Positions 1 to 64,000 of a stretch of DNA of 64,000 nucleotides are shown here, piece after piece. The notes under the pieces are model-generated. The model was not told the origin of the DNA. It did not search any database and was given only the letters and a program-made list of their open reading frames with translations. How positions within the stretch are numbered: the first letter of the stretch is position 1; the number at the start of each line of letters is the position of its first letter. The translations under genes and the position numbers were made by a program. Source of the stretch: a virus (lineage: Duplodnaviria > Caudoviricetes); the IMG/VR virus record IMGVR_UViG_3300031994_000039, positions 32,001-96,000 of that record; one strand, given 5' to 3'.

Positions 1-631
1 TTGGAGCACCGAGAACCACAAGTTCCTGCTTCTCAAGAGTAACATAAGCGTTGAGCGAATCAAATTTGAACGGAATTCCCGACTCATTACCATCCTGATG
101 ACTCTCGATTTCCGCCCAGATATCATCAGCTACATCGCTGAACTCCGGGATCTCGTCTGACGATGTAAAACTAATCATTACATCGTCAAGTCGTGTATAA
201 ATTTCCTGAGCAAGGTCTTCCTTGGTTCTGTCGCAGCAATCCGCCTGACATTCTCCCAGAGCAACAAATACGTTTCTTCTGAAAGCTGCATCGACTATGT
301 TCGACGCAAGCATTTCATATTCTTTCTCGCTGGATCTGCAAAGAATATCACTGAGCGCGATAAACTCCTGCAGACCTTCGACCGTAAGTTCGTCAGCATA
401 CCGCTTCGTAGTTTCCTTTGAGCTAAGACCCTCAAGAATATTAAAGGCATCTATCTGTTTGATACCCTTATCGACAAGATTCTGGATACCGAGATAGATG
501 CAGCGGTTCTGTTTGTTTGTAAAATGATTTGGTAGTAAATTTTCAGCCTGGTAAACCCAGTCCGGATGGTGTATCAGTGTTGCAATAACACCTGATTCAG
601 CTTCAAGACTGTTAATATCATCCGCTCTCAT
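1..631 (-). CDS. dnaB: Replicative DNA helicase, DnaB-like (5' part; runs off window start)
   Basis: Manual translation from ATG at 631: MRADDINSLEAESGVIATLIHHPD...GIPFKFDSLNAYVTLEKQELVVLGAP. DnaB N-domain followed by the start of Walker A. Confidence 0.85.
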   Translation of the reverse strand, partial: MRADDINSLEAESGVIATLIHHPDWVYQAENLLPNHFTNKQNRCIYLGIQNLVDKGIKQIDAFNILEGLSSKETTKRYADELTVEGLQEFIALSDILCRSSEKEYEMLASNIVDAAFRRNVFVALGECQADCCDRTKEDLAQEIYTRLDDVMISFTSSDEIPEFSDVADDIWAEIESHQDGNESGIPFKFDSLNAYVTLEKQELVVLGAP

Positions 632-636
632 ACTCC

Positions 637-1410
637 TCACCCCTTAATGTTATAATAACAACATTCGTCATGTACTCCGCAAAGATATCTGCACTTAAAA
701 TAATCAATTGCCGGATAAAAATCTTCTGCATCCCTGATCTTTCCGATAGTATCTATCACCCATCTTAATGCTTTATTATAAGCATCTTCGTTGAATTCCT
801 CCTGAATAAAAACTCCGTTCTTAAAACAGTTGAAACAAAGATACTTCGGAAATTTCCCGTATTCATCATAAACCGCAGCCGAATAAACATAGAGCTGCTT
901 CAACATATCATCGAGTTCCTTGTCCTTGACGAGATTATTTTTCTTACTACGAGGTTTTAGCTCTCTGGACTTATTATCCAGAACATAAATCTCCCCGTCC
1001 TTCTCGTACAGCAAATCAATAAACCCGATCATATCATACCCGCCGATATTGAACTCAACTTTCTTTTCAACTCCGAGAATTTTCCCGTCAACCGGCTCGA
1101 AGTTGTTAAAGTAATTGATTCCCTTCTCGACGTAGTTCGCTGCGATCTTATCTGATGGATACGGCTGAGCGACCGCACTGAATTCCCTAAGAAATGTTGC
1201 TGTAAGTTCGTCCCTCTGGAGTTTCCCTGTATAAAAACGTTCGAGGATAGAGTGAACTAACTTGCCATAGCTGGCATAAAATAATTCCTTATCCTCGCTC
1301 TCGTCTATATACTTGAGAAACCACTGATATCTGCAGTCGTTAAAACATGAAATCCTTGAATATGAGAATCTCATGTTATTAACTATTGCTTTATAGATTT
1401 GTTGTTCCAT
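637..1410 (-). CDS. PD-(D/E)XK exonuclease (RecB/AddB-like)
   Basis: FSYSRI...C N-terminus, GFIDLL...VLDNKS, QLYVY, C-terminal C-x3-C-x5-C; lies in a recombination operon with SSB and ERF. Confidence 0.85.
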   Translation of the reverse strand: MEQQIYKAIVNNMRFSYSRISCFNDCRYQWFLKYIDESEDKELFYASYGKLVHSILERFYTGKLQRDELTATFLREFSAVAQPYPSDKIAANYVEKGINYFNNFEPVDGKILGVEKKVEFNIGGYDMIGFIDLLYEKDGEIYVLDNKSRELKPRSKKNNLVKDKELDDMLKQLYVYSAAVYDEYGKFPKYLCFNCFKNGVFIQEEFNEDAYNKALRWVIDTIGKIRDAEDFYPAIDYFKCRYLCGVHDECCYYNIKG

Positions 1411-1526
1411 TTCTGACCCTCTCTTTCAATTGCTACTATCATTATATAAGCAACTACCTCACATATAAAATATGTGATAGCTGTTCCAGATATAACAATA
1501 GCTGCAACCAATAATCCCGTGGTCAT
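1383..1526 (-). CDS. Small membrane protein (47 aa)
   Basis: MTTGLLVAAIVISGTAITYFICEVVAYIMIVAIE...; ATG overlaps the SSB stop; one hydrophobic helix. Confidence 0.5.
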   Translation of the reverse strand: MTTGLLVAAIVISGTAITYFICEVVAYIMIVAIEREGQKWNNKSIKQ

Positions 1527-1918
1527 CAGAATGGAACAGCGCCGCCGCTGAGAATTCCTTCCGGATCATCCTGCTCTGCGGCCTTTTCAACCGCAGATTC
1601 TACTGCCGCTTCTGCTGAATTTCCTGAACCAGCCATTTCAAAGCCGAAGCAAGCATAGTTTGTATAAGTAATCTTCTTGTCCTTGTCGTACTTTGTAGTA
1701 ACGTCGATATCGCCGAGCTTAACTCTGTCCTTTGCGTTGAGGTGAGCTGCGAGTTCTGCGTTCTTTGCTCCTACGAAAGCGACAAATCCGCTGAAGTCTG
1801 TTTCCCAGTTTCCTGTCTGCTTATCCTTTCTGGATGTTGAAATTCTGACCTTAGTCATTGTCTGTGATGTTGGGTTTACTTCCCAAATTGTTGCGTAAGC
1901 ACCATTTCTGAATCCCAT
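1526..1918 (-). CDS. ssb: Single-stranded DNA-binding protein
   Basis: OB-fold-like N part (SRKDKQTGNWETDF) and acidic tail ending VPF. Confidence 0.8.
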   Translation of the reverse strand: MGFRNGAYATIWEVNPTSQTMTKVRISTSRKDKQTGNWETDFSGFVAFVGAKNAELAAHLNAKDRVKLGDIDVTTKYDKDKKITYTNYACFGFEMAGSGNSAEAAVESAVEKAAEQDDPEGILSGGAVPF

Positions 1919-1940
1919 AAATAAATCCTCCTGTTAATAA

Positions 1941-2645
1941 TTACTTAGTCTTTGCTGTATATTTTTTCTTAAGGTCTTCGAGAAGCTGAGTAGCTGTTTC
2001 GAGATCCTTAATTGCATTATAATTAGCATTCTTGACATACTTAGAAATGAACTCAATCATTTCTTCTCTCTTGTCAGCGTGCTCAGCGAGATATCCCTTA
2101 ACAAACTTGTCGATTTCTCCGATAACGCCGACAACAACTGCCTTGTTTACAGATTCCTCAGCTTCCTTCTGCTTGCTTCTGTAAGCGTCAACGTCATTAT
2201 CTGACTGAGCGATCTGGAAAAATGATGTGAGGAATGTTCTCATGTTGTAAGTCATCGCAGCTCCCATTGCCTGTGAAGGATCTGACATAGAACCTGTTGT
2301 AAACCACGGAACCTCGATAAAATCTGTAGCGTCGTCGTCATTTACCCAACGGTAAATCATTTCTGCCGAGAAAATCATTTCAGTTGTCTTGCTGTCAAAA
2401 GCCTCACCGGTCTTAGAAACCTTAGTGTTGCTAATAACATTCTGACTGATGCTTGCAGTTCCCGGAACAATACTTGGAATAAGTGAAACGCCGTACTTCT
2501 TCATTCCGGCTGTGACATTCGCAAGAATAACTGTAACATCAGCGTAGGTATAGTTATAACCCTTCTTGTTTTTCTTAACAACATCGCTGATGTCTCTGAT
2601 CTTTGCGAGCTTCTGAACGAGGTTCATTTTCTTTTCTTCTGCCAT
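1941..2645 (-). CDS. ERF-family single-strand annealing recombinase
   Basis: KGYNYTYA and DPSQAMGAAMTYNMRTFL...DVD match the ERF G-x3-T-Y-x2-R motif. Confidence 0.85.
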   Translation of the reverse strand: MAEEKKMNLVQKLAKIRDISDVVKKNKKGYNYTYADVTVILANVTAGMKKYGVSLIPSIVPGTASISQNVISNTKVSKTGEAFDSKTTEMIFSAEMIYRWVNDDDATDFIEVPWFTTGSMSDPSQAMGAAMTYNMRTFLTSFFQIAQSDNDVDAYRSKQKEAEESVNKAVVVGVIGEIDKFVKGYLAEHADKREEMIEFISKYVKNANYNAIKDLETATQLLEDLKKKYTAKTK

Positions 2646-2744
2646 AATAAATTACCTTACCTTTCTTGTTTAGGGATAAATCCCCAGTTAGTTAATATAT
2701 AAAAAGAGCCTTAATCAAAAAGACTAAGACTCTCTTTTTCTTAT

Positions 2745-3692
2745 TTAGTTGTAAAATACTTCAACCCAGCGGTCGTATTCTGCTTTATATTTTCTGGAGC
2801 GATCTATAATCTGTCTCTCCATTGTTCTGTAGGTTGTTGAATATTCTTTGCCTTCCATATCCTTTCGGGCAACATTAATAAAATCAACATCAATTCCTCT
2901 TAAACTATCCTGGTATGCACGGTAAAACAAACCAGACTCAATCACTGTTTCAATTTTTATTCTGGGAATAGATATTCCTAATCTATCCTGCATTGTCAGC
3001 CTTCGATTTATCATCGTCGATAATGTCTTTGGAGTAAGTATTCCTGTAGAACATCGTAGTAGTGTATCCTCTTGAATAAATCTTTTATCTTTCCCGTTGT
3101 AAAATGAATGCATCATAGCGAATTCCTCAAGCCCAATGCATAATTCCATTGCGTCTAATGACTGATCGTAAAGAGTATATGTATCTTCTCCTACAGTAAC
3201 CGTCTTATTTTTTAAATCAATTCCCGAAACTTTAACATTCTCAAAATCATTTCTGCTAAGCCCGGCGTAACATAGCCATAGTGCTGAGCGATATACAACA
3301 TCTACCGTTTTTGCAAGAACTGGCCTGAATAAGGCATTGAGAACCGCCTCAAGGTGCTCCGGACTCTTTACCATTCTCTCACGAATCTTAGCTGTTGGAT
3401 CACCTTTTGTTTCGAGTATATTTAAATTAACACCTTTAACCCCGGATTCAGCACGCCACTTAACATAGTTCTGTAACGCCTGAATTCTTGGTCCTTTATT
3501 TGTAGTTCCTCCACCCATGACCGACATGTCTGCAAGTATTGCTTTAATTTCCGTATCATCAAAGAAGCAAACATCCTTGTTAAGCTCTTCCTCGAAAGGT
3601 TCGGTAGTTTTGAATACGCTAGTAGCCATTTTAACGGCACTCACCTTACTCAAAGATCCCAAATATCGTTGCTTAACTTCTTCGTTATACAT
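2745..3692 (-). CDS. MrpR(YopR)-like phage repressor, degenerate tyrosine-recombinase fold
   Basis: MYNEEVKQRYL...FEEELNKDV N-terminus and LWLCYAGL integrase-like core lacking R/HxxR catalytic residues; own promoter upstream. Confidence 0.6.
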   Translation of the reverse strand: MYNEEVKQRYLGSLSKVSAVKMATSVFKTTEPFEEELNKDVCFFDDTEIKAILADMSVMGGGTTNKGPRIQALQNYVKWRAESGVKGVNLNILETKGDPTAKIRERMVKSPEHLEAVLNALFRPVLAKTVDVVYRSALWLCYAGLSRNDFENVKVSGIDLKNKTVTVGEDTYTLYDQSLDAMELCIGLEEFAMMHSFYNGKDKRFIQEDTLLRCSTGILTPKTLSTMINRRLTMQDRLGISIPRIKIETVIESGLFYRAYQDSLRGIDVDFINVARKDMEGKEYSTTYRTMERQIIDRSRKYKAEYDRWVEVFYN

Positions 3693-3745
3693 TAAAAACA
3701 CCTCATATTCACTTACTAAAACATCACGATCTGTTCTGCGTTTTT

Positions 3746-3775
3746 ATTATAACATTAAAAACATACTACTGTCAA
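3746..3775 (-). promoter_or_regulatory. Sigma-A promoter of the MrpR-like gene
   Basis: TTGACA-18 bp-TATAAT with extended TG. Confidence 0.7.
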
Positions 3776-4143
3776 CTTTCAGCCTTTGTCTGACCGGAGC
3801 AGTATAGATGTATGTCTAAGGAGTACCACTGTGACGAACCTTTAAATCCACAGATTACTGTGAACTTCCTGCTACCATCATTCGTCGTGCCGCAATCTAC
3901 TATCTTACTTATGCCTTCAAGACATAAAAAATCTACCGCATTAGTCCTAAGCGTTATGCTTCCCAATGTGGTAGAAACCATAATAGTTTTAAATTGTAAC
4001 ATAAACCGCGCGGTACTTCCCATCAGATCGGATGGCCCTCGTGACATTACCGAAATTCCTGTTATTCTTTCTTCGTTCTCTTTAATAAAAGAACCTATTC
4101 TTTCTATACCCTTTTTAACCTCCGAAGATTTAAACATTTTCAT
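3772..4143 (-). CDS. Hypothetical protein
   Basis: ORF with RBS (AAGGGGT) in operon orientation. Confidence 0.6.
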   Translation of the reverse strand: MKMFKSSEVKKGIERIGSFIKENEERITGISVMSRGPSDLMGSTARFMLQFKTIMVSTTLGSITLRTNAVDFLCLEGISKIVDCGTTNDGSRKFTVICGFKGSSQWYSLDIHLYCSGQTKAES

Positions 4144-4185
4144 CTTACCCCTTCTTATTTATTTTTTCTTACCTGTTTCAAAGGT

Positions 4186-4827
4186 TTACCTCCTGGCGAT
4201 ATACAAATACGGCCTCTTTGACGGATGCCAATAATACAAGCCTCCAATCGTTTTCATATTATCGTCCTGTACCCTAACACCGGTTATTGTCCCGTCGCGA
4301 AACTCGCCTATATCAGCATGTGCGCCGTCAATAAATCTCATTGGTTCTGAGATTCCATGATCGCGCAATTCCTTGTCAAGCCATATCATTATATCACGAT
4401 GAACTAACCACTTATTAACCTCTGCTCTATTCCAGACACCAGGACTTTTTATTCCGAATATAGCATCGTCGTGAGGTAATTTTCCCTGCTTACCGAGCTG
4501 AATCCTTTTTACCATTCCTGGATAAACTCTATTCAGGAAATTTATTATATCATCTTCACGGAAGTGGTATTCCTTGAGAACCTGACGTAGTTCATTCTGA
4601 TGTGGAATAGATTTGATAACATCTTCTACTTCGGTGTATGAAGTCTGCTTCGCTATCTCGTCTTCGTCAAACTGATCTGTTACGGTTCTCATCCATTCAG
4701 ACATACTGATCGTATCCCTGAGATATTCCTCTTGAAATTTCTTCTCTCTTGCTGCCGACACAGCATTCCGATATGAAGAAACTGCTATAATAATAATTAA
4801 TCCGATTGTGCCTATAATAAAGTTCAT
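4186..4827 (-). CDS. Membrane-anchored hypothetical protein
   Basis: N-terminal TM helix (MNFIIGTIGLIIIIAV). Confidence 0.65.
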   Translation of the reverse strand: MNFIIGTIGLIIIIAVSSYRNAVSAAREKKFQEEYLRDTISMSEWMRTVTDQFDEDEIAKQTSYTEVEDVIKSIPHQNELRQVLKEYHFREDDIINFLNRVYPGMVKRIQLGKQGKLPHDDAIFGIKSPGVWNRAEVNKWLVHRDIMIWLDKELRDHGISEPMRFIDGAHADIGEFRDGTITGVRVQDDNMKTIGGLYYWHPSKRPYLYIARR

Positions 4828-5057
4828 TAAGCTGTCGCCTCCGATATAGATTCCATCGCAGAATCAATATAGTCTATGGCATCTTCAAGGTTGCTGATTG
4901 CTTCCTCCATTTTTTCACCTCGCTCACCTTCCTGGAACTGTTCCGGAAGATTATCGAAGCTATACTGTTCGTCATCTACTACGTCCTGTAAGGACATTTT
5001 AAGTTCGTCAAGTTTTGATCTTACTGTGTCGAGTTTCTTACGTCTGCTATCATTCAT
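4827..5057 (-). CDS. Conserved phage coiled-coil protein
   Basis: MNDSRRKKL...DNLPEQFQEGERGEKMEE, a common phage small-protein pattern; GGAGG RBS. Confidence 0.7.
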   Translation of the reverse strand: MNDSRRKKLDTVRSKLDELKMSLQDVVDDEQYSFDNLPEQFQEGERGEKMEEAISNLEDAIDYIDSAMESISEATA

Positions 5058-5063
5058 GGCTAC

Positions 5064-5456
5064 TTACCTCCTACAATTAAAATGCAATTCCATGCAAATC
5101 ATATTCTTTTTCTCGCCATCATCAGATGTTATCTCGCCTGAATAGATAGAAAAACTATCGCCGCATTCAATTAAATCCAGAAGATGCCTACCTTCATCTT
5201 GCATATCAGCCACGCATATATACATGCCAAGTCTGATCGTAAAATATACGTCATCTTCAGAAGTTTCAAAACTAAACTCAAATTTTTCAACATCATAAAG
5301 TCCAGAATCCATCAAGCCTTTATTAGCCACATCAAGCATAACATTAGTGGCATTATTGACTTTCTCTGCCAGTCCCTCTGTGTCTGGAATATTATAACCA
5401 CAAGACCCCTGTTTAATATATTCATTCATTTTATCTTTAATATCCTGAAACATCAT
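5064..5456 (-). CDS. Hypothetical protein
   Basis: ORF with GGAGGT RBS. Confidence 0.6.
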   Translation of the reverse strand: MMFQDIKDKMNEYIKQGSCGYNIPDTEGLAEKVNNATNVMLDVANKGLMDSGLYDVEKFEFSFETSEDDVYFTIRLGMYICVADMQDEGRHLLDLIECGDSFSIYSGEITSDDGEKKNMICMELHFNCRR

Positions 5457-5878
5457 AATAACTTACCTCCGACCTTAATTATTACATCGAATGAAAAACT
5501 AATTTTAAGATAGCCATTGTCAGTTATTACTATCTCAAAAAACTTACACCCATCACAAACTTTTCTCAACTTTCTTACATCATCAAGATCCATTTGTAAT
5601 AAAACAACTTCAACTACAGCATCTCTACTGTCATTGATGTTAATATCAAACTTAAATTCCGTAGTACATTCTTTTATAAGAGACTTTATCTGTCCGGCTT
5701 TATCAAGAAACCATTTAAGTTTAGACGGGTCGATAGCTCTCTCTTTAGGACCATTAAGCTTTTCCATAAATTCTTTCTTTTCTTCTTCGGAAAGTGAACT
5801 ATACTGTTCGCATAAAGTTCCTAAGTAACTATCTTTATCCGGATCAAAACAACTATTATCTTTTCTATCAAATGTCAT
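5453..5878 (-). CDS. Hypothetical protein
   Basis: ORF with GGAGG RBS downstream of a promoter. Confidence 0.65.
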   Translation of the reverse strand: MTFDRKDNSCFDPDKDSYLGTLCEQYSSLSEEEKKEFMEKLNGPKERAIDPSKLKWFLDKAGQIKSLIKECTTEFKFDININDSRDAVVEVVLLQMDLDDVRKLRKVCDGCKFFEIVITDNGYLKISFSFDVIIKVGGKLL

Positions 5879-5927
5879 ATAACATCCTCCTACTTACCTA
5901 ACAAACTTAAAATATTCTTACGATTTA

Positions 5928-5957
5928 ATTATAACATATATTTAATATTTTTATCAA
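5928..5957 (-). promoter_or_regulatory. Sigma-A promoter
   Basis: TTGATA-18 bp-TATAAT with extended TG. Confidence 0.55.
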
Positions 5958-5966
5958 CCTCATCTA

Positions 5967-6128
5967 CTAGTAACCTTTACCTCCATTCAATGCTATAACC
6001 CAGATAAACCAACAAAACGCAACAAGCGCTATGAATGAAATCACCGTTTCAATTATATCGAGCAGCAAACTCTGTGGTTCATCCTTCTTATCTTCCTCAA
6101 GCAATTTCATTATCAACCATAACCTCAT
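5967..6128 (-). CDS. Small membrane protein (53 aa)
   Basis: MRLWLIMKLL...IIETVISFIALVAFCWFIWVIAL; GGAGG RBS. Confidence 0.55.
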   Translation of the reverse strand: MRLWLIMKLLEEDKKDEPQSLLLDIIETVISFIALVAFCWFIWVIALNGGKGY

Positions 6129-6131
6129 TAT

Positions 6132-6338
6132 TCATTCCTCCCGTAGAAATTCCTCGAAGTTTTGACACAAAGGATTCTTCTCGCCAACCTTACATCCACA
6201 ATCCGGACAAGCATCAGGCATTTCGATGTCTTCGAACTTACGAAATCCTCCGCCAAATACAAATATTTGTGTGCCACATTCAGAACAGATAACATACCTG
6301 TCTTTCTCTGAAGTAACACCGCCATTAATCCATTCCAT
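6132..6338 (-). CDS. Zinc-ribbon protein, last member of the paralog array
   Basis: CSECG...CPDCG; C-terminus NFEEFLREE. Confidence 0.7.
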   Translation of the reverse strand: MEWINGGVTSEKDRYVICSECGTQIFVFGGGFRKFEDIEMPDACPDCGCKVGEKNPLCQNFEEFLREE

Positions 6339-6339
6339 C

Positions 6340-6849
6340 TTACTTACCTCCTAGAAAACTTACAAATTCCTCATGAACTACTGGTGTATTTTCTGCTATA
6401 TTTTCTACCGCACATCTTACTTTCGATATACCACTAGGGCTATATAAATGTTCGCACACTGAGATCATCTCATTCCACTCTTTAATAGCAGCATCCCTGT
6501 TTGGGTTTGGAGCGCAATGCTTTGCAAATCCGCAATTTAAATTACTGCACATGAAAAAGTGTCCATGCAACTTACTCGGGTTGATTGTCGCTGTTGGTTC
6601 GGCTCCGCACACTGGACATGGTACTAATTTATTAGCTGTTTCACACATCGCATTCCATTCGGCTACCGCATCAGCCGGATCAACAGCAAAAGAATGTAAT
6701 TTAGAAGAGCATGACGGATTGCCACACATCACTAAACAACCATCTTTTGCAGGTTTCCTAAGCCAGTCCCATATAAGGTTGTCTCTCTTAGGTCTCATTA
6801 ATACTGACTCTTCTCCGCAAACCGGACATGGTTTCATTTCTTCTGCCAT
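6340..6849 (-). CDS. Tandem Lar-like (restriction alleviation) zinc-ribbon domains
   Basis: Two PCPVCG...C-x4-C...A-x-x-x-WN units; ends VHEEFVSFLGGK; start chosen at RBS GGAGGTGA. Confidence 0.7.
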   Translation of the reverse strand: MAEEMKPCPVCGEESVLMRPKRDNLIWDWLRKPAKDGCLVMCGNPSCSSKLHSFAVDPADAVAEWNAMCETANKLVPCPVCGAEPTATINPSKLHGHFFMCSNLNCGFAKHCAPNPNRDAAIKEWNEMISVCEHLYSPSGISKVRCAVENIAENTPVVHEEFVSFLGGK

Positions 6850-6850
6850 A

Positions 6851-7126
6851 TTACTCACCTCCGCCGTCATCATAATCCTCCACAAGAGCACAGTTGACTG
6901 GGATCACATCAAGGTCATCACTGATTTCCCAGAGCCCACCAGTGTCCATTCTTATAGCGTTAGCAATAACTTCTTTTCCGGTAGTGTTTCGGAGATAACA
7001 TTCCGAAATAGCCATGAAAATTATTTGCGAACCATACTTAGCCACCTTAAAAAGTTCACCGCTATAAAGGTCTGACCTTCTGCGTTTTAAAACCGTATCT
7101 TTGGTCATTACTTTTAACTTACCCAT
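6851..7126 (-). CDS. Hypothetical protein (probable paralog of 18794-19033)
   Basis: Shared pattern L..GE.FKV...N...D.G.LW......V.PV..A.VE. Confidence 0.65.
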   Translation of the reverse strand: MGKLKVMTKDTVLKRRRSDLYSGELFKVAKYGSQIIFMAISECYLRNTTGKEVIANAIRMDTGGLWEISDDLDVIPVNCALVEDYDDGGGE

Positions 7127-7127
7127 A

Positions 7128-7475
7128 TTAATTACTCCTTAAAAATTCCATGAAACTGTCGTGTAAATTTTCTTCTTGTTGATTCGCTAATTCTATTTCA
7201 GACTTAACAAACGAGTTAAAATTGATCATCGACTTATAATAGTCTTCCGCAAGATTATTCCACATCCTAATGCAATCTGAAAATTCACTAGAAAAAGGTG
7301 TTGTTAACGGAAGACAATCACCAGAATTCCCTGCGTGACAACAACCTACTGAATAAAGATCATGGCTGAGAAAATTCTCCCCGCAACTTATACCAGGACT
7401 CATACCACATATCGGACATGGTAGCAACTCATTACCGATCAATCTCTTAACTGCGTCACTCCAGCTATTATCCAT
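7128..7475 (-). CDS. Lar-like zinc-ribbon protein
   Basis: LLPCPICG...CCH...C...MWN; ends LHDSFMEFLRSN. Confidence 0.7.
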   Translation of the reverse strand: MDNSWSDAVKRLIGNELLPCPICGMSPGISCGENFLSHDLYSVGCCHAGNSGDCLPLTTPFSSEFSDCIRMWNNLAEDYYKSMINFNSFVKSEIELANQQEENLHDSFMEFLRSN

Positions 7476-7863
7476 TATTACCCTCCTCTAGGAAGTTTAA
7501 AAAATCTTTATGACTTACATCTTCAAAGGACTGAACGTCTTTATTGTGGCTAGATTTTATTTTCCCTTGCTCACTCATTACTATCTCCACTCTTCTGTTC
7601 CAGCCCAGTACAGCAGTATGGAGCCAGTCATGCGGTGCTGTACGCAATTCCGGCTTACATTTATCCTGGTGTTGGACGCATAGTAATCTAAACGCTATTT
7701 TATTCGCTTTATTTTCATAACATATTGCCAAAGGAGTTTTTTCACAAAATGGGCACGGCTTTATATTGAAGCTCATTAATTGTTGTTCGTCTAATATTTC
7801 TATATATGCATTTCCCTCTATAGGCATATCATTAAGTCCATCATATATCGAATGCCATCCCAT
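7468..7863 (-). CDS. Lar-like zinc-ribbon protein
   Basis: IKPCPFCE...C-x-x-H...AVLGWNRR; ends SHKDFLNFLEEG. Confidence 0.7.
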   Translation of the reverse strand: MGWHSIYDGLNDMPIEGNAYIEILDEQQLMSFNIKPCPFCEKTPLAICYENKANKIAFRLLCVQHQDKCKPELRTAPHDWLHTAVLGWNRRVEIVMSEQGKIKSSHNKDVQSFEDVSHKDFLNFLEEGNNG

Positions 7864-7864
7864 C

Positions 7865-8203
7865 TTACTCACCTCCTAAGAAACTTACGAAATCATCGTA
7901 CTTAACATCATCAAACTGAATAAGCCCCTTGCGTTTTGCTATACGATTTTTAACGAAATCCACTCTATTATTCCAGAAAATGATAGCACCATCTAAAGTT
8001 ATTTTGGGTGGAGTGCATAACGTGGGACTAAACCCAGATTGACATGTTGGACATTTTAATATGTAGTAGGGATCGTCACTATCGTAATATGTTCCCACCG
8101 GGAGATGATTACATCCCGGACATAGTTTCACATCCGGACATAGCTTCGCATCCAAATACTTTGTCAAATCCACAGATATCATAGCTTCAACATCCTGATC
8201 CAT
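7865..8203 (-). CDS. Lar-like zinc-ribbon protein
   Basis: LCPGCN...CPTC...AIIFWNNR; ends KYDDFVSFLGGE. Confidence 0.7.
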   Translation of the reverse strand: MDQDVEAMISVDLTKYLDAKLCPDVKLCPGCNHLPVGTYYDSDDPYYILKCPTCQSGFSPTLCTPPKITLDGAIIFWNNRVDFVKNRIAKRKGLIQFDDVKYDDFVSFLGGE

Positions 8204-8204
8204 C

Positions 8205-8513
8205 TTACTCACCACCTAGGAACTCAACAAACTTTTCATGAGAAACCATTTGCTCTGTACGAGTGGGGCGTTTTTGATTGGAGAAGATATCATACTCGCC
8301 ATCATTCCACGCCTTCTGGCATTTCCAAACCCTATCGAATGTTTTAGTTATACAAGATCGTATATTTGAGCGCGAACTGTGAGTACATACAAATCTGTAG
8401 CATGTTTTAGAATTAGGGTTAGAAAGAATCCCGGCGTTGTATGAAATTAACTTTGGTCTTCGTCCGCATACCGGACAAGGGTTTAATACAAGGTCTACCT
8501 CTGTTATCGGCAT
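8205..8513 (-). CDS. Lar-like zinc-ribbon protein
   Basis: LNPCPVCG...CTH...AWN; ends SHEKFVEFLGGE. Confidence 0.7.
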   Translation of the reverse strand: MPITEVDLVLNPCPVCGRRPKLISYNAGILSNPNSKTCYRFVCTHSSRSNIRSCITKTFDRVWKCQKAWNDGEYDIFSNQKRPTRTEQMVSHEKFVEFLGGE

Positions 8514-8515
8514 CG

Positions 8516-8845
8516 CTAACCGCCTCCCAGGAATTCTACAAACTTATCATGGTTATGAAAAGTCATTTTCATACGCATTTTTGACCTTATATATTCATCG
8601 AACGTGTCGAGTATATCATCATAATCCATACCTCTAAGCACACGTGATTTTAAATTCCACGCAAGCATCGCCTCGGTAAGATCAGTGCAAGGGTCGGTTA
8701 TTACTGTCTCATATGGTATATCTTTAAACAGGTGCGAACAATGCAATCTATATCTTTTTTCTACACCATTTTTAGTACCATATTTGTAACTGTGCCTCTT
8801 AGGTTGATCGCCACAGTATGGACAAGGTTCAAGTGTTAAATTCAT
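8516..8845 (-). CDS. Lar-like zinc-ribbon protein
   Basis: LEPCPYCG...CSH...AMLAWN; ends NHDKFVEFLGGG. Confidence 0.7.
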   Translation of the reverse strand: MNLTLEPCPYCGDQPKRHSYKYGTKNGVEKRYRLHCSHLFKDIPYETVITDPCTDLTEAMLAWNLKSRVLRGMDYDDILDTFDEYIRSKMRMKMTFHNHDKFVEFLGGG

Positions 8846-8846
8846 C

Positions 8847-9146
8847 TTACATTCCTTTCTCGAATTCCTCGATGCAGTTATTGATAAACCCTGCTAGATC
8901 CTCGGCGTCTTTTTCCGATAACCGATCAGCTATCTTGGATAACATACCGAGCATATGCCGCATCTTTCGATTACAGTCAGCTACTTCGTTTCTTAACCCC
9001 TGCCCTAGTAATTCTATATCTGAAGCCGATTCTGCTCGTAATACTGCAGCGTTAGCATTAGAACAGCTTAAGCTAGACCAATCCACACGGTGTGACACAT
9101 CAGCCCAATCCATATGAATTGCTGTTGTTTCTTCCGGGCCCATCAA
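8847..9146 (-). CDS. Hypothetical protein
   Basis: ORF with AGGAG RBS, helical; lies inside the array. Confidence 0.55.
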   Translation of the reverse strand: MMGPEETTAIHMDWADVSHRVDWSSLSCSNANAAVLRAESASDIELLGQGLRNEVADCNRKMRHMLGMLSKIADRLSEKDAEDLAGFINNCIEEFEKGM

Positions 9147-9147
9147 A

Positions 9148-9702
9148 TCACTCCTTTAAAAAATCTGTAAGCTCATTATGAACTTTCTCTTCTTCTTTGT
9201 TGCATACTGAAATCCATTCATTAAATGCCTCATAAGGGTCTTCGTGCCACTCAGTTCTGAACAGTTCGTTGTTGGCTTGTTGATGCTTGTTACAATGCAG
9301 CGCAAAACGGTGTTCGCCAGCCACCGTCTTTCCCGTTCTGAATATTGGTTTGTTTCCGCAGATCGGACAAGTTCTAGCCCTATCCGGATCATCAATAATT
9401 GAAGCGCCTGTGATATGGACCACCTCATTCTCGCCTTCTGCGGACATGCTTTCTTCGTGAGATTTAATGCCTAGACGATTCATAACTATTCCATCCCATT
9501 CTATTTCAGCCTTTTCAAGACTTGAATACCAAAGGGTACGAATGTCTTGATGTTGTCCACAATATAACCTATAACTATTATGTTCGTCCTGCACCAAATA
9601 AGGTGCTTTACCGCAGAGCGGACAACCACTAATCTCTCTTTCATTAGTCGTCGCAACAAAATCTCCGCTCTCATTAAGGAACCCTGCTGTCATAATACTC
9701 AC
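9148..9702 (-). CDS. Tandem Lar-like zinc-ribbon domains
   Basis: Two CP(L/I)CG...C-x-x-H...RT-x-W...A-x-x-EW units; ends VHNELTDFLKE. Confidence 0.7.
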   Translation of the reverse strand: MSIMTAGFLNESGDFVATTNEREISGCPLCGKAPYLVQDEHNSYRLYCGQHQDIRTLWYSSLEKAEIEWDGIVMNRLGIKSHEESMSAEGENEVVHITGASIIDDPDRARTCPICGNKPIFRTGKTVAGEHRFALHCNKHQQANNELFRTEWHEDPYEAFNEWISVCNKEEEKVHNELTDFLKE

Positions 9703-9710
9703 TCCTTACC

Positions 9711-10883
9711 TTACCTTTCTGGATTCAACATCAGAACCCCTTCAACAATCTTATCAAGTGCGTAGTTAATCTTTTCTTCTGTCAAAAACCAGTCGAACGA
9801 TATTCTTACTGTGCAGAACGCCTCTTCGTCAGTCATCCCGATTGCTTTGAGCACATAACTTGGTACTGTTTCGTGTGAAGTACAAGCTGACCCCGCTGAT
9901 ATATACACTTCATTAGTGTCCAGATACATCAGTAATGTCTCACTGTCAACTCCGAAGAATGTAATGCTCAACGTCTTACCGTTGTTAAATTCCTGGCAGT
10001 TGATTCTGTATCTGCTCGGAGATAATCTCTTAGAAAGCTCATCACAGAAATACTCAGACAAATCCTTAGTATAATCAAGGAATCCTACATTTTCTGATAA
10101 TGTCAGAGCTGCTTCACCGAACCCTACAATACCCGGGACATTTTCTGTTCCCGCTCTCATTCCAAATTCCTGAGCAGAACCGCCATCAATCAGATGAGTT
10201 TCCACCTTCGGAAGACTTGGAAGCGAGAACCCTAAAGACTTAGGATCCCTTATATAAAGACATCCAACTCCCTTAGGTCCGTGTATCTTATGTGCTGAGA
10301 ATGAAGCGTAATCACAGCCGAGTTTCTTAACATCAACCTGAAGGCAAGATAATGCCTGGACACAATCAACATGAAGTTTCATTCCGAATTTCTTGCAATA
10401 TTCTGAGATCATTTCGATATCATTCACCGCACCTGTTTCGTTGTTGACATACATTGTAGAAACTAATGTCTTATGTGGTACTGCCACGCTACTGAGCTTT
10501 GTCTTAACTTCCTCTTCGGACAGAACACACTGTTCATTTACCTTTAACACTGGAGAACCAAGCACTTCATGGTATATTGAACTGTACTTTAAAACAGATT
10601 TATGTTCGACATTAGAACATATAATATTTGAGCATCCCTTGGCATTCTTGATTGCAAGATTGTTTGCTTCAGAACCGCCAGATGTAAAGATTATCTGTTC
10701 CGGTTCCGCATTGATTAACGCAGCAACCTGTTCTCTCGCCTTATCAATTGCAGCCTTAGCTTCTCTTCCAAGATTATACTTACTTCCTGGATTGCCATAG
10801 CACTCCTGTAAATAAGGGAGCATCGCGTTCACTACGTTACCAAGTGGCTTTGTTGTGGCTGCGCTATCTAAATAAACCTGCAT
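9711..10883 (-). CDS. iscS: Cysteine desulfurase (IscS/NifS, group I)
   Basis: YLDSAATT, FTSGGSEANN, PLP lysine in SAHKIHGPKG, catalytic Cys in SAGSACTS. Confidence 0.95.
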   Translation of the reverse strand: MQVYLDSAATTKPLGNVVNAMLPYLQECYGNPGSKYNLGREAKAAIDKAREQVAALINAEPEQIIFTSGGSEANNLAIKNAKGCSNIICSNVEHKSVLKYSSIYHEVLGSPVLKVNEQCVLSEEEVKTKLSSVAVPHKTLVSTMYVNNETGAVNDIEMISEYCKKFGMKLHVDCVQALSCLQVDVKKLGCDYASFSAHKIHGPKGVGCLYIRDPKSLGFSLPSLPKVETHLIDGGSAQEFGMRAGTENVPGIVGFGEAALTLSENVGFLDYTKDLSEYFCDELSKRLSPSRYRINCQEFNNGKTLSITFFGVDSETLLMYLDTNEVYISAGSACTSHETVPSYVLKAIGMTDEEAFCTVRISFDWFLTEEKINYALDKIVEGVLMLNPER

Positions 10884-11701
10884 TAACTTACTTCCTCCTT
10901 AACTTCCACAATATCACAACCGGATAAGTAGTTGTGATCTACGGAGCCGAGATTTAAATTCCTATACGCTTCGTCAATTTCCTCCGCCGTGATTCCTATG
11001 TAAGCAAGTGTTTGTGCTGGGGAAGAATGATTCAACATCTTCTGAAGCAACATTAACTTACGTGGATCGTTATGGCTCATTAACATCTGATGATAACAGA
11101 ATGTCTTTCTCAACGAGTGAGTGGACATCTTCATATCCAGTGATAAATCATCTGCGATCCTGTACAGAATTCCATTGATTGACCTAACATCAAGCGGACT
11201 GTTCACGTTCTTTCCTCTATTGGACAAGCTACGAAACATGAAATCGCTGAGCGAAACGCCGTCTGTATGTTCAAGATATAATGTAACCGCCTCAATTACT
11301 GCATCGTTGACGGTTATATATCTGTTGACTTTCTTTTTCCTGGTGTTCCTTGTCTTCTTCTCGAAGACCGGAAATCTGTCTTTAAAAACAAAATTCGGAT
11401 TGATAATGTTAGCAAACCTCAGAAGCCTGAGGTCGCTAACTCTCAACCCGAAGTTAATTCCTACAACAAACAGCATGTAATCACGCCATCTGCCGTTCTT
11501 TTTTAAATAATCACAAACCCTTTCAATATCTTTCATACTCTTGATCGGGTCTGATGTTCTGTCTTCACAGACATCTTCTGGACAACTCTGTGTTGCCGGA
11601 GCAATAAGCCCCGCACTGAGCTGCTTGTTGTTTCTCTTGAGCTCTGATACATCAATTGTCTTATACATTCCTGCATCAACTGTCATGAGAATCACCACCA
11701 T
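10883..11701 (-). CDS. Tyrosine recombinase (catalytic domain only)
   Basis: GLRVSDL, EKKT, HSLRKT, LNHSS, TLAYIG: complete R-K-H-R-H-Y set; true start may be MYKT at 11668. Confidence 0.9.
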   Translation of the reverse strand: MVVILMTVDAGMYKTIDVSELKRNNKQLSAGLIAPATQSCPEDVCEDRTSDPIKSMKDIERVCDYLKKNGRWRDYMLFVVGINFGLRVSDLRLLRFANIINPNFVFKDRFPVFEKKTRNTRKKKVNRYITVNDAVIEAVTLYLEHTDGVSLSDFMFRSLSNRGKNVNSPLDVRSINGILYRIADDLSLDMKMSTHSLRKTFCYHQMLMSHNDPRKLMLLQKMLNHSSPAQTLAYIGITAEEIDEAYRNLNLGSVDHNYLSGCDIVEVKEEVS

Positions 11702-12090
11702 TCATAATAAAAGACTTCATATGTGTTAAAATTGACCGTTCGTAAGATCTCGGTAAGTTCCCTCGCTGTTCGTTCAACCTCATCATAATACCACCGGTCA
11801 TATTCAGTTCCTCCGAAGAAGTAGCCATCACTCGACGGAAGTAATTTCCTTGATGTACGATGATTTTTATTCTTCTTATAAGCTTCAACAACCTTCAGAC
11901 AGTCATCACGAAGCTGAGTAAGCTGCTCCTTTGTTACCGGATGTTCCTCACAATTTGACTCTGTGTTGTATCCTGTATTGTCTACAAACCACTGGCGAAT
12001 CTGATTCGCTTTTCTCCAGTACATAATCTCTCTTGGTTCTGGTGGTTCCTTAACCTTAACCCTCTTGTATAAAAACATATCAAGTCCCAT
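11692..12090 (-). CDS. Conserved phage hypothetical protein
   Basis: MGLDMFL...YWRKANQI..WF...LLP...G.FFG. Confidence 0.75.
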   Translation of the reverse strand: MGLDMFLYKRVKVKEPPEPREIMYWRKANQIRQWFVDNTGYNTESNCEEHPVTKEQLTQLRDDCLKVVEAYKKNKNHRTSRKLLPSSDGYFFGGTEYDRWYYDEVERTARELTEILRTVNFNTYEVFYYEWW

Positions 12091-12119
12091 ACTATACTTA
12101 CCTATCCTTTCTACTTACC

Positions 12120-12740
12120 TTAATGTTGATCAAATACTACCTGTTCGCCGTTCTTCAGCGACCAGCAATTAGCAAACGCTAATGCACAATCTGTACAATT
12201 TCCCGGACACGGCTTTGCATCTGGTCTGTGTGTCCAGTGATGCGCCTTGTTCTTAACATGTGCTTCCGGAAGATTGTGCGGATTACTATATTCTTGAGCA
12301 ATCCATATACTGAAGATAACCCTGAGGTTCTCAGGAATCTCAGGGGTTGTTTCATCTTCAATATATTCATTCACAATTTCATACTGCTTTGTAAAGCAGA
12401 GGATTCTGCATTCCGGATTATTGATTGCTGCCTGAACCATGTTCTTGAAGTATTCCATATTAGGAATATCTCCTGACACATGGAATCGGAAGAACTTATT
12501 AAGTGCAAGCACCGCATTAATTTCCTTCCAGAAAACCTCAGGCTGATTGTTAAGCACCTCCCAGTTATGCATATAAGCTGCTCTTACTGGAGGTCTTAAA
12601 TTTTCAAGCTTTCTTGCATAGCAGTTCTTGATGCACTTGGCACCCGGTCTGCATGAAAGTACTGATGGAAGAGATACACTTGCGATCTTTCCCATCTTTG
12701 AGTTGCCCTCTGAAATTTTAAGTGTCATAATCTTACCCAA
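12120..12740 (-). CDS. GP88-like (radical-SAM-like, Cys-rich) protein
   Basis: GNSKMG...C-x5-C-x3-CYA, FRFHVSGD, C-terminal CPGNCTDC...CW. Confidence 0.7.
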   Translation of the reverse strand: MGKIMTLKISEGNSKMGKIASVSLPSVLSCRPGAKCIKNCYARKLENLRPPVRAAYMHNWEVLNNQPEVFWKEINAVLALNKFFRFHVSGDIPNMEYFKNMVQAAINNPECRILCFTKQYEIVNEYIEDETTPEIPENLRVIFSIWIAQEYSNPHNLPEAHVKNKAHHWTHRPDAKPCPGNCTDCALAFANCWSLKNGEQVVFDQH

Positions 12741-12751
12741 CCTTTCTTTAC

Positions 12752-12952
12752 TTACGCTAAACTTTGCTTTATAACACGCTTTTTCCAGTTGTGCATTTCC
12801 TGTCTTGATGCAAACTCAGGAATCTTCTCGTTAACGCCAAAGTCATAGAGAAGACTCTTGAGATGCTTGAGTTCCCTTGGAGTAGGAACTTTGTTAAAGT
12901 CGTAGTACACATTGGGACCGATATTACTCGGCACCCATCTTGGTCCGCCCAT
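12752..12952 (-). CDS. Hypothetical protein
   Basis: ORF with AAGGGG RBS. Confidence 0.55.
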   Translation of the reverse strand: MGGPRWVPSNIGPNVYYDFNKVPTPRELKHLKSLLYDFGVNEKIPEFASRQEMHNWKKRVIKQSLA

Positions 12953-12974
12953 TGGTTAATCCCCTTTCTGTGAA

Positions 12975-15242
12975 TCATTCTTCGTAGTCGCAGAGGATTT
13001 TTCCCTTGTATTCTTTACCTTCATCTGATTCAAGGAATGCATTTCTGAGCCCAATAATATCGTATGAACGAATTTCCTGCCCCTCTTCCTTGATTCTTCT
13101 GAGGAATCCGTAGAACATATTCATGATTGGTGTTGTAAGTTTGCTTGTTTCGTGCATATAACCCTGTCTGCCAACGACCTGAGCTACCATTCTCATGAAC
13201 TTCCAGAAGTTATAGTAGTTAAGTTTCATCTTAGTCATGTAACCGTTAGCATCTTCAAGAACGAATCCCTCGATTTCCTTGCCGTCATACAGGTAGTCAT
13301 TCTTATGGCATTCATTGTAGAACTTATTGAACTCTGTCCAGTCATTAAACACCGCTGCCTTTTCCTTGCACTCTACACCAATTGTATTCGCAATCACCTG
13401 AGTTTCCTCGTAGCTGTATGCCTCGAAGAATGTGTAGTTGTGAACGACATTTAGGAGTACAAGTTTCTGCTTTGGATATTCTATGATGTGTGGATCATTT
13501 ACTGGGTCAATCACCTCGAAGACGAATGTAACATTATTCTCCTTAGTGTATCCTTTTATTGCCTCAATTGCTTCCTTGGAAACAGTCTTCTCAAGAATTT
13601 CTCTGATGTATCCTGCATGACTGCCTGTTGTACTTGACTTGGACGCAATGAACAGGTCGTCCTTGTATGGATCATATGATACAAGTCCGAGGAAACCATT
13701 TTCTTTTCTGTATGCCGTTACAGGGAATACGAATTTCCTCTTCAGCCATTCAAGCTTTGTTTCTTCACGTTCACCGATGTTGAAGAACTTATCATAAGCA
13801 CGAGCAATTATTCTCTCATTCGGCACATCGACGAATAATCCTCTTGCTCTTGTGGTCATGCCATTCCATTCTTTGTTCTGGAAAGCTTCTCTTGTGAAGT
13901 TGAAGGACGAAATCTCACCCTCTTTAGTTTCCTTGATGAGCTTGCTTGCTCTCATTGCAAGAACCATATCACCAACGGTACCATCGTGTGGATGATGCTG
14001 TGCATAATCATCTGTCTCAGGTTCAAATTCCTTGAATACATCATTCTTCATTTCATGTGTTTCGATCTTTCCATCCGGATAAATCGTTACACCTCTGAGA
14101 CATCCGCCGAACTCAACCTTGCCTTCAAGATTGTAGCAGCAATCATTGACCTCGATCGGAACATCATCAACATTTCTATGACCGTGAATCTGAATACAGT
14201 CAACTGTGTTCTGCATAAATGCATTATCCACTTCAACTGAATCCTTATAATTGCCGACACCCTTAATCATTGTCTTTGTTGGGACAAGTGTAAGATTGTC
14301 AGGCATACAGCTAAGTCCACCGTGAGTTATAAGGAATTCCTTACCGGCAAAATTAAAGTGAGCCATCTGCCATAATTTACGGTAGAACTGCTTTGCATCC
14401 GATCTTGAGATACCGCCTTCTTCAAGCTGCGGTCTTGTATGGAACTCAAATTCCTTGGATACTGATACACAGTCATGACCCCAGTCATTAAGATGGTGTT
14501 CGTGATTTCCTTCGAGGAACACTATATTCTTAAGCTGAGATAATTCGTAGAGGTATGCGAATGTTTCTGCATTCTCGATTCCTCGATCCAGGTAATCACC
14601 AAGGAATATAAAAAGCTCGTCTTCATTAAAAGCCGAGCCATGAAATTCTTCTATGTATTTTTTCAGTGCTGTATAACATCCATGAATATCTCCGATAACA
14701 TGAATCTTCTTATACACACCATTGTAATCTGCAGGTGCGCCCCATACTGTATCCAGTTCATCAGGCTTGATAACCTTGATTCTTCCCGGAATCTTCTGTG
14801 TCTTGAATCTTGCATAAATCTTGTCGATTGCAAATTCCGGAACAACCTTGTAGCCGATTCGCTGTCTATTGCGACGCTTTACTTCCTCTGGATCAATATC
14901 GGTCATATCAATACAGTAGCAGCGATAGCGATAACGTTCACAGAGATCCTTGTATCTGTTCATTTCTGTTGTCTTTGAATTAACTGCGTCGATGACCGTA
15001 AACTCTCCGTTAGCCATACGACGTTCCAGGATTTCAAAGAGGAGATTCCATGCATCATTGCTTAAGCTCTGATCAATTTCCTCATTACCTTCCTTGTTAA
15101 GGATAGGTGAGCCGTATAACATTCTCAGCGAGTCTGCTGAAAGTGTGTACGGCTCTAAGTAGTTGTTTTTAATGAATGTGGACTTCCCGCAACCGGGAGC
15201 ACCACGGAACAGAAGTAATACTCTCATTGTAAATTCCTCCAT
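12975..15242 (-). CDS. RNA repair enzyme: polynucleotide kinase + metallophosphoesterase + Rnl1-type RNA ligase
   Basis: GAPGCGKS P-loop; GDIHG, GDYLDRG, GNHE, HGH phosphoesterase; KENG adenylation motif, EGFV, KFFN. Confidence 0.9.
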   Translation of the reverse strand: MEEFTMRVLLLFRGAPGCGKSTFIKNNYLEPYTLSADSLRMLYGSPILNKEGNEEIDQSLSNDAWNLLFEILERRMANGEFTVIDAVNSKTTEMNRYKDLCERYRYRCYCIDMTDIDPEEVKRRNRQRIGYKVVPEFAIDKIYARFKTQKIPGRIKVIKPDELDTVWGAPADYNGVYKKIHVIGDIHGCYTALKKYIEEFHGSAFNEDELFIFLGDYLDRGIENAETFAYLYELSQLKNIVFLEGNHEHHLNDWGHDCVSVSKEFEFHTRPQLEEGGISRSDAKQFYRKLWQMAHFNFAGKEFLITHGGLSCMPDNLTLVPTKTMIKGVGNYKDSVEVDNAFMQNTVDCIQIHGHRNVDDVPIEVNDCCYNLEGKVEFGGCLRGVTIYPDGKIETHEMKNDVFKEFEPETDDYAQHHPHDGTVGDMVLAMRASKLIKETKEGEISSFNFTREAFQNKEWNGMTTRARGLFVDVPNERIIARAYDKFFNIGEREETKLEWLKRKFVFPVTAYRKENGFLGLVSYDPYKDDLFIASKSSTTGSHAGYIREILEKTVSKEAIEAIKGYTKENNVTFVFEVIDPVNDPHIIEYPKQKLVLLNVVHNYTFFEAYSYEETQVIANTIGVECKEKAAVFNDWTEFNKFYNECHKNDYLYDGKEIEGFVLEDANGYMTKMKLNYYNFWKFMRMVAQVVGRQGYMHETSKLTTPIMNMFYGFLRRIKEEGQEIRSYDIIGLRNAFLESDEGKEYKGKILCDYEE

Positions 15243-15301
15243 TTATGTTGTTTTCTTCTGAGATAAGAATCGCCCCTGGATTTCAGGAGCGAATTAGATT
15301 G

Positions 15302-15544
15302 TTTGTAATCTAAAGACTGAGATCATGATCGTCATTTCTTTCGGGCCGCCAGGCCAGGAAGAAATTTCGATCCTGATCTTTAGGGTTTGCTATTTTGCAA
15401 ACTAACTTTGCTTTACTTTCGCTGACAGCAAAAGCCGCCTTTATTATTCTTAGCCTACTTCCATCGTAGGGAGGAAGAGCGGATTCCCACCGCATTGCCA
15501 ACTTATCAGGTTGGAGGTAAATAAAAGCATGATGTCATTACAAA
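15302..15544 (-). ncRNA. Structured RNA closed by terminal inverted repeats; candidate third retron-like msr-msd
   Basis: TTTGTAAT/ATTACAAA terminal IR followed by G; six internal hairpins including a long CTAAAGA..GATCG/CGATC..TCTTTAG stem. Confidence 0.45.
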
Positions 15545-15697
15545 TCTCTAAACCAGTAATTATTCTTGTTAATAATTAACAAGACCCCTCTTTATCTGGC
15601 TACCTTCTGTCTTCCTTGGAGTCAGACAGCTTGGTGACGCATCGCAATAGGCTGTGCGTACTTCAAAGGGTAAATGCGGAGTCTACCTTCCGCCAGG

Positions 15698-15768
15698 TAA
15701 GGTACTAGGGAGTTGCACCCTAATCTCTGCCTTCCAAGGGCAGGGCTTTACTATTAAGCTAGTACCTC
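15698..15768 (-). tRNA. tRNA-Pro(TGG)
   Basis: Acceptor GAGGTAC/GTACCTT, anticodon arm CTGCC-CTTGGAA-GGCAG, T arm TAGGG-TGCAACT-CCCTA. Confidence 0.85.
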
Positions 15769-15967
15769 ATATAAATATAAGGGAGTTAGATTTCTCCGAC
15801 TCCCTCAAGTATACATCCGAAAACGTATACCCCAATTACTAATCATTGCCTTCACACTAATAGCTAACAGAACTTCCCGCCATAGCTGGGCGGTTATGTG
15901 AAAAGCAAACTCCCGACTACTCAACCGGTATGTTCGTTGGGAGATTTAATTGAAGTTCTCTTTTACA

Positions 15968-16290
15968 CACGCATGTGGCTAATTTCAAACCGGTTATTAT
16001 CCGAAGATTTACCGGAGCAACTAAACCCCTCACGCCACCAGGCGGGCTGCTTAGAAACACGGCTCATTAAAGAGCTCTTCAGTATGTCCTGATTATTTGG
16101 TTGAGGGAAGTAGGTTTCTATTATAATCTCCGCAAGCCTACAAATCCGGGTCCGAAAATATCGCAAAACATTTCTGCTCCGCAACGCAAACGGCGATAAC
16201 CGTTTTCCAATAATGTTCCACCTTTAAGGCAGTGGGACACCTAAAAACTTGCCTCGGTCCGCAGTACATTTCTGTCTTATGCGTGGCAAG
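15968..16290 (-). ncRNA. Unidentified ~320-nt structured RNA in the tRNA cluster
   Basis: Nested long-range pairs CACGCAT/ATGCGTG, CGGTTAT/ATAACCG, CGGAGCA/TGCTCCG plus local hairpins; no credible ORF. Confidence 0.55.
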
Positions 16291-16294
16291 CAAG

Positions 16295-16376
16295 TGGGAG
16301 AAGATGGACTCGAACCATCGAAGGACATAGCCAGCGGATTTACAATCCGCCCTCATTGCCGCTAGAGAATTCTCCC
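16295..16376 (-). tRNA. tRNA-Tyr(GTA)
   Basis: GGGAGAA/TTCTCCC acceptor, GCGGA-TTGTAAA-TCCGC, long variable arm, TTCGAGT T loop. Confidence 0.9.
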
Positions 16377-16384
16377 GTATTATA

Positions 16385-16549
16385 TCAAGGCACATAATTG
16401 TACATTTCTTGACTTCCTAATTTACGATAATTATTATTCGTAAGTTCTTCTTTTGAATGTCTTACTCTGCGATTCCAAAGTTTCTTGTAGTGCTTCTTAG
16501 ATTCCTTGATACCATCTTTTAACCATCTGTCTTTCTTAGAACCTTTCAT
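16385..16549 (-). CDS. Small basic protein between tRNAs (54 aa)
   Basis: MKGSKKDRWLK...WNRRVRH; AAAGGG RBS. Confidence 0.55.
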   Translation of the reverse strand: MKGSKKDRWLKDGIKESKKHYKKLWNRRVRHSKEELTNNNYRKLGSQEMYNYVP

Positions 16550-16569
16550 ATTAAATACCCTTTCGTAGA

Positions 16570-16641
16570 TTGGAGCACCGGGATTTGAACCCGGGAATGA
16601 CGGAGTCAAAGTCCGTTGCCTTACCGCTTGGCTATGCCCCA
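16570..16641 (-). tRNA. tRNA-Gln(TTG)
   Basis: TGGGGCATAGCCAAGCGGTAAGGC..ACGGA-CTTTGAC-TCCGT..GGTTCAAATCC. Confidence 0.92.
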
Positions 16642-16742
16642 GGGCAGCTGCAGGAGTTGAACCCGCACCCTCGTCGATTACTTACTGACTGTTTTATCAT
16701 GAATTAACAGTCTGCTTTCACCAACGAGAACCGTTCACTGCC
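16642..16742 (-). ncRNA. tRNA-like RNA with an elongated arm replacing the anticodon arm
   Basis: Acceptor GGCAGT/GCTGCC, T arm GCGGG-TTCAACT-CCTGC, no D stem, 9-bp + 7-bp extended arm. Confidence 0.55.
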
Positions 16743-16880
16743 GTTTGTTCCAACTTTGTTTTCCGTGAGAAGACTTTTCATCCTCTCTTTGAACTCTACT
16801 AAATTAAGGATTTCCTTCCTGTCTGATTCATCAATCTTGCTAAGTCTTTCAGAATCAAAATACCCACCAGAAGTTTTCAT
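16704..16880 (-). CDS. Small protein (58 aa) overlapping the tRNA-like RNA
   Basis: GAGGTGA RBS, MKTSGGYFDSERL... Confidence 0.4.
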   Translation of the reverse strand: MKTSGGYFDSERLSKIDESDRKEILNLVEFKERMKSLLTENKVGTNGSERFSLVKADC

Positions 16881-16895
16881 AATATCACCTCGAAA

Positions 16896-16970
16896 GTACC
16901 TCTACCGGAATCGAACCGGCGCCTCTTTCCATTACTGGAAAGCGTGTTACCATTCTATCACTAAGCGGCA
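16896..16970 (-). tRNA. Atypical tRNA, identity undetermined (8-nt anticodon loop)
   Basis: Cloverleaf with GCCGG-TTCGATT-CCGGT T arm; anticodon arm CTTTC-CAGTAATG-GAAAG; one acceptor mismatch. Confidence 0.55.
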
Positions 16971-16976
16971 CAATAA

Positions 16977-17048
16977 CAAGAGCCCCAGGAATCGAACCCA
17001 GTCTATCTGTCTTGACAACAGATGTGCTATCCTTTACACTATGCTCTT
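16977..17048 (-). tRNA. Atypical tRNA (positional anticodon TCA with G33, or distorted Asp-GTC)
   Basis: AAGAGC/GCTCTT acceptor, GTGT/GCAC D stem, TCTGT-TGTCAAG-ACAGA, GGTTCGATTCC. Confidence 0.55.
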
Positions 17049-17230
17049 GAAGCATATACTATGTGTGGTCAACAACATGGTAGTGAAAACCCGGCATTAA
17101 AGGGGATGCCGGGGAAACTTTAAATGGAGGTTTGAAAGTATGCACAACACCGAAATTTAATATGCTTTTGAAAAGGAGAGTAACTTATGAATAAAAATAC
17201 CACCACACATAGCCTTATATTAGATAATGA

Positions 17231-17302
17231 TTGCGGGAGCCGGACTCGAACCGACGACTTCCAGAATATGGGTCTGGCGATCTACCTCTGCTCTATCCCG
17301 CC
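17231..17302 (-). tRNA. tRNA-Met/Ile2 (CAT)
   Basis: CCAGA-CCCATAT-TCTGG; G1:A72 mismatch; GGTTCGAGTCC. Confidence 0.8.
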
Positions 17303-17371
17303 ATACATAAGCCGCCGACCACTTCCAAAACCGGCGACTTAGAAACCCTTTGTACACATGGCACACGGGCG

Positions 17372-17430
17372 ATTCCGGACCGGGGCCTCGAACCCCGATG
17401 ACCTCCCGGCTTACCATTGCCTGCCCGGAA
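17372..17430 (-). ncRNA. Mini-tRNA lacking the anticodon arm
   Basis: TTCCGGGC/GTCCGGAA acceptor, GGC-AATGGTAA-GCC D arm, CGGGG-TTCGAGG-CCCCG T arm, only 10 nt between the D and T arms. Confidence 0.6.
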
Positions 17431-17757
17431 CTCAGTCACGTTTTATTTTTATGTCGAGTCAGAACTGAGACACTCGACAATTACGAATCGTTTATTGGCA
17501 CACTGTATATTTAGATATACATTAATAGAAATACTGTCAAGTTGTTTATAATTCCCACAGTTATGTGGATCAAACAGTATAATTTTTTCAAACACTGACT
17601 GAAGAACTTTTAAATATTTTTGTTTTGCGATCAAACAGAAATTTTAAAACAAAATTCGGTGATCAAGTTTTCGCGTTACTTTCGCTGACAGCAAAAGCAT
17701 GTTATAGTCAACATCATTTCTTCTATCAATCAGTCCCGCGTCTACTGCTGAACGATA

Positions 17758-17958
17758 TTACAGACCATTCTTGTCATATAACGGATGGGCTTCCACTAAG
17801 AAACTGTCGCTCTGCCCATTCGCTGCTTCCCTTACTGCATTATCACTCATAGGAAGCCCTGTGATTTCTGCTATCATCTTCTGTACTGCCTGTTTTGAAC
17901 TACAGAAGTACGACTGTCCGTTTCCTGTGTCTATTAGCTGGAAAATTTCTTTATTCAT
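17758..17958 (-). CDS. Hypothetical protein
   Basis: ORF with AGGAG/AAGGT RBS. Confidence 0.55.
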   Translation of the reverse strand: MNKEIFQLIDTGNGQSYFCSSKQAVQKMIAEITGLPMSDNAVREAANGQSDSFLVEAHPLYDKNGL

Positions 17959-18150
17959 GCTTACCTTACTCCTTTGAATTATTGTTTTAACCAGACTTTT
18001 AAAGTTTCCCTAACCTTCAGAAACTTTAAAACATTATTAACAAATACCTCTGCTTATCTTCCGGTAACACCAAAAGAATATCCTGCCGGATATGTCTTAA
18101 TGCTGCGGCAAAACATATCTTACATGATATCATCTCTCTGGTCGCTTACG

Positions 18151-18345
18151 TTATTTACAAGGGCTAACGATAAACCCTATAAATGCATCCTGTTCTGCGT
18201 CAACTACACGCAGAACATTTCCGCCTTTCTTCATTCTCGACGCAGCCTTAACTGCATCAAGAAATGAAAGATAGATCTCGGTTGTCTTACTTATCCTGTC
18301 TACATCCTGACTGGATAAGAGTTTTGTATCACATGCCAGAAACAT
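18151..18345 (-). CDS. Hypothetical protein
   Basis: Start overlaps the upstream stop. Confidence 0.5.
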   Translation of the reverse strand: MFLACDTKLLSSQDVDRISKTTEIYLSFLDAVKAASRMKKGGNVLRVVDAEQDAFIGFIVSPCK

Positions 18346-18797
18346 TACCTTAACAGCTTCCCTTTCTTATACATTGCGTTTAGTGCTGACCGCCACTTAT
18401 CATTTATTTCCGGATCAATTATGATTCTTGGAATATGATAGATGTCACACACAGCCATCTCAACACGACAGCCTTTTGCGTCATCATAATCCTCGCTAAA
18501 CAGCGCCTCGTCGCACGTAGACAGCAGTTTAATCGCCTCGCCTAAGCAGTACACCCTTCCTTTGAAACATGCCCTCACGCCCGCTGTAGGGGCTGTATTA
18601 GGCTTCGTTTCAACAGTGATCCTGCCGTCAACGAACTCAACTTCATCTTCTTTTATCTTCCGGAATCTTGGTTCGCCATCCTGAGGAACTTCCATGATAT
18701 ATCTGTTGCTACAAAACCAGGATTTCATACGCTCAATTTCACGCTCTATACGCTCGTCAGAGCGTCCATCGAACGGGAGTGATAAGAATACCCTCAT
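18345..18797 (-). CDS. DUF4406 / nucleoside 2-deoxyribosyltransferase-like protein
   Basis: MRVFLSLPFDG...LSTCD...AKGCRVE. Confidence 0.7.
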   Translation of the reverse strand: MRVFLSLPFDGRSDERIEREIERMKSWFCSNRYIMEVPQDGEPRFRKIKEDEVEFVDGRITVETKPNTAPTAGVRACFKGRVYCLGEAIKLLSTCDEALFSEDYDDAKGCRVEMAVCDIYHIPRIIIDPEINDKWRSALNAMYKKGKLLR

Positions 18798-19033
18798 TCC
18801 TCTGCACCCTCTACAAACGCGCCCTGAACGGGATATACGAGCTCATCCTTCTCGAATGTCCAGAGATAACCTACATCAAGAGCAGCGCAGTTGCATCTAT
18901 ACCCTGCCTCCTGAAGCTTCTCATCTCTTTCTCCGAGGTAGATATACATCGTTTTGTCCTCAAGATTTACCTTAAAAACCTCACCCTGTTCAAGCTTTCC
19001 CAAAGGTACTGGCTTTTTATGAATTATCTTCAT
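18794..19033 (-). CDS. Hypothetical protein (paralog of 6851-7126)
   Basis: GGAGG RBS; shared motif pattern. Confidence 0.65.
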   Translation of the reverse strand: MKIIHKKPVPLGKLEQGEVFKVNLEDKTMYIYLGERDEKLQEAGYRCNCAALDVGYLWTFEKDELVYPVQGAFVEGAEE

Positions 19034-19496
19034 TTAAATCCTCCTTAAGTCTGTTGCAATCATTGCAGGCGTATTTTCGAGTATATTTTTCGCTAATATA
19101 TTCAAGGCCCTCTCTAAGTCCTAAATTGCTTTTGTCTGTGCTTTCTGCATTTCCTCCGCACTTACGCAACTCATTAAAACCATCCTCTCCGTATATGATG
19201 AAACCTGATTTCTTAATTGTGTTGTTGAACTGTGCTCTCAGCTGATGCATATCATTGTTGCACATCATCTTTCTGAGAGCTCTTAGAAAGCCTTGTGCCT
19301 GGAATCTGTACTTCTGCTCGATCTTTTCAGCAACTTCCTTGCCCTCTCCAGCATCAATACTTGTCTTAACTTCTTTTAACCATGTGTATAAAAGTTTGTT
19401 ATATTCTCTGAGCACGAGGTTAATATCAACCAGTTTTCCAGTCTTCTTAAGATCACCCATGATAATTTCTCTCCTTCCTGAATGCAGCGTAGTCAT
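19017..19496 (-). CDS. Hypothetical protein
   Basis: ORF track; likely start MGDL near 19460. Confidence 0.6.
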   Translation of the reverse strand: MTTLHSGRREIIMGDLKKTGKLVDINLVLREYNKLLYTWLKEVKTSIDAGEGKEVAEKIEQKYRFQAQGFLRALRKMMCNNDMHQLRAQFNNTIKKSGFIIYGEDGFNELRKCGGNAESTDKSNLGLREGLEYISEKYTRKYACNDCNRLKEDLNEDNS

Positions 19497-19734
19497 TTTC
19501 CCATTGCTGCCGGATCATTTTCTTTCGCTTCGCTGTATCTCTTTCCATCTTTTCTCTCTGTTCTTTTCTGTTGTCAAGTATTACCCACACGCAAACAATT
19601 ACGAACATGGATATATAAATTGTTTTAAAAATAATAGAGCAAACTATATTTAAACTAGGTGTGGTTGCATCTGTTATCATAAACGCTGTTGATAAGATAA
19701 TTCCAAATATCCCAGAATAACCTTTCATTTTCAC
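19453..19734 (-). CDS. Two-TM membrane protein with basic tail
   Basis: Two hydrophobic segments followed by a K/R/E-rich tail. Confidence 0.6.
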   Translation of the reverse strand: MKMKGYSGIFGIILSTAFMITDATTPSLNIVCSIIFKTIYISMFVIVCVWVILDNRKEQREKMERDTAKRKKMIRQQWENDYAAFRKERNYHG

Positions 19735-20255
19735 ATTACCTCTTGTTTTGTTTTTACTTCATAATTTTTGCATTTTCTCTTTAACTTAAATGGTTCTTCA
19801 TCACGTCTAAGAACAAAGCGTCTGTCGCTAAATCGTTTTGCGCGTTCCTGCCCTTTAAGGAATATACACTCGTGATGCATACCAATCTCTGTCCTATCAG
19901 TCTTATAATATTTACAGGTGAGACATTTGTATTGCTTGCAGAGTTCCTTATATTCAGCGTCGCACTCATCTTTAAAGCTACGCTCTACCATTTCCTTAGT
20001 CCATTCCGGAAGTATAAGCCATCTCCAGACTGGTAAGCCGTTGTAGATATCCTGAGTAAACCGTTCATAAACATCCTCTTTCGTCAGACACTCAAAGTAG
20101 TCAGTCGCAAACCTAAATGATTCAAGATATGCCGAAATTTCCTCGTAGTTAATTTCATACTGACCGCCGATCTCTGTGTCTGCAAAAATCCTAAGGATAT
20201 CAACAATAGCAGAGCAAGCCATTGCCTGTTTTGGGTTCATCATATTCCTCCTCAA
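19731..20255 (-). CDS. Cys-containing hypothetical protein directly downstream of the RT
   Basis: CLTC...C...C motif; likely start at MMNP after GAGGAGG. Confidence 0.6.
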   Translation of the reverse strand: MRRNMMNPKQAMACSAIVDILRIFADTEIGGQYEINYEEISAYLESFRFATDYFECLTKEDVYERFTQDIYNGLPVWRWLILPEWTKEMVERSFKDECDAEYKELCKQYKCLTCKYYKTDRTEIGMHHECIFLKGQERAKRFSDRRFVLRRDEEPFKLKRKCKNYEVKTKQEVM

Positions 20256-20273
20256 GCCATGAATGGTATCACC

Positions 20274-21440
20274 TTATAAAGTTTTCAAGTCATTCTTAAT
20301 TGACTCAGCTATATTCAAGCCGACCTTCTGACTCATCTTGTCAACTATTTTCTGAATGGCTTCCTTTTCGACCATCGAGAAGTAATTACGATACCCTTCG
20401 AGCACTTGAATGTCATTCAACGACCAGTCCTTTCCGTTCTTTTTGTCCATGCCGTATGAATACAACATTGCGGTGAACTTTTTCTTGTTCTTATATCCGA
20501 CTGTAATCTGATTGTCCTTATTAAGCATTACGCCAAGATTCCAGTTTGAACCTGCAGAAGAACCATACCTTGTCTTCTTTCTATTAAGCTCGAACGGAGC
20601 TCCGAATTCCTGAAGAACCTTTACTATTTCGTCCTCAATCATCTTGTAACTGAAGTCTATCTTACATGATATGATGAAGTCATCCGCATATCTTGTATAC
20701 ACAAACTTCCTGTTATCATAATCCCTGAACATATTAAACAGCTTGTAGTCAATTGGGATCATCATGATGTTTGTTATTAGTGGGCTGATCGGAGTTCCTT
20801 GAGGAAGCCCGCCGTTTAAGAACGCAAGGCTGATTGCCTGCTCGAAATATTTCTTTCCTTCCGGAACCGCAAGAACTCTGGAAAACGGAAAAATCATACT
20901 GAACATCTTTGTCACGAATTCCGGAGTTGTGCTTCCAAAGAAGTTATGAAGGTCGAACTTTGCAAACCACTTACTTTCATTACCCTGATGTCTCTTTACT
21001 GCATCCAGTGTGCTTCTGCCTTTTATATATGCAAATGCTGATGTATGATACATCGCACCAAATCCATCCTCGAAGATGAACTTAAGTTCCCGAAGCGCCT
21101 CCATAAGTCTCGGCTTAGGTGCATCGATTCTACGAAGGCCGCCGGATCTCTTCGGAATGTGGAATGATCTATAAAGTTCCGCTCTATCCACTTCAAAGAG
21201 ATCCTTGTACTTCTCGTTAAAGCACCACAATTCATTAATGAGTGACTGAATATTCAAACTGCCGAATATCTTTTCAGCATTTCTGGATAAGTATGTTCGT
21301 GTGTTTGTATTCCTGCCGTCCTTGCGTGTATAGTTTTTATATCTTTCGTTCCATTCATTATCTGGTAACGAAAAGAAATCGTCCAGAGATAGCTGAACTG
21401 TTTTCTTATTAAGAACAACTACTACATACTCATTGTACAT
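20274..21440 (-). CDS. Retron-type reverse transcriptase (388 aa)
   Basis: IPKRSGGLRRIDAP, region-X-like SAFAY..GRS...DAVKRH, KFDLHNFFGS, GLPQGTPISP, YTRYADD, region-Y-like NLGV; start at ATG after AAAGGAGG. Confidence 0.9.
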   Translation of the reverse strand: MYNEYVVVVLNKKTVQLSLDDFFSLPDNEWNERYKNYTRKDGRNTNTRTYLSRNAEKIFGSLNIQSLINELWCFNEKYKDLFEVDRAELYRSFHIPKRSGGLRRIDAPKPRLMEALRELKFIFEDGFGAMYHTSAFAYIKGRSTLDAVKRHQGNESKWFAKFDLHNFFGSTTPEFVTKMFSMIFPFSRVLAVPEGKKYFEQAISLAFLNGGLPQGTPISPLITNIMMIPIDYKLFNMFRDYDNRKFVYTRYADDFIISCKIDFSYKMIEDEIVKVLQEFGAPFELNRKKTRYGSSAGSNWNLGVMLNKDNQITVGYKNKKKFTAMLYSYGMDKKNGKDWSLNDIQVLEGYRNYFSMVEKEAIQKIVDKMSQKVGLNIAESIKNDLKTL

Positions 21441-21459
21441 AGAGTTTCCTCCTTTCAAA

Positions 21460-21651
21460 TTAATTGTCAACCTCCACGACAATCTTATTATTGTCCAGAG
21501 AGAAGAAGACCACGGCGTGATCGAGGAAATCCTCAACCCGCTGTGGACTTTCGTTCTTTGTGCTTTCAATTATAACTTCCTGACTGCCTGCAGAAACCAG
21601 TGTGAAGTCTATGCTCAGTGCAGCCTTACTGTAAAAATCCCCAAATTTCAT
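21460..21651 (-). CDS. Small protein (63 aa) between DUF5688 and the RT
   Basis: AGAGGA RBS; fills the gap upstream of the RT. Confidence 0.6.
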   Translation of the reverse strand: MKFGDFYSKAALSIDFTLVSAGSQEVIIESTKNESPQRVEDFLDHAVVFFSLDNNKIVVEVDN

Positions 21652-21672
21652 TTTTCCTAGTCCTCTTTATTT

Positions 21673-22584
21673 TTAGCAATTAACCGTCGTAAATTCTTTC
21701 GTGTCTTTATTGAAGAAGAATATCTCTCCAGAAAGAGTATCCGCTGGTCCGAATATTCTATTTGTTTCCGTTACATTACGCTTAATGCTCGTCGGATCGA
21801 TGCTTCCAACCTTGTGAACCATAGCCTCGTGTATACTTGTGAACGCTACGTAGAAGCTATCGCCGTACATTTCTGCAAGCTTTTCCTTAACTCCCGGACA
21901 GAACATTGCGATCGCTCCGTTTGTTTTCCTGCTGGTTGTGACGAGCGTGACTCTGTTGTTACTAAGTCTTTCCTTGCTTTCGAGAACTTTCTTTCCGCTT
22001 CCGTCAGTTATGTTAAACATGTCTGTGTAGAACATTGGAACCTGATTCTTTACTGTGTTCTCCATTGCAGCCGCGAAGATATCCAAATCCTTCATACCTG
22101 TCTGCTTCTTATATCCTTCGACACATCTCATCGGAACCTTTATTGTGTTCAAGATTCCGTCGCAGTCACTCATAATAAGGTAAAGAACCAGCGCAATATC
22201 ACCCTTCTTGCAGTACATGCAAGGTTCTTTTGCATTCTTCTGGATAAATTCCGCACTATAATTCACAGGTCTGATGATTAATTCGTCCTTAATCTTAGTG
22301 TAGTCTTCTATTCTGTCGATCTTATTCATGAATCCACCAGCCCTTTTTCTGATGCTTGTCAAAGCCTCGCCAGTTGCCCTAAGGACAATGTCCCATCCTC
22401 TTTCGTTTACTGACTTCTGTGTATCTGCCAGTCTTACTGCCATTGATACCTCATCGCCGTTCAGTTTTATTCTTGCAACCTCTACATCATTTACACATTC
22501 AACGAGGAATTCCTCATTTGCCTGGATAAGATTGTATTCTTCCATTTTTTCTTTTAATACCTTTGCAAATTCTTTGTTAGTCAT
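21673..22584 (-). CDS. DUF5688-family protein
   Basis: LIIRPVNY...GDIALVLY...TNGAIAMF.P...FYVAFTSIHE...LSGEIFFF. Confidence 0.7.
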   Translation of the reverse strand: MTNKEFAKVLKEKMEEYNLIQANEEFLVECVNDVEVARIKLNGDEVSMAVRLADTQKSVNERGWDIVLRATGEALTSIRKRAGGFMNKIDRIEDYTKIKDELIIRPVNYSAEFIQKNAKEPCMYCKKGDIALVLYLIMSDCDGILNTIKVPMRCVEGYKKQTGMKDLDIFAAAMENTVKNQVPMFYTDMFNITDGSGKKVLESKERLSNNRVTLVTTSRKTNGAIAMFCPGVKEKLAEMYGDSFYVAFTSIHEAMVHKVGSIDPTSIKRNVTETNRIFGPADTLSGEIFFFNKDTKEFTTVNC

Positions 22585-22625
22585 AATCAAAACCTCCAAG
22601 TTTAATTATCTTACTACCATTGTTC

Positions 22626-22903
22626 GTGTAACCTGATTACCTTTCAGGATCTCAGGGCAGCGGGCGCTGGTGCCACCGGCGCGCGTCAAAGCGATCTTTT
22701 ATTTGTTCCTTTGCGGAACAAAAGAACGAAGGTCCACGTATTTGCGTGCTTCCTGAGATCTGTTTCTCTAATCAGGGCGGCTCCAGATCCGGAGATGGCG
22801 ACTTGAGTTGTCGCCTCTCCTCCTCCTTCGCCTTATCATGTCGAGCCTTTTAATTACATCAAAAGGTTATTTCATATTGGATATAAAATAATATGCGTTA
22901 CAC
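22626..22903 (-). ncRNA. Retron-like msr-msd ncRNA 1
   Basis: Terminal IR GTGTAAC/GTTACAC; G immediately 3' of the 5' repeat (22896); two short 5' hairpins; long 3' stem CCTGATTA..GATCTCAGG / CCTGAGATC..TAATCAGG. Confidence 0.75.
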
Positions 22904-22932
22904 ATTTTCATGTATTAATAAAAGATAGCGTG

Positions 22933-23017
22933 ATACATAAATTACATAAACAATACCGCCGCAAAAATCCCGCAAACCACGTAGCTATCAGGTTTGCGGG
23001 GGATAGTTTTTTCCAAC
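22933..23017 (-). promoter_or_regulatory. Promoter/operator-like element, homologous to 41509-41584
   Basis: GTTGGAAA-A-AACTA + IR enclosing TAGCTACGTGGTT + ATTTATGTAT. Confidence 0.55.
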
Positions 23018-23057
23018 TTTCTTGCGGAGTTATGTTTTATTACGTTTTGTCGCTCGC

Positions 23058-23720
23058 TTAAAAAGCGTCGATTTCAAAGCTCTTCAGATCAACTAAAACC
23101 ATCTTCTTAATTCCTTCGCCCTTTACGAAGTGTATGAAGTTGGTTACTGCGATTGACGATACCACTCTAACAACAGGGCACACGCCCAGTGTAATGCCGC
23201 AAGCTGATGTGGGAGTTTCTGCCTTCGCTTCTTCATGGCTGAACTGCATTGTAGCCAGAAGATTTTCCCTCATGCTTTTATCTGACCAGTCAGCAGCGTA
23301 ATGCTGTGCGTGCTCTAACAAAGTTCTTATGTCGAACACTGCTTTAACCATCGGATTAAGCATATGTTTTTCACAGATTTCTCTGCGGATCTCGATACTG
23401 TCTACGCAAAGGAAGACATATCCTGCAAGAGTTTCACCGTTCCAACCCTTCTTTGTTTTGATCTCGATGTCCGGATTGATGTTCTGGAGAATACCCTTGA
23501 GAGCTTCTGTCTTTTCCTTGCCGACATCTTCTTTCGTGAACATCTGGTTCACGATATTATGTTCCTCTACCTTATCAAAATCCCAGAGAACCATTGACTT
23601 TACGCCACAGCGGGCGAGGTTTTCTGCGATTGTTGAACCGACAGATCCACATCCGATGATGTGGATGTTGCCGTTTACATTGCTTGGGTTGAAGTATTCG
23701 AGTGATTTTGATAAATTCAT
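23058..23720 (-). CDS. ThiF/E1-like adenylyltransferase
   Basis: IIGCGSVGS, WDFDKVEEHNIVNQ, FLCVDS, SACG (candidate catalytic Cys); no CxxC zinc pairs. Confidence 0.9.
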   Translation of the reverse strand: MNLSKSLEYFNPSNVNGNIHIIGCGSVGSTIAENLARCGVKSMVLWDFDKVEEHNIVNQMFTKEDVGKEKTEALKGILQNINPDIEIKTKKGWNGETLAGYVFLCVDSIEIRREICEKHMLNPMVKAVFDIRTLLEHAQHYAADWSDKSMRENLLATMQFSHEEAKAETPTSACGITLGVCPVVRVVSSIAVTNFIHFVKGEGIKKMVLVDLKSFEIDAF

Positions 23721-23721
23721 A

Positions 23722-24333
23722 TTAACACGCCTCCACAAATAATTCTTCAAGGTTCACCTTTTCTTCTTCAGGTTCTTCTTTGATCTGGACTTCCGTTGTA
23801 CAGTACTCTTCAAATGCCTTCATGAGTTCTTCGGCAAATTCACTTTCCTGTTCTTCTGTAAGAGCTGGTGTCTCAGGTTCAGGTTCCTCTTCCGGAATCT
23901 CATAATTGTCAACAATTTCATGGATGATGTCCATTATATCTGTTGCTGCTTCCCCTTCTGCGGCAGGTTCTTCTTCCTCCTCAGGGTCATCCTCTTCTTC
24001 GGGTTCATCTTCCCATTCCTGGTTGTTGTCCATATATGATTTGAGATCGTCTTTATAATCATTGAACTGCCCGTCGTTGTCGTCTGTTCCTCTCCACGTT
24101 CCGTCGTAGTCGTCGTGTATATATCTGTCATACCTGTCACTTGGTATATCATCAACCAAGCTTCTTAAATCTGACAGAGAGTCGCAGTACTTTGCGTCAT
24201 CGAGAATTCTGCTTTCAAATTCGCCGTGCGTATATAAACCGCCTGTGAAAACATCATTAAAATAATCATAATCCCTTGCGCATTGTTCCAGTTCATCATA
24301 GGTGGTGATATCTTCAAACTCTGTTCGTGTCAT
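23722..24333 (-). CDS. Highly acidic protein in the Ubl operon
   Basis: D/E-rich throughout, with EEEDDPEEEEEP tracts. Confidence 0.7.
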   Translation of the reverse strand: MTRTEFEDITTYDELEQCARDYDYFNDVFTGGLYTHGEFESRILDDAKYCDSLSDLRSLVDDIPSDRYDRYIHDDYDGTWRGTDDNDGQFNDYKDDLKSYMDNNQEWEDEPEEEDDPEEEEEPAAEGEAATDIMDIIHEIVDNYEIPEEEPEPETPALTEEQESEFAEELMKAFEEYCTTEVQIKEEPEEEKVNLEELFVEAC

Positions 24334-24352
24334 ATTTCAGACCCTCCTTACC

Positions 24353-25162
24353 TTACCATCCGCAACCAAATCTTTCGCTCAGCCACGCTTCGTATTCCTC
24401 ATCTGTCATGCCAGCGTAGTAGTCACTATATTTTGATTTCTTACCGCCTTTGCCTTTGCCGATAGTCTTTGTGTCGGCTAAGGTACCCTTCAGATTGTAA
24501 ATCTGTGTACCTGTGTATCTTGGGAAGTATTCATCAACCACGAGTTCCTTCGCTTTTTCTGCGAACTCCAGGATTTCCTCTTCGACATCGACGAATACCG
24601 TAACATCATTGTCTTCATAGACTGTGTTACTCTGTTTATCGTAAATGTTTACGTATACGTCTCCTTTTTTATTTGTAACCAAGAAGATATAGAAGTCGTC
24701 GTCTCTGAGCTGATCAACGATTCCTCCGTAATAGGTTTCGTCTACGCTTGAAGGAGTTACGCCCATGTTTACATGGCTGTGCCCCTGCATTCTTAAGTTC
24801 TGAAAAACCTCGTCTGGCTGTTCGTAGAGCCACATCTGATACTTTTCCTGATCCGTAGTGACAGTTGAACCTGTTACCTTCTGCGGGTAAACTACTATGT
24901 CGTCGATGACATAATCGCCGTCCTTTACCTTTCTGGCGATGCCGTGCCATGCAACCTCTTTATCAAACTTATCAACCAGTGCTCTCATTTTCTTATCGGC
25001 AAGCTGACTGATTTCCAGTGAAGCTTTTTTGCCGGTATTCAGTGTGAGTTTCTTGCTGTAGTTGACTGTGTTATTCTTGAAGACTCCGGCTGCGAGAAAT
25101 TTTAAAAATTCCTCACGGATCTTTTCAATTTCTGTCTGATCTATATTAAATGCACGACTCAT
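24353..25162 (-). CDS. JAB/MPN+ metallopeptidase (deubiquitinase-like)
   Basis: EVAWHG...GHSHVNMGVTPSSVD = E...HxH-x7-S-x2-D. Confidence 0.9.
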   Translation of the reverse strand: MSRAFNIDQTEIEKIREEFLKFLAAGVFKNNTVNYSKKLTLNTGKKASLEISQLADKKMRALVDKFDKEVAWHGIARKVKDGDYVIDDIVVYPQKVTGSTVTTDQEKYQMWLYEQPDEVFQNLRMQGHSHVNMGVTPSSVDETYYGGIVDQLRDDDFYIFLVTNKKGDVYVNIYDKQSNTVYEDNDVTVFVDVEEEILEFAEKAKELVVDEYFPRYTGTQIYNLKGTLADTKTIGKGKGGKKSKYSDYYAGMTDEEYEAWLSERFGCGW

Positions 25163-25166
25163 ATGA

Positions 25167-26570
25167 TTAACCTTCCTTTCTAAGTTCCTCAAGAACTTCA
25201 TTGAGTGTGTAGCTGTTTCCGTTTAATTCAAAAGCTCTCTTGTTTGTTCTTGTTATGCGAGTTGTAAACTCTTCCATAACGGTGCTGTCTGCGAAGTTCA
25301 ATGAACGAACTGACATTCCGCAGAGACTGAGACACTGGATTGTATCGCCCGCCTTGAGCGCATCGACCATCATCATTTCATAGTCACCTAAACAGTGGTA
25401 ACGGTCGATATGTGTATTCGGGAAGTAATCCTGAACTTCTGGAATGTAGCTTGCGTCTGCTATTCCAGTCACTCTGAACTCGCTTATCTTTATTCTGTAA
25501 GCTGCAACACTCTTGAGCTTCACACTATGTTCTACGAAGATCGCATTGAAGAGTTTTTCTGTGTCCTCTCTGCTGATGTTTGAATAATCGTAAATAATAC
25601 TATCGTAATTATCTACAAATTCCTCAGCTGTATCCGAATCAAATACATCAAGATATCCAGTAGCAAAAAACTCGATTGAGTCGCCGCTGCATGAATTGAA
25701 TACGAGATTTTTATTTGCCTTGAAGAAGTCGAGAATTTCGTTACTTTCATTCTTCACAACATTTCTTAATCCATCAATAATGATGTTCTTATCTCTTATC
25801 TTTATGAGCAGATTCGAAATTTCCTCACGCTTCATAGCTATCGTCTGTTCCAGTGATGAGATTTCGTTCTTGTGATATTCTAACTTATTCTTTGCAAAGC
25901 GAGTCTCAATTCCTGAAAGTGCTGCTTCCATTTTCCTTTCCCGGATGCCCTTGATAGCTGCGATGTTTGCGATTGCCTTTAAGAAAGGTTCTACGTTAGT
26001 CTTGCTGAGAGTTTCAAGGAACTCTGTTTCCTCTTTGGTGATAGGCTTTTCCTTGAAGAACCACGGCAGATATACCGGAGTTCCCATTAATACATAACGT
26101 TCTGTTTCAAGAGACATATTTTCTATCGGCTTATAGATTACGATTGTCCGCTTGCCGCATGTGAAACATGTTACCTCAGTTCTGCTAAAGAACTTTCTAA
26201 CCTTCGCAGTTTCAACCCATTCCGGGCTCTTTTCCTTAACTCCCTCGCTGAGTTCGTCAAACCACTTTGTATCCGATCTCTTTACAGATATCAGCCATAA
26301 ATCCTCATCACACTTTTCTGTGTCGAATGTGAGTAATCTGTTGTGTAATTCATCGTATGATGAATCATACATGCCAGCGTTTCTGGTTATTTCGTTATAC
26401 CTGATTTTGAATGGCGCGTCGTCTTCGACCCTGTCGATTAATAACGCTCTTACAACCATATTGAATACTACGTCTGTACTATAATTCCATTCGATCTTAT
26501 AGATCTTCTTATCATCTTCGTCTTCGTTGTAACTGAAGGCAGTTGATGCTGGGATTCTTCCGTTGAACAT
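25167..26570 (-). CDS. Coiled-coil + prokaryotic E2-like conjugating enzyme
   Basis: Central coiled coil; C-terminal PNTHIDRYHCLG resembles the E2 HPH/HPN...CLG active site; context with E1, JAB and Ubl. Confidence 0.65.
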   Translation of the reverse strand: MFNGRIPASTAFSYNEDEDDKKIYKIEWNYSTDVVFNMVVRALLIDRVEDDAPFKIRYNEITRNAGMYDSSYDELHNRLLTFDTEKCDEDLWLISVKRSDTKWFDELSEGVKEKSPEWVETAKVRKFFSRTEVTCFTCGKRTIVIYKPIENMSLETERYVLMGTPVYLPWFFKEKPITKEETEFLETLSKTNVEPFLKAIANIAAIKGIRERKMEAALSGIETRFAKNKLEYHKNEISSLEQTIAMKREEISNLLIKIRDKNIIIDGLRNVVKNESNEILDFFKANKNLVFNSCSGDSIEFFATGYLDVFDSDTAEEFVDNYDSIIYDYSNISREDTEKLFNAIFVEHSVKLKSVAAYRIKISEFRVTGIADASYIPEVQDYFPNTHIDRYHCLGDYEMMMVDALKAGDTIQCLSLCGMSVRSLNFADSTVMEEFTTRITRTNKRAFELNGNSYTLNEVLEELRKEG

Positions 26571-26630
26571 TTAAAAATTCCTCCTTAGAAAGATTGGCGG
26601 GGTGTTGTGTTCCCCGCCTTTTGGTTTTGG

Positions 26631-26943
26631 TTTGTGTAACCTAATTAGAAGTTGATCCTGATGAAGGATGAGTTCTGGGCTACTCAACCAGGTGAACTTC
26701 TATTACGATGACCTTTTTCCTGATCTGCGGGCTGCGCAATCTTGGGGCTTCCTGAACATATTTCTGCTTGGATGTTGATTGAGCTTTTAATTTTTTTTTT
26801 TAGTATGTTTTAATCAGATAAAACAGTACCCAGCTCGTGTCCAGATACCTCCTTCCGGCGGAGGTGCCTCCTTTCCCTTAACAATGCGATCCATTCACTG
26901 ACAGTAAATGGTTGTTTTAAAAAAACAAAATGCGTTACACAAA
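26631..26943 (-). ncRNA. Retron-like msr-msd ncRNA 2
   Basis: 10-bp terminal IR TTTGTGTAAC/GTTACACAAA, G at 26933; 5' ~90 nt and 3' TAATTAGGTTACAC are homologous to ncRNA 1. Confidence 0.75.
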
Positions 26944-26972
26944 AATCAAATACTAGTTTTATTCAGCAGAAA

Positions 26973-27200
26973 TTAAGCGTTGTCTGCTTTAACCACCTGT
27001 AAGAGGTAGCATTTATCAGTAACGCCGTAGTCTGCAAAGGTCTTATTGAAATCCGCACTGCCTACGACGCTGCCGTTGAGTGTGATTCCGCCTGCGGCAA
27101 CATTGAGATTTGCCTGTTCTGCGGCTTCGAGAATTGTAGTGCTTGGGTCAAGAACTAATTCTGTTTTATTGAGTGATGTTCCGCTTATTACCTTAATCAT
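26973..27200 (-). CDS. Ubiquitin-like (beta-grasp) protein, copy 1 (75 aa, ends KADNA)
   Basis: Size, TT(I/L)xE...LNG...KTF.DYGV pattern; AAGGAGG RBS; context. Confidence 0.75.
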   Translation of the reverse strand: MIKVISGTSLNKTELVLDPSTTILEAAEQANLNVAAGGITLNGSVVGSADFNKTFADYGVTDKCYLLQVVKADNA

Positions 27201-27284
27201 GGTTAAATTCCTCCTTAATTTACAGGGGCGAGGCAAATGCCCAGCCCCGACTTACCTGTTATTTATGAATTGTGAAGAATGTTA

Positions 27285-27665
27285 TCACATAATTGTGATG
27301 CTATCCATTGCTGTGCTGAGTGCGTTCTTGGCAGCTTCGATCTTTTCCGGAGCAGTTGCCTCGAATGCGTTCATTTTAGCAAGAGCCTTGCCATACTTTT
27401 CAGCAATGAACCCCTTGATCTTATCCGGTTCAAGATCGCCGACAGAAACTGAAGTGCTTGCGTAGCCGCTTGCATCAGTCTTATCGAAGGTGATTCCGTA
27501 TGTTCCGATTGAGCCTGTGGTTCCTGTTGCAACCTTAAAATCAATTTCCTTTTCCTCGTTCTTAACGACGAGTGCTTCAGGTGTTACTGTTGCAAGTGTT
27601 TCGAGATCTGCTGTGAGAATTGTGCTTGTGAAAACTGCGATGCCTGAGATTACTGTTACCTTCAT
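27285..27665 (-). CDS. 126-aa protein, paralog A in the Ubl operon
   Basis: Same length and clearly similar to 27751-28131. Confidence 0.8.
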   Translation of the reverse strand: MKVTVISGIAVFTSTILTADLETLATVTPEALVVKNEEKEIDFKVATGTTGSIGTYGITFDKTDASGYASTSVSVGDLEPDKIKGFIAEKYGKALAKMNAFEATAPEKIEAAKNALSTAMDSITIM

Positions 27666-27750
27666 TTAGATTTCCTCCTTAAAATTACAGGGGCGAGATT
27701 AAGAAACCCCGCCCCACTTACGTGAATGAATGTTTGTTTCCGCTGAGCGA

Positions 27751-28131
27751 TTACATAATTGTGATGTTGTTCATTGCTGTTTCAAGAGCTGACTTAGCAA
27801 GTGCGATACGCTCTGGTGCAACCTCTTCAAAAGAGTTCATCTTTGCGATTGCCTTGCCATATTTAGTGGCAATGAATTCCTTCACCTTGTCTGCCGGAAT
27901 GTTACCGATTTCAACAGATGTTGAAGCGAAGCCGCTTGCGTCTGTCTTGTCGAAGGTGATTCCGTAGGTACCAACTGAGCCCTTTGAGCCTGTGTCAACC
28001 ACAAACTCAATTTCTTTTTCTTCGTTCTTGGCGATGAGCACTTCCGGAGTTACCTTCTTGAGTGTTTCCAGATCAGACATGAGAACTGCACTTGTGAAAA
28101 CCGCGATTCCGCTGATTACAGTAATTTTCAT
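27751..28131 (-). CDS. 126-aa protein, paralog B in the Ubl operon
   Basis: MKITVISGIAVFTS...GTYGITFDKTDASG shared with paralog A. Confidence 0.8.
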   Translation of the reverse strand: MKITVISGIAVFTSAVLMSDLETLKKVTPEVLIAKNEEKEIEFVVDTGSKGSVGTYGITFDKTDASGFASTSVEIGNIPADKVKEFIATKYGKAIAKMNSFEEVAPERIALAKSALETAMNNITIM

Positions 28132-28294
28132 TTTAAATTCCTCCTAGAATTTTCTTACTTGTGTTTTGAGAGATGTGAAATTGTGTGTCTATTATGTTAA
28201 ACTCCTAAACGGTTGGGTTGAATTCCGCAAGCCCGAAATTGGGGGCGATAACCGTTCCGCTTAGGAGGTAACATCAGATTGTTTTTCCAGTAGC

Positions 28295-28522
28295 TTAAGC
28301 GTTGTCTGCCTTAACTACCTGGAGTAAGTAACATTTATCTGTTACTCCGTAGTCGTTGAAAGTCTTGTTGAAATCCCCACCGGAAACCATTGAGCCGTTG
28401 AGTGTGATTCCGCCCGCAGGAACGTTGAGTCCTGCCTGCTCTGCAGCTTCCATGAGTGTTGTTGATGGGTCGATAACGAGTTCTGTCTTGTTGAGTGATG
28501 TTCCTGAGATTACCTTGATCAT
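28295..28522 (-). CDS. Ubiquitin-like protein, copy 2 (75 aa, ends KADNA)
   Basis: 65/75 residues identical to copy 1. Confidence 0.75.
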   Translation of the reverse strand: MIKVISGTSLNKTELVIDPSTTLMEAAEQAGLNVPAGGITLNGSMVSGGDFNKTFNDYGVTDKCYLLQVVKADNA

Positions 28523-28592
28523 TTGAAATTCCTCCTAAGTTTTTCGTTTAAATTCTTACTAATTCTTACTGGAACTTTTAATTCCTTACTTA

Positions 28593-28621
28593 ACTATATC
28601 ACAGCGTTGTCTGTTTGTCAA
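28593..28621 (-). promoter_or_regulatory. Sigma-A promoter of the Ubl operon
   Basis: TTGACA-17 bp-TATAGT with extended TG. Confidence 0.75.
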
Positions 28622-28783
28622 GTATATTTTTAAAAGCTCTTTTCTTACCCTGACCAAAATCCGTCCTTTCTTGTTTATGGTTTGTTACTTTCCTACAGTG
28701 GTTCATTGGTTGGTTATCCACTCACGCCGCGTGGAGGCTGAACCTTGTGAGCTGTAGCTCCTACGAGAGGAGCAAGTATCAAA

Positions 28784-28864
28784 TTAAATTCCGAGCCCTG
28801 CGATGAGGACAGCAATTGCCGTTCCCCACATGAGCAAGCTATAGCAGCTTTTAGAATTCCTCAT
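28784..28864 (-). CDS. 26-aa hydrophobic peptide
   Basis: MRNSKSCYSLLMWGTAIAVLIAGLGI after AAGGTGGTGA RBS. Confidence 0.45.
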   Translation of the reverse strand: MRNSKSCYSLLMWGTAIAVLIAGLGI

Positions 28865-28883
28865 GTGATTATCACCACCTTTC

Positions 28884-29267
28884 TTATACGCTTCCTATTT
28901 TCAGAGTATCGTAAGCCTCGAACTTCTTGAAGAGCTGCTTGTAGTATGCCCTTACATCGTTGAGTTTTCTTACGAATACCGTCTTCTCGTAGATAGTTTT
29001 CCAGCCGTACTTAGTCTTTAATGCCGGATTGTTTTTCTCGTATCCCTCCTTAACTGTGACGAACCTTCTGTTTAATTCCCTGTACCTTCTGATTGAGAAA
29101 TCCTCGGTTCCTGTATAGTGGATTTTCCCTTCATCATCAAGATCCATGTATTCTATTTCATACATAGCAACCTTGTTTCCTTTTATGTCTGCGTCTTTGC
29201 TTACCCAGCCGATTCCCTCGACGTATTTGTTTACGATTCCCGTGTATACTCTATGAAGTTCATACAT
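28884..29267 (-). CDS. Hypothetical early protein
   Basis: MYELHR start after GAGGTG. Confidence 0.6.
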   Translation of the reverse strand: MYELHRVYTGIVNKYVEGIGWVSKDADIKGNKVAMYEIEYMDLDDEGKIHYTGTEDFSIRRYRELNRRFVTVKEGYEKNNPALKTKYGWKTIYEKTVFVRKLNDVRAYYKQLFKKFEAYDTLKIGSV

Positions 29268-29338
29268 GATTAAACACCTCTCAGACCTTCTGTAATGCCC
29301 CACAAGGGCGTTGCTGATTTTAATTGACAACTTTACCC

Positions 29339-29587
29339 CTACCAGTTGAGGAGTGCCTTCTTGGCTTCCCTAGAAAGTTCCTGAGGGTTTATTCCCAGTG
29401 CATTGAGGAGGCTTCTGATTCCGTCCTCATATCCATACTGGTACTCGCAGTTCCTGCGGTATTCCTCGAAGTCTGTGTTTGCGAGTTCCGTGTCCTTAGG
29501 GTAAACCCTTTTCACAGATTCCCAGTTTGTTTTCATTACAGTCAGAACTGGATTTGTTAAGATTCCCATGTGTTTATTTCCTCCCAT
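29339..29587 (-). CDS. Hypothetical early protein
   Basis: ORF track; likely start MGIL after GGAGG. Confidence 0.6.
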   Translation of the reverse strand: MGGNKHMGILTNPVLTVMKTNWESVKRVYPKDTELANTDFEEYRRNCEYQYGYEDGIRSLLNALGINPQELSREAKKALLNW

Positions 29588-29844
29588 TTTCTTTCGTAAT
29601 TCTTTACAGCTTTCCTGTATTCCTCGAAAAGCGCGTCCTCAAGAGGTTTGTATTCCTCGTAGGTCGCAAATGCATATGTAAGACCTGAGCAATATCCTTT
29701 TATGTGGAAGTACTCGTCGTTTGAGAAATCCAAATCTGACATTCCATCGGTAATCATATTCCTCGCCCTTTTACGTATTGCGGAAACATAGCTGTCATAG
29801 ATTCTTCTTCCCTGCACGCTGAGCTTTTTAACATACGGTTTCAT
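29557..29844 (-). CDS. Hypothetical early protein
   Basis: ORF with RBS. Confidence 0.6.
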   Translation of the reverse strand: MKPYVKKLSVQGRRIYDSYVSAIRKRARNMITDGMSDLDFSNDEYFHIKGYCSGLTYAFATYEEYKPLEDALFEEYRKAVKNYERKWEEINTWES

Positions 29845-30375
29845 TTAAAATTCCCCCGTTTCTGCTGCTTCCATTTTGGTAAGTTCCCAAGTTTCCAAAT
29901 CCATGTATGAGTAAATTGAATCATCTTCAATTTCCTCTGTCCAGTGAGTGTTAAGTCTGAGTTTGTAGGTTTCATATTCCTGCAGGTCTTCCTTTACGCA
30001 GTAAATTTCCCCTGCGTAAATTCCTGTAAGGCAGAAGAACTGCCCGCCTCCGAGTGCTACTGCCTCGGTGGAATAGAGAACTTCTTCTATTGGACAGAAA
30101 TCTACAATTTCCTCGGAGAAATCGTTGTTTCCTAACCAAACTTGTGTTTCATATTCCTCGCCTTTTACTACTTCTACGTTTGCGCCAAGGTCAAACACAT
30201 TTCCGGATTCATCAACCATGCAGTGTTCTGAGATTCCGTACATTACACGATGTTCAAATTCCTGAGCTTCTTCAGCTTCCTCGGCGTTTATATACTGTCC
30301 AGTAATGCCGTAAAAACAAAGCCCTGCGATAAGTGGCAGGGCATGGAATGTTCTGTTTACGTCTTTGTATGCCAT
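29845..30375 (-). CDS. Acidic protein with N-terminal hydrophobic segment
   Basis: MAYKD start after GAGGAGG; ALPLIAGLCFYGITG. Confidence 0.6.
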   Translation of the reverse strand: MAYKDVNRTFHALPLIAGLCFYGITGQYINAEEAEEAQEFEHRVMYGISEHCMVDESGNVFDLGANVEVVKGEEYETQVWLGNNDFSEEIVDFCPIEEVLYSTEAVALGGGQFFCLTGIYAGEIYCVKEDLQEYETYKLRLNTHWTEEIEDDSIYSYMDLETWELTKMEAAETGEF

Positions 30376-30376
30376 T

Positions 30377-30628
30377 TTAAAATTCCTCCTCGTCAAGTTC
30401 CTCGTCGAGTTCTTCTGTGAACCCTTCGATTTCCTCGTCGTTTTCATCATCTACAACTTCGGTAGCTGTGAAGAGCTTCGAGTAATACGGATCCTTTTCA
30501 TTTTCCTTGACTTTTGCCTTGTATTCCTCTGTGGTTTTGCATGACTTCTTGAATTCCTCGCAGTCTGCAAGAAAATCCTTGCAAAGCTGACGGAACTCCT
30601 TATGAGTGATTTTGATTGTGATTTTCAT
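30377..30628 (-). CDS. Small protein with acidic tail
   Basis: AGGAGG RBS; tail DDENDEEIEGFTEELDEELDEEEF. Confidence 0.65.
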   Translation of the reverse strand: MKITIKITHKEFRQLCKDFLADCEEFKKSCKTTEEYKAKVKENEKDPYYSKLFTATEVVDDENDEEIEGFTEELDEELDEEEF

Positions 30629-30757
30629 TTGAAATTCCTCCTGTTTATGGTTTAGGTTTGTTTTGAAATTCCGCCTGTTTAGGCGTGATTCCCCGCCCTG
30701 CCATTGCAGGCAGGCAAGCCGGCTTTTCCGGACGGAGATAAACCATAAACCTTTATA

Positions 30758-31105
30758 TCAATTTTCTTTGGAGGTATCGATTCCAAGGAGATTCAGCACA
30801 GCTGTAATTCCCACAAAGCTGAAATTCCCCATTTTTTCCGGAATAGCTTCCCAAACACCTGGGTAAAGTTCTTTTACTCCGGACAGAAGCATATTTCCCC
30901 AGTCACCACCGCACGCAGTGCAGTATTTCCCAAGGAATTCCTTGATTCCGTATGCGAATGGCGCTGCTTTTTCGCATTCCTCGATTACACGGAGTCCGTC
31001 GCCGTCCCAAAGGCGGTACACGATTCCTGCAAAGTCGTTTATGTCGAGAAGCTCGTTAATTTCCTGAGCTGTGATTTTTGCATCTAAAATTCCTGTTCCT
31101 GTCAT
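30758..31105 (-). CDS. Hypothetical protein
   Basis: CTACGGDWG.MLLSG motif; RBS. Confidence 0.65.
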   Translation of the reverse strand: MTGTGILDAKITAQEINELLDINDFAGIVYRLWDGDGLRVIEECEKAAPFAYGIKEFLGKYCTACGGDWGNMLLSGVKELYPGVWEAIPEKMGNFSFVGITAVLNLLGIDTSKEN

Positions 31106-31118
31106 TTGAAATTCCCCC

Positions 31119-31262
31119 TTATATACAAATCGGTTCGTCTTCTACGTTCCACTCATCTGAGCTTGACTCAGATTCTTTAGCTTCCTGTGTTTCTATTGCA
31201 CGAGCACGAGCCCGTGCTGCCATAATTTCAAAGTTTAAAGCGTCTTTTGCAATTTTAAACAT
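31119..31262 (-). CDS. Small protein (47 aa)
   Basis: MFKIAKDALNFEIM after AGGAGG. Confidence 0.5.
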   Translation of the reverse strand: MFKIAKDALNFEIMAARARARAIETQEAKESESSSDEWNVEDEPICI

Positions 31263-31379
31263 ATTGATTCCTCCTAAAGGTTTGGTTTTGGTTTATGGGT
31301 TTGCGATAACCCCGTTCCGGCATTGCACCGGAAAGCCGCTTTTACGGCGGGGTTTAGGGGATTTATTGGGGTAAGATGA

Positions 31380-32195
31380 TTACTTCTTTGCCTTGTACTC
31401 GACTGTGTACATTGAGCCCTCAGATTTCGACTCTTTTACCTTGATGATATTGCAGAGAATATCCATGATTATCATGCGGAACGCCTTGTGTGTGGCTGCT
31501 GTTACGCTAAGGGCAGCTTTACCCTTCTTTGTCTGAGTTGCAAGCAGGTATGAAACGTCGTGTGATGAGCCCTTGAAATCTTTTCCGACCATTTGTGCGA
31601 CAAGCACATTGAGTGATTTGAGGAGCTGCGTCTTAGAAGTCGGGTCGGCAGTTTTGTTAATGTCTTCAAGGTTACCCGCATTTCTGAGGTCTTCACAAAG
31701 TTTTGAGAACGAATAGCTGTCATTGATGCTTTTCAGCTGATTTTCGGTCAACCCTAAATTTTTGCCTACCGCAAGAGTAAGGCGGAAATTGAGTCGTTCA
31801 CACGTCCACACCCAGTTCTTGTCTTCACCGATAGTTTTTCCGGCGTATTTCTGAAGCTCTAACGGGTCAATCTGTGTCATGCGGGTGGATATTTCTTTGG
31901 AGATATGCCCAAATTCATCCTTTACGTCCTTGACGCTTAAAGCGTCGAAGTGGTGGAGCGATGCCGCATTTACGATAATGTTACCGTCCTTTTCAAGGAT
32001 TGCTTCAAAAGTCGCAACCTTTACAGCTGTGCCGTAGTTTTTGATTGACTTGTCGATTGCGTCCTTTGTGTCGTTAAGAACCTTGATTGAAGGGGCTTCC
32101 TTGTTTGATTCTGTGTTCCACTCTTTTACGAGTTCTTCAAGATTGATCTTTTCCTCTTCCATGTTGGCAAGAGCATTTTTCATTTTTTCAGTCAT
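31380..32195 (-). CDS. Hypothetical early protein (271 aa)
   Basis: AGGAGGT RBS. Confidence 0.75.
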   Translation of the reverse strand: MTEKMKNALANMEEEKINLEELVKEWNTESNKEAPSIKVLNDTKDAIDKSIKNYGTAVKVATFEAILEKDGNIIVNAASLHHFDALSVKDVKDEFGHISKEISTRMTQIDPLELQKYAGKTIGEDKNWVWTCERLNFRLTLAVGKNLGLTENQLKSINDSYSFSKLCEDLRNAGNLEDINKTADPTSKTQLLKSLNVLVAQMVGKDFKGSSHDVSYLLATQTKKGKAALSVTAATHKAFRMIIMDILCNIIKVKESKSEGSMYTVEYKAKK

Positions 32196-32665
32196 GATAA
32201 ATTACCTCCTGTGTAAATTGACTGTGGTTTATGTGCTGCCCTTTACAGCACTAAACCCCGTGGCAGTGTCGCAACTGCCTGTGTGCAAGCACACAATCCG
32301 CTTTTAGGAAACGGGGTAATATGTAAAGCCCTGTACACGCTTATGTAAGGGCTGAATTTACATTTATCCGCGGGTTTATCTCATGGGTCAAAGCCATGTA
32401 TCAGAGAACCCGAAACTGTATCCATGCAAACGGGCAAGCCTCCATTTGCACGTTTCACCCATTTTCACCTACTGGGCAACCGTCGGCAACCGTCATTTAT
32501 TCACTCTATCGGGCTTGAGCGCCTGCTACACCGTCAATTTTCCATCAAGTAAAAACCGTCCAATTTGTTCGATTCTCGTAGAGAAGCTCAAGAGCACACC
32601 GTAGGTGTTCAAACTCGTTGGCTTATAGATTTTTGCTATTTGGAAAAAATCCATAGTAGCAAGGG

Positions 32666-32846
32666 GTCAACGCAAGGGGGGTGCAAGCCCCCCGACCGTC
32701 AACGCAAGGGGGGTGCAAGCCCCCCGACCGTCAACGCAAGGGGGGTGCAAGCCCCCCGACCGTCAACGCAAGGGGGGTGCAAGCCCCCCGACCGTCAACG
32801 CAAGGGGGGTGCAAGCCCCCCGACCGTCAACGCAAGGGGGGTGCAA
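32666..32846. repeat. Perfect 32-bp tandem repeat, about 5.7 copies
   Basis: Unit GTCAACGCAAGGGGGGTGCAAGCCCCCCGACC at 32666, 32698, 32730, 32762, 32794 and partial at 32826. Confidence 0.95.
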
Positions 32847-32930
32847 AAGTCCAAAGCAAACAAAAAAAAGTCCCTCAGACAACGTATTTACGTCATTTGA
32901 GGGACTTGCTAAGGGGATTAGAGTGTTATA

Positions 32931-34262
32931 TTATCTGATAACAATTGCGCCTTTATGACTATTTGCAAACATCCACGTAGCATATGAAATATTTTCCAGT
33001 TTGCCGTAGTGCTCGAAAATAGGCGGGTTTAAATAGTCTGTTGACTTGTGAAGATTGACTTTGTATTCATTAGCTACTATGCTAATATCAGCACCTGTAA
33101 ACTCTGCGTCACTCTGTGGGTCAACGTGTATCGGAATGTTACTCATTTCTGACAGCTTGTTTGCAGTTTCAGTATCGTATGAACCGCGTGAAATAGGGCT
33201 TGAATCCTTTTCGTTCCAGGAATTGGCAAGTATCTCGTGGGCACTTGCATTGTTAAAGTCAAGTACATTTTTCAGTGATTCAATGCTTAAAGCCTTATTA
33301 CGGATACGCTTTAAAGCACTTTTTACAGTTTCTTGACTCATTTTTAAACTTTTAGCAATGACTTTGTATCCGGCAAACGGCATTTTAAGTCTAAATGCGA
33401 GCACTTTTGTTTCTGATTCCGACAGCTTAAGGTCGGCTGTCGATACTCTGAGTCTGTTTTCGTCCTCTAACGTATCAATATTATACACGAGTCGCTGATA
33501 GATTTTAGTGCCTTCTGTCGCATTATCTAACTCAATATAGCTGTAGCGCCCGTCGTAAGACTTGAAGCTGTCGTAAGAAGCGATGTTCTGTCTGATTTTG
33601 TGGAATATTTCACGAAGAACAGACGTCTCAACTTCACGATATGTTGCAACAGTGTCTAGTGTGTCAGATATTACGACCTGTTTTGTTGGTTTATTTACCA
33701 TGATTTTACGGGTTAACCAATATCTATGACAAATATTCGGAGTTTTGAGCAGTTCAAACTGGAATTTATTCTCAGTTTTCATAGCGCTCCAAAGTTCAAT
33801 AAATGCCGTGTTTACGTGATCTGAAGCGCTTCCACTCCATGGATTTTTGATACAGTCATAATACATTTCACGTACCTTTTCGTTGTCCGGTGTTACGTCA
33901 AGCATGCGTCTAAGTACACAGAGTACCATAGCAGGACTTAAAGCTCTAAAAGTCGACTCACACGGATTCTTTTCAGCGTCACTTACAAGGTCGGAAAATA
34001 CGTGTTTTTCAGCACTTTCAGCCTTCCATGATTCAATGATTATCATGAAATTTTTCCATGATTCAGTTGACAGAATGTCTACCGGAACGTCAAAATGTTT
34101 ATCGTCTTTCCAGTTGATGTTTAAAGGCTTGAAAGTCACGTTTTCACGGGCTTTTAAAGCGTTTTTACGGTTCAGCATTTCTTGACGTTCTGTGAATGTC
34201 ATGCCGGAAAATGTGTTGTTTGCGTCGTTTGTGGTTGCGGTTGTGTTTGCGTACTTTTTCAT
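32931..34262 (-). CDS. Putative early regulator with sigma-region-4/LuxR-like HTH
   Basis: LSESETKVLAFRL...GYKVIAKSLKMSQETVKSALKRIRNK; AGGAGG RBS; consensus promoter upstream. Confidence 0.65.
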   Translation of the reverse strand: MKKYANTTATTNDANNTFSGMTFTERQEMLNRKNALKARENVTFKPLNINWKDDKHFDVPVDILSTESWKNFMIIIESWKAESAEKHVFSDLVSDAEKNPCESTFRALSPAMVLCVLRRMLDVTPDNEKVREMYYDCIKNPWSGSASDHVNTAFIELWSAMKTENKFQFELLKTPNICHRYWLTRKIMVNKPTKQVVISDTLDTVATYREVETSVLREIFHKIRQNIASYDSFKSYDGRYSYIELDNATEGTKIYQRLVYNIDTLEDENRLRVSTADLKLSESETKVLAFRLKMPFAGYKVIAKSLKMSQETVKSALKRIRNKALSIESLKNVLDFNNASAHEILANSWNEKDSSPISRGSYDTETANKLSEMSNIPIHVDPQSDAEFTGADISIVANEYKVNLHKSTDYLNPPIFEHYGKLENISYATWMFANSHKGAIVIR

Positions 34263-34352
34263 AAAAATCATCCTCCTAAGATGTTGTGTCACTTTTTGTG
34301 ACAAGGTTTAAAAGTTTATGATATAGAGAAAATTTCTTTTCTCTATGGTTTT

Positions 34353-34381
34353 ATTATACGCCTAAATACGTGGTTTGTCAA
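34353..34381 (-). promoter_or_regulatory. Perfect consensus sigma-A promoter
   Basis: TTGACA-AACCACGTATTTAGGCG(17)-TATAAT. Confidence 0.85.
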
Positions 34382-34722
34382 GTGTTTTTTTAAAATCTGA
34401 TACAAAATTATTCTATTTCCGATTTTCTCACTTGTGGATATAGGTTTTAGTATTACCGAAGGCAGACCGGACAACCGGAAGACAGGTCACTTCTCCTCCC
34501 AAGCCTCACCTCCAAATCCTCTAACCCCATCCACCCCCGCAAATAAGCGATTTACCGATATCGATTTTTTCTCTGACCCGGAAAATGACGAGTAGAAATT
34601 TTTTACGAGTGTTAATTCTGACTGGATCGTGTCCATACCCACCAGTATCCAAAATAGTGAGCATATGTAGATTAACTTAACAAATCATCTATACCCGAAA
34701 ACTTAAACTCTTAAAAGACTAC

Positions 34723-34751
34723 TTGACGGAATAGAATAAATATGATATAAT
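34723..34751 (+). promoter_or_regulatory. Divergent sigma-A promoter
   Basis: TTGACG-17 bp-TATAAT with extended TG. Confidence 0.8.
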
Positions 34752-34820
34752 ATAAGTAGAATATTAAAAGTTGTTTATCCAGAGAAGAAACCTACCCGGT
34801 TTCCTTACTGGACAAGATAA

Positions 34821-35087
34821 ATGAGGAGGATGCAGATGAGTGATTTAATATTTGGATTCTATTTTAAAGAACCAGGTAAGAACCCAGTAGCCGGAATGGT
34901 AGGCCCTTACGAACTGGCTAAGCAAATACTCATAGACCTGACCGAAGAATCTCCGACTGGAACCAAAGGATATATCATAGACCAGTACAATGAAAAGTAC
35001 GAAGGTTTTGAAATGTGCGAAGAAAACGATCCTAGGTTACTCGAACAGAAAGCGAGAAACAAGAAAAGGAATAAGGGAAAGAAATAA
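34821..35087 (+). CDS. Hypothetical protein
   Basis: GAGGAGG RBS; first gene after the promoter. Confidence 0.6.
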   Translation: MRRMQMSDLIFGFYFKEPGKNPVAGMVGPYELAKQILIDLTEESPTGTKGYIIDQYNEKYEGFEMCEENDPRLLEQKARNKKRNKGKK

Positions 35088-35335
35088 ACCACGCAGTTTC
35101 GAGCTTGCGAGGCACTATCATGTTTTGCCTCGCAAAATAATTTTTAACTGGCGTATCTACGTCGATTGAGGGGTACTCCCCTTTAAAATATTTAACATAG
35201 GAAAACAGGTAGGCATAACCCACGTATCTATGGGTTTGCGAGGCGGTCCTTGCATTTGCCTCGCAAATCTTCTCACAACCCACGTATTTTCCTCGTTTGG
35301 ACAGTATTCCCCTTTAAATATATTTATATAGGAAA
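35087..35335. repeat. Two degenerate ~118-bp direct repeats with TTGCGAGGC/GCCTCGCAA IRs and AT-rich ends (origin/operator-like)
   Basis: Copies start near 35087 and 35218; each has a CCACG(T/C)A motif, IR, CCCCTTTAAA..ATAGGAAA. Confidence 0.6.
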
Positions 35336-35479
35336 TATCCAAATCGAATGACATAGGTATCCAGTATCCTGCAAGTGTAACTTTCCCGGCGGGAGTGAAG
35401 CTGCAAAAAAATCGCAATGTAGGATTTTTGCAAAAAAGTACTCAAATTGCAGAGATTTTTTCTTTAAGGAGATGTATTT

Positions 35480-35878
35480 ATGTACACAATAGTAATAAAA
35501 CAAAAAGGTAGAGTTACCACTGAAGAGGTGAGCTCTCTCAAAAAAGCTAAGGATAAAATAGTAGAACTTGAGTCCAATTTCGAGTCCTCCCTAATGGCTG
35601 TTGTTCTGGATAAAGATTTTAATATGGTAATGTATAAAAACAAGGATGCGTGGGATAACGCATTTAAACCTGCGTCGGAAGCAAAAGAATGGAAGAATTT
35701 CAAACCTAGATCCTGTAGACATTGCGGATCCAAAGGAATTTTACGATACGCTAATTTTGGGCAGTGGGCAGGGTATAAATTCAGGGTTGAGTGTGAGAAT
35801 CCTGAATGCACCGGGGATCCGCCACGGTTTGCTGTCAGTCCAGAAGAAGCCATTGAAATTTGGAATTACAATCTATAG
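35480..35878 (+). CDS. Protein with C-terminal Lar-like zinc ribbon
   Basis: CRHCG...CENPEC...EEAIEIWN. Confidence 0.65.
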   Translation: MYTIVIKQKGRVTTEEVSSLKKAKDKIVELESNFESSLMAVVLDKDFNMVMYKNKDAWDNAFKPASEAKEWKNFKPRSCRHCGSKGILRYANFGQWAGYKFRVECENPECTGDPPRFAVSPEEAIEIWNYNL

Positions 35879-35890
35879 GGTGGTGAGGGA

Positions 35891-37288
35891 ATGATTTATA
35901 TATGTGATGCGATAATGGGTAGTGGCAAGACTTCTGCTGCCATAAATTACCTGAAAGCTCACAGGGCCGACAAAACGATATATGTCACTCCTTTTCTGGA
36001 TGAAGTTGACAGGATCCTGACTCAGTGCCACGGCATCGCCCTTCATACTCCTTCAGCTGCAACTGCCAAAAGAGAATGTGGTGAATATGCAAAACGCAAA
36101 GACTTTGAACGTTTGGTCCGTCAGGGCAAAAGTGTGGTGACTACCCACTCCCTGTTCCGGGAGCTGGCTCCTGAGATTACAGATGTTATTAAGGAGCAGG
36201 GGTATACACTTATAGTAGACGAAAACCTTGAGGAGATACAGATGAGCGGAGACAGTGAAGAAGAGACGGATACCGTCAACGGGTTCACTATTTCGGATAT
36301 AGCTGTATTTGTTCGTGCTGGAGATTTAATTGAAACCATTGATTACTCAAGTGAGTCTGTTGAGATAGCAACGTACAGAAGAAGTGAGGCTGCTAAGGAT
36401 TTGAGCGCAGACGGGAAATTTAGTGAGTTTTATAAACAGGTAGACGAAAGGATACTCAGGGCGTATATCTTTAAAAGTGATGGCAAAAGAACCGGAGCCT
36501 CATTCTACTGGATGGTCCGCCCGGAACTCTTCACAGTATTTAAAGACGTAATTGTCATGACCTACAGATTTGAGGGGCAGGGATTGTACAACATCTTTAA
36601 ATTATTTGAACTGGAGTATCAGTATATATCAATTAACAAAACTCAGAAAGGTTTCTTTTTCGACTTCTCCGGAGGGGTTAGTAAGTACATACCAGACTAC
36701 ACGAAGCATATATATAATATGATTCATATACTGGATGATGAAGCTCTTAACGAGATAGGTAATGAGGAAAATGCATTATCGGTTAGCTGGTTTATCCGTG
36801 AGGATGGAAAGGCTACAGAGGGCAAAGGAGATAAGATAAAGAAATTAAAGAACAATATAGGTAACTGTTACAGGCATAAGTGGCCAGAATCAAGCGGTGG
36901 TGCAGGTTCTATTTCTGGAAAACATTTAAATGAGAAGAGACTTTGGTCTACCTATAAGATGTTCCAGGAGAAGTTGGCGGGTGCGGGATACTCGCAGAAT
37001 TTCCTCTCCTTTAATACAAAGGCAACTAACGATTACCGAAATGCAGAGTATCTGGTTTATGCAGTGAATCTGTATTACTTCCTTCCGGTAAAGTTTATGT
37101 ATAATGCTCTGGGGATAGAGATAAACGACGAACTTTACGCTCTGTCTACGATGATTCAGTGGATCTGGCGTTCAGCTATAAGAGACGGTAAGCCAGTGTA
37201 CTTATACCTGCCGAGCAGCCGTATGAGAAGAATACTTATTAACTGGATGAATGAGATATCGGGAGGGGTGAAGAAAATAGATGTTTAA
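35891..37288 (+). CDS. SF2-like P-loop helicase / origin-binding protein
   Basis: DAIMGSGKT Walker A, IVDE Walker B, QWIWRSAIRDG motif VI-like. Confidence 0.75.
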   Translation: MIYICDAIMGSGKTSAAINYLKAHRADKTIYVTPFLDEVDRILTQCHGIALHTPSAATAKRECGEYAKRKDFERLVRQGKSVVTTHSLFRELAPEITDVIKEQGYTLIVDENLEEIQMSGDSEEETDTVNGFTISDIAVFVRAGDLIETIDYSSESVEIATYRRSEAAKDLSADGKFSEFYKQVDERILRAYIFKSDGKRTGASFYWMVRPELFTVFKDVIVMTYRFEGQGLYNIFKLFELEYQYISINKTQKGFFFDFSGGVSKYIPDYTKHIYNMIHILDDEALNEIGNEENALSVSWFIREDGKATEGKGDKIKKLKNNIGNCYRHKWPESSGGAGSISGKHLNEKRLWSTYKMFQEKLAGAGYSQNFLSFNTKATNDYRNAEYLVYAVNLYYFLPVKFMYNALGIEINDELYALSTMIQWIWRSAIRDGKPVYLYLPSSRMRRILINWMNEISGGVKKIDV

Positions 37289-37505
37289 GTGTTGGAACTG
37301 CCAATGGCATGATTCCAATCAGTGTGACAAGGGATATGGCGGTATAGGCTGTTCCTACTCTCCTATCGACGAATACATCGACGATGAAGAAGCGGACATA
37401 CTGATTGAGGAAAACAGATACGAATTCAGAAAAGAATTTAATAGGATTACCGAAGAGGATAAAACAGGCTTTCTGAGCCTGAAAAATTTTGATCCTATGA
37501 AGTAG
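37281..37505 (+). CDS. Small Cys-rich protein
   Basis: CWNC...C...C. Confidence 0.6.
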   Translation: MFKCWNCQWHDSNQCDKGYGGIGCSYSPIDEYIDDEEADILIEENRYEFRKEFNRITEEDKTGFLSLKNFDPMK

Positions 37506-37606
37506 CATTTTAAGAGTAAATAACTGGTAAAATACTTCATCGACTGGATAACAACCTGGTCGGTGAAGTATCCAGTTTAATATATATAATTTATGATGAA
37601 TAGGAT

Positions 37607-40600
37607 GTGGTTACTATTAGCAAGCAGTTGACATGTCAGAAGTACATTCTGAAGATTAACAGCTCAAGGCTTCGCAGAGAGAAGTGGAATCTTAACGTCT
37701 CACTTGACGAAGCCAGGAACAATGACGAGATCATCTCACTGGCGGACAGTCAGATGCTCAGGTGGATCGACGAGCTGAATGGAGTAACGGACGCTGACAG
37801 AAAGGCAAAGTCAATCAAAAAGCAGATAAGGGAACTGCGTAAGTGCGAACCGTCTTTACAAATACGCCGTGAAATGCGCAGGCTCTATTCTGATCTGGAT
37901 GCACTTCAGTTTAAACCGGACTATCTTTGTTTAATTATAGACAAAGGTAAAGATTATCTGCGAGCAGTAAAGGGATTTAAAGTAAACGGAATAAAGTATA
38001 AACGTTTGCTTGGAACTACTGGTGGTATTAAGAACTCCACCATAGTGTTTGTCTCGGAAAGGCTCTCGGACGAGCTGCACAGGCGTATCAACAACGGTAG
38101 GGATATGACCAAGGCTATGGTGCCCGCCAAGCTGAATGCATACATGGCGCTGACCTGTAGTGCTTCAGTTCCGGTATCACTACCGAAAGGGATCCTGGTT
38201 GTGGATGATGTAGAGACTGAGTTCCTCTCAGATATCATTTATCTCTCCAGTCAGGATGAGGGCGAACCGGTGATGGAATACAAGAAGGATTATCTTATGA
38301 AGCTTGATGCCACTGACGGCTTCGGACTGATGCTTCCCTCTCTGGCACAGAGGTGGAGTGAGGAGATAGGTCTTGACTATACGGCAAGCGGTATGTGCTG
38401 TAGGTACAGCTTTACTAAGGGTATGGTTTTTACGTTTGACTTTCTGGACTTTGCTGATAAGGTCGCAGGCGGCAAATATCTTGTCAAGGACGTATGGGGC
38501 AACGAGGTGGATATCAGGAATGTAGAACTGATACTGACCACATCTATGTTAAAGTTATGGGACAGCTATCCAAGCTGTGAGGAGTTTATCAGATTATCTG
38601 AGGAGAATCACTATACATTCGCTATAACCAAAGCGTGCCCGGAGGTACTTGAGGATGAACGATGTTTAAACTATCAGTTTGTACAGCCATTTAACCTCGA
38701 TGAGGATGATATACAGGAACTTATCTCCCCTACCCTTAACGAGATATGGGATGTGCTGCAAGGCGACTGGCGGCGTGCTCTCGTATTCCTCAGAGGCGTA
38801 GGTATGACGGAAGAAAACATTGGCCGCTCAGCTGATGATATCGCTAAGGCTATAATGGCGGACCAGAGAGTGTTCGATGATCCATATGTCCAGAATAGTA
38901 TTTATCAGCTTATCAGGAACAGAATTAACGCTGCGAAGATAGGCGTGCTCAAGGTTCACGCAAATTATTCGATTGTATCTGGAGATCCATATATTCTGTG
39001 CCAGAAAGTATTTGGTCTGGAGGAAACCGGATTACTTAAGGCCGGGGAGATATATAATCAGTATTGGGCTGATAACAGCTCTGATGAAGTAGTGTGCTTC
39101 AGAGCCCCGATGTCTTGTCATGAAAATATAAGGAAAATGAAAGTTTGTAAGTCCGATGAGGTTCGGTACTGGTATCAGTATATGAAGACCTGCACAATAC
39201 TTAATGCGTGGGATGAAACAATGCCCTCATTAAATGGATTAGACTTCGACGGAGATCTCACGTTTATAACAGATAACGAAGTTCTACTCCGCAGACATGA
39301 AAAGCTTCCGGCTATTGTTTGTATCCAGAAGAAGGCAGAAAAGAAAATAGCTTCGGAAGAAGACTTCGTTGTATCTGATATGAATGCTTTCGGTAATGAT
39401 ATTGGCAGTATTACAAACAGAACTACTTCAATGTATGAGGTTAGGTATAACTATGAAAAAGGAAGCAGAGAATATGAAGAGCTTACATACCGCATAAGGT
39501 GTGGTCAGCTCCTACAACAGGATTATCAATTATCGACTAGTCCGCTTGTACAGAAATGTGCTTGAAAAACGACTCATTGAATTGCTGGAATCCCTTAAAG
39601 CTTACAGTGCTACAACGGAGGAGCGAACAGTTCCAAACGTGAATGCGGCGAAAGCAGAAAGAAACTGTAAGATGGTATATGGTTAAATCCTAAGTATTAA
39701 GCAATAGGCAATCTAGCAGCTAAGTTCCGAACAGGAGAAAGTTCAACGACTAACTCTTATGAGTGTAGGGATACAAGCTATTGGTATTTCGAAGTGGTGG
39801 GCATCCTTAGGGATGATGATATAGTCTTCTCTCAGTCGAAATGGCTGAGGACGAAAGTCGGCAAGGAGTAGCGTCCTATTATAACTTAAATAGTTTAGCC
39901 AAAAGGAAAGGGCAATTGATAAAGCAAAGGGTATTATATCTCTTCCGGCTCCGAGAGAGTGGTACGATCGTCATGCGGTAGCTAAGATCGAAGATGATGA
40001 GAAGCGTGATTTCTACCGCACGATCATCGCAGACAAAAAGCCAATGTTCATGACCTACATCTACCCTTCTCTGGCGAGAGATTATAAGGACTTTCTATCC
40101 AGTACAAACAAGAACGCGTTGAGAGAGTTTGGTATGACAGTAGGAGAACTTAAAGAAAAGAGATATGATGAACTCACACCGAGACAGATTGAGTTCCTGC
40201 ATTATTACGATAAGATGATGCCGGTTGGCTTAAATGACTGTGTAATGAACAGAATCTGCAGAATCTTCGAGAGAGAGTTTGATGACTTCATCAAGAACAA
40301 GTCCGGTACAAATGCTGAATTTGATCCGGAGATCCTGAAGAGTGGCATAACTTATACTGACAAGGATTATAAGGCCGTTAGGAATCTGCATAATGATTAT
40401 CTTAACAGACTCAAGAATTATAAAACCAGAGCGTGCTATGAGCGTGTTGATGGTGATGAATTCAATGAACAGCTCGACAGAATCAAAGCTGAGTTTGAGG
40501 AAGAATGTGACAAGGTTTGTCCGTGTAGAAGAACACTCACAGACATCCTTATTGATATTTGTTATTCAAACGCATCCACCAAGAGATATATCTGGAGCTC

Positions 40601-40757
40601 ATGCGGTAATATCGTTGTTGATAATCTTCTTAAGAACAACGACAACACGCTACGCTTCCCGGAACTCTGTGCCGAGGGTGAATTTGAATATGGTGGCAAA
40701 CGTTTTACGATAAAGGAAAAGAAAGTTGAGGGAGAAGAAAATGATAGTGCTGAATGA
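37607..40757 (+). CDS. YonO-like single-subunit RNA polymerase, spliced (exons 37607-39523 and 39912-40757; ~920 aa)
   Basis: TDGFG, FRAPM, GLDFDGD catalytic motif; the splice restores QQD|AIDKAKG in frame. Confidence 0.85.
39524..39911 (+). mobile_element. Group I intron (no ORF) in the RNAP gene
   Basis: P1 GGAU|UA..UAGUCC with U.G pair; P10 UAUCAAUU/AAUUGAUA; AAUUGCUGGAA, GUUCAACGACUA, GAUAUAGUC; terminal G. Confidence 0.9.
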
Positions 40758-41499
40758 ATACGAGTGGGCTGAAGAAGCTATCCGTGAACACTCACTTGGT
40801 AATAAACCATCTGAAACATTATACAGGGTTGCGAAATATTATGTATCCAAAGGTGAAACGAAGAACCAGGTTCGCAAACGTCTTGAAGATTTTCTTCGAG
40901 CCTGTGACTCATCAGCATCTATTCCTAAATGGGGTGATACAATCGACTTCGCCGTAAAGCGTGCTCAGAAGTATGGACTTGTCGAGATTGACTATATACC
41001 GATTACAGATAAGGAACTTGAACGCATAGGGCAGCTTGATGGTAAGCCGATAAGGAGATTAGCGTTTACATTGCTCTGCTTGTCTAAGTACTGGAGGACT
41101 ATTAACGAGAAAGCTGATGGCTGGGTATCAAACAAAGACTCAGATATTATGAAACTCGCTAATATCAATACTTCAGTCCGCAGACAGAGCGCAATGTTCG
41201 CAGAACTAAATAAGAATGAAATGATTCAGTTCTCCAGAAAAGTTGATAACAATAACGTTAGGGTTTGCTTCGAGGCCGAGGGTGAAGTTGTTATGAAGGT
41301 AGATAACTTCCTTGATCTCGGAAATCAATATCTGATGTTTTGCGGTCAGCCGTACTACAAGTGTGAGACTTGCGGTCGAATTATAAAAAAGAAGTCTAAA
41401 ACCGGTAGGAATCCGAAGTATTGCCCTGAGTGTGCAGCTAGAATGAAGCTGAAACAGAGCGTTGAATCTGTTATGAGAAGTAGAAAAAGTAGCAGTTAA
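40726..41499 (+). CDS. Conserved protein with C-terminal zinc finger
   Basis: CETCG...YCPEC; likely start MIVLNE at 40741. Confidence 0.75.
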   Translation: MREKKMIVLNEYEWAEEAIREHSLGNKPSETLYRVAKYYVSKGETKNQVRKRLEDFLRACDSSASIPKWGDTIDFAVKRAQKYGLVEIDYIPITDKELERIGQLDGKPIRRLAFTLLCLSKYWRTINEKADGWVSNKDSDIMKLANINTSVRRQSAMFAELNKNEMIQFSRKVDNNNVRVCFEAEGEVVMKVDNFLDLGNQYLMFCGQPYYKCETCGRIIKKKSKTGRNPKYCPECAARMKLKQSVESVMRSRKSSS

Positions 41500-41508
41500 T
41501 TTGTAATT

Positions 41509-41584
41509 GTTGGAAATAACTACGCCCCTCGACTTGCGTAAATGCGTGAGTTGTCAGGGGCGTAAAATATTTCTATTTATGTAT
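41509..41584 (+). promoter_or_regulatory. Candidate late (phage-RNAP) promoter/operator element
   Basis: GTTGGAAA-T-AACTA + TACGCCCCT/AGGGGCGTA IR + ATTTATGTAT; heads the late operon; homologous to 22933-23017. Confidence 0.55.
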
Positions 41585-41652
41585 ATAAACAAAACGTTTG
41601 TTAGGGTGCGACACGCGCATCTATAATTTTATAACGAAAGGAAGGTTGCCAG

Positions 41653-41817
41653 TTGGTTATGGTAACAAAGCAGGAAAAAGAACAGATCCTTAAACTTTTT
41701 CCTGACGTACATATTGTTCGCACAATGAAGCAGAAGTCAAAGAGACATCGTTATTATTGTGCTGAGGAATGCGGTGTTGTCGAAGCTCTCCAGAAGATGA
41801 GAAGCGAGAATAAGTAA
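41653..41817 (+). CDS. Small basic protein (54 aa)
   Basis: ..VTKQEKEQIL..RTMKQKSKRHRYYC; AAGGAAGG RBS. Confidence 0.55.
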   Translation: MVMVTKQEKEQILKLFPDVHIVRTMKQKSKRHRYYCAEECGVVEALQKMRSENK

Positions 41818-41835
41818 CACCAATTTATAAAGGAG

Positions 41836-42870
41836 ATGATTATAATGCCGAGGAAAACACAGATGAATGAAATCACCTCCCCGGAACTTATAAGTCAGAT
41901 CCTTCCGGAGAACAGAATATTACTGAAAGATTTCATGGATTATCTTCGCTCGATTCAGAGGAGCGAAACAACTATTGCCGCCTACGAGAACGATATACAG
42001 ATTGCGTTCGTGTGGAATTTAAAGTTTAACGGCAATAAGGAATTTTATAACTGGACAAAGAGAAATGTGGTAGCGTATCAGAATTGGCTGTTAAATAATA
42101 ACGGCAACTCCCCAGCCAGAGTAAGAAGGCTTAAAGCTTCACTTTCTTCTTTAAGTAACTATATCGAGAATGTTCTTGATGACGAATACCCAGGATTCAG
42201 GAATATTATCAATAAGGTCGAGAGTCCGGTAATAACTCCAGTAAGAGAAAAGACTGTCTTCACGGAGGAACAAATTGAAACTCTGCTGAATACTCTTACT
42301 GAAAAGAAGAAGTATGATAAGGCTTGTGCGGTTGCACTTGCTTTATATTCTGGAAGAAGAAAATCAGAACTGTTAAGATTTAAGGTTTCTGATTTTGATG
42401 ACAGTCATTTAACATGCGGCGGATCCTTATACAGAAGCGATCCGATTAAAACTAAAGGCAGGGGTGCTCAGGGTAAGATGCTTGAGTGTTATACACTTGC
42501 CAAACAATTTAAACCATACCTTGACAACTGGATGAGATACAGAGAAGAAAACAATATTCATAGCGAATGGTTGTTCCCTGATTCAGAGCAGCCAGGGCTG
42601 ACGATGACTATAGTAACGCTCAATAGTTGGGCTGAAGTATTTTCACGAATGATGGGTATAGACTTCTACTGGCACGCATTACGTCATATGACGGTTACAA
42701 ACTTCAAGCGTGCAGGAATACCTGACTCTGTTATTCAGTCTTACATAGGCTGGTCCGACCTCTCGATGGTGTCGGTATATTCAGACCTCAAGGCTGATGA
42801 ACAGCTCGGTATGTATTTCACTGAGAATGGTATGGTAGCACCGAAGGCTAAAGGCCTCGATGAAATTTAA
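41836..42870 (+). CDS. Tyrosine recombinase/integrase
   Basis: SAM-like N domain; SGRRKSEL, KTKG, HALRH, GW, VSVY. Confidence 0.9.
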   Translation: MIIMPRKTQMNEITSPELISQILPENRILLKDFMDYLRSIQRSETTIAAYENDIQIAFVWNLKFNGNKEFYNWTKRNVVAYQNWLLNNNGNSPARVRRLKASLSSLSNYIENVLDDEYPGFRNIINKVESPVITPVREKTVFTEEQIETLLNTLTEKKKYDKACAVALALYSGRRKSELLRFKVSDFDDSHLTCGGSLYRSDPIKTKGRGAQGKMLECYTLAKQFKPYLDNWMRYREENNIHSEWLFPDSEQPGLTMTIVTLNSWAEVFSRMMGIDFYWHALRHMTVTNFKRAGIPDSVIQSYIGWSDLSMVSVYSDLKADEQLGMYFTENGMVAPKAKGLDEI

Positions 42871-42889
42871 ATGAAAGGAATGAAAGGTT

Positions 42890-43444
42890 TTGGATTTTAA
42901 CGGTTTAGTCCGTGCCGTTACCAATACGCTCAAGGAAGCTAATGTTGGTAAGGTGGTTAAGACATCAAAGCATGTTCTGCATATTAAGGATGAGGAAGGC
43001 AACAACGCCGACTTCATATTTAACATGAAAGAAAGAGAATCGCCGTTTAACTCAGACGACGTTAAGGAAATCTTAATGACGCTCATCCAGGTAATAGAAG
43101 CTTGTATGCAGCGTGGCGAAGCCGTAGCTATTCGTGGCTTTGGCAGATTTGAAATTAAATACTATAATCCGCGTGTCTCAAGAAATATTCAGACTGGTGA
43201 GCCAGTACATATTCCGGGCAGATGTATTCCGAAGTTCGTCTGCGGTCGTGACCTGAAGACAATGGCACAGTTGTACGAGAACTCGCTTACAGAAAGTTCA
43301 ATCGAAACTCGTATTGATAATAACTGTCTTGATGATGAGTGGTATAACACCAATCTGTTTGAAGACAGTAACAACAACGAGGAAGATGATCTCCAGCTTG
43401 TGGATCTGTTTGCCGAGGCAGCTAAAGAAACCAGCGAAGAGTAG
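42890..43444 (+). CDS. HU/IHF-like DNA-binding protein
   Basis: GEAVAIRGFGRF...RNIQTGE.V.IP...PKF. Confidence 0.85.
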   Translation: MDFNGLVRAVTNTLKEANVGKVVKTSKHVLHIKDEEGNNADFIFNMKERESPFNSDDVKEILMTLIQVIEACMQRGEAVAIRGFGRFEIKYYNPRVSRNIQTGEPVHIPGRCIPKFVCGRDLKTMAQLYENSLTESSIETRIDNNCLDDEWYNTNLFEDSNNNEEDDLQLVDLFAEAAKETSEE

Positions 43445-43454
43445 GTGATGGCTG

Positions 43455-44471
43455 ATGGCAATGGAAGCGTTCTCGGAATGCGTAATCTGTTCGAGATGCG
43501 GAATTAAATATTCTAAGAGAAAGGGAAACTTCCCTGCTAACTTCTCGGATTTATACAGAGGCACGGGCACGCTTCATATTTGCAATACGTGCCTCGAAGA
43601 TATATTTAATAAATACTATGCGGAGTGTCAGGATAGCAGGACGGCAGTAAGATTGACCTGCCGAGCTTTAAACCTTTATTGGAACGAGCAGGAGTTCATT
43701 CTTGCGACGAAGCAGACTGCTATCAAGAATACAATGAGAGCATATGTGTCCAATATCAGAAAAGCAAAGAATTTGCATAAGACGTATGATGATACTCTTC
43801 GCGAAGAAGATATGCTTTTTACATTCGGCAAACCGGAGGAGAAAGAACCGGAACCGGAGATAATAGAAGAACCGGAAGAGATATATGAAGAAGAACCGGT
43901 TTATGACATTTCGGAACAGACAAAAATTTTCTGGGGTCCGGGATACACAGACGAAATGTATCACGAACTTGACTGTAGGTATCAGTACTGGATGTCAGAG
44001 TTTCCGGAGAACAGTGAACTTGATATCGGTACCAAGGCAATCATCAAACAGATTTGCTCACTCGAACTTGATATAAACAGAGATCGTGCTGCGGGCAGAC
44101 CGATAGATAAATCGGTTAATGCATTGAATACTTTACTTGGCAGCGCGAACTTGAAGCCAGCTCAGAGGAAAACAGAGGCGGATGCGGAGAATGAACTGAT
44201 GAGCACTCCGCTGGGCGTATGGCTCTGGAAGTATGAGAATAAAAGACCTCTACCGGAGATAGATCCGGACTTGAAAGATGTGAACGGAATAAAGAAATAC
44301 GTGTTCACTTGGATGGGGCATTTAGGAAAAATGCTCGGATTAAAGAACTCTTACACAAAGTTGTATGAAGAGGAAATTGAGCGGCTAAGAGTGGAGCGTC
44401 CTGAATATGAGGACGAAGATGATGAGTCATTGCTGATTGATTCGTATAGCGATGGTGATAGCCATGAATAG
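43455..44471 (+). CDS. Zn-finger protein upstream of terminase (possible small subunit)
   Basis: CSRCG, CNTC; position. Confidence 0.6.
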   Translation: MAMEAFSECVICSRCGIKYSKRKGNFPANFSDLYRGTGTLHICNTCLEDIFNKYYAECQDSRTAVRLTCRALNLYWNEQEFILATKQTAIKNTMRAYVSNIRKAKNLHKTYDDTLREEDMLFTFGKPEEKEPEPEIIEEPEEIYEEEPVYDISEQTKIFWGPGYTDEMYHELDCRYQYWMSEFPENSELDIGTKAIIKQICSLELDINRDRAAGRPIDKSVNALNTLLGSANLKPAQRKTEADAENELMSTPLGVWLWKYENKRPLPEIDPDLKDVNGIKKYVFTWMGHLGKMLGLKNSYTKLYEEEIERLRVERPEYEDEDDESLLIDSYSDGDSHE

Positions 44472-46750
44472 GCGTGAAGCTATCATGGAGGGAGCTGCCT
44501 ACTGGGGCAGCTTCTATCGTCACAATATTGATAAATTCGTTGAGGATTACTTACACATAAGGCTCAAACGATTCCAGAGAGTTATTTTAAGCATGATGGT
44601 TTACGTCACTGTATTTGTACTGATAGCTTGCCGTGGTTTAGGTAAGACATATCTCAGTGGCGTGTATTGTTGTGTTCGCTGTATCCTGTGGCCCGGCACG
44701 AAAATATGCATAGCCTCAGGAACACGTAACCAGGCAGGCGCAGTTCTTGAAAAGATAATGCTCGAACTGGTTCCGAATTCTCCAGAACTTAGAAACGAGA
44801 TTGATTACAAACAAACAAAGATCAATGGTACTCAGGCTCAGATAGTTTTTAAAAACACAAGCGTTATTAAGGTTGTTACAGCGAGCGATAGTTCTCGTGG
44901 TAATAGATGTAACGTTTTACTTTTGGATGAATTTAGATTAATTCACAAAGATATAATTGACACAATCCTCAGAAAGTTCTTAACACTTAGGCGTATGCCA
45001 AGATACGAAGAGCTTACCGAAGTAGAGCGAAGAGCTGAGTATGACAAGGAAAAGAACTTGACACTCTATATGAGTTCTGCATATTTTAAGGACCATTGGT
45101 CATACCAAAAATGTGTTGATACATTTAAAGCTATGATGGATGATACACGCAGACAGTTCGTCTGTGGATTTCCATATCAGCTTTCAATTTCAGAAGGTTT
45201 ACTTGATGCTGAAGCGGTTGCGGATGAAATGTCTGAGTCTGACTTTAGCGAAGTAAAGTGGAGCATAAACATTTCTGTGCTCCTTAAACTCATTGAACTC
45301 ATTAACCTAATGAGGGTACTACAATGTAGTGCTAACAGGGAAACCCTAAGTGCATAAGCATATGGCAATCCTGTGCCAAGACATAATTATATGTAAGGTG
45401 CAACGACCATCCTATATGGAGTACATCAGAGACAGGTACTGGTGGAAGCGGTGAGAACGAGTAGTCGTTATGATATGGTCTGATCTATTATGAAAGTAAT
45501 AGCTAACAAATAAATAGGAAATGGATGCGCTCTTCTACGGAAGTGGCGAAGACGCGTTCTTTGATTTCTCTTCTATTTCAAAGAACCGCAGAATAAAATA
45601 CCCAATGTTGCCGGAGAAACTTGCAAACAAGCTCGGCAACTCTAATCAGGTTAAGATACCTCAGAAGGCTCACGGTGAGGTAAGAATACTTTCTGCCGAT
45701 ATTGCGCTCATGTCGTCGAAGAAACATAATAACGACGCGACTGCGATATTTATTAATCAGATGAGTGCTACTAAAATTGGCAGGTATGTGAGCAACATTG
45801 TTTATGCAGACACATACGAAGGCCTGCGAACAAATGAACAAGCGTTAATAATACGCAAACTATATGAAGAGTATGATTGCGATTACATTGTACTTGATAC
45901 TAACGGTAGACTGATGCCGCTTTGCATAGTAATATGCATTGAAAAAGTGAAGAATCAAGCGGGAAGGCTGAGATGCTAACCCGAACCGAAGGCTATTGGT
46001 AATACGATAGTCAGGGGCAACGCATAGGTGTGAAACTAGTTATAGAATATAATCACCCACGAGGCTTCACCATCTGAACAATTCAGATGAAAAGATATGC
46101 TGAACTTGTAGGAAATCAACTACAAGAGCTATGAGATAAAAAGCTCATAGGATAACAATGACCTGATCGGTCTTGGTGTGTTCGATGAACTCGCCCACGA
46201 TATTATTGATGCAGACACTGGAGAAATCTACCCTGCCCTCTCTTGCTATAACGACAAGACGATGGCAGAAAGATGTACAGTACCCGGTGCCGACAAAGTT
46301 ATATATTCAGTTAAAGCTTCAGCGCAGTTCAACTCAGACTGCGCATTTTTATTGCGTGAAGCATTTAAGAGCGGTCGTGTTAGATTGCTTGCAACAGAAT
46401 ACGATGCTGACGAATATCTAATGGAAATAAAGGGTTATGCTTCCCTGTCACCATCAGAGAAGCTTTCGATAAAACTTCCTTATATTCATACCACACTGTT
46501 GATAGACGAACTTACAAAACTGCAACACGAAACATCGGGCGGCAAGGTTCGTATCTTCGAGAAGCCGGGTATGCGTAAGGATAGATACTCATCATTATCA
46601 TATAACTACTACGTAGCTATTCAGATAGAAAACAAACTCAGCAAGAAGGCAAATAACAGTATAGAAGAAAGTTTCTTCGTTGTTAAACCTCCGAGCATTG
46701 GAAAGGCGGTGAACAGACACGGCACAAACAGAAAACAAACATTCTGGTAA
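44464..46750 (+). CDS. Terminase large subunit, spliced (exons 44464-45266, 45517-45907, 46166-46750; ~592 aa)
   Basis: ACRGLGKT, LLLDEFR, SADIA, LDTNG|IGLGV, KDRYSS nuclease motifs; the joined exons are in frame. Confidence 0.88.
45267..45516 (+). mobile_element. Group I intron 1 in terminase (one non-canonical splice site)
   Basis: P1 GGAGCAU/GUGCUCC, P10 CAUUUC/GAAAUG, P7 GACCA/UGGUC; the in-frame join makes the last base A. Confidence 0.8.
45908..46165 (+). mobile_element. Group I intron 2 in terminase
   Basis: P1 CGGU/GCCG, P10 AGACUGAU/AUCGGUCU, P7 GCAUA/UAUGC, terminal G. Confidence 0.88.
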
Positions 46751-46814
46751 TAGACGCAACTATAACAGAAATAAATCAAAGATTGTTGCGAAAGATAAAA
46801 CCACTCCCCCGATT

Positions 46815-48242
46815 ATGTCTTCGGAGGCGTTTGCGATTCTTAACAAAATTATTACCAGGAACTTGAACAAAAATACTTCAGCTCCTGTATTCACCTTATA
46901 TACCAAGGACGATATTACAAGGTTCATCGGCAATCCTTACAGATACGAAAAAGAAATCAGAAAAGCAATGATATATATGTACGGCGCTTCTCCGCATTTC
47001 TACAGACTCATTCAGTATTTTGTAGGACTGACGGACTTATCGTACTTCGTATCTCCATACAGAACTGATCCGAACGCACAGTCAGCGAAGTTTATTAACA
47101 GAAACTACAGACGAGTGCTTAATGCTCTCTCAGCTATGAGTATCAAGTCGCAGTTTCCGAAGATACTTACTGTGTGTTTGAGAGAGGACGTATTCTATGG
47201 TACGTTCTGGGTAACTCCGGACTGCATAACAATTCAGAGATTACCAAGTGATTACTGTGCTATCTCAACAATAGTCGGTAATGTTTTAAATGTTACTTTC
47301 AACTTCTCGTACTTTGATGCGAAACCGGAACAGCTTGATTACTACCCGGACGAATTCCGCATCAAGTATGAAATGTATAAGAAGGACAGGGCGAACAGAT
47401 GGATCGAACTCGACTCCCCTAACTCGTTCTGTATAAAGTGCAATAATGATATTCTCGATTATCCGCTGCCGCCTTTCATCGGTCTGCTTCGTGATATTTA
47501 TGATCTCGAAGATTACAAGCAGATGAAGCTTGCGAAGACTGTTCTTGAGAACTACGCAATGCTTAACATGAAGATACCAATGGATAAGGAAGGTAACTGG
47601 CTGCTCGATGGCGATAAGGCTAAAGAGTTCTGGCAGAACCTTGACGCGGTCCTTCCGGAGGAAGTAGGTTCAGTGCTTAGCCCTATGGATATCGACAAGA
47701 TTTCATTCGAGCGTTCTAACGTTGGCGATACTAACTATATCGCCGATGCGGAAAAGAATCTCTTTACTGCGGCGGGCGTAAGCTCGTTGATCTTTAATGG
47801 CGGTACATCAGCCAATGCTCTCCTGCTTTCTATTAAAGCAGACCAGTGTATTACATATGGCATTGTAAAGAGCATAGAAGATGTTGTAAATAGATTTATC
47901 CAGGGTCAGGGGTATGGCAAATACTTCAAAGTAACATTCATTGACTCAAGCCCATTCAACCGTAAGGAAGTCGGCGACCAGTATCTCAAGGCCGCTCAGT
48001 ATGGCCTCCCTACTGTTATGATGTATGGTGCATCACAGGGACTTGGGCAGTCAGAATTTGATACTATGAACTTCCTCGAAAACGATATTCTCAAGCTCAA
48101 GGAAGTACTCATCCCGCTCAGAACATCTACATCAATGGGTTCCGCTGACGATAACTCGGAAGGTGGCAGACCTATGAAGGATAATTCAGAGCTTACGGAT
48201 AGCGGCGAGCAGAACCGTGAAGATCAGGACGATTGGGGGTAA
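46815..48242 (+). CDS. Portal protein (possible upstream ACG start at 46719)
   Basis: Position after terminase, size, AAGVSSLIF, acidic GGRP tail. Confidence 0.75.
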   Translation: MSSEAFAILNKIITRNLNKNTSAPVFTLYTKDDITRFIGNPYRYEKEIRKAMIYMYGASPHFYRLIQYFVGLTDLSYFVSPYRTDPNAQSAKFINRNYRRVLNALSAMSIKSQFPKILTVCLREDVFYGTFWVTPDCITIQRLPSDYCAISTIVGNVLNVTFNFSYFDAKPEQLDYYPDEFRIKYEMYKKDRANRWIELDSPNSFCIKCNNDILDYPLPPFIGLLRDIYDLEDYKQMKLAKTVLENYAMLNMKIPMDKEGNWLLDGDKAKEFWQNLDAVLPEEVGSVLSPMDIDKISFERSNVGDTNYIADAEKNLFTAAGVSSLIFNGGTSANALLLSIKADQCITYGIVKSIEDVVNRFIQGQGYGKYFKVTFIDSSPFNRKEVGDQYLKAAQYGLPTVMMYGASQGLGQSEFDTMNFLENDILKLKEVLIPLRTSTSMGSADDNSEGGRPMKDNSELTDSGEQNREDQDDWG

Positions 48243-48248
48243 GACCTA

Positions 48249-48419
48249 ATGTTCGTATATGTTTTCAAAAAGGAAGACAGAGATCTGCTATTAAGACTTG
48301 GCTATAGTTTACATAAGAATAACGAAGCCAATAACATATATGTGTTTGATAACGACGAGATCGTTTCTCTTGAAGATTTAGGAATTGATTTCACTTATTC
48401 AAACAAATTAACTTTTTAA
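48249..48419 (+). CDS. Small protein (56 aa)
   Basis: MFVYVFKKEDRDLLLRLGY...SNKLTF. Confidence 0.55.
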   Translation: MFVYVFKKEDRDLLLRLGYSLHKNNEANNIYVFDNDEIVSLEDLGIDFTYSNKLTF

Positions 48420-48433
48420 GGGAAGGGGGTGCT

Positions 48434-50092
48434 ATGATGGGAAAAGAATCAGAAAGACTTTCTATCCGATATACCTTTTCTTCGTCGGCTATCTTCGATG
48501 TCGAGGATATAAACTCCTCCTTTGCAAAAGGTAAATTAAGAGTTATGTATCTGGGAAAGAACCAGAACAAGACAAATTTCACTCAGAAAAACGTAGAGCG
48601 TGCGTTACCTACTCTTTATAATGTTCCGATTGTTTGTAATTACAGCATTATCGATAATACAATAGGCGGACATGATATGGGAATCGCTAAAGATGAAAAG
48701 GGTAATATTAAAATTGTAAACATTACAGAACCATGCGGTGTAGTTCCTGAAAGTGCTGAATTCAGCATAGCAACTGAAACTGACGACGATGGTAATGAAC
48801 ATGATTATCTTATTGCCGATGGTGTGATCTTATGGAAACGCCAGGAGGTTTATTCGCATATTAAAGACGATCTTGATGGCAAGGTAGACCATTCAATGGA
48901 AGTTGATATATTCAGCAAACAGAAGATGGACGATGGCTACTCAGATATTATAGATTTTCAGTTCACAGCTCTTTGTTTACTTGAAAGAGATGCTCCGTGT
49001 TTTGAAGGCAGCAATCTCACACTCTATTCAGTTGCTGGAGATACAGAAGCATTCAGAGCAAAGTTTGAACTCATGCTTAATGAACTCAGTGAAATTTTAC
49101 CGGTTAATTCCTCTAACGAGGATGACATAAAAAATAATTTCTCGACGGAAGGAGGAGACAATAAGTTGGACGAAAAGAAATCTTTAGTTGAAAAGTATGG
49201 TCTTACTGTTGAAACACTTGATTTCAGCATTGAAGATATGACACTTGAAGATCTGGAAGCAAAGCTTAAGACATACAGCAAGGGTGCTGAATCAGAAGGA
49301 ACAGAACCTACTGGAAAACCGGAGGCTGCAAGCGCTTCTGAGCCAGAGACAAATCCAGAGTCAAGCTATTCAAAGGTTGAGGGCGAACCAACATCCGAAC
49401 CAAAGACAAGTGAAAATTATTCACTCAATTCACAGACAGAAAAGGAACTTCGTATAGCAGTAGCTGAACTCGAAACAGTCCAGTATAGCTGGGGCGCTGA
49501 TCCGCGCTATATGTTTGTAGACTACGACGCAGAAAAGAGCGAAGTTTACGCAAACGATATGAAAGAACACTGGACACTGGTTGGATTTAAATACTCAGTA
49601 AATGGTGATGCAGTAGAAGTTGATGTTAATTCAAGAGCAAGAATGAAGTACACAATCGCTCCATTTGAAGATGGCGGCGCATCTCAGCTTGAAGGTATGA
49701 CAGCAGTATTTGCAAATATCGATAAGAAGATCAATGATGATGCTGAGGCCCTTGCTAAGTTTAGCACACTTGAGGCCGAAGTTGAAGAGCTCAGAAAATT
49801 CAAGGCTGAGGTTGAATCTTCTAAGGCGGCTGAAGAGAAGGCAGAAATGCTTGGTAAGTTCTCTGCCCTTAACGGCAACGAAATGTTTGAAGCTCTTGTA
49901 AAGGATGCTGAAAAATATACAGTCGAAGAACTTGAAGATAAATGCTATTCAATCCTTGGAAGAGTAACATCTGCAAAGTTCTCAGTACAGCCAGAAGCAA
50001 AGGTACCGACTATCAAGATTGATAGACCGGAAGATAATAAGAAGAACGCTGAACCTTACGGCGGCATCTTCGAAAGATTTAATATCAAATAA
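48434..50092 (+). CDS. Prohead protease/scaffold
   Basis: GKNQNKT, GGH, HSMEV, FTALCLL protease-like N half; acidic coiled-coil C half. Confidence 0.75.
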   Translation: MMGKESERLSIRYTFSSSAIFDVEDINSSFAKGKLRVMYLGKNQNKTNFTQKNVERALPTLYNVPIVCNYSIIDNTIGGHDMGIAKDEKGNIKIVNITEPCGVVPESAEFSIATETDDDGNEHDYLIADGVILWKRQEVYSHIKDDLDGKVDHSMEVDIFSKQKMDDGYSDIIDFQFTALCLLERDAPCFEGSNLTLYSVAGDTEAFRAKFELMLNELSEILPVNSSNEDDIKNNFSTEGGDNKLDEKKSLVEKYGLTVETLDFSIEDMTLEDLEAKLKTYSKGAESEGTEPTGKPEAASASEPETNPESSYSKVEGEPTSEPKTSENYSLNSQTEKELRIAVAELETVQYSWGADPRYMFVDYDAEKSEVYANDMKEHWTLVGFKYSVNGDAVEVDVNSRARMKYTIAPFEDGGASQLEGMTAVFANIDKKINDDAEALAKFSTLEAEVEELRKFKAEVESSKAAEEKAEMLGKFSALNGNEMFEALVKDAEKYTVEELEDKCYSILGRVTSAKFSVQPEAKVPTIKIDRPEDNKKNAEPYGGIFERFNIK

Positions 50093-50115
50093 AAATAAGA
50101 AGGAGGAACAATAGA

Positions 50116-50658
50116 ATGAAAAATTATCCAGTAGTTAGAACAGATAAGATGTTCGGTACTGATAACCGCACTGGACTTTACTCAGTAAAGTACATTGTTG
50201 AAACAACTGAAAGCGGTTCTACAGTAAAGACACCTACAGCAATTACAAACGGCTCTGTTGTTAAGCTCGGCGCACTTGTATCAACAGTAACACCAGCATA
50301 CACAGCAAGAGAAGTATACGAAGCAAACGACGTTGCAGCAGACACACCACTCTCAGAGGTAGTACTTATCGCTTCACCAGAAGTATGCTACGACGAAAGA
50401 CTCCGTGATCTTGATGACTTCACAAACGAAGCAGATACAATTGCAAGAGCATACACACTCCCAGTTAATGCTATGTTCAGCCTCACAGCTAATGCATTTG
50501 ACGGCACACCTGCAAAGGGCAAGCTCGTTGAACTCAAGGCTGGTCACAAGTTTAATGCAGTAACATCTATCACATCAGGTTCAACAAAGGTCGGCGTTAT
50601 CGACGCTGTTGAAACAGCAGGCAAGTACACTTACTACGTAGTAAGAGTTACAGGCTGA
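50116..50658 (+). CDS. Capsid decoration/cement protein
   Basis: Between scaffold and MCP; beta-rich; strong RBS. Confidence 0.6.
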   Translation: MKNYPVVRTDKMFGTDNRTGLYSVKYIVETTESGSTVKTPTAITNGSVVKLGALVSTVTPAYTAREVYEANDVAADTPLSEVVLIASPEVCYDERLRDLDDFTNEADTIARAYTLPVNAMFSLTANAFDGTPAKGKLVELKAGHKFNAVTSITSGSTKVGVIDAVETAGKYTYYVVRVTG

Positions 50659-50686
50659 TAAAACTTTTTGAAAGGAGGAATTTAGA

Positions 50687-51715
50687 ATGCCTATTACAAA
50701 TGAAGAAATGAACAATGTAGTTAAAGCTGCAGTTGACGGCTACAAAGGTTGTGTGGAAAAGTACTCAGTAGCTCAGTCAAATGATCTCGTTCGTGAAGCT
50801 CTTATCGAAGCTAACGGCGGTTCAACAAAGCTCGATTATAGAAAGATGAGAGACGGCGAATGCAAGGGTGTGTTCACTCTCCTCGAACAGATCCTTAAGA
50901 GAACAACAATCGAAGGCCTTCAGCAGAACGACTTCTTCACGTCACTCGTTGAGTATGTTGACGTAGCTGCTGGTGACAAGCCAACATTTATTCTCCCAGA
51001 TACAACACTCTTTACAGTTGATGAATCAGCAGACGGCACACAGGCTATCCGCAGACAGAGACTCGGTGGCACATCTGAGATCACAATTCCTACATCAGTT
51101 AAGTCAATCAGAGTTTACGAAGAACTTTCAAGAGTTCTCGCTGGCCGTGTTGACTTTAACGACCTTATCGCTAAGGTAAGCGAATCTTACCAGAAGAGAA
51201 TTCTCGAAGATATCTATAAGGTATGGGCTGGCATCACAGCTAATCAGATCGGTGCAACATATTACCAGATGAGAGGTTCTTATGACGAAGCTACACTTCT
51301 CGACCTCATCGCACACGTAGAAGCTGCAGGTAACGGCGGTCAGGCAATGATCCTCGGTACAAAGAAGGCTCTTAGAAATCTTGCTCCTTCTATCATTTCC
51401 GATATTAACAAGCAGGATATCTACAACATGGGTTACTATGGCAAGTTCTTCGGCTCACCGGTTATGGCTCTTCCGCAGCGTCACCAGACAGGTACAACAA
51501 ACTTTGTACTTCCTGACGATATTCTTACAGTAATCGTAGGCGACGCAGGCAAGCCAATCAAGCTCGTTCGTGAAGGCGATCCGCTTATCATCCCAGTAGA
51601 TCCAACACAGAATCAGGATCTTACACAGGAATACTTCTATGCTGAAAAGTACGGCGTAGGTTTCGTATTCGCTGGCAACCAGAATACAGGTCTTGGCCTC
51701 TACGATATCGCGTAA
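50687..51715 (+). CDS. Major capsid protein
   Basis: 342 aa, high-expression codon bias, position, followed by a terminator. Confidence 0.8.
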   Translation: MPITNEEMNNVVKAAVDGYKGCVEKYSVAQSNDLVREALIEANGGSTKLDYRKMRDGECKGVFTLLEQILKRTTIEGLQQNDFFTSLVEYVDVAAGDKPTFILPDTTLFTVDESADGTQAIRRQRLGGTSEITIPTSVKSIRVYEELSRVLAGRVDFNDLIAKVSESYQKRILEDIYKVWAGITANQIGATYYQMRGSYDEATLLDLIAHVEAAGNGGQAMILGTKKALRNLAPSIISDINKQDIYNMGYYGKFFGSPVMALPQRHQTGTTNFVLPDDILTVIVGDAGKPIKLVREGDPLIIPVDPTQNQDLTQEYFYAEKYGVGFVFAGNQNTGLGLYDIA

Positions 51716-51723
51716 TAATAACT

Positions 51724-51754
51724 AAGCCGGGCAGTTTATACTGTCTGGCTTTTT
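51724..51754 (+). terminator. Rho-independent terminator
   Basis: AAGCCGGGCAG-TTTATA-CTGTCTGGCTTTTT. Confidence 0.75.
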
Positions 51755-51775
51755 GAAAGAAAGGATTTTTAACTT

Positions 51776-52336
51776 ATGGAAGAAAAGACACAGAAGCGTG
51801 GCAGAACTCAGAATAAGAATACTGAACCGGCTGCTAAGTCAGCTCCGGTATCTGCTGTCGCTGAATCTAACAAACCTATTATCCCAAAGAGCATCGACGA
51901 TAGTCAGTATGTGACTGTAAAGAATGGATGCCACGGCGTTCTTGTTTACAAAAGCAAGAGAACTGGCGAAACATTCAAGTGGGACGGATACTGTTCAGAA
52001 CAGGAAATGCAGTTACGTGAACTGAAGGATGCTAAGAATTCAAGCAGAAAATTCTTTGAGAGCAACTGGTTTATCTTTGATGATGATAACCAGTGGGTAG
52101 TTGATTATCTCGGTATGCGTCGTTACTATGCCAATGCAATTGGCTGCGGCAAGTTTGATGATCTCTTCAAGCTCCCGCTCGACGAAATGACAGAGCAGAT
52201 CAAGGCTATGTCAAAGGGCCAGAAGGACTCGGTTGCACATAGAGCATATCAGCTTATCGTTGATGGCGAAATCGACTCAAGGAAGTGTATTGCTACACTC
52301 GAAGACCTTCTCGGCGTTCAGCTTATCGAAAAGTAA
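51776..52336 (+). CDS. Head morphogenesis protein
   Basis: Position after MCP. Confidence 0.6.
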   Translation: MEEKTQKRGRTQNKNTEPAAKSAPVSAVAESNKPIIPKSIDDSQYVTVKNGCHGVLVYKSKRTGETFKWDGYCSEQEMQLRELKDAKNSSRKFFESNWFIFDDDNQWVVDYLGMRRYYANAIGCGKFDDLFKLPLDEMTEQIKAMSKGQKDSVAHRAYQLIVDGEIDSRKCIATLEDLLGVQLIEK

Positions 52337-52347
52337 GGTGAACGGAG

Positions 52348-52830
52348 ATGGCTATCGAGGTAGTATCATACGATGACTTTCTGGCAGTATTTCTTGATAA
52401 GATAAAGGAATATGAATTTCTGCAGATGACTGAAGATAGCAGAGATAAAATAATTGATGGTTATATGAAGAGAGCGTTAACAAAATTTCGTAAGAATCTT
52501 AGATACGATTTCTATACTACGGCTGATGATACATTGAGACAGTTTGACTTCTCAAGTCAGACCGATAGTTTTAAGGAGCAGCTTGAGGCCGACCTTGATG
52601 AAATCGTGAGCATCGTTACGGATGGGATGATACTCGAATGGTTAAAGCCATACAAGAATAATCAGGAAATTCTTGAGAACGTTCTTAACACTCGTGACTT
52701 TACGATGTACTCTCCTGCTGAACTTTTAAAACAGGTTCGCACAACATATAATGATGTGAATAAGGAGTACACTCAATTGATCCGAGAGTATTCCTATAAC
52801 CACATGAAGCTGGAGGAATTACACATATGA
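52348..52830 (+). CDS. Head-tail adaptor
   Basis: Position, helical, DFTMYSPAELL. Confidence 0.55.
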   Translation: MAIEVVSYDDFLAVFLDKIKEYEFLQMTEDSRDKIIDGYMKRALTKFRKNLRYDFYTTADDTLRQFDFSSQTDSFKEQLEADLDEIVSIVTDGMILEWLKPYKNNQEILENVLNTRDFTMYSPAELLKQVRTTYNDVNKEYTQLIREYSYNHMKLEELHI

Positions 52831-53165
52831 TTGCTCTGGCTATTGAAAATACTGTAGTTGATGAAAAGCTTATGAAGAATTACTTCACAAGATTAGTCAA
52901 CTCTATCTTTAAGATACTGCCTATGAAAGAAAGTGGTGAAAGCACACTTCCGGTTTACTTAAAGAGTTTACAGTCTGAGATTACTGGTCTTGCCAGTGTT
53001 GTTGAAGTAGCTAAGGACGATGCAATGATCTTGCAGCTCGTCTCGATACTTCAGTATCAGGCTGATAACCCCGACTGTCCTGTCGAAGAAACTCGCAGAG
53101 AAGTTTTTAAAGCTATCGCTGTTTGTAATAAACTTAAAGGACAGTACTCGAAGGGGGCTGATTGA
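52827..53165 (+). CDS. Hypothetical structural-region protein
   Basis: FKILP.KE motif; overlapping start. Confidence 0.65.
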   Translation: MIALAIENTVVDEKLMKNYFTRLVNSIFKILPMKESGESTLPVYLKSLQSEITGLASVVEVAKDDAMILQLVSILQYQADNPDCPVEETRREVFKAIAVCNKLKGQYSKGAD

Positions 53166-53166
53166 A

Positions 53167-54964
53167 ATGGGCGCATGGGATATATATGAAAGTCGTGCCT
53201 CAATTCACGGCGAAACAAGAAGGTCTGCGGAGTTAATTAAAGAGTCCAGGAGACTCCTTAAGAAAACAAGAGAAAGCCTGTCGTATTTCAACGTACTTGT
53301 TGACGGAGTGGAACGTCAGGTTTGTATCATAGACTCTGACAACCTAAACGAGAAAAAAATGCTTTCGATGCCGGGTGAAGATTTCGACTGCGGCGGACTT
53401 GTTGAGTGGATGGATAACCATTGGCTTATCGAGGAGAAAGATGCTCATAATGAATTATATACTCGTGTTAAACTTCTTCAGTGTAACTACTTGCTTAAGT
53501 GGGTGGACGAAGATGATGTTATTCACGAGCAGTATTGTGTGATTGAAGACGGAACGAAATTGAGAAATCAGTTTCCGTACAGCGTGAGCTGTATGTTAAA
53601 ACATCTGTTTAATTGCTGGAACATCCTAAAGCAATATATACTACAGCATAGCAATGAAAGATATGCAGGTGCGAATGTTACGAAAGTAGAAAGAAATATA
53701 TTGATGGCATAGGGTTAAATCCTAAGTGTTATGGAATGGATAATCAGCAGCCAAGCCTTGAACAGAGGAAGGTTCAACGATCATCCCTTTATGGGAGTAG
53801 GGTGATAATCATCATTCGAAATAGCAGACATCCGGAAGGATGAAGATATGATCTGCTCTTTGTAGAAATACAAAGTAAGAATAATAAATTCTTATATTAT
53901 GTCAAATAAGGAGTTGTAAACATTGTCAACAAGATGTATAGACTTAACTGGTCAGAAATTTGGTAGACTAACAGTTATATCAAGAGGAGAAAATGATTCG
54001 CATGGTACGGCTAGATGGCTATGCCTTTGTGAATGCGGAAACATAAAACTTATCAGAGGTGATAAGTTACGTCATAATGAAATAATGTCATGTGGTTGTT
54101 ATCAGGCCGAATTAAGAAAGAGTACCGAACGCGCTGAGAATATTAGCAAAGCGAAGACAAGGCATGGCATGAGTAATACAAAATTGTATTATGTTTATAA
54201 CAATATGATTAGAAGATGTTATTCTCCTAATAACGAAAGGTATAATAACTATGGTGATAGAGGGATCATTGTTTGTAATGAATGGCGAAATAATATTGAT
54301 AGCTTTTTTGAATGGGCTATTGCTACTGGTTATACTGATGGGCTTACCCTTGATAGAATAAATGTTAATGGTAATTATTGCCCGGAAAATTGCAGATGGG
54401 CATCTCAAAAGGTTCAAGCTAACAACAGAACGAGCAATGCATATATAACACATAACGGTGAGACTCATACAATAGCAGAATGGTCTGACATAACTGGATT
54501 ATCCCCGAAATTATTATATCAAAGAAAACGTCTCGGATGGGACGATAGCAGAATATTAACAGAACCAGTGAGACATAATAAACATAGCTAAGGACTTAAC
54601 CGGCGAGCTAGAAGATCGTACCTTCGTGACCACTCGTGGAGATGCGAGAATTGCATTACACATTGGTAAGAACGAAGATACTGCTAAGTTCAACAGGAAC
54701 AGTCGTTTTATCGTAGACGATTTGATTTCTGGAACGAAGCTTGCTTTCCTTCTCACAAAACCGTTGAAAATCGGACACACATATAACGATAAAGGAATCT
54801 ACCTTTTCGTACTTCAAGAAGTTGTTACAACAGATAACGACAATCTTGAACTTAATATTGCAGATTATTACAAACATTTTCCTAAGGAAGATACAGTTCC
54901 GGACTTCGACGATCCGGTTGACACAAGCCACACTACACCATCTGGAAAGGAGATATGGATCTGA
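53167..54964 (+). CDS. Head-closure-like protein, spliced (exons 53167-53560 and 54594-54964; ~254 aa)
   Basis: The join restores EDGTK-Y-LTGELEDR in frame. Confidence 0.75.
53561..54593 (+). mobile_element. Group I intron carrying a homing endonuclease
   Basis: P1 GAAAU/GUUUC with U.G; AAUUGCUGGAA, AAUCAGCAG, GUUCAACGAUCA/GAUAUGAUC; terminal G at 54593. Confidence 0.88.
53923..54591 (+). CDS. Intron-encoded HNH homing endonuclease
   Basis: DLTGQKFGRLTV, CxCG, SCGC, YGDRGI.VC.EW, TLDRINVNGNYCPENCRW. Confidence 0.88.
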   Translation: MSTRCIDLTGQKFGRLTVISRGENDSHGTARWLCLCECGNIKLIRGDKLRHNEIMSCGCYQAELRKSTERAENISKAKTRHGMSNTKLYYVYNNMIRRCYSPNNERYNNYGDRGIIVCNEWRNNIDSFFEWAIATGYTDGLTLDRINVNGNYCPENCRWASQKVQANNRTSNAYITHNGETHTIAEWSDITGLSPKLLYQRKRLGWDDSRILTEPVRHNKHS

Positions 54965-55458
54965 TGCAGTTACGTGAATTATTTAATTATAAGAACCAGC
55001 TCATGAAAGACCTCCTGACCAACGAAAAAATAGTGAAGCTTATTGACGATACAGTTCCTATAAGCGAGGCTTCAAAGCTTGCCTACAAAAAAGTTTTCCC
55101 TTATGAATATTTGCCGGACACAGCAAAGAACGGCGATACATTCATTTGCTTCGATGTTGATGTAACAAATGTTTATAACAAAACTTTTCTTGCCCCGGTC
55201 TTATATGTCTGGATATTTACACACAGAAGTAATTTAAGGCTTAAGCAAGGCGGTCTGCTTATAGATACATTATGTTCTGAAATTTGCGAGGTGCTTAATG
55301 GCAGCCGAATGTACGGCATGGGTGAAATGAATTTCGCTTCGATGCGAAGGTTCGCACCTATGACAGACTTTCAGGGCAAGTGTCTGACATTTAATATTAC
55401 TGAAGTAAACAGATATCATACTCCGCTTAAACCGGTTCCTGAAAATCGCAGAGCGTAA
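54955..55458 (+). CDS. Tail completion/terminator-like protein
   Basis: Position and size. Confidence 0.55.
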   Translation: MDLMQLRELFNYKNQLMKDLLTNEKIVKLIDDTVPISEASKLAYKKVFPYEYLPDTAKNGDTFICFDVDVTNVYNKTFLAPVLYVWIFTHRSNLRLKQGGLLIDTLCSEICEVLNGSRMYGMGEMNFASMRRFAPMTDFQGKCLTFNITEVNRYHTPLKPVPENRRA

Positions 55459-55467
55459 GGAGATTGA

Positions 55468-56190
55468 ATGGCAACATTAAATCTGCTTTACGAACATGAG
55501 TATGTTATAAATGATAAAATCAAAGTCGTGATACCGACCGTCGGTCAGGTACTTGATAACGAGGATGAATATTATTCTATGGTTACGGCCTTTACCGCTA
55601 TGCCTATAGACCTGATGGTACAGCTCGACGATATGAAGATAGACTTCGAGCAAATCACCGACTATGATTTATTCATTATACTATTCAACGGGCTGCGATT
55701 ACAGAACGTTGGTTTGATCCTGAAGGATATTGACTTCAGCAAATTTATTCTGGATATCGATGAAGAAAAACAGGAACTATTCTTGATAGACGAGGAGAAC
55801 GATATAAAGATCGACCGGTCTGTCTACTTGCAGATTTCTGCGGTCCTGAGGAAAATTCATAATATAAAAAAGAATATTCGAAAGCCGGGCAATAAAGATG
55901 CGAGAGATTATATGCTTAAGCGAGCACGTGAAAAAATGAAGCGTGCGAAAAATCGCAAAACAGAATCTCAGACTGAATCTTTAATCGTGGCTTTGGTAAA
56001 TGCTCCTGAGTTTAAGTATGATTATCAGTCCGTCCGGGATCTGACAATTTACCAATTCAATAAGAGCTTATATCAGATAGTTAATCGTGTAGATTATAAC
56101 AACCGCATGGTCGGCATCTACACTGGTAACATAAATCCAAAAGATATGAGCCAGGATGATTTGAACTGGCTCACTACAAAATCAAAATAA
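55468..56190 (+). CDS. Tail-region protein
   Basis: Position; LTIYQF motif. Confidence 0.6.
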   Translation: MATLNLLYEHEYVINDKIKVVIPTVGQVLDNEDEYYSMVTAFTAMPIDLMVQLDDMKIDFEQITDYDLFIILFNGLRLQNVGLILKDIDFSKFILDIDEEKQELFLIDEENDIKIDRSVYLQISAVLRKIHNIKKNIRKPGNKDARDYMLKRAREKMKRAKNRKTESQTESLIVALVNAPEFKYDYQSVRDLTIYQFNKSLYQIVNRVDYNNRMVGIYTGNINPKDMSQDDLNWLTTKSK

Positions 56191-56208
56191 AAGAAGGAGG
56201 AATATATA

Positions 56209-57018
56209 ATGGTAAACGTTAATGACCTTACTATTACTTCCCTTGAAACAATTACAGCGTTTGACGTTGCTACAGGTGACTACAAGTTCACACTCGACGA
56301 ACTTCAGAACGCAACAATTGCTCAGGGTCAGGAAACAACTGATATCACCGGTAAGGGTGGTAGAAAGCTTAACACACTCAAGAAGAACAAGAGTGTAACA
56401 ATCAGCGGTTCAAACGGCGTTATCTCAGGCGGTCTTCTCGAAGTACAGACAGGCGGCACATTTGAGAACAAGGCTACAGAAGTACTCTGGACAGATTACC
56501 TCGTAGTTGACGCAAGCCACGAAGCTACAACATCATATAAGGCTATCGGTACAGCTGGTGCTGAAATTATCGGTCTTATTGTTAAGGATGCTAATGGTAT
56601 CCCAACAACAGAACTCGTTCAGGACACAACTGCAGCTGAAGGCAAGTTTGCATATGATCCATCTACAAAGAAACTCAGCTTCTATACAGATATCGCAGAA
56701 GGTACAGAAATCGTAGCAACATACAAGAGAAAGATCACAGCTGATGTTCTCTCTAATATGTCTGACAACTATTCAGGCAAGTGTACACTTTATGTTGACG
56801 CATTTGCTGAAGATAAGTGTGCAAGAGTATATCGTGTACAGTTCTTCTTCCCTAAGGTTGACTTCTCAGGCGAATTCTCTATCGAACTTGGCGGCGACCA
56901 GGCAGTTCATTCATTTGAATCTCAGTCACTCGCAGGCGGTTGCGGTTCAGGTTCAGTCGGTGCAGGTCTTCTCTGGACATACACAGTATTCGGCGAAACA
57001 GCACCTGACGCTCCATGA
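56209..57018 (+). CDS. Major tail (tube) protein
   Basis: T/G-rich beta protein, strong RBS and codon bias, DITGKGG motif. Confidence 0.7.
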   Translation: MVNVNDLTITSLETITAFDVATGDYKFTLDELQNATIAQGQETTDITGKGGRKLNTLKKNKSVTISGSNGVISGGLLEVQTGGTFENKATEVLWTDYLVVDASHEATTSYKAIGTAGAEIIGLIVKDANGIPTTELVQDTTAAEGKFAYDPSTKKLSFYTDIAEGTEIVATYKRKITADVLSNMSDNYSGKCTLYVDAFAEDKCARVYRVQFFFPKVDFSGEFSIELGGDQAVHSFESQSLAGGCGSGSVGAGLLWTYTVFGETAPDAP

Positions 57019-57030
57019 TGAGGTAAAATT

Positions 57031-57438
57031 ATGCCAGGAATCAGAAAATGTAAAATTTGCGGAAAAGAGTATGAATACTGTCATACTCTCCGAAGCAATA
57101 CAGTATTTCGCTGGCAGGACGTTGCTTGCTGCATAGAGCATGGTACTGAGTATTTTGCTAAGGTCGCTGCTTCCCGTGGCGAAACTTTCGATGCGGCAGC
57201 TGCAGAACCTAAGGCATCAAATTCACCTAAGGCAGATCCGAAGGTGGCTGAAGTTATCGTCGAAGATAACAAGGTTGAGATCGAAGTCGAAGAACCGGAA
57301 ACTGTTGAGGTTGATGATGGGGCTTCTGACGAATTCGACTCATTTGATATTACCAGGGGTTTTGACGACGAACCTGCTGAAGAAGCTAAGGAAGATTCTG
57401 ATTCTTTCAGCTTCCTTAGATTTAATAAAAAGAAATAA
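57031..57438 (+). CDS. Zn-finger protein with acidic tail
   Basis: CKICGKEYEYC...ACCIEH. Confidence 0.7.
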   Translation: MPGIRKCKICGKEYEYCHTLRSNTVFRWQDVACCIEHGTEYFAKVAASRGETFDAAAAEPKASNSPKADPKVAEVIVEDNKVEIEVEEPETVEVDDGASDEFDSFDITRGFDDEPAEEAKEDSDSFSFLRFNKKK

Positions 57439-57466
57439 TAACGCACGGTTAGCCGTGTTAGTAGCT

Positions 57467-57500
57467 ATAGCTGCATCCATTTTGGGTGCGGCTATTTTTT
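57467..57500 (+). terminator. Rho-independent terminator
   Basis: ATAGCTGCATCC-ATTTT-GGGTGCGGCTAT-TTTTT. Confidence 0.7.
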
Positions 57501-57514
57501 CAACTATGATATAC

Positions 57515-57601
57515 GGCGGATGCTAAGTGTGACATTATGTCGCACACTATTTGATGTTCGGAAGGTCATCGCGCCCTGTCCGGGGAGAACGGACATCCGC
57601 C
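57515..57601 (+). ncRNA. Candidate multi-stem structured element
   Basis: Closing GGCGGATG/CATCCGCC with three internal hairpins. Confidence 0.4.
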
Positions 57602-57620
57602 ATTTTTAATAAGGATTTAT

Positions 57621-58064
57621 ATGAAACAAAAGAAAATTTCGTTTACAATAGACAATGAAACGTTGCTTTTATATTCATCATGTTATTTCAAGTTACATCC
57701 GAGAGCACATAAGATCCCTATCCCCCACCCTTATCATGAGTCGATAAACGTATGGATGATTATGCGCAGACCGATGATGAATGCTTTAAAGCAGAAATGG
57801 AAAGATTTTATAAAGTGGCTGGTAGATACAAAAGGTTATACTAACCTGCACGTTGAAAAATGTGAGATAACACAATGTGTCTACTATCCTAATAATAGAA
57901 GACACGACATAGACAATTCGGTCCCGAAGTTTATCTTGGATGGATTGGTTGAAAGCGGTATGATCGTCGATGACGACCATCTGCATATATCAAAGTTAAC
58001 TTTAACATGCGGCGTGGATGTCGATAATCCACGCACTGAAATAATGATAAGAGTTTTAGAATGA
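57621..58064 (+). CDS. RusA-like Holliday junction resolvase
   Basis: RRHDIDN..PKFILDGL...IVDDD. Confidence 0.85.
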   Translation: MKQKKISFTIDNETLLLYSSCYFKLHPRAHKIPIPHPYHESINVWMIMRRPMMNALKQKWKDFIKWLVDTKGYTNLHVEKCEITQCVYYPNNRRHDIDNSVPKFILDGLVESGMIVDDDHLHISKLTLTCGVDVDNPRTEIMIRVLE

Positions 58065-58077
58065 AAGGATTTTAATT

Positions 58078-58743
58078 ATGGCAAGAACAAAAAAGACACC
58101 TGCTAAGGAAGCAGAAACAAAGGCAACAGAAACAAAGGCAATTTCAATTGACGAGTTTGCAGACAGTATCACTACCGAAAACGGCAAACTTTCATGGAAT
58201 GGTTTTGAAATTACTGTTAAGCCAAGATTAACGATGAAAGAAGTTTCTAGATTTACAGCTATTATTGTCAGCTTATCTTTCGGCGATGACGGAATATACA
58301 TTCCGGAAGTATACGAATACGCAGTAGGCGTTGCTACAGTAATGATGTACACAGACCTTCAGTTACCTAAGGATGTCGAAGCACAGTATAAGCTTCTTAC
58401 ATTCACGGACCTTTATAGTCAGATCACAGACATGGTTGACGCAGACCAGTATTCATCTGCAGTTCACTCTGCTCTTGAAAGAATTCAGAACTTAACTCAG
58501 GCAAATACAGATGCTATAAGAAAGCAGGCTGCGGATGTCATCAGCGCTGTTGATGTTCTCGTAAAGAAGATAGAAGATACGTTCGGCGGAATTGATCCGG
58601 AATGGATGAACGGTATAGCTCAGGCTTTATCTTCTGGAAAGATCGACGAAGAAAAGCTTGCAAAGGGTGTTGTTAAGAATAGAAAAATCGACACTGATAA
58701 AATAGCAGAGGCAGTCGCTGAGAAAATTAAGAAAGAAAAATAA
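58078..58743 (+). CDS. Possible tail assembly chaperone
   Basis: Position upstream of the tape-measure gene. Confidence 0.5.
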   Translation: MARTKKTPAKEAETKATETKAISIDEFADSITTENGKLSWNGFEITVKPRLTMKEVSRFTAIIVSLSFGDDGIYIPEVYEYAVGVATVMMYTDLQLPKDVEAQYKLLTFTDLYSQITDMVDADQYSSAVHSALERIQNLTQANTDAIRKQAADVISAVDVLVKKIEDTFGGIDPEWMNGIAQALSSGKIDEEKLAKGVVKNRKIDTDKIAEAVAEKIKKEK

Positions 58744-58763
58744 ATTAAAAGGATGGTGATACT

Positions 58764-59351
58764 ATGCAGATAAACTTTGATATCATTAAAAGCAAAACTC
58801 AAAAATTCATAGAATCAGATGAAGGTCAGGAATTTGTAAGCAGTATCGCCATCCCGGAAGGAATGATGATAGAAGCTGCACAGAAATTAGCTGATATTAT
58901 CAGAAGAAACGTTCATTCAGGACTTTATGGGAATTCAATAAATAAAATCGTTGATAGCGGTATTATAATATCACGCCCTGTCAGGACCGGTAAATATAAA
59001 GGACGAAATACCTGGGCAATAGATATAAGCTTTGACCCAAGTATGTTACATCGTGACTCCTTGGAAATTAGACGAAAGGGCCGAGTAGTAGGTCATACAA
59101 GTATTGATGGAATAGATAATATCATGTCGTTGCTCGATACAGGATATCCTTATGAAGATGGAGCCCAGATGAAGTCAGTACGTGGCTACTGGAGGTCTAG
59201 ATGGGTTAATATAAAAACGCCTCTCGAAAGAGCAGGCGATCATTTTATGTCTGATTCAGTTAATGAGTTTAACGCTGTATACGGACAGGAATATTTTTGT
59301 TATGCTTCTATAGTTGCTCCTGATGAATATTATATGAGAATTAGTGATTAA
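58764..59351 (+). CDS. Tail-region hypothetical protein
   Basis: ORF with RBS. Confidence 0.6.
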   Translation: MQINFDIIKSKTQKFIESDEGQEFVSSIAIPEGMMIEAAQKLADIIRRNVHSGLYGNSINKIVDSGIIISRPVRTGKYKGRNTWAIDISFDPSMLHRDSLEIRRKGRVVGHTSIDGIDNIMSLLDTGYPYEDGAQMKSVRGYWRSRWVNIKTPLERAGDHFMSDSVNEFNAVYGQEYFCYASIVAPDEYYMRISD

Positions 59352-59390
59352 TAAATACATTACTTTAATAACAAAGGAAGGTGAATATAA

Positions 59391-62300
59391 ATGGCAGATA
59401 TTAGGCTTGATTTTGGCGTTGATAAAGGTGTTTCAAAAATAAATATAGAAAAAGACCTTACTGACATAGTGAACCAATTACCTACCTTTGGAATTAAGGT
59501 AGGTGTAAACGCTGAATCATTACAAGAGTTTAAAGCTCAACTTGAAAGCACAAAAGAACAGATAAACGGATTAAAGGATTTTCAGTTAAATCTCGGTGGT
59601 GCGAATGTAGCAATTCAAACTGCGGGGGAACTTGACTCAACAATAAAAGATATCTTAACTCAGCTCAAATCCTTTAACACAATACCAATAGATTTCGGTG
59701 ATGAGGTAATATCTTTTTCAACCGCATTTAAGGGTATAGCTACAGACATTGAAGCTATAAAAATGTCGCTAAGGTCATTAAGTTCGGCAATTAAAGGTGT
59801 AGGTACTGGAGATATTATAAGCATATCAACTCTGCTCGATAATATAGAAAATGCTATATTGACTATTGACGATACGATTAAAGATATGGGGAGGATTAAG
59901 CTTGATAGTTCTATTAAATCTCAATTTGAAGGTTTAGTAAATTCTATAACATTAATTGAAAATTCTCTTCAAAGCGTAAGAACTTTTACATTACCTCAAG
60001 GTTTAACAAATAATATTAACGATATTCTTGTCCAGCTTCGAAGTGTAAATCAGGCCATAACTGATATCTGGAGCTCGTTCGCTGAATTTGGGACACTGGA
60101 CAGCGCGGGTCAGCAGATGATCAGTCTTACTGAACAGTTTATTAAACTCAATAATGGTATCCACTCTGTTACGGATGCAATATCTGGTCTTAAAACGAAC
60201 CTTGCAATCGCCTTTTCAGATGGAAACCAAGGCCTTGTAAATTTCGATATTGAGTTAAATAGAATCAGAGATACAATAAAGAATAGCAAAACAGAGGTTT
60301 ATGCTGGCAGTAGCTGGTTCGGTTACGATGAAGCGAAACGCCTTGAAGTAATGAATGTGGATTTAAGAACCTTAACTGAACAATTATCTAAGATCCCGGA
60401 AATTCTTACGCAAATCGTTGCTCTCGTAGATACAATAAGCAAAAAGGAATTTAGCATTACAAATACTTTCACGGGTAATCTTGAAAACTTTAAAGATAAA
60501 GCCCAAGAAACAAGACTGTATAGAGATAGGCTCCTTGAACTTTACAAAGTCGTTCGTGATTATAATTCCGAAGCGGAACGTATGGCTTCAACGAGATATG
60601 TAAATGGCGAAGTTAATAGATTATTCCAGCAGATTCCGGGAACAGGAATTTCAAATGTTTTTGAAATGCTGAACCAGCTCGATGAACTCGGAGTATCAGA
60701 GCGGTCTATTTACTCAATGAGCAATATGAAGTCTATTGAAGCTAAAATGGGTAGACTTAATGAATTAAAGAGTATATATGAAACTCTTTTTCAGGAAGTA
60801 CAGAAATATCAGCAGGCAGAATCTAAAAGTGCGTTAGCAAAAACAGGCTTTGAAATCAAGATGCCAGATACATCAGGTTTTCAAAAGGCAAACGAGGCAC
60901 TTGATAAATATCTGAACAAGATAACCGAGATCAAGACTGCAGCTGCAGATGCTGCAATGCAGCAGGTAAGCTCCAAACAAACTACTGAACGCCTGGAAAC
61001 TGCTAAACAAATGGCGGCAATAGTAGAGCAGTCATTAGCTGCCCCGCAGCAACAGTTATCTGAACTTCAGACTAAAATTGCTGAAACATTTGATTTATCA
61101 AAGGTAACCCCTAATACAGAAAAAATAACACAAACTTTATTAGGGGTTAAACAACAGCTTACCGAAATACAGTCGCAAATCAGAAGCACGTTCGACCTGT
61201 CAACTATACCTTTTGATACAACAAAAATTACTTCTGGAGTTGCTGGTATTAAGAATCAACTTTCAGAAATTCAGGTTCAGGTAAATGGAATTTTTGATCC
61301 TTCAAAAATGATATTTGACCCAAAGAGTATTGAGCAAATTGCAGCAGCAACAAAGAATGCCTTTGATTTATCTGGTGCGAATCTTGATAGCTCTAAATTC
61401 ACAAGATTTACAGCTGAAATAACTCAGCAACTCACCCGGATTCAGAATCAGCTCCGCACAACATTTAATACAGCTAATCTCGTAATCGATACGGCGAAGG
61501 TTGATGATTTCCTCAGACATGTTAGTGGCGAGCTTGTTCGTATTCAGAATCAGTTAAGAGAAACATTTAACGGTGCAAGACTCGTTGTTGATACAGCAAA
61601 GGTCGGAGATTTTACTACAGAAGTCAAACGTCAGATTGCTGAAGTCAAAGCTGAGATTGCTACGATATTTGATTTGTCCGGTGTAACATTTGACTATACA
61701 CAGTTTGATGCATTTACTGGAAGAATCAAGAGCGGATTTGATGAAATCAGAACAAGTGTCAAGAGTTCACTCGATGGTATCAAGGCGTATATCAATGAGG
61801 TAACTGGTGCGTATGCTAACCTTCTTGTTCAGATTGATAAGGCGGCTAATAATCCGGTAGTTCAGAAGGTTGCGGACTCTGCAATCCCTGCTTCACAGGA
61901 CGCTCAGAAGGTGCGACAGGCTACAGCTGTACGTGACCTTGCACAGGCACATGTTGAATTGGGTCAGGCTGAAACACAAGCTGCAAAGGCTGCTAATCAG
62001 CAAGAAATGGCTGAAACTAAAAAATTAGCTATAGCACGTGTTTTATTTAACACAGAAGAACAGCTTGCTACTCTGGTTGCTAAGAACGCTATGGATGAGA
62101 GACTGGAGTATGATAGTCTTAGAGAGGCTCTATTATCAGTTTCAGAAGCAGCAGATATAGTCAGAGAAGATATAAATCAGGTAGATGTAGTTTTTAAAGA
62201 TAAGGCAGACAAAACAACTACATACTTATCTAGAGTAAGAACTGAAATAGCTGCTTATAAAGCCGAGCTTAAGAAATTCGAAATCGGCGGAGTTGTAACA

Positions 62301-64000
62301 CCTACGCAGTTCTATAGTGCTATGGGCTCGTTAAAGAAAATCGAAACGTCGTATCCTGAAAAGAAAGGCATACAGGTATATGATGAGATTCTTCATAAGC
62401 TTAATGAACTTAGAATTGCAGAAGAATTAGTCACAGAGAACGGTTTGAATTTAAACGAGGCATTTAATGAACTGGGTATGTCGAGTGCAAAAGGATTCTT
62501 TGAAGAAATAAATGCTTTGATCAAAGAGTTCAACGCTCAGGTAACAGGCGAAACTCCGATCCTTAAACTTCACGAACAGATAGCTTCTCTTTCCGGAGTG
62601 ATTAAACAAGCAAAGAACAATAAAAATGTTCTGGACACCGATCAGTATAAAAACATAGTTAATACTATGGGCGTGTTTAAGAATGTTCTTGATCAGGTTG
62701 AAAATAAGGGTAAATCTGTAAACCAAGCATTTGCAGATTTGAAGACAACAACTAAACAAGCTTTTGACCAGGCGAAAATTTATGCAAGCGACCTTAGAAC
62801 AGTTCTTAACGAAACAGCCAAACCGGCTAAAGAAGGTGCTGCAAAAATCTTTGACGCAAGTGCGTTAGAAAAATCTATAGCTAAAATGCAGGGTCTTGCA
62901 AATCAGGCTCTTAGAGACCCTAATGCTAAAAAGACCAAGGAATACCTCGACCTGGCTAACCATCTTAGCCTTGCAAATCAGGCATTTGAAGCATTAAAGC
63001 AGAATGAACTTACAGCTGAACAGGCATTAGCTCAGTATGGCACTAACGGAACTGAGTATGTAAGGGATCTTACAACTGTAGTTGATGCATTTAATATTGT
63101 TCTGAAGAAGACTGCGAATGAAACAATTAAGTCTAACAACGCAGCTAAGGCTCAGGCTCAGGCGGCCAAAGAAGCTGAAGCAGAACAGAAGAAACTTAAT
63201 CAGACGCAGGCTGAAGCACTGGCAAATGCTAAGCGGTTAAAGGAAGCTTATTTACAGGTTCTCAGAATGCAATCGTCAATGGTTACATCTCTGAATTCTG
63301 CTGGTAATAAGAATTCAGCTCTTACAGGTAGTAACGAATATCAGGCTGTGCAGAATTATCTTAATCAGTTTAAGAGTGCCACCGCTGCAATGGCATCGGA
63401 GAATTTAAATATATTTGATGCTTTTACAAGTATAGGAGGAAACTTCGAGAACGCTGTATTAAGAGCGAACGAGGCAATGGCTCAGCTCAAGATTGTTACC
63501 GGTGAAACCGCTAAGGAAACGAAGGACGCAGAAGCCAAAGTGACATCGTTAGCAAAGGCGTATGACGCTCTTGCTCGTGCCAACAGATTAATTAACAATA
63601 ACCAGAATCTTAAGAATACAGCAGAATACACATCCCTCGTAAGAAACAGAGATGAAATGCAGCATATTGTTGACCTTCTGGAAAATGGTGTTAAAACTGT
63701 CGGTGGTTATAGACGGCAGTACACTTCACTCGATGATGTATTCCAGCAGTTAAATGTTGACGGCGAACAGCTTTTTAAAAACCTTCGTGTGTCTGCTTCA
63801 AGATTCAATAATGAAATCGCTAAGACGGAAAAGAGCATCACCTTAGACGCAGCTTATAAGAAACTCGGAAGTCTTCAGAATCTTCTCAATGGCAAAAAGG
63901 GTAAAACTCTTATCGGAACTGACGAATACAATGCAGTTCTGAATTCTGTAAACCAGCTTACTACAGCTATTGCAAAGGCTGAATCACAGCAGATTTCGAT
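59391..64000 (+). CDS. Tape measure protein (5' part, >1500 aa, runs off window end)
   Basis: ATG after AAGGAAGGTGA; MADIRLDFGVDKG...; no terminated ORF reported here by the track; Ala/Gln-rich helical repeats. Confidence 0.8.
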   Translation, partial: MADIRLDFGVDKGVSKINIEKDLTDIVNQLPTFGIKVGVNAESLQEFKAQLESTKEQINGLKDFQLNLGGANVAIQTAGELDSTIKDILTQLKSFNTIPIDFGDEVISFSTAFKGIATDIEAIKMSLRSLSSAIKGVGTGDIISISTLLDNIENAILTIDDTIKDMGRIKLDSSIKSQFEGLVNSITLIENSLQSVRTFTLPQGLTNNINDILVQLRSVNQAITDIWSSFAEFGTLDSAGQQMISLTEQFIKLNNGIHSVTDAISGLKTNLAIAFSDGNQGLVNFDIELNRIRDTIKNSKTEVYAGSSWFGYDEAKRLEVMNVDLRTLTEQLSKIPEILTQIVALVDTISKKEFSITNTFTGNLENFKDKAQETRLYRDRLLELYKVVRDYNSEAERMASTRYVNGEVNRLFQQIPGTGISNVFEMLNQLDELGVSERSIYSMSNMKSIEAKMGRLNELKSIYETLFQEVQKYQQAESKSALAKTGFEIKMPDTSGFQKANEALDKYLNKITEIKTAAADAAMQQVSSKQTTERLETAKQMAAIVEQSLAAPQQQLSELQTKIAETFDLSKVTPNTEKITQTLLGVKQQLTEIQSQIRSTFDLSTIPFDTTKITSGVAGIKNQLSEIQVQVNGIFDPSKMIFDPKSIEQIAAATKNAFDLSGANLDSSKFTRFTAEITQQLTRIQNQLRTTFNTANLVIDTAKVDDFLRHVSGELVRIQNQLRETFNGARLVVDTAKVGDFTTEVKRQIAEVKAEIATIFDLSGVTFDYTQFDAFTGRIKSGFDEIRTSVKSSLDGIKAYINEVTGAYANLLVQIDKAANNPVVQKVADSAIPASQDAQKVRQATAVRDLAQAHVELGQAETQAAKAANQQEMAETKKLAIARVLFNTEEQLATLVAKNAMDERLEYDSLREALLSVSEAADIVREDINQVDVVFKDKADKTTTYLSRVRTEIAAYKAELKKFEIGGVVTPTQFYSAMGSLKKIETSYPEKKGIQVYDEILHKLNELRIAEELVTENGLNLNEAFNELGMSSAKGFFEEINALIKEFNAQVTGETPILKLHEQIASLSGVIKQAKNNKNVLDTDQYKNIVNTMGVFKNVLDQVENKGKSVNQAFADLKTTTKQAFDQAKIYASDLRTVLNETAKPAKEGAAKIFDASALEKSIAKMQGLANQALRDPNAKKTKEYLDLANHLSLANQAFEALKQNELTAEQALAQYGTNGTEYVRDLTTVVDAFNIVLKKTANETIKSNNAAKAQAQAAKEAEAEQKKLNQTQAEALANAKRLKEAYLQVLRMQSSMVTSLNSAGNKNSALTGSNEYQAVQNYLNQFKSATAAMASENLNIFDAFTSIGGNFENAVLRANEAMAQLKIVTGETAKETKDAEAKVTSLAKAYDALARANRLINNNQNLKNTAEYTSLVRNRDEMQHIVDLLENGVKTVGGYRRQYTSLDDVFQQLNVDGEQLFKNLRVSASRFNNEIAKTEKSITLDAAYKKLGSLQNLLNGKKGKTLIGTDEYNAVLNSVNQLTTAIAKAESQQIS

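Follow-up and report, generated by a model that had tools for sequence, protein, structure and literature searches.

In the 112.5-kb genome of an uncultured SPbeta-like gut phage, a zinc-ribbon array lies on the minus strand at positions 6132-9702 of the 64,000-nucleotide stretch analysed here (the window). Its ten genes are closely coupled. Eight share a C-terminal tail, H-x-x-F-x-x-F-L followed by 2-6 residues, and two have neither a zinc ribbon nor the tail (Table 1). The heads on the tailed genes are Lar-like in seven cases, two of them double-headed, and an unrelated double-CxxC head is found in the eighth. An earlier reading of the letters, made without database searches, had described the array as eight zinc-ribbon paralogs; eight tailed genes are indeed present, but the span holds ten genes and the 68-aa gene is not Lar-like. 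Every one of the eight C-termini quoted in that reading was found in the sequence, and so was the junction TT.YTAGGWGGTRAGTAAGATG, which occurs three times and corresponds to a 43-nt repeat family (D1) with three copies at 70-84% identity. The stop codon of tail gene 5 overlaps the start of the next gene. As had also been noted, a Lar-like gene outside the array, located at 35480-35878 on the plus strand, is devoid of the tail and ends in ...EEAIEIWNYNL.

Table 1. Genes of the array and their tails; positions refer to the window.
Feature	Position	Strand	Description
Tail gene 1, 181 aa	9148-9693	-	Double-headed, Lar-like zinc ribbons; CxxC motifs at residues 24 and 109
Tail gene 1, tail HNELTDFL	9157-9180	-	Followed by KE and stop
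Cassette gene, 98 aa	8847-9143	-	No CxxC, zinc ribbon or tail
Tail gene 2, 109 aa	8516-8845	-	One head
Tail gene 2, tail HDKFVEFL	8528-8551	-	Followed by GGG and stop
Tail gene 3, 102 aa	8205-8513	-	One head
Tail gene 3, tail HEKFVEFL	8217-8240	-	Followed by GGE and stop
Tail gene 4, 112 aa	7865-8203	-	One head, two CxxC
Tail gene 4, tail YDDFVSFL	7877-7900	-	Followed by GGE and stop; HDDFVSFL in relatives
Tail gene 5, 131 aa	7468-7863	-	One head
Tail gene 5, tail HKDFLNFL	7489-7512	-	Followed by EEGNNG and stop
Tail gene 6, 115 aa	7128-7475	-	One head
Tail gene 6, tail HDSFMEFL	7140-7163	-	Followed by RSN and stop
Cassette gene, 91 aa	6851-7126	-	No CxxC, zinc ribbon or tail
Tail gene 7, 169 aa	6340-6849	-	Two Lar-like heads
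Tail gene 7, tail HEEFVSFL	6352-6375	-	Followed by GGK and stop
Tail gene 8, 68 aa	6132-6338	-	Double-CxxC zinc ribbon without WN
Tail gene 8, tail CQNFEEFL	6144-6167	-	Followed by REE and stop; HQKFEEFL in relatives

Each head is a single zinc ribbon with four ligands. The heads share only 21-39% identity, whereas the tail is nearly invariant. With the Pfam profile PF14354 (Lar_restr_allev, gathering score 28.6 bits), only tail gene 7 exceeds the cut-off (42.3 bits). Tail gene 1 stays below it at 26.4 bits over two stretches, three array genes reach 13.7-17.8 bits (tail gene 5 at 17.7), and the search gave no match in tail genes 2, 4 and 8. The seven Lar-like genes have ten Lar-like heads between them, and each of these shows the signature CPxCG ... 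C-x(1-2)-[CH] with a W-N-containing helix after it; in this the genes resemble Lar, the restriction alleviation protein of the Escherichia coli Rac prophage. The activity of Rac Lar is the alleviation of type I restriction; for the array proteins such a role is putative at most. In the 68-aa product of tail gene 8 this signature is absent, neither PF14354 nor a profile of the array matches, and the family matches are of the DZR type only. The tail is thus also borne by a non-homologous head.

Six related phages supplied 53 tails for a tally of conservation. F7 is found in all 53 (TTT 33, TTC 20), L8 likewise in all 53 by use of five codons, and F4 in 47 (TTT 23, TTC 24); position 1 is H in 48 tails, C in three and Y in two. 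Within ortholog groups, 26 additional synonymous codon states stand against 11 amino-acid states, and at tail positions 1, 4, 7 and 8 the ratio is 15 to 3, with all three replacements at position 1. Purifying selection acts on the tail peptide. The possibility, raised at the outset, that the motif is conserved only at the DNA level was looked at and is not borne out, as the motif is kept as a peptide while synonymous sites are free to vary. GG follows the motif in four of the eight array tails. As the sequence-only reading had stated, GG and its neighbouring residues are the Shine-Dalgarno sequence of the next gene read in frame, which does not account for F-x-x-F-L. Moreover, the tightly coupled 98-aa and 91-aa genes have no such motif, so that translational coupling can do without it.

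Elsewhere in the 112.5-kb genome, F..F[LIVM] within the last 15 residues occurs in none of the approximately 166 putative genes outside the array, and the array is the only place in this genome where a real gene ends in the stricter motif. A loose hydrophobic i, i+3, i+4 pattern in the last 15 residues is found in 41 of the approximately 166 other putative genes and is therefore generic. The repeated occurrence of the tail within the array is paralogy, and the tail is limited to this phage lineage.

In the array and its relatives the proteins have one to four heads and always one C-terminal tail; orthologs of tail gene 1, for example, carry two or three heads with a single tail each. At one related locus (L006), a fusion has created a 317-aa gene in which the upstream tail (...ITHEEFVSFLGGE and stop) is lost and now reads ...ITQEVSSV... 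The linker between the WN helix and the tail tolerates indels of 0-45 residues among orthologs with the tail unchanged, as is seen in the 12 orthologs of tail gene 6, whose linkers differ by indels as long as about 45 aa while the tail is invariant. In an AF2 model of tail gene 3, the head, with strands and a helix, is at pLDDT 75-91 and the linker falls to about 51; residues 92-98 are predicted as a tail helix of their own, at a moderate pLDDT of about 69. A search with the array profile retrieved 798 Lar-like cluster representatives; among the best 150 of these, the tail is restricted to the close family and the ordinary ones end just after AWNRR. Ordinary PF14354 members comprise 60-75 aa and stop after the same helix, whereas the array proteins add a variable linker and the conserved H-x-x-F-x-x-F-L helix, multiply their heads and are arrayed with two unrelated genes. 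The linker indels, the multi-headed proteins and the Lar relatives without a tail together argue for a separable tail, and the inspected Lar-like proteins place it outside the Lar fold. Such a layout, in which a flexible linker joins variable heads to a single handle, fits an adaptor family, as had been suggested from the letters.

The array and the two tail-less genes form one accessory cassette: eight close relatives have it, and it is missing from another 20, all of which retain the ubiquitin-like E1. The earlier reading had not counted the two tail-less genes in. Array content, which that reading had proposed to compare among related phages, varies through fusion, deletion and gain. The divergent relative L015 has three tail genes, all of them tailed (HDNFIKFI, HDKFISFL and HDEFVDFL). 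Both tail-less genes keep fixed positions in the array of every array-bearing phage seen, including L015. The 98-aa gene is conserved in eight array-bearing phages and absent from the 20 array-less relatives; its C-terminal half is the conserved part and looks by eye like two amphipathic helices, and family searches gave no family. The 91-aa gene is conserved in seven array-bearing phages, is again absent from the 20 array-less relatives, and is weakly paralogous to another gene of the genome. AF2 predicts a small all-beta protein of five strands (pLDDT 74) that is possibly an SH3-like barrel; its matches to SH3-fold barrels are only weak and non-significant (E at least 0.14). Since all array-bearing phages are closely related, co-occurrence cannot indicate the partner of the tail.

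We propose that the cassette probably encodes modular proteins that share one docking helix for a common partner, and we infer that the tail is the docking motif. Each protein would be built from one to four zinc-ribbon heads, a flexible linker, a short acidic amphipathic helix and 2-9 filler residues that simply translate the ribosome-binding site of the next gene. Every divergent head would recognise a target of its own, be it protein or nucleic acid, and the hydrophobic face of the helix (F4, the hydrophobic residue 5, F7 and L8, with H1 as a cap) would plug into a groove on one partner. Docking could then lead the one partner to many targets, or gather many targets at the partner. As to its identity, we tentatively put a host protein first, followed by the large terminase (TerL), bound through mimicry of the small-terminase tail, as a possible though less probable choice; one of the two tail-less cassette proteins is an unlikely candidate, and other partners take up the remainder. 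Eukaryotes offer well-known examples of short docking peptides shared by many proteins, as do a few systems of phage replication, but to our knowledge such peptides have rarely been recognised in phage accessory genes. The cassette, which comes and goes among related gut phages, thus offers a clean and directly testable case, with an eight-residue handle under strong selection, a free linker and fast-changing zinc-ribbon heads. The identity of the partner would assign a function to Lar-like 'hypothetical' proteins and would show whether phages use adaptor families as cells use E3 adaptors.

TerL comes into consideration because two small-terminase (TerS) families have the same acidic F-x-x-hydrophobic-hydrophobic end, a likeness on which the earlier reading had not remarked. 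When IMG/VR was scanned at the DNA level for the pattern H[DE][DE]F[VI]xFLGG, only one other phage matched, at the extreme C-terminus of the gene that directly precedes TerL, the order being HNH-TerS-TerL (...PEHDEFVAFLGGKNG); relatives of the matched protein are annotated as 'terminase small subunit' in Bacillus phage B13. In the HK97-like TerS family of IMG/VR, all 33 distinct tails conform to [DE][DG]F[DE]xF[VLI] plus 4-8 residues, and one of them (...DDEFVEFLGGKNV) has FVEFLGG in common with array genes. The gene upstream of the phage's own TerL is a YonG homolog with an N-terminal CxxC..CxxC, whose C-terminus is an acidic run followed by LLIDSY; about 80 of its relatives keep DEDDE[ST][LMF][LF]x[DE][IV][FY], with the same i, i+3, i+4 spacing. 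An acidic stretch with F-x-x-F-[VLI] within about ten residues of the C-terminus is present in seven of the eight array tails, the eighth having L-x-x-F-L, and in all 33 distinct tails of the HK97-like TerS family. The array tails thus resemble those of the HK97-like Firmicutes family, YonG-like proteins, lambda gpNu1 and P22 gp3 in their acidic run and in the F-x-x-hydrophobic-hydrophobic element near the end, and, as in TerS tails, the terminal residues after the motif are encoded by the ribosome-binding site. In lambda and P22, the C-terminal regions of TerS bind the N-terminus of TerL (PMC9611059), which further favours a terminase partner, as does the lack of F..F[LIVM] tails in the rest of the genome.

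By this likeness of sequence, the zinc-ribbon proteins might dock on TerL, either their own or that of co-resident HK97-like phages, and may retarget or block packaging or shield TerL. The tail would then be a copy of the peptide with which small terminases grip TerL, and the array a family of natural mimics of the small-terminase tail; a changeable set of heads would direct TerL to new targets, block the packaging motors of rival or resident phages, or hide TerL from host sensors such as Avs. We nonetheless regard this as doubtful. About one chance match was to be expected from the pattern scan, its GGNGG portion favours gene ends, and the same pattern has 29 matches in bacterial genomes, all internal or antisense. 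Array tails have H at position 1, whereas TerS tails have D, E or G. Unlike TerS, the array proteins are not TerL-adjacent and have no TerS oligomerisation core; about 35 kb separate the array from TerL, which is on the opposite strand, and the array belongs to the early replication/recombination arm. The YonG homolog is a candidate rather than a proven TerS, and hhalign detects no homology between the array heads and the YonG-like protein (probability 0.3). Furthermore, the array-less relatives package DNA.

Alternatively, the tail could dock on the 98-aa or the 91-aa beta protein and so gather the heads into one complex within the cassette. The fixed positions of both tail-less genes even in L015, their absence from all 20 array-less relatives, their translational coupling to tail genes, the conserved C-terminal half of the 98-aa protein and the faint likeness of the modelled 91-aa protein to peptide-binding SH3-fold barrels would suit such a hub. 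Physical linkage alone, however, predicts the co-occurrence, and the 91-aa protein has a weak paralog and only non-significant fold matches; we therefore rate a hub inside the cassette as rather unlikely.

It is improbable that the tail serves as a structural or self-association element, folded back against the head of the same protein or paired tail to tail. The predicted tail helix does exceed the linker in pLDDT; yet hundreds of Lar-like proteins fold without a tail (best 150 of 798 inspected), a single tail serves one to four heads and is also attached to a non-homologous one, linkers of one ortholog group differ in length by as many as 45 residues, and a near-invariant tail would have to fit heads of such low identity.

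Likewise improbable are the partners named at first, which were the phage E2, with the array proteins as E3-like substrate adaptors, the sliding clamp and a host AAA+ protease. The phage carries a ThiF/E1 gene (23058-23750 of the window), and many heads on one handle is the build of E3 substrate adaptors. E1, however, is present in all ten near-complete relatives and the array in none of them, so that the Ubl kit works without the array; GG, moreover, is restricted to half of the tails and is encoded by the ribosome-binding site. We found no link to E2 beyond the shared genome, and single four-ligand zinc ribbons do not support the E3-like assignment. T4 gp43, gp33 and gp55 as well as PIP-box and QL[SD]LF proteins exemplify unrelated proteins that use one short hydrophobic C-terminal peptide for a single hub, and the spacing of H-x-x-F-x-x-F-L parallels that of the PIP box, Q-x-x-[LIM]-x-x-[FY]-[FY]. 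The array tails differ from these clamp-binding peptides by H in place of Q and by a non-aromatic last residue. We rejected the PIP box on these grounds (H at position 1 in 48 of the 53 tails, L at position 8 in all), and a QL[SD]LF-like pentapeptide occurs in none of the 53. Nor does the phage have a beta-clamp, PCNA or gp45-type gene, as profile searches of its 112.5-kb genome with PF00712, PF00705 and PF09116 gave nothing; the proposed clamp partner thus finds no support in the phage. For a protease, the observations speak neither for nor against.

That the letters themselves act as an RNA- or DNA-level signal for translational coupling or as recombination sites, with an incidental peptide, is hardly credible: although the motif always stops 13-15 nt short of the following start codon and abuts the Shine-Dalgarno sequence, the junction repeat recurs and gene content is shuffled between relatives, two equally coupled genes do without the motif, third codon positions are free while positions 1 and 2 of the F4, F7 and L8 codons are fixed, and both L015, a divergent relative, and unrelated TerS genes spell the same peptide with other codons.

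Immediately following a cysteine desulfurase gene, the minus strand carries a head-to-tail run of ten genes from position 9693 to 6132, whose stops and starts overlap or stand 1-3 bases apart. In eight of them H-x-x-F-x-x-F-L followed by 2-6 residues constitutes the C-terminus (the tail, with positions numbered H1, F4, F7 and L8), and seven of these eight tail genes carry Lar-like heads, that is, zinc ribbons of the type CPxCG ... C-x-[CH] ... WN resembling the restriction alleviation protein Lar (Pfam PF14354). The tailed array noticed in the sequence-only reading is thereby confirmed: all quoted C-terminal sequences proved correct, the junction is present three times, and the Lar-like gene outside the array lacks the tail. 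Its count of eight tailed paralogs holds for the tails, but the span contains ten genes and one of the tailed heads is not Lar-like. This head, from a 68-aa gene, matched neither PF14354 nor the array profile. Only one array gene passes the Pfam cut-off for Lar, the remainder being weak or silent, and the array heads can loosely be called members of the Lar zinc-ribbon family. Whereas ordinary members of the family end right after AWNRR, the array proteins add a linker and the tail. As determined with Foldseek, the modelled head of one array gene has no PDB match at E <= 0.001, and a wide VIA-align search revealed no significant structural neighbour, the best Z of 4.2 belonging to dsRBD and hibernation-factor-like topologies. 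The best PDB sequence match, the zinc region of DpnI, was discarded, its E of 0.009 not being meaningful.

Features of the array and of the surrounding phage genome, in window coordinates unless loci are named
Feature	Position	Strand	Remark
Cysteine desulfurase gene	9711-10883		directly precedes the array
Double-headed Lar-like tail gene	9148-9693	-	two heads
98-aa gene	8847-9143	-	no zinc ribbon, no tail
Tail gene used for AF2 and head model	8205-8513	-	
91-aa gene	6851-7126	-	no zinc ribbon, no tail
Double-headed Lar-like tail gene	6340-6849	-	two heads
68-aa tail gene	6132-6338	-	different double-CxxC ribbon
79-aa ORF	18797-19033	-	weak paralog of the 91-aa protein
Lar-like gene outside the array	35480		no tail
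SPbeta YonG homolog	43455-44471	+	338 aa, directly upstream of TerL
Group I intron in TerL gene	45245-45502	+	after the ATPase exon
Gap between TerL nuclease-domain ORFs	45979-46178		
130-aa protein	1526-1918	-	between ERF and PD-(D/E)XK genes
TerS family	L142-L221; GenBank B13, Athena, CBP1, PLE2		HNH-TerS-TerL cos-type Firmicutes phages

Beyond F-L, the array tails continue as GGE, GGK, GGG, RSN, KE, REE or EEGNNG. These residues result from in-frame reading of the next gene's purine-rich Shine-Dalgarno sequence (GGAGG, AGGAG, GAGGAGG or GGGAGG); the end of the L8 codon is always 13-15 nt from the next start codon, and in relatives with a lost stop codon the frame continues into the following gene (GGEQDGSGC). 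The tail-less 98-aa and 91-aa genes also have Shine-Dalgarno-type C-termini (…DDGGGE and …EKGM before the stop, respectively) without F-x-x-F-L, which shows that the motif is separable from the coupling signal. Junction and tail-less genes thus agree with the earlier proposal that GG is encoded by the next ribosome-binding site, which leaves F-x-x-F-L unexplained. A double-glycine leader or a ubiquitin-like GG, considered on pattern only, was dropped, as GG is not conserved.

Syntenic arrays on five Logan/ENA contigs (L001, L002, L004-L006), together with two more divergent ones (L015, L016), were compared, and codons were counted for 53 tails from six phages. F7 is invariant in all 53 yet encoded by TTT 33 times and by TTC 20 times, and the equally invariant L8 uses five different codons; F4 is Phe in 47 of 53 tails, with TTT and TTC about equal, and H1 is His in 48. 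Within ortholog groups, extra codon states are synonymous in 26 cases and amino-acid changing in 11, with zero amino-acid changes at positions 4, 7 and 8. Synonymous codon change around fixed residues indicates that the tail is under purifying selection at the protein level, as judged from these codon counts, and conservation at the DNA level only, which had been named as evidence against a shared protein motif, is not the case.

The tail also behaves as a module of its own. In ortholog alignments the stretch between WN helix and tail tolerates indels of 0-45 residues, while the tail is letter-perfect. The AF2 model of the gene also used for the head searches consists of a head of strands and a helix (pLDDT 75-91), a linker of about 51 and a distinct tail helix at residues 92-98; F4, the hydrophobic residue 5, F7 and L8 share one face of this helix, and acidic or polar residues predominate at positions 2, 3 and 6. 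Polypeptides of relatives contain one to four heads and always exactly one tail, located C-terminally, and in a 317-aa fusion in L006 the upstream gene has had its tail destroyed where the genes were joined. The non-Lar 68-aa head is tailed as well, with HQKFEEFL in relatives. When 1.84 billion representatives were searched exhaustively with a profile, 798 Lar-like proteins were retrieved, and among the best 150 of these the tail is limited to the close family; of about 166 other putative genes in the phage genome, none has F..F[LIVM] within its last 15 residues. This evolutionary evidence supports reading the tail as a docking motif, which we regard as fairly probable. Two other functions were considered on pattern only: a membrane-targeting helix was dropped, the tail being acidic, and so was mimicry of the FtsZ C-terminal peptide, which has the same hydrophobic spacing and nothing else in its favour.

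A search of IMG/VR with one array protein returned no related locus, and at the DNA level the array matched no GenBank phage by blastn. A word search with the C-terminal 40 residues of a single member was confined to five close orthologs and was therefore unable to reveal other tail carriers. In the literature we found no description of linker plus tail, of multi-head proteins or of a cassette with two extra genes, the 'Lar' matches in a paper on polyvalent proteins being merely the word 'large'. By large terminase (TerL), the phage has eighty relatives in IMG/VR (52-85% identity), and 20 array-less records were surveyed, of which 10 have a completeness of at least 90%. Cysteine desulfurase is encoded in 16 of the 20, and other genes occupy the DNA after it; the tail-protein profile had no match anywhere in these genomes, from which the 98-aa and 91-aa proteins are likewise absent. 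Both tail-less genes are present at the same relative places in every array-bearing contig, and L015 kept both though it has only three tail genes. The array is therefore a changeable insertion in one sub-lineage, at a site after the desulfurase that behaves as an accessory-gene hot spot; we infer that loci for host manipulation or counter-defence typically show such a distribution. In loci L126-L141 the same site holds other cargo, for example a pair of 340-aa and 448-aa genes.

Heads have been gained and lost within genes, some breakpoints lying within the repeat that codes for CPxCG (as at L005 9978-10274). In relatives, genes are fused through the tail region, and L002 contains a remnant, a 37-aa ORF that retained the tail. 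Within the array, DNA repeats are limited to the 43-nt junction (three copies, 70-84% identity) and the CPxCG-coding motif, and the idea that the junctions aid cassette shuffling is plausible. Upstream of Pnkp/RNA-ligase, L015 (1-2417) carries an IS605-type TnpB and a Thg1-like gene.

The partners named in the sequence-only reading are not supported. For a sliding clamp there is no support: the phage lacks genes for beta-clamp, PCNA and gp45, and the tail fits neither clamp motif. For E3-like adaptors of the phage E2 there is nothing beyond analogy; all 10 near-complete array-less relatives encode ThiF/E1, and the ubiquitin-like kit is not dependent on the array. Reasonable candidates for tail partners are the two tail-less cassette proteins, whose co-occurrence with the array is expected because of linkage. 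Neither obtained a function from PHROGs or the ESM Atlas; the 91-aa protein is predicted to be a small beta protein, with weak SH3-fold rows only in Foldseek. A 79-aa ORF elsewhere in the window is its weak paralog (E 1.8e-5).

A new and testable lead, although in our judgement an unlikely one, is that the array tail, which resembles those of small terminases (TerS), would link the array proteins to the terminase. The back-translated pattern H[DE][DE]F[VI]xFLGG matched one other phage in IMG/VR, a scan in which about one chance match is expected and whose pattern is biased to gene ends. The match is the C-terminus (…PEHDEFVAFLGGKNG) of a protein of 144 aa, encoded in the gene order HNH - TerS - TerL; its stop overlaps the TerL start, and the protein annotated as small terminase in Bacillus phage B13 is among its relatives. 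In IMG/VR, 33 of 33 distinct C-termini of this TerS family read [DE][DG]F[DE]xF[VLI] plus 4-8 residues, and one (…DDEFVEFLGGKNV) has FVEFLGG in common with array genes. This C-terminus is a likely TerL-docking peptide. Upstream of the phage's own TerL, the YonG homolog combines an N-terminal CxxC..CxxC with an acidic C-terminal tail (...DEDDESLLIDSYSD...), in which an acidic run is accompanied by LLIDSY, and about 80 IMG/VR relatives keep DEDDE[ST][LMF][LF]x[DE][IV][FY] with the i, i+3, i+4 spacing of the array tail; it probably represents the small terminase of SPbeta-like phages, as yet unannotated. In both lambda and P22, TerS uses its C-terminal region to bind the TerL N-terminus (PMC9611059). 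The array tail is therefore of a motif class found, in two putative terminase families, at the very position expected to dock TerL. However, no homology of the YonG-like protein to the array heads was found, and in bacterial genomes (596 Gb) the tail DNA pattern had 29 matches, all of them chance hits that were internal or antisense (for example opposite accA), yielding neither a prophage copy nor a host clue.

The source record comprises 112,506 bp, is 95% complete (CheckV) and contributes its bases 32001-96000 as the window. Its TerL shares 47.5% identity with YonF of Bacillus phage SPbeta, and the phage encodes a YonO-type RNA polymerase, ERF and PD-(D/E)XK recombination genes, tyrosine recombinases, Pnkp/RNA-ligase, a retron-type reverse transcriptase and ThiF/E1. 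It is therefore an SPbeta-like phage, with an uncultured Firmicutes host that is probably of gut origin. Downstream of its N-terminal/ATPase exon (44467-45244), the TerL gene is interrupted by a group I intron, which matches Rfam RF00028 at 52.6 bits (gathering score 50), and the further gap between the nuclease-domain ORFs may be another insertion. The 130-aa protein encoded among the recombination genes ends in ...DDPEGILSGGAVPF, and its relatives end in ...EIDDSQLPF, the classic SSB C-terminal tail; from this C-terminus, the phage seems to have its own SSB.

Follow-up and report, generated by a model that had tools for sequence, protein, structure and literature searches.

We describe here what is probably a retron carried by a phage, with one reverse transcriptase (RT) serving several template RNAs; it may act as a conflict module. 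The RT gene and four non-coding RNA (ncRNA) cassettes lie on the minus strand of the window (the whole stretch of 64,000 nucleotides that was analysed, in whose numbering all coordinates are given), and beside them lies a conserved set of genes for ubiquitin-like (Ubl) protein conjugation. Hundreds of related phages have the same arrangement. We found no description of a multi-template retron beside a ubiquitin-like set in the literature searched.

The reverse transcriptase and four RNA cassettes

The RT gene and the cassettes, all on the same strand, are:

20274..21440 (-): retron-type RT, 388 aa, identified by profile and structure-library matches
26632..26942 (-): cassette A, msr-msd-like ncRNA (covariance model 59.2 bits, E 2.7e-10); a1 26942-26934, pairing with a2 26640-26632 in a 9-bp helix; G 26933; hairpin 1 26928-26912; hairpin 2 26911-26891; linker and purine tract about 26890-26860; then the variable template and an AG before a2
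22625..22904 (-): cassette B (covariance model 53.6 bits, E 4.3e-09); a1 22904-22897, pairing with a2 22632-22625 in an 8-bp helix that includes one G-U; G 22896; hairpin 1 22891-22867; hairpin 2 22866-22846; linker and purine tract about 22845-22814; long template structure 22775-22633
17523..17725 (-): cassette C (covariance model 26 bits, E 0.003); a1 17725-17716 (TAGAAGAAAT), pairing with a2 17532-17523 (ATTTCTATTA) over 10 bp with one mismatch; G 17715; hairpin 2 17698-17678
15302..15544 (-): cassette D, the weakest (21 bits, E 0.037, partial model match); a1 15544-15537 (TTTGTAAT); G 15536; hairpin 2 15435-15415; a2 15309-15302 (ATTACAAA)

The class of the RT was assigned from profile and structure-library scores, which support its placement in the retron or retron-like clade, in agreement with the preliminary description of this region: retron RTs are the top scorers in every library used (PADLOC, NCBIfam and PDB). 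The best PADLOC match is RT_II-A (2.2e-46), the ten top PDB matches are all retron RTs, Pfam gives RVT_1 (8.8e-18), and in NCBIfam retron_St85_RT (NF038233) scores 171.3 bits, compared with 88 for group II, 45 for Drt2 and 31 for Drt3a. The NF038233 cut-off of 235 bits, like the curated cut-offs of all the named retron families, is above the score of this protein; St85 is its nearest named family, of which it is not a member. The YADD, PQG and FDL motifs are invariant across 15 RT homologues, and at the positions where retrons read NAxxH and VTG this RT has AVKRH and NLG; only the H and the G are kept, which Mestre et al. 2020 (PMC7736814) rate as the best conserved positions of the two motifs. 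Relative to retron RTs there is an additional N-terminal segment of about 80 aa. The reading frame is open back to a TTG at 21569, which had been taken as the start; homologues begin at the ATG at 21440 and are 379–389 aa long, matching the 388 aa from that codon, and the start is corrected to it here. This is the single RT detected across the source record, which is that of a 112.5-kb gut phage.

All four cassettes share one plan: a terminal helix of the repeats a1 and a2, a G as the first base past a1, a hairpin or larger structure that varies, the conserved hairpin 2, a GUAAC-type linker and a purine tract, with an interior that is unlike in each. Cassettes A and B correspond to two intergenic gaps noticed previously, and both gaps and the motifs quoted from them are found in place on the minus strand, with the presumed branching Gs at 22896 and 26933; the count of two proved too low, and C and D, both weak in score, are added to it. 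Hairpin 2 is identical in C and D, and in D about 100 nt of additional structure replaces hairpin 1. A terminator-like hairpin precedes cassette B, which is followed directly by the ribosome-binding site of the DUF5688 gene (below), and another terminator-like hairpin (15292-15270) follows cassette D. When folded, A and B have a1/a2 closed and two 5' hairpins, with energies under those of every shuffle (z -6.8 for B and -3.1 for A). The word GTGTAACGCAT is found only at 22903-22893 and 26940-26930, and TAATYAGGTTACAC only at 22639-22626 and 26647-26634; two such short exact words are within what chance can give in 64 kb (with the mismatch settings used, at least two matches arose in 15 of 100 shuffles), and the significance of the cassettes comes from the comparative evidence (covariance model scores of 59 bits for A and 54 for B). 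The model has four matches in the 112.5-kb genome, all less than 12 kb from the RT gene.

The RNA family in related phages

Relatives of the RT are encoded on more than 550 IMG/VR contigs, and about 100 loci were sampled for cassettes. The covariance model built from the 5' ends, a step proposed in the preliminary description, detects further copies in this phage and in nearly all of the RT-bearing relatives, always close to the RT and on its strand. The sampled loci hold one to five cassettes each within 10 kb of the RT, clustered around its gene. There are 271 RNA matches in about 104 loci; 270 are on the plus strand, as is the RT in the loci concerned, and the 271st is that of the present genome, where the RT strand is minus. 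Weaker covariance-model matches in loci missed by the HMM are on the RT strand in 33 of 33 cases, and all 16 matches in five whole records of relatives are no more than about 10 kb away from the RT. Most cassettes (220 of 270) are within about 1.2 kb of the RT, on both sides of the gene, and they are still found with RTs of only 40% identity. One lies directly between the gene for an E1-like protein (below) and the RT in 86 of 93 relatives, an adjacency that persists to 40–41% RT identity. The intergenic slots occupied differ among relatives, and in most of them the cassettes lie to either side of the RT rather than among the Ubl genes.

The median length of these ncRNAs is 300 nt. Among 202 distinct sequences the G at the branch position is 96% conserved, and a G immediately precedes a2 in 93% of cassettes. 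Compensatory changes occur at 12 of the 13 pairs in the hairpins, and the score for covariation is 0.473, compared with 0.215 in shuffles (none of 500 reached 0.473) and 0.10–0.22 when the partners are slid. A helix of at least 7 bp anchored at the G is present in 179 of 210 distinct cassettes, as opposed to 65 of 210 in the reversed-sequence control, and in 170 of those 179 a1 and a2 are paired in the unconstrained minimum-energy fold. The a1/a2 sequences themselves vary from cassette to cassette, and the apical loop of hairpin 2 is YUGUMAR. The terminal repeats covary, and the G is kept among RT-bearing relatives, as a retron interpretation had predicted; all the checks at sequence level put forward in the preliminary description favour that interpretation.

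The nearest bacterial retrons by RT score are St85/Sen2 (type II-A) and Ec78/Ec83 (type I-A) (Mestre et al. 2020, PMC7736814). The phage system resembles retrons in its retron-clade RT, in an ncRNA whose ends pair as a1/a2 and which has a G at the inner edge of a1, in msr hairpins that are presumably recognised by the RT, in a structured and variable template, and, in most relatives, in having one ncRNA directly upstream of the RT. Unlike retrons, which normally have one ncRNA adjoining the RT, it has four template RNAs for one RT here (relatives have one to five within 10 kb), some upstream of the RT, some downstream and some farther off, and in this phage two inserted genes separate the nearest cassette from the RT; it also differs in its large-phage carrier, its long ncRNAs, the altered AVKRH and NLG motifs and the N-terminal extension. 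The ncRNA-templated defence RTs (DRT2, DRT9, DRT3 and others) likewise have a dedicated structured ncRNA template adjoining the RT gene; however, DRTs score far lower against this RT (Drt2 and Drt3a, above), the a1/a2-plus-G geometry is that of the retron and not of the ncRNA-templated DRTs, and copying of the RNA here does not generate an open frame. A survey of viral "retron-like" RT clusters (hLife 2024, PMC13681634) reports RTs in phages that are akin to those of bacterial retrons; by its description it deals with RT clusters only, without ncRNA, multiple templates, gene context or function.

The neighbouring ubiquitin-like genes

The other genes of the module and its surroundings are:

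28295..28522 (-): second ubiquitin-fold paralogue, 75 aa
27285-27665 and 27751-28131: two 126-aa paralogues, no function assigned
26973..27200 (-): ubiquitin-fold protein, 75 aa, C-terminus VVKADNA
25167..26570 (-): 467-aa protein, candidate E2, with a UBC/RWD-like C-terminal domain
24353..25201 (-): JAB/JAMM peptidase-like protein, motif HSHVNMGVTPSSVD (PADLOC JAB 6.8e-05)
23722..24333 (-): acidic 203-aa protein, poorly conserved (11 loci)
23058..23720 (-): small E1-like adenylyltransferase of the ThiF family, 220 aa (Pfam ThiF 2.4e-25)
21673..22599 (-): DUF5688 gene between cassette B and the RT gene (Pfam PF18941 7.7e-25)
21460..21651 (-): 63-aa ORF between cassette B and the RT gene, closest relatives only

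In the relatives too, the RT and its cassettes keep company with genes for a ubiquitin-fold protein, a UBC/RWD-like protein, a JAMM peptidase and a small E1. The E1 gene is the conserved upstream neighbour of the ncRNA-RT unit: it is present in 121 of 124 RT loci, 78 of 79 loci found by way of E1 have an RT within 6 kb, and its product has invariant GCGxxGS, DFDxV..N..NQ and SAC motifs. Homologues of the JAB/JAMM protein, whose HxH-x7-S-xx-D motif is intact, occur in 113 of 132 loci. The model of the 75-aa ubiquitin-fold protein (pLDDT 77) has the beta-grasp order of elements and gives 47 Foldseek PDB matches with E <= 1e-3, of which those listed are all ubiquitin, ubiquitin-like proteins or complexes thereof; the C-terminus of this family is an invariant Asn-Ala, at times with 1–4 more residues, and not glycine. 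The 467-aa protein has an invariant PNxH..C.G motif in its C-terminal domain in the family alignment, and its model (pLDDT 86) aligns by VIA-align with four RWD-domain chains at Z 6.2–7.7 (residues 277–424), a middling range; a Foldseek search with the same model returned no match. A strong sigma-70-like promoter match lies at 28621-28593.

The gene order of this set, with the candidate E2 in the place of the E2, is that of the Bil systems, bacterial defence operons for ubiquitin-like conjugation (Ubl, E2, JAB, E1; bioRxiv 10.1101/2023.09.04.556158, 10.1101/2023.09.26.559546), and the likeness extends to a ubiquitin-fold Ubl, an intact JAMM motif and an E1 with a ThiF adenylation domain. Unlike Bil, the present set is phage-encoded and joined to an RT and ncRNAs, its Ubl ends in Asn-Ala rather than Gly, its E1 is only 220 aa long, and its candidate E2 has 467 aa and a weak UBC likeness. 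Known retron effectors (types I–XIII, 13 in all) were absent among the neighbours in PADLOC, Pfam and NCBIfam searches. The earlier remark that no classical effector is nearby is therefore literally true, but it overlooks the conserved ubiquitin-like conjugation set next door. All the relatives come from a single phage lineage whose genomes are collinear, and the linkage of the Ubl genes and the RT could therefore be inherited synteny and not function.

It had also been remarked that a 63-aa ORF and not an ncRNA sits upstream of the RT; the ORF is there, but the usual arrangement among relatives (the 86 of 93 above) has a cassette at that place. A DUF5688 homologue is found in one of 132 loci, and the called genes of L008, the DoERF6SL contig and L137, which are close relatives, carry one. 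Judged by this distribution, the 63-aa ORF and the DUF5688 gene are a lineage-specific insertion upstream of the RT.

Template divergence and possible roles

The template part of the cassettes diverges much faster than the RNA handle, the flanks and the RT gene. Between phages whose RTs are 97% identical the template is 64% identical, as against 98% for handle and flanks, and 10 of 15 close pairs show the same excess of template divergence.

What was computed is anatomy (RT class, catalytic motifs, RNA architecture, covariation, neighbourhood, template divergence and Ubl linkage), and from it and from canonical retrons the following scheme may be drawn. Each cassette would be transcribed on the RT strand and would fold with its ends paired as a1/a2; the RT would recognise hairpin 2 with its YUGUMAR loop and the GUAAC-type linker, and would prime from the 2'-OH of the conserved G right after a1. 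Copying of the variable interior would start at the conserved AG by a2 and end near the purine tract past the linker, giving in this phage four distinct branched msDNAs of about 100–220 nt. The phage has no RNase H gene, so maturation would need a host enzyme. The fast-changing msDNAs may serve as baits or sensors, the ubiquitin-like tagging set taking the place of the retron effector; we lean slightly toward protection of the lysogen against other phages over aid to the phage against host defences.

A distinctly less probable view accepts the retron templates as real and holds that the msDNAs alone are counter-defence decoys, plentiful structured DNA that would occupy those defences of the host that sense or cut DNA (restriction enzymes, nucleases or the effectors of host retrons, for instance), the Ubl genes being mere neighbours. 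The accessory region that holds the module does also contain tRNA genes and a gene for an RNA-repair-like kinase (in relatives, genes for Thg1, RNA ligase and NAD salvage are close by), the templates are hypervariable, and GATC is enriched about 5-fold in those of this phage (14 compared with 2.84 expected), with paired GATC sites in the predicted stem of cassette B. The family as a whole does not, however, share this enrichment (1.45-fold overall, with no GATC in 97 of 179 cassettes), no decoy target is known, and the E1-ncRNA-RT adjacency is so widely kept that the E1 gene would seem to be more than a chance neighbour.

It is unlikely that the cassettes act only as structured RNA (leaders, processing sites or small RNAs) and are never reverse transcribed, their nearness to the RT reflecting conserved gene order. 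The position of cassette B as 5' leader of the DUF5688-RT transcript and the descent of all relatives from one phage lineage would suit this idea, but a terminal helix with a 96% G inside and a 93% G opposite is the defining retron geometry, a leader is not expected on both sides of the gene, as the cassettes are, and the cassettes travel with RTs as divergent as 40% identity. Still less probable, despite the presence of one RT with several differing and fast-evolving templates, is a use of the cassettes for targeted DNA change, as in diversity-generating retroelements (DGRs) or as recombination donors. A DGR has a template repeat, a matching variable repeat and a DGR-class RT, whereas here the RT is of the retron class, the genome has no second template copy, the template parts match nothing else in its 112.5 kb past chance words of 11–14 nt, and template substitutions between close relatives are not adenine-specific. 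Finally, that the cassettes are miniature mobile elements, to which their terminal inverted repeats and differing intergenic slots might point, is hardly credible: the repeats differ between copies in one genome and the internal hairpins covary, which argues for selection on RNA structure, every one of the 270 copies in the loci that were fetched has the orientation of the RT gene, and target-site duplications were not noted.

The multi-template retron thus remains the reading that we prefer. That the RT, its several msDNAs and the Ubl set form one machine, in which variable DNA hairpins, made in place, steer when or to what Ubl is conjugated or are themselves joined to Ubl, is an unlikely extension of it; if true, it would mean nucleic-acid-programmed protein tagging in virus-virus or virus-host conflict.

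Cassettes and reverse transcriptase in the phage genome

The two intergenic stretches that the preliminary description proposed as retron-like msr-msd RNAs lie exactly where it placed them, and in both the ends pair and two hairpins form near the 5' end, with folding energies below those of every shuffled sequence. It claimed at least two such cassettes; a covariance model made from the family alignment and run across the whole 112.5-kb genome (an IMG/VR virus record rated 95% complete, of which the window covers bases 32001-96000) found four, here called A to D, all on the strand that carries the reverse transcriptase (RT) gene.

Cassettes and RT gene (window coordinates)
26632-26942, minus strand: cassette A (covariance model, 59 bits)
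22625-22904, minus strand: cassette B (covariance model, 54 bits)
20274-21440, minus strand: RT gene, 388 aa (start ATG 21440 taken from homologues; reading frame open from 21569)
17523-17725, minus strand: cassette C (model match 17724-17652, 26 bits, E 0.003)
15302-15544, minus strand: cassette D (partial model match 15455-15413, 21 bits, E 0.037)

Cassettes C and D each have a G after the end repeat and a repeat partner about 200-240 nt downstream, and their second hairpins are identical; the helix formed by the terminal repeats (a1 and a2) has one mismatch in C, and about 100 nt of extra structure replaces the first hairpin in D. These two cassettes flank a tRNA cluster (five genes, window 15696-17303, minus strand), in which the tRNA at 16976-17049 has the anticodon TCA (called SeC by ARAGORN) and could read UGA; a tRNA-like gene takes the position of cassette A in two relatives, L001 and L003. 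The gene just after cassette D (window about 15225 downward, minus strand) begins MRVLLLFRGAPGCGKST, a P-loop kinase start, and resembles an AAA_33 + Metallophos + RNA ligase repair protein annotated in another relative, L008. The plus-strand half of the genome contains three group I introns above the Rfam gathering score (window 39514-39849, 45245-45502 and 53551-53875, plus strand).

A conserved terminator-like hairpin, CCCCCGCAAACC...GGTTTGCGGGATTTTT (window 22905-23057, minus strand), lies 3' of a gene for an E1 (ThiF) homologue and 5' of cassette B, and its position between the two suggests that cassette B, a DUF5688 gene, the 63-aa ORF and the RT gene form their own transcription unit. 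A promoter scan gave no clear candidate in front of the cassettes. The ORFs of 23-24 codons that begin at the linkers of A and B lack a ribosome-binding site and are not matched in relatives, and on the copied strand no frame within these two cassettes stays open for 40 aa or more. GC skew, considered as a sign that the cassettes are origins, was uninformative, as it tracks the direction of transcription.

The start of the RT was set at ATG 21440 because its 120 best homologues (366-401 aa, nearly all 379-389 aa) begin at the equivalent position. In Pfam the protein matches RVT_1 only. Among the PADLOC matches listed all 25 are retron RT models (the top one type II-A, 2e-46), and retron RTs take the first ten places among PDB sequences (Ec78, Ec83, St85 family, Ec67 and Kva2). 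The NCBIfam models rank in the order retron St85 (171 bits), group II intron RT (88), Drt2 (45) and Drt3a (31); the St85 score is below that family's cut-off of 235 bits, so the enzyme lies outside the St85 family. In alignments to the PDB retron RTs the retron motifs NAxxH and VTG correspond to AVKRH and NLG, which retain the H and G that Mestre et al. 2020 (PMC7736814) rank as best conserved within the two motifs. The YADD and PQG motifs and the aspartate of FDL are unchanged across 15 homologues, and about 80 aa at the N terminus have no equivalent in retron RTs of known structure.

An RNA family among the relatives

At least 553 IMG/VR stretches, on contigs of roughly 60-140 kb, contain relatives of this RT, as do 39 contigs of species-representative genomes, nearly all of them gut or rumen MAGs and mostly labelled Clostridia; several thousand homologues are present in the protein collection. 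The phage record has three tyrosine recombinase genes and the record of one relative, L033, is classed as a provirus by IMG/VR, so at least part of the phage lineage may be temperate.

Tyrosine recombinase genes (positions in the 112.5-kb record, G000:C1)
5701-6264: tyrosine recombinase
42988-43533 (window 10988-11533): tyrosine recombinase
74256-74792 (window 42256-42792): tyrosine recombinase

The first six relatives have, upstream of the RT, a gap that resembles the cassettes of the window in its build, though its end repeats have other sequences (for example, the pairs ATAACTGTAAT/ATTACAGTTAT, TTAGTTCAAA/TTTGAACTAA and TAAAAAATTGTGAT/ATCACGATTTTTTA). An iterated nhmmer search of about 125 loci (E < 1e-3) gave 271 matches in about 104 of them, with one to five per locus. 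All but one (270/271) are on the plus strand, where the RT of those loci is also encoded, and the remaining match, from the present genome, is on the minus strand, again that of the RT. Ninety-one occupy the interval from the E1 gene to the RT, 129 follow the RT at a distance of no more than 1.2 kb and 38 are further downstream; only four are upstream of the gene for a 467-aa protein (discussed below). The covariance-model scan of relatives that the preliminary description called for extends this distribution: of 18 searched loci without an HMM match, 12 yielded cassettes, among them some whose RTs are only 40-41% identical, with all 33 matches there on the RT strand, and in the whole records of five relatives none of the 16 matches is more than about 10 kb away from the RT. 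One exact, narrow cassette pattern retrieves four IMG/VR stretches. Two relatives encode an RNase H (Cauli_VI + RNase_H) immediately downstream of the RT and the cassette that follows it (L009, 11494-12129; L010, 1762-2397); no match to RNase H was found in this phage.

The secondary structure was assessed on a 57-sequence alignment with a hand-set structure. Both-sided changes occur in 12 of the 13 pairs of the two hairpins, 83.9% of cells can pair (68.6% in shuffles), and the covariation score of 0.473 (0.215 in shuffles) was reached by none of 500 shuffles and falls to 0.10-0.22 when the partners are slid by one to three columns. The failure of RNAalifold to find a structure in the first, 11-sequence MAFFT alignment was an alignment artefact; the larger alignment worked. 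The G directly after a1, which had been singled out as the putative branching residue, is 96% conserved in RT-bearing relatives, and the linker positions A-G-U..C...U.G are conserved at 89-100%. A helix of at least 7 bp anchored at this G, with its partner sought 120-520 nt downstream, is present in 179 of 210 distinct cassettes (65 of 210 in a reversed-sequence control), and in 170 of these 179 a1 and a2 are paired in the unconstrained minimum-energy fold. The RNAs have a median length of 300 nt; immediately before a2 stands a G in 93% and, one position further upstream, an A in 79%, and the tract of about 15 nt after the linker is 73-84% purine (52.5% overall). Rfam has no family in or near the cassettes at gathering score or E <= 5, so that this is an RNA family absent from Rfam and defined well enough for modelling and testing.

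Judged by sequence, the RNA geometry, RT class, strand and clustering fit retron template RNAs and no other known kind that we considered. The simplest reading is that one RT would copy several templates; by analogy with canonical retrons, priming, copying and stopping would occur on each cassette.

Divergence of the template parts

The variable interior, or template part, of the cassettes changes faster than its surroundings. In phage L137, whose RT is 97% identical and whose DNA is about 93% identical overall, the upstream flank, the handle (5' hairpins and linker) and the 3' end of cassette B are 98% identical to those studied here, whereas the template core is 64% identical, with indels; the substitutions show no adenine bias. 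Among pairs of close relatives with RTs 94% identical the handles are 94% and the templates 73% identical, and in 10 of 15 close pairs the template is more than ten points below the RT gene in conservation. No template part matched elsewhere in the phage genome beyond chance (there are dozens of chance matches of 11-14 nt, and a 10-nt word common to one template and a promoter spacer is likewise at chance level). In the phage genome each template part is present only once, which speaks against a diversity-generating retroelement.

Cassettes A to D contain 14 GATC in 1031 nt (2.84 expected from the genome rate), and the template parts of A, B and D together include TCAGGA five times (0.34 expected). 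The GATC richness is a lead only, because the family-wide excess is 1.45-fold and most cassettes have none. The motif AGATCWSAGGA is not enriched in the window.

Ubiquitin-like neighbours

Four proteins, a 75-aa protein, the 467-aa protein, a JAB-like peptidase and the 220-aa E1 (ThiF), have homologues encoded beside the RT in most loci (97-121 of 132, with many of the loci incomplete). Conversely, the RT is within 6 kb in 78 of 79 loci fetched through E1, and in the last it lies just beyond, by coordinates. The 75-aa protein models as a beta-grasp, with 47 Foldseek matches at E <= 1e-3, all of those among the matches listed being ubiquitin or ubiquitin-like chains. Its family ends in an invariant Asn-Ala, and the one to four extra residues of some members are as expected if the peptidase, whose JAMM motif HSHVNMGVTPSSVD is intact, trims them. 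In the 467-aa protein the motif PNxH..C.G is invariant; the family alignment of this protein is too divergent for a locus search, and the protein itself gave nothing in Foldseek and only unnamed viral clusters in the protein atlas. Its C-terminal domain, which is confidently modelled, matches four RWD (UBC-like) domains (Z 6.2-7.7), which is suggestive, not conclusive, of a UBC-like fold. PHROGs has no match for the proteins of this set. The gene order is that of the Bil-type bacterial defence operons, namely Ubl, E2-like, JAB, E1 (bioRxiv 10.1101/2023.09.04.556158, 10.1101/2023.09.26.559546). Two paralogous 126-aa proteins (window 27285-27665 and 27751-28131, minus strand) are encoded between two ubiquitin-fold genes; they have no family match, and homologues are present in 61-78 of the 132 loci.

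By the logic used for assigning retron effectors, the ubiquitin-like set is a candidate partner of the RT; since all of the relatives belong to one phage lineage, however, their shared gene order is not by itself proof that the two are functionally connected. The direction of use could be either defence of the lysogen or counter-defence by the phage.

A retron is usually viewed as a bacterial system that aborts phage infection and consists of a single enzyme with a single template RNA and a single toxin-like effector. Here, by contrast, the RT is phage-borne, the templates are several, interchangeable and fast-evolving, and there is no known effector. A literature search of incomplete coverage turned up neither a natural retron that has multiple template RNAs nor one tied to a ubiquitin-like set; a metagenomic survey, in the part available, lists clusters of viral retron-like RTs but gives no RNA or context for them (PMC13681634). 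The carriers are a large, widespread group of gut and rumen phages, in which a retron-type enzyme has a ubiquitin-like tagging pathway as its neighbour. Should the RNAs be reverse transcribed, the system would amount to a naturally multiplexed means of writing DNA, which bears directly on retron-based genome editing, a field that seeks several donors for each enzyme; it would also be a new retron type whose output is used by the phage itself, and could connect reverse-transcribed DNA with protein tagging.

Follow-up and report, generated by a model that had tools for sequence, protein, structure and literature searches.

A candidate phage-borne retron type with several RNA cassettes and a conserved Bil-like ubiquitin-like operon beside it

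In a large gut phage, four genes for a ubiquitin-like (Ubl) pathway have a retron reverse transcriptase (RT) gene downstream of them on the same strand, a pairing that spans well over a hundred distinct contigs. We lean towards reading this as a phage-borne type of retron that has not been described before and that has a Bil-like Ubl-E2-JAB-E1 operon as its conserved partner. The DNA analysed, which we call the window, is 64,000 nucleotides long, and all its genes between 19.7 and 28.6 kb lie on the minus strand (Table 1). The module is embedded in a phage tRNA array and in an island of tRNA and RNA-repair genes, a place where accessory genes gather. The Rfam matches in the window at gathering thresholds are all tRNAs or group I introns, with none for either of the two RNA cassettes described below (nc1 and nc2), and blastn of the 8-kb region found no match among GenBank phages. 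The first-pass annotation had already suggested a coupling between RT and the Ubl operon, from the interleaving of the cassettes with the Ubl genes, and had listed neighbouring ORFs as other candidate effectors. The coupling has gained support, but neither the interleaving as evidence for it nor the additional effectors held up; the evidence for the pairing is conserved synteny.

Table 1. Features of the module and its flanks in the window.
Feature	Position	Strand	Basis or remark
Retron-type RT, 388 aa	20274..21440	-	RVT_1 8.8e-18; YADD catalytic box in alignment
63-aa ORF	21460..21651	-	62% identity to a 62-aa ORF in the same position in L174
DUF5688 protein	21673..22599	-	Pfam DUF5688 7.7e-25; between nc1 and RT
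nc1, retron-type msr-msd cassette, 280 nt	22625..22904	-	E1/DUF5688 interval
Terminator-like hairpin and T-run after E1	about 22963..23001	-	read from sequence
Minimal E1, single ThiF adenylation domain, ~220 aa	23058..23720	-	Pfam ThiF 2.4e-25
203-aa protein, no known family	23722..24333	-	lineage-specific insert in the JAB-E1 interval
JAB/JAMM metalloprotease	24353..25162	-	PADLOC JAB 6.8e-5; JAMM motif
E2-like protein, 467 aa	25167..26570	-	conserved motif and fold match
nc2, retron-type msr-msd cassette, 313 nt	26631..26943	-	Ubl/E2 spacer
Ubl B, 75-aa beta-grasp protein	26973..27200	-	alignment of relatives
126-aa protein, paralogue a	27285..27665	-	no known family
126-aa protein, paralogue b	27751..28131	-	no known family, no Pfam match
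Ubl paralogue A, 75 aa	28295..28522	-	C-terminus ...KADNA

Co-occurrence and synteny of RT with E1, E2-like, JAB and Ubl across phages, which the first-pass annotation had named as the check on the coupling, proved strongly positive whether the search was anchored on RT, on the E2-like gene or on E1. We tallied 252 related loci, with 133 distinct RT genes of 37–79% identity, and E1 is found upstream of RT in all 129 that have enough upstream DNA to be informative. In the reverse direction, 124 distinct E1 genes were informative and 123 of them have RT downstream; the single RT-less locus (L161) has a 1.5-kb deletion between two msr repeats, so that by its sequence RT is lost there through recombination between these repeats. 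Even three distant RTs (37–42% identity) have a ThiF gene directly upstream. The five module genes match 74–81 loci, while the ORFs flanking them in the window have between 0 and at most 8 homologues in the same loci, and RT and Ubl modules occurring independently of each other were not seen in relatives. As judged from these comparisons, RT and the Ubl operon are passed on together in a large clade of 60–150 kb phages; seven related loci sit in MAGs of Clostridia. The carriers all fall within one broad phage group and part of the linkage could be plain inheritance. What does vary is the cargo between E1 and RT, which can be a ~300-aa ORF (64 loci), RNase HI, Bro-N with an integrase, or DUF5688.

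All of the best 25 PADLOC matches of the RT are retron RT models, with RT_II-A at the top (2.2e-46), and the best NCBIfam match is the retron St85 RT (2.6e-50). That match reaches 171 bits against a curated cut-off of 235, and membership of this named family (St85/type II-A) was rejected on these grounds; by sequence the RT belongs to a separate clade, which contains 437 representatives at 50% identity with E<1e-30. The most probable start codon is the ATG at 21440, and therefore the gene does not overlap the 63-aa ORF.

The two paralogous retron-type ncRNAs are found on the minus strand where they had been annotated. nc2 begins 30 nt past the Ubl stop, and 60 nt separate its end from the E2-like ATG; the distance from nc2 down to the RT start is 5.2 kb. 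nc1 comes after the E1 stop and a hairpin (CCCGCAAACC...GGTTTGCGGG ATTTTT, without an entry in the consensus scan) and is followed by DUF5688, the 63-aa ORF and RT, all co-oriented. Each is an msr-msd ncRNA encoded on the RT strand, with a pair of inverted repeats (a1/a2) that closes it: in nc2 a 10-bp stem between a1 TTTGTGTAAC (26943-26934) and a2 GTTACACAAA (26640-26631), in nc1 an 8-bp stem, including one G-U pair, between a1 TGTGTAAC (22904-22897) and a2 (22632-22625). They share a 5' TGTGTAACGCAT, two hairpins and the motif TAAGGnnAAGGAGG, which has 2 matches where 0.27 are expected. A covariance model (R1) seeded with 17 relatives scores nc2 at 54.7 bits (E 1e-8) and nc1 at 48.7 bits (E 2e-7), and every one of its 139 matches lies on the RT strand. 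Both cassettes fold better than shuffled sequences (z -3.5 for nc2 and -5.0 for nc1).

The G-C-A directly 3' of a1 is invariant in the 17 seed sequences, and its G is a candidate for the priming residue of a retron. Applied to six msr regions as aligned by MAFFT, RNAalifold found no pairs, hairpin 1 being out of register in that raw alignment; the msr structure was set by hand and then tested by pair counts, with 82% of cells pairing versus 64% in shuffles and changes on both sides in 10 of 12 pairs. Stems a1/a2 of at least 10 bp are present in 30 of 80 cassettes versus 6 of 320 shifted controls, and the sequences of a1 and a2 vary between phages while their pairing is retained. A GCA-anchored scan for inverted repeats was noisy and missed the 8-bp stem of nc1, and the covariance model was used instead. 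A filters-off search for a third cassette in the window gave two hits to msr hairpin 2 (17713-17673 and 15455-15402), both weak and partial, and nothing more; no a1/a2 stem was found for either. The predicted anatomy of nc1 and nc2 is that of a retron: a1 pairs with a2, an invariant G-C-A follows a1, and the two msr hairpins show covariation.

What does the position of nc2 between the Ubl and E2-like genes mean, then? A cassette in this spacer is found only in the lineage of the window and in one other, and the spacer holds no ncRNA in ~95% of relatives, which removes the interleaving as an argument for coupling. A tRNA gene, nearly always tRNA-Leu, occupies it in 38 of 74 relatives, among them most of the sister clade, and in the largest clade it is 135 nt long with neither ncRNA nor tRNA. 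Of the close relatives, L174 (79% RT identity) carries a cassette here, and one with 86% RT identity has a spacer of similar size. Since tRNAs sit in the spacer of relatives and the module lies inside a tRNA array, the preferred reading of nc2 is that a copy of a cassette came to lie in a spacer tolerant of stable-RNA genes, with no dedicated regulatory arrangement. This favours, for the position of nc2, the alternative raised in the first-pass annotation that the cassettes only exploit a strong transcript, in the form of a permissive slot within a co-directional transcript. The ncRNA in this slot arose in two lineages, however, which could mean selection and not chance.

The conserved neighbours of the RT are Ubl, E2-like, JAB and E1, and judging by the alignments the predicted catalytic residues are kept in all four. 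The Ubl (AlphaFold model of Ubl B, pLDDT 75) is a beta-grasp protein with structural matches that include the bacterial Ubl-deubiquitinase complex 8tyx, and its C-terminus is an invariant Asp/Asn-Asn-Ala, to which some relatives add a further Ala. The JAB protein, which probably starts at an internal ATG at 25162, has an intact JAMM motif (E82 ... H141-S-H143-x7-S151-x2-D154), invariant in 11 relatives. E1 is 220–230 aa with one ThiF domain and has invariant GxGxxG, R47, D57/D59, D117 and C184. The E2-like protein (model pLDDT 84) consists of an N-terminal domain, a long coiled coil and a C-terminal UBC/RWD-like domain, and the family alignment contains an invariant PN[TP]H-x5-C-x-G motif (N385, H387, C393). 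For residues 275-424 the best structural matches other than coiled coils are 8adl_C (Z 7.5), 4nf9 (Z 6.3) and 8aaf (Z 6.3), and the regions matched are RWD domains. Pfam has no family for any of 11 members, a PDB profile search gave coiled-coil noise only, Foldseek gave nothing at E<=1e-3 and a broad word-indexed search returned 11 close family members and nothing else. The E2 assignment of this predicted structure rests on the Z 7.5 fold match together with the conserved residues.

The other effector candidates named at first pass were DUF5688, the 63-aa ORF and the 174-aa ORF after the RT. Among the 252 tallied loci the DUF5688 gene is found only in L174, and it is also present in the closely related P0002 contig; it has no PDB relative, and the Atlas search gave DUF5688 clusters only. 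The 63-aa ORF is, by its counterpart in L174, a real, lineage-specific gene and is absent from 81 RT-anchored loci. Both genes are confined to close relatives, at an RT identity of 79% or more, and the 174-aa ORF is not conserved even among these. Since none of the three is conserved across relatives, none can be the general effector, which leaves the four proteins of the Ubl pathway as candidate partners.

The locus shares with known retrons an RT of the retron class with a YADD box (the nearest known RT profiles being type II-A and the St85 family), an RT-strand ncRNA that has msr hairpins and lies within a1/a2 inverted repeats, a1 being followed by a conserved G that may be the priming one, and protein genes conserved beside the RT. 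It differs in being borne by large phages, in the number of cassettes, which is typically about three for one RT and which flank it closely on both sides or sometimes lie kilobases away, and in having a four-enzyme Ubl conjugation operon as its neighbour. The arrangement of one ncRNA directly adjacent to each RT was rejected here, as the commonest number per locus is three and nc2 is far from its RT. We know of no described retron effector that resembles such an operon, and our literature search found no report of a retron paired with one.

The operon itself was compared with the types I and II bacterial ubiquitination-like defence operons (PMC10557695). It has the four roles, that of E2 being putative, and the gene order Ubl-E2-DUB(JAB)-E1 of BilABCD, with a JAMM protease and a beta-grasp Ubl. 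In contrast to the Bil E1, which contains IAD, AAD and CYS domains (PMC10557695), the phage E1 is one ~220-aa ThiF domain; the phage Ubl ends in an encoded Asn-Ala, whereas the Gly of the Bil Ubl is exposed through processing by the DUB; the phage E2-like proteins (440–540 aa) have an extra N-terminal domain and coiled coil; and the module is phage-borne and always followed by a retron.

We propose that these genes form one conserved phage module in which one RT would serve several msr-msd cassettes, making msDNAs from them. The RT-msDNA complex may here serve the conjugation enzymes as the subunit that senses or regulates, which is the way RT-msDNA pairs with an effector in other retrons; the Ubl kit would therefore be the effector arm of the retron, with inter-phage exclusion or the handling of host defence as likely uses. 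DUF5688 and the 63-aa ORF would be lineage-specific cargo, inserted between nc1 and RT. A stronger version, in which the RT-msDNAs, several per phage and with different msd sequences, choose or gate what the Ubl machinery, as output arm, tags, we regard as unlikely, including its most exotic form, where the Ala-terminated Ubl would be attached to the RT-msDNA itself or to its DNA end.

Alternatively, the retron and the Ubl operon could be two independent, non-interacting accessory systems, adjacent through a shared co-transcribed island of tRNA and accessory genes. The location in a tRNA array, the tRNA inside the operon of many relatives, the variable cargo that parts E1 from RT and the terminator-like hairpin after E1 in the window are all consistent with this. 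Separation would be expected at least sometimes in such an island, however, and the order and adjacency persist down to 37% RT identity while the surroundings turn over, so that we consider independence possible but improbable. A cis-regulatory role of nc2, where reverse transcription and RNase H cleavage in the polycistronic RNA would uncouple Ubl expression from the downstream enzymes and so make the interleaving functional, fits with its start just after the Ubl stop, where the consensus scan shows no promoter directly upstream, with the occupation of the slot in two separate lineages and with the cassette of L174 and the spacer size kept in the 86% relative. It is nevertheless most unlikely, since nearly all relatives lack an ncRNA there, half have a tRNA that would also cause RNA processing without any RT, and the spacer of the largest clade has neither.

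A further possibility is a sulfur-carrier pathway like those of ThiS, MoaD and TtuB, built from the small beta-grasp protein and the minimal ThiF-type E1, which would thiolate phage tRNAs or msDNA instead of tagging proteins. Sulfur carriers with ThiF/MoeB-type E1 likewise combine a minimal single-domain E1 with a small beta-grasp protein, and the best NCBIfam match of the phage E1 is the ThiS adenylyltransferase ThiF (2.9e-24, under the cut-off). The tRNA genes around and within the operon and a cysteine desulfurase in the same phage (9711-10883) point the same way, and there are sulfur carriers that have a JAMM protease at their side (CysO-Mec+, TtuB-TtuD). But the Ubl ends in the invariant Asn-Ala and not in Gly-Gly, an E2-like protein with its UBC/RWD-like domain and invariant Cys is always there, the gene order is that of Bil operons, and no sulfurtransferase is linked to the module, the desulfurase lying 12 kb off and without linkage in relatives. 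We find this pathway very unlikely.

Retrons and bacterial ubiquitin-like systems are recent additions to the biology of phage-bacteria conflict and are thought of mainly as bacterial defences; to our knowledge the two have not been reported to work with each other. Here both are found in a phage, locked together, with one RT and several template RNAs. If they act together, this would be a new coupling of reverse-transcribed DNA to protein tagging, and compact multi-template retron RTs could be of interest for genome-editing work.

Some genes around the core vary between lineages. The place of the 203-aa gene between JAB and E1 is taken by a 205–212-aa gene in the close relatives L174 and P0002, and a homologue of the 203-aa protein occupies this position only in L018, being located elsewhere in L036. 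Upstream of Ubl B the window carries both 126-aa paralogues and the second Ubl, which is 87% identical to Ubl B and matches the Ubl gene of 74 relatives. A homologue of the 126-aa proteins sits just upstream of Ubl in roughly one quarter to one third of relatives.

Searches of viral contigs were anchored on three proteins (RT, E2-like protein and E1), and seven loci from Clostridia MAGs and six contigs found via distant or close RT homologues were added to the locus set. After pooling and de-duplication there were 133 distinct RT genes, 37–79% identical to the RT of the window. E1 is found upstream of all 129 RT genes for which 3.5 kb or more of upstream sequence is available, and RT is found downstream of 123 of 124 informative distinct E1 genes, so that the co-occurrence and synteny proposed as a test by the first-pass annotation are borne out. 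A caveat is that the carriers all belong to one broad group of large phages, with the seven related loci in Clostridia MAGs. The lone RT-less exception, L161, is 97% identical to the related locus L162, minus 1.5 kb. Its remaining cassette (about 12400-12800), beside an intact Ubl operon, combines parts of the cassettes that lie upstream and downstream, so RT was lost in this natural variant by recombination between the flanking msr repeats. ORFs flanking the module in the window, on either side, have at most eight homologous loci and mostly none, which argues that the RT-Ubl linkage is far tighter than conservation of the surrounding genome.

Nc1 and nc2 have the features of retron-type cassettes. 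They have in common the 5' end TGTGTAACGCAT, two hairpins and TAAGGnnAAGGAGG, and the 3' GGTTACAC of both pairs with the 5' end. In related phages these end repeats (a1/a2) have other sequences and the same design (e.g. ATCTGTAAC/GTTACAGAT, ATAACTGTAAT/ATTACAGTTAT, TTAGTTCAAA/TTTGAACTAA), with an invariant G-C-A directly 3' of a1. Over 17 seed sequences, 82% of cells in both msr hairpins are paired, compared with 64% in shuffles, 10 of 12 pairs are changed on both sides, and slid controls drop to 38–49% paired. A covariance model of the msr region matched 139 times in 82 sources, without exception on the same strand as RT, and an a1/a2 stem of at least 10 bp is present in 30 of 80 distinct cassettes (median length 297 nt) versus 6 of 320 shifted controls. 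The RT, with its ATG start placed at 21440 by alignment with relatives, is matched best among retron RT profiles by PADLOC RT_II-A (2.2e-46) and NCBIfam St85 (2.6e-50, the curated St85 cut-off not being reached). Two near-identical copies of GCTTTTGCTGTCAGCGAAAGTAA, which resembles the relatives' msr hairpin 2, occur in the window, within and past the tRNA array, and a long GATC-rich inverted repeat follows the second copy. No clear a1/a2 stem was found for either copy, so each could be a cassette that has degenerated or diverged.

From ~28.6 to 19.7 kb of the window every gene lies on the minus strand; the window belongs to an IMG/VR virus record of 112.5 kb. A near-consensus promoter-like site (TTGACA-17-TATAGT with TG extension), ~70 nt upstream of the first Ubl gene, is a candidate start of the module transcript.

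Module features in transcription order, followed by other features of the window
Feature	Position	Strand
Promoter-like site	28593-28621	-
Ubl paralogue A	28522-28295	-
Two paralogous 126-aa genes		-
Ubl B	27200-26973	-
nc2	26943-26631	-
E2-like gene	26570-25167	-
JAB	25162-24353	-
203-aa gene		-
E1	23720-23058	-
Terminator-like hairpin		-
nc1	22904-22625	-
DUF5688	22599-21673	-
63-aa ORF	21651-21460	-
RT	21440-20274	-
174-aa ORF		-
GCTTTTGCTGTCAGCGAAAGTAA copies	17673-17713; 15402-15455	-
RNA repair gene	12975-15242	-
Tyrosine-recombinase gene	10883-11701	-
Aminotran_5 gene	9711-10883	-
Group I introns	39514-39849; 45245-45502; 53551-53875	+

The first-pass annotation gave the distances of nc2 exactly (30 nt past the Ubl stop, 60 nt ahead of the E2-like start), but the interleaving is not in itself evidence for its suggestion that the msDNAs may regulate or partner the conjugation enzymes. 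At least one cassette is found in 80 of 81 RT-anchored loci, most commonly three; 79 cassettes lie between E1 and RT, 106 within 1.5 kb after RT and 35 further downstream, while the Ubl-E2 spacer holds one in only three loci, from near-identical phages (L004, L006 and L007). The window and its relative L174 (79% identical) form a second such lineage; in a quick RT tree the two are separate, nested in a clade that mostly has a tRNA in this spacer. ARAGORN places a tRNA there in 38 of 74 loci, nearly always tRNA-Leu (e.g. L003:3733-3818, anticodon taa; tRNA-Tyr instead in L026 and L030), and in many of these loci a terminator-like hairpin lies between Ubl and the tRNA. The relatives' modules are also flanked on both sides by tRNA genes (ARAGORN), and the window's five tRNAs lie ~3 kb past RT. 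The spacer thus appears to be a slot for stable-RNA genes inside a tRNA island; no special regulatory explanation is needed for the position of nc2, although it is notable that an ncRNA took the slot twice.

The other proposed effectors also lose ground. Homologues of DUF5688 are confined, among the related loci, to the window's own subclade (79% and 86% RT identity), within which the order E1, gap, DUF5688, small ORF, RT is kept. The 63-aa ORF is as restricted but, being 62% identical to its L174 counterpart, is a real gene. The 174-aa ORF has no counterpart even in L174, which carries a third cassette in that place. What lies between E1 and RT elsewhere? In 64 loci it is a ~300-aa unknown ORF, in L054 an RNase HI gene (8696-9124), RNase H being a host activity needed by retrons for msDNA maturation, and in L175 (62% RT identity) Bro-N plus an integrase-like gene. 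The L175 cargo is enclosed by cassettes directly after E1 (4107-4177) and before RT (6714-6785), so the E1-RT interval resembles a hot spot for insertions with a cassette at either end. DUF5688, the 63-aa and 174-aa ORFs and other lineages' inserts are hot-spot cargo rather than core partners.

The Ubl kit itself looks functional. The 75-aa Ubl has a beta-grasp fold and an invariant (D/N)-N-A C-terminus, E1 is one ThiF domain with nucleotide-binding residues present and Cys184 invariant, and the JAMM motif of JAB is complete. The E2-like protein matched no Pfam family and keeps an invariant PN[TP]H-x5-C-x-G motif. In its predicted model (pLDDT 84) there is a long coiled coil, and also a C-terminal domain whose best structural matches (Z 7.5, 6.3 and 6.3) are to regions that we take to be RWD domains. 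RWD is a UBC-like fold, and an E2 is on these matches likely, not proven. The order Ubl-E2-DUB-E1 is identical to that of BilABCD operons (PMC10557695, section 5).

The conserved unit is a competent-looking Ubl pathway together with a multi-cassette retron, and in our full-text literature search no publication came up that connects retrons to ThiF, Ubl or Bil systems. In retrons, a neighbouring effector is held or gated by RT-msDNA. By analogy, RT-msDNA complexes may regulate or direct the Ubl enzymes, and in the modelled E2-like protein the additional N-terminal domain and the coiled coil are obvious candidates for contact sites. Independent neighbours sharing an accessory island are an alternative, to which we give perhaps a minor chance. 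A sulfur-carrier pathway would suit the minimal ThiF-type E1 and the tRNA setting, but Ubl ends in Asn-Ala and an E2-like protein is present, and we regard it as improbable. True cis-regulation by nc2 is slightly less probable still.

What would the module be for? A prophage-borne defence role is possible, since the whole phage genome has three tyrosine-recombinase (integrase-family) genes and some RT homologues are on contigs of 0.28–0.69 Mb. A counter-defence island fits equally well, given the tRNA array and the adjoining 755-aa kinase-phosphatase-RNA ligase (AAA_33, Metallophos and RNA_lig_T4_1), read from its domains as a Pnkp-type RNA repair enzyme. Thg1 and a radical SAM gene are likewise found in this neighbourhood in L174. 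The window also has a class-V aminotransferase gene, read as a cysteine desulfurase, followed by a 272-aa tyrosine-recombinase gene, and three group I introns reach the Rfam gathering score.
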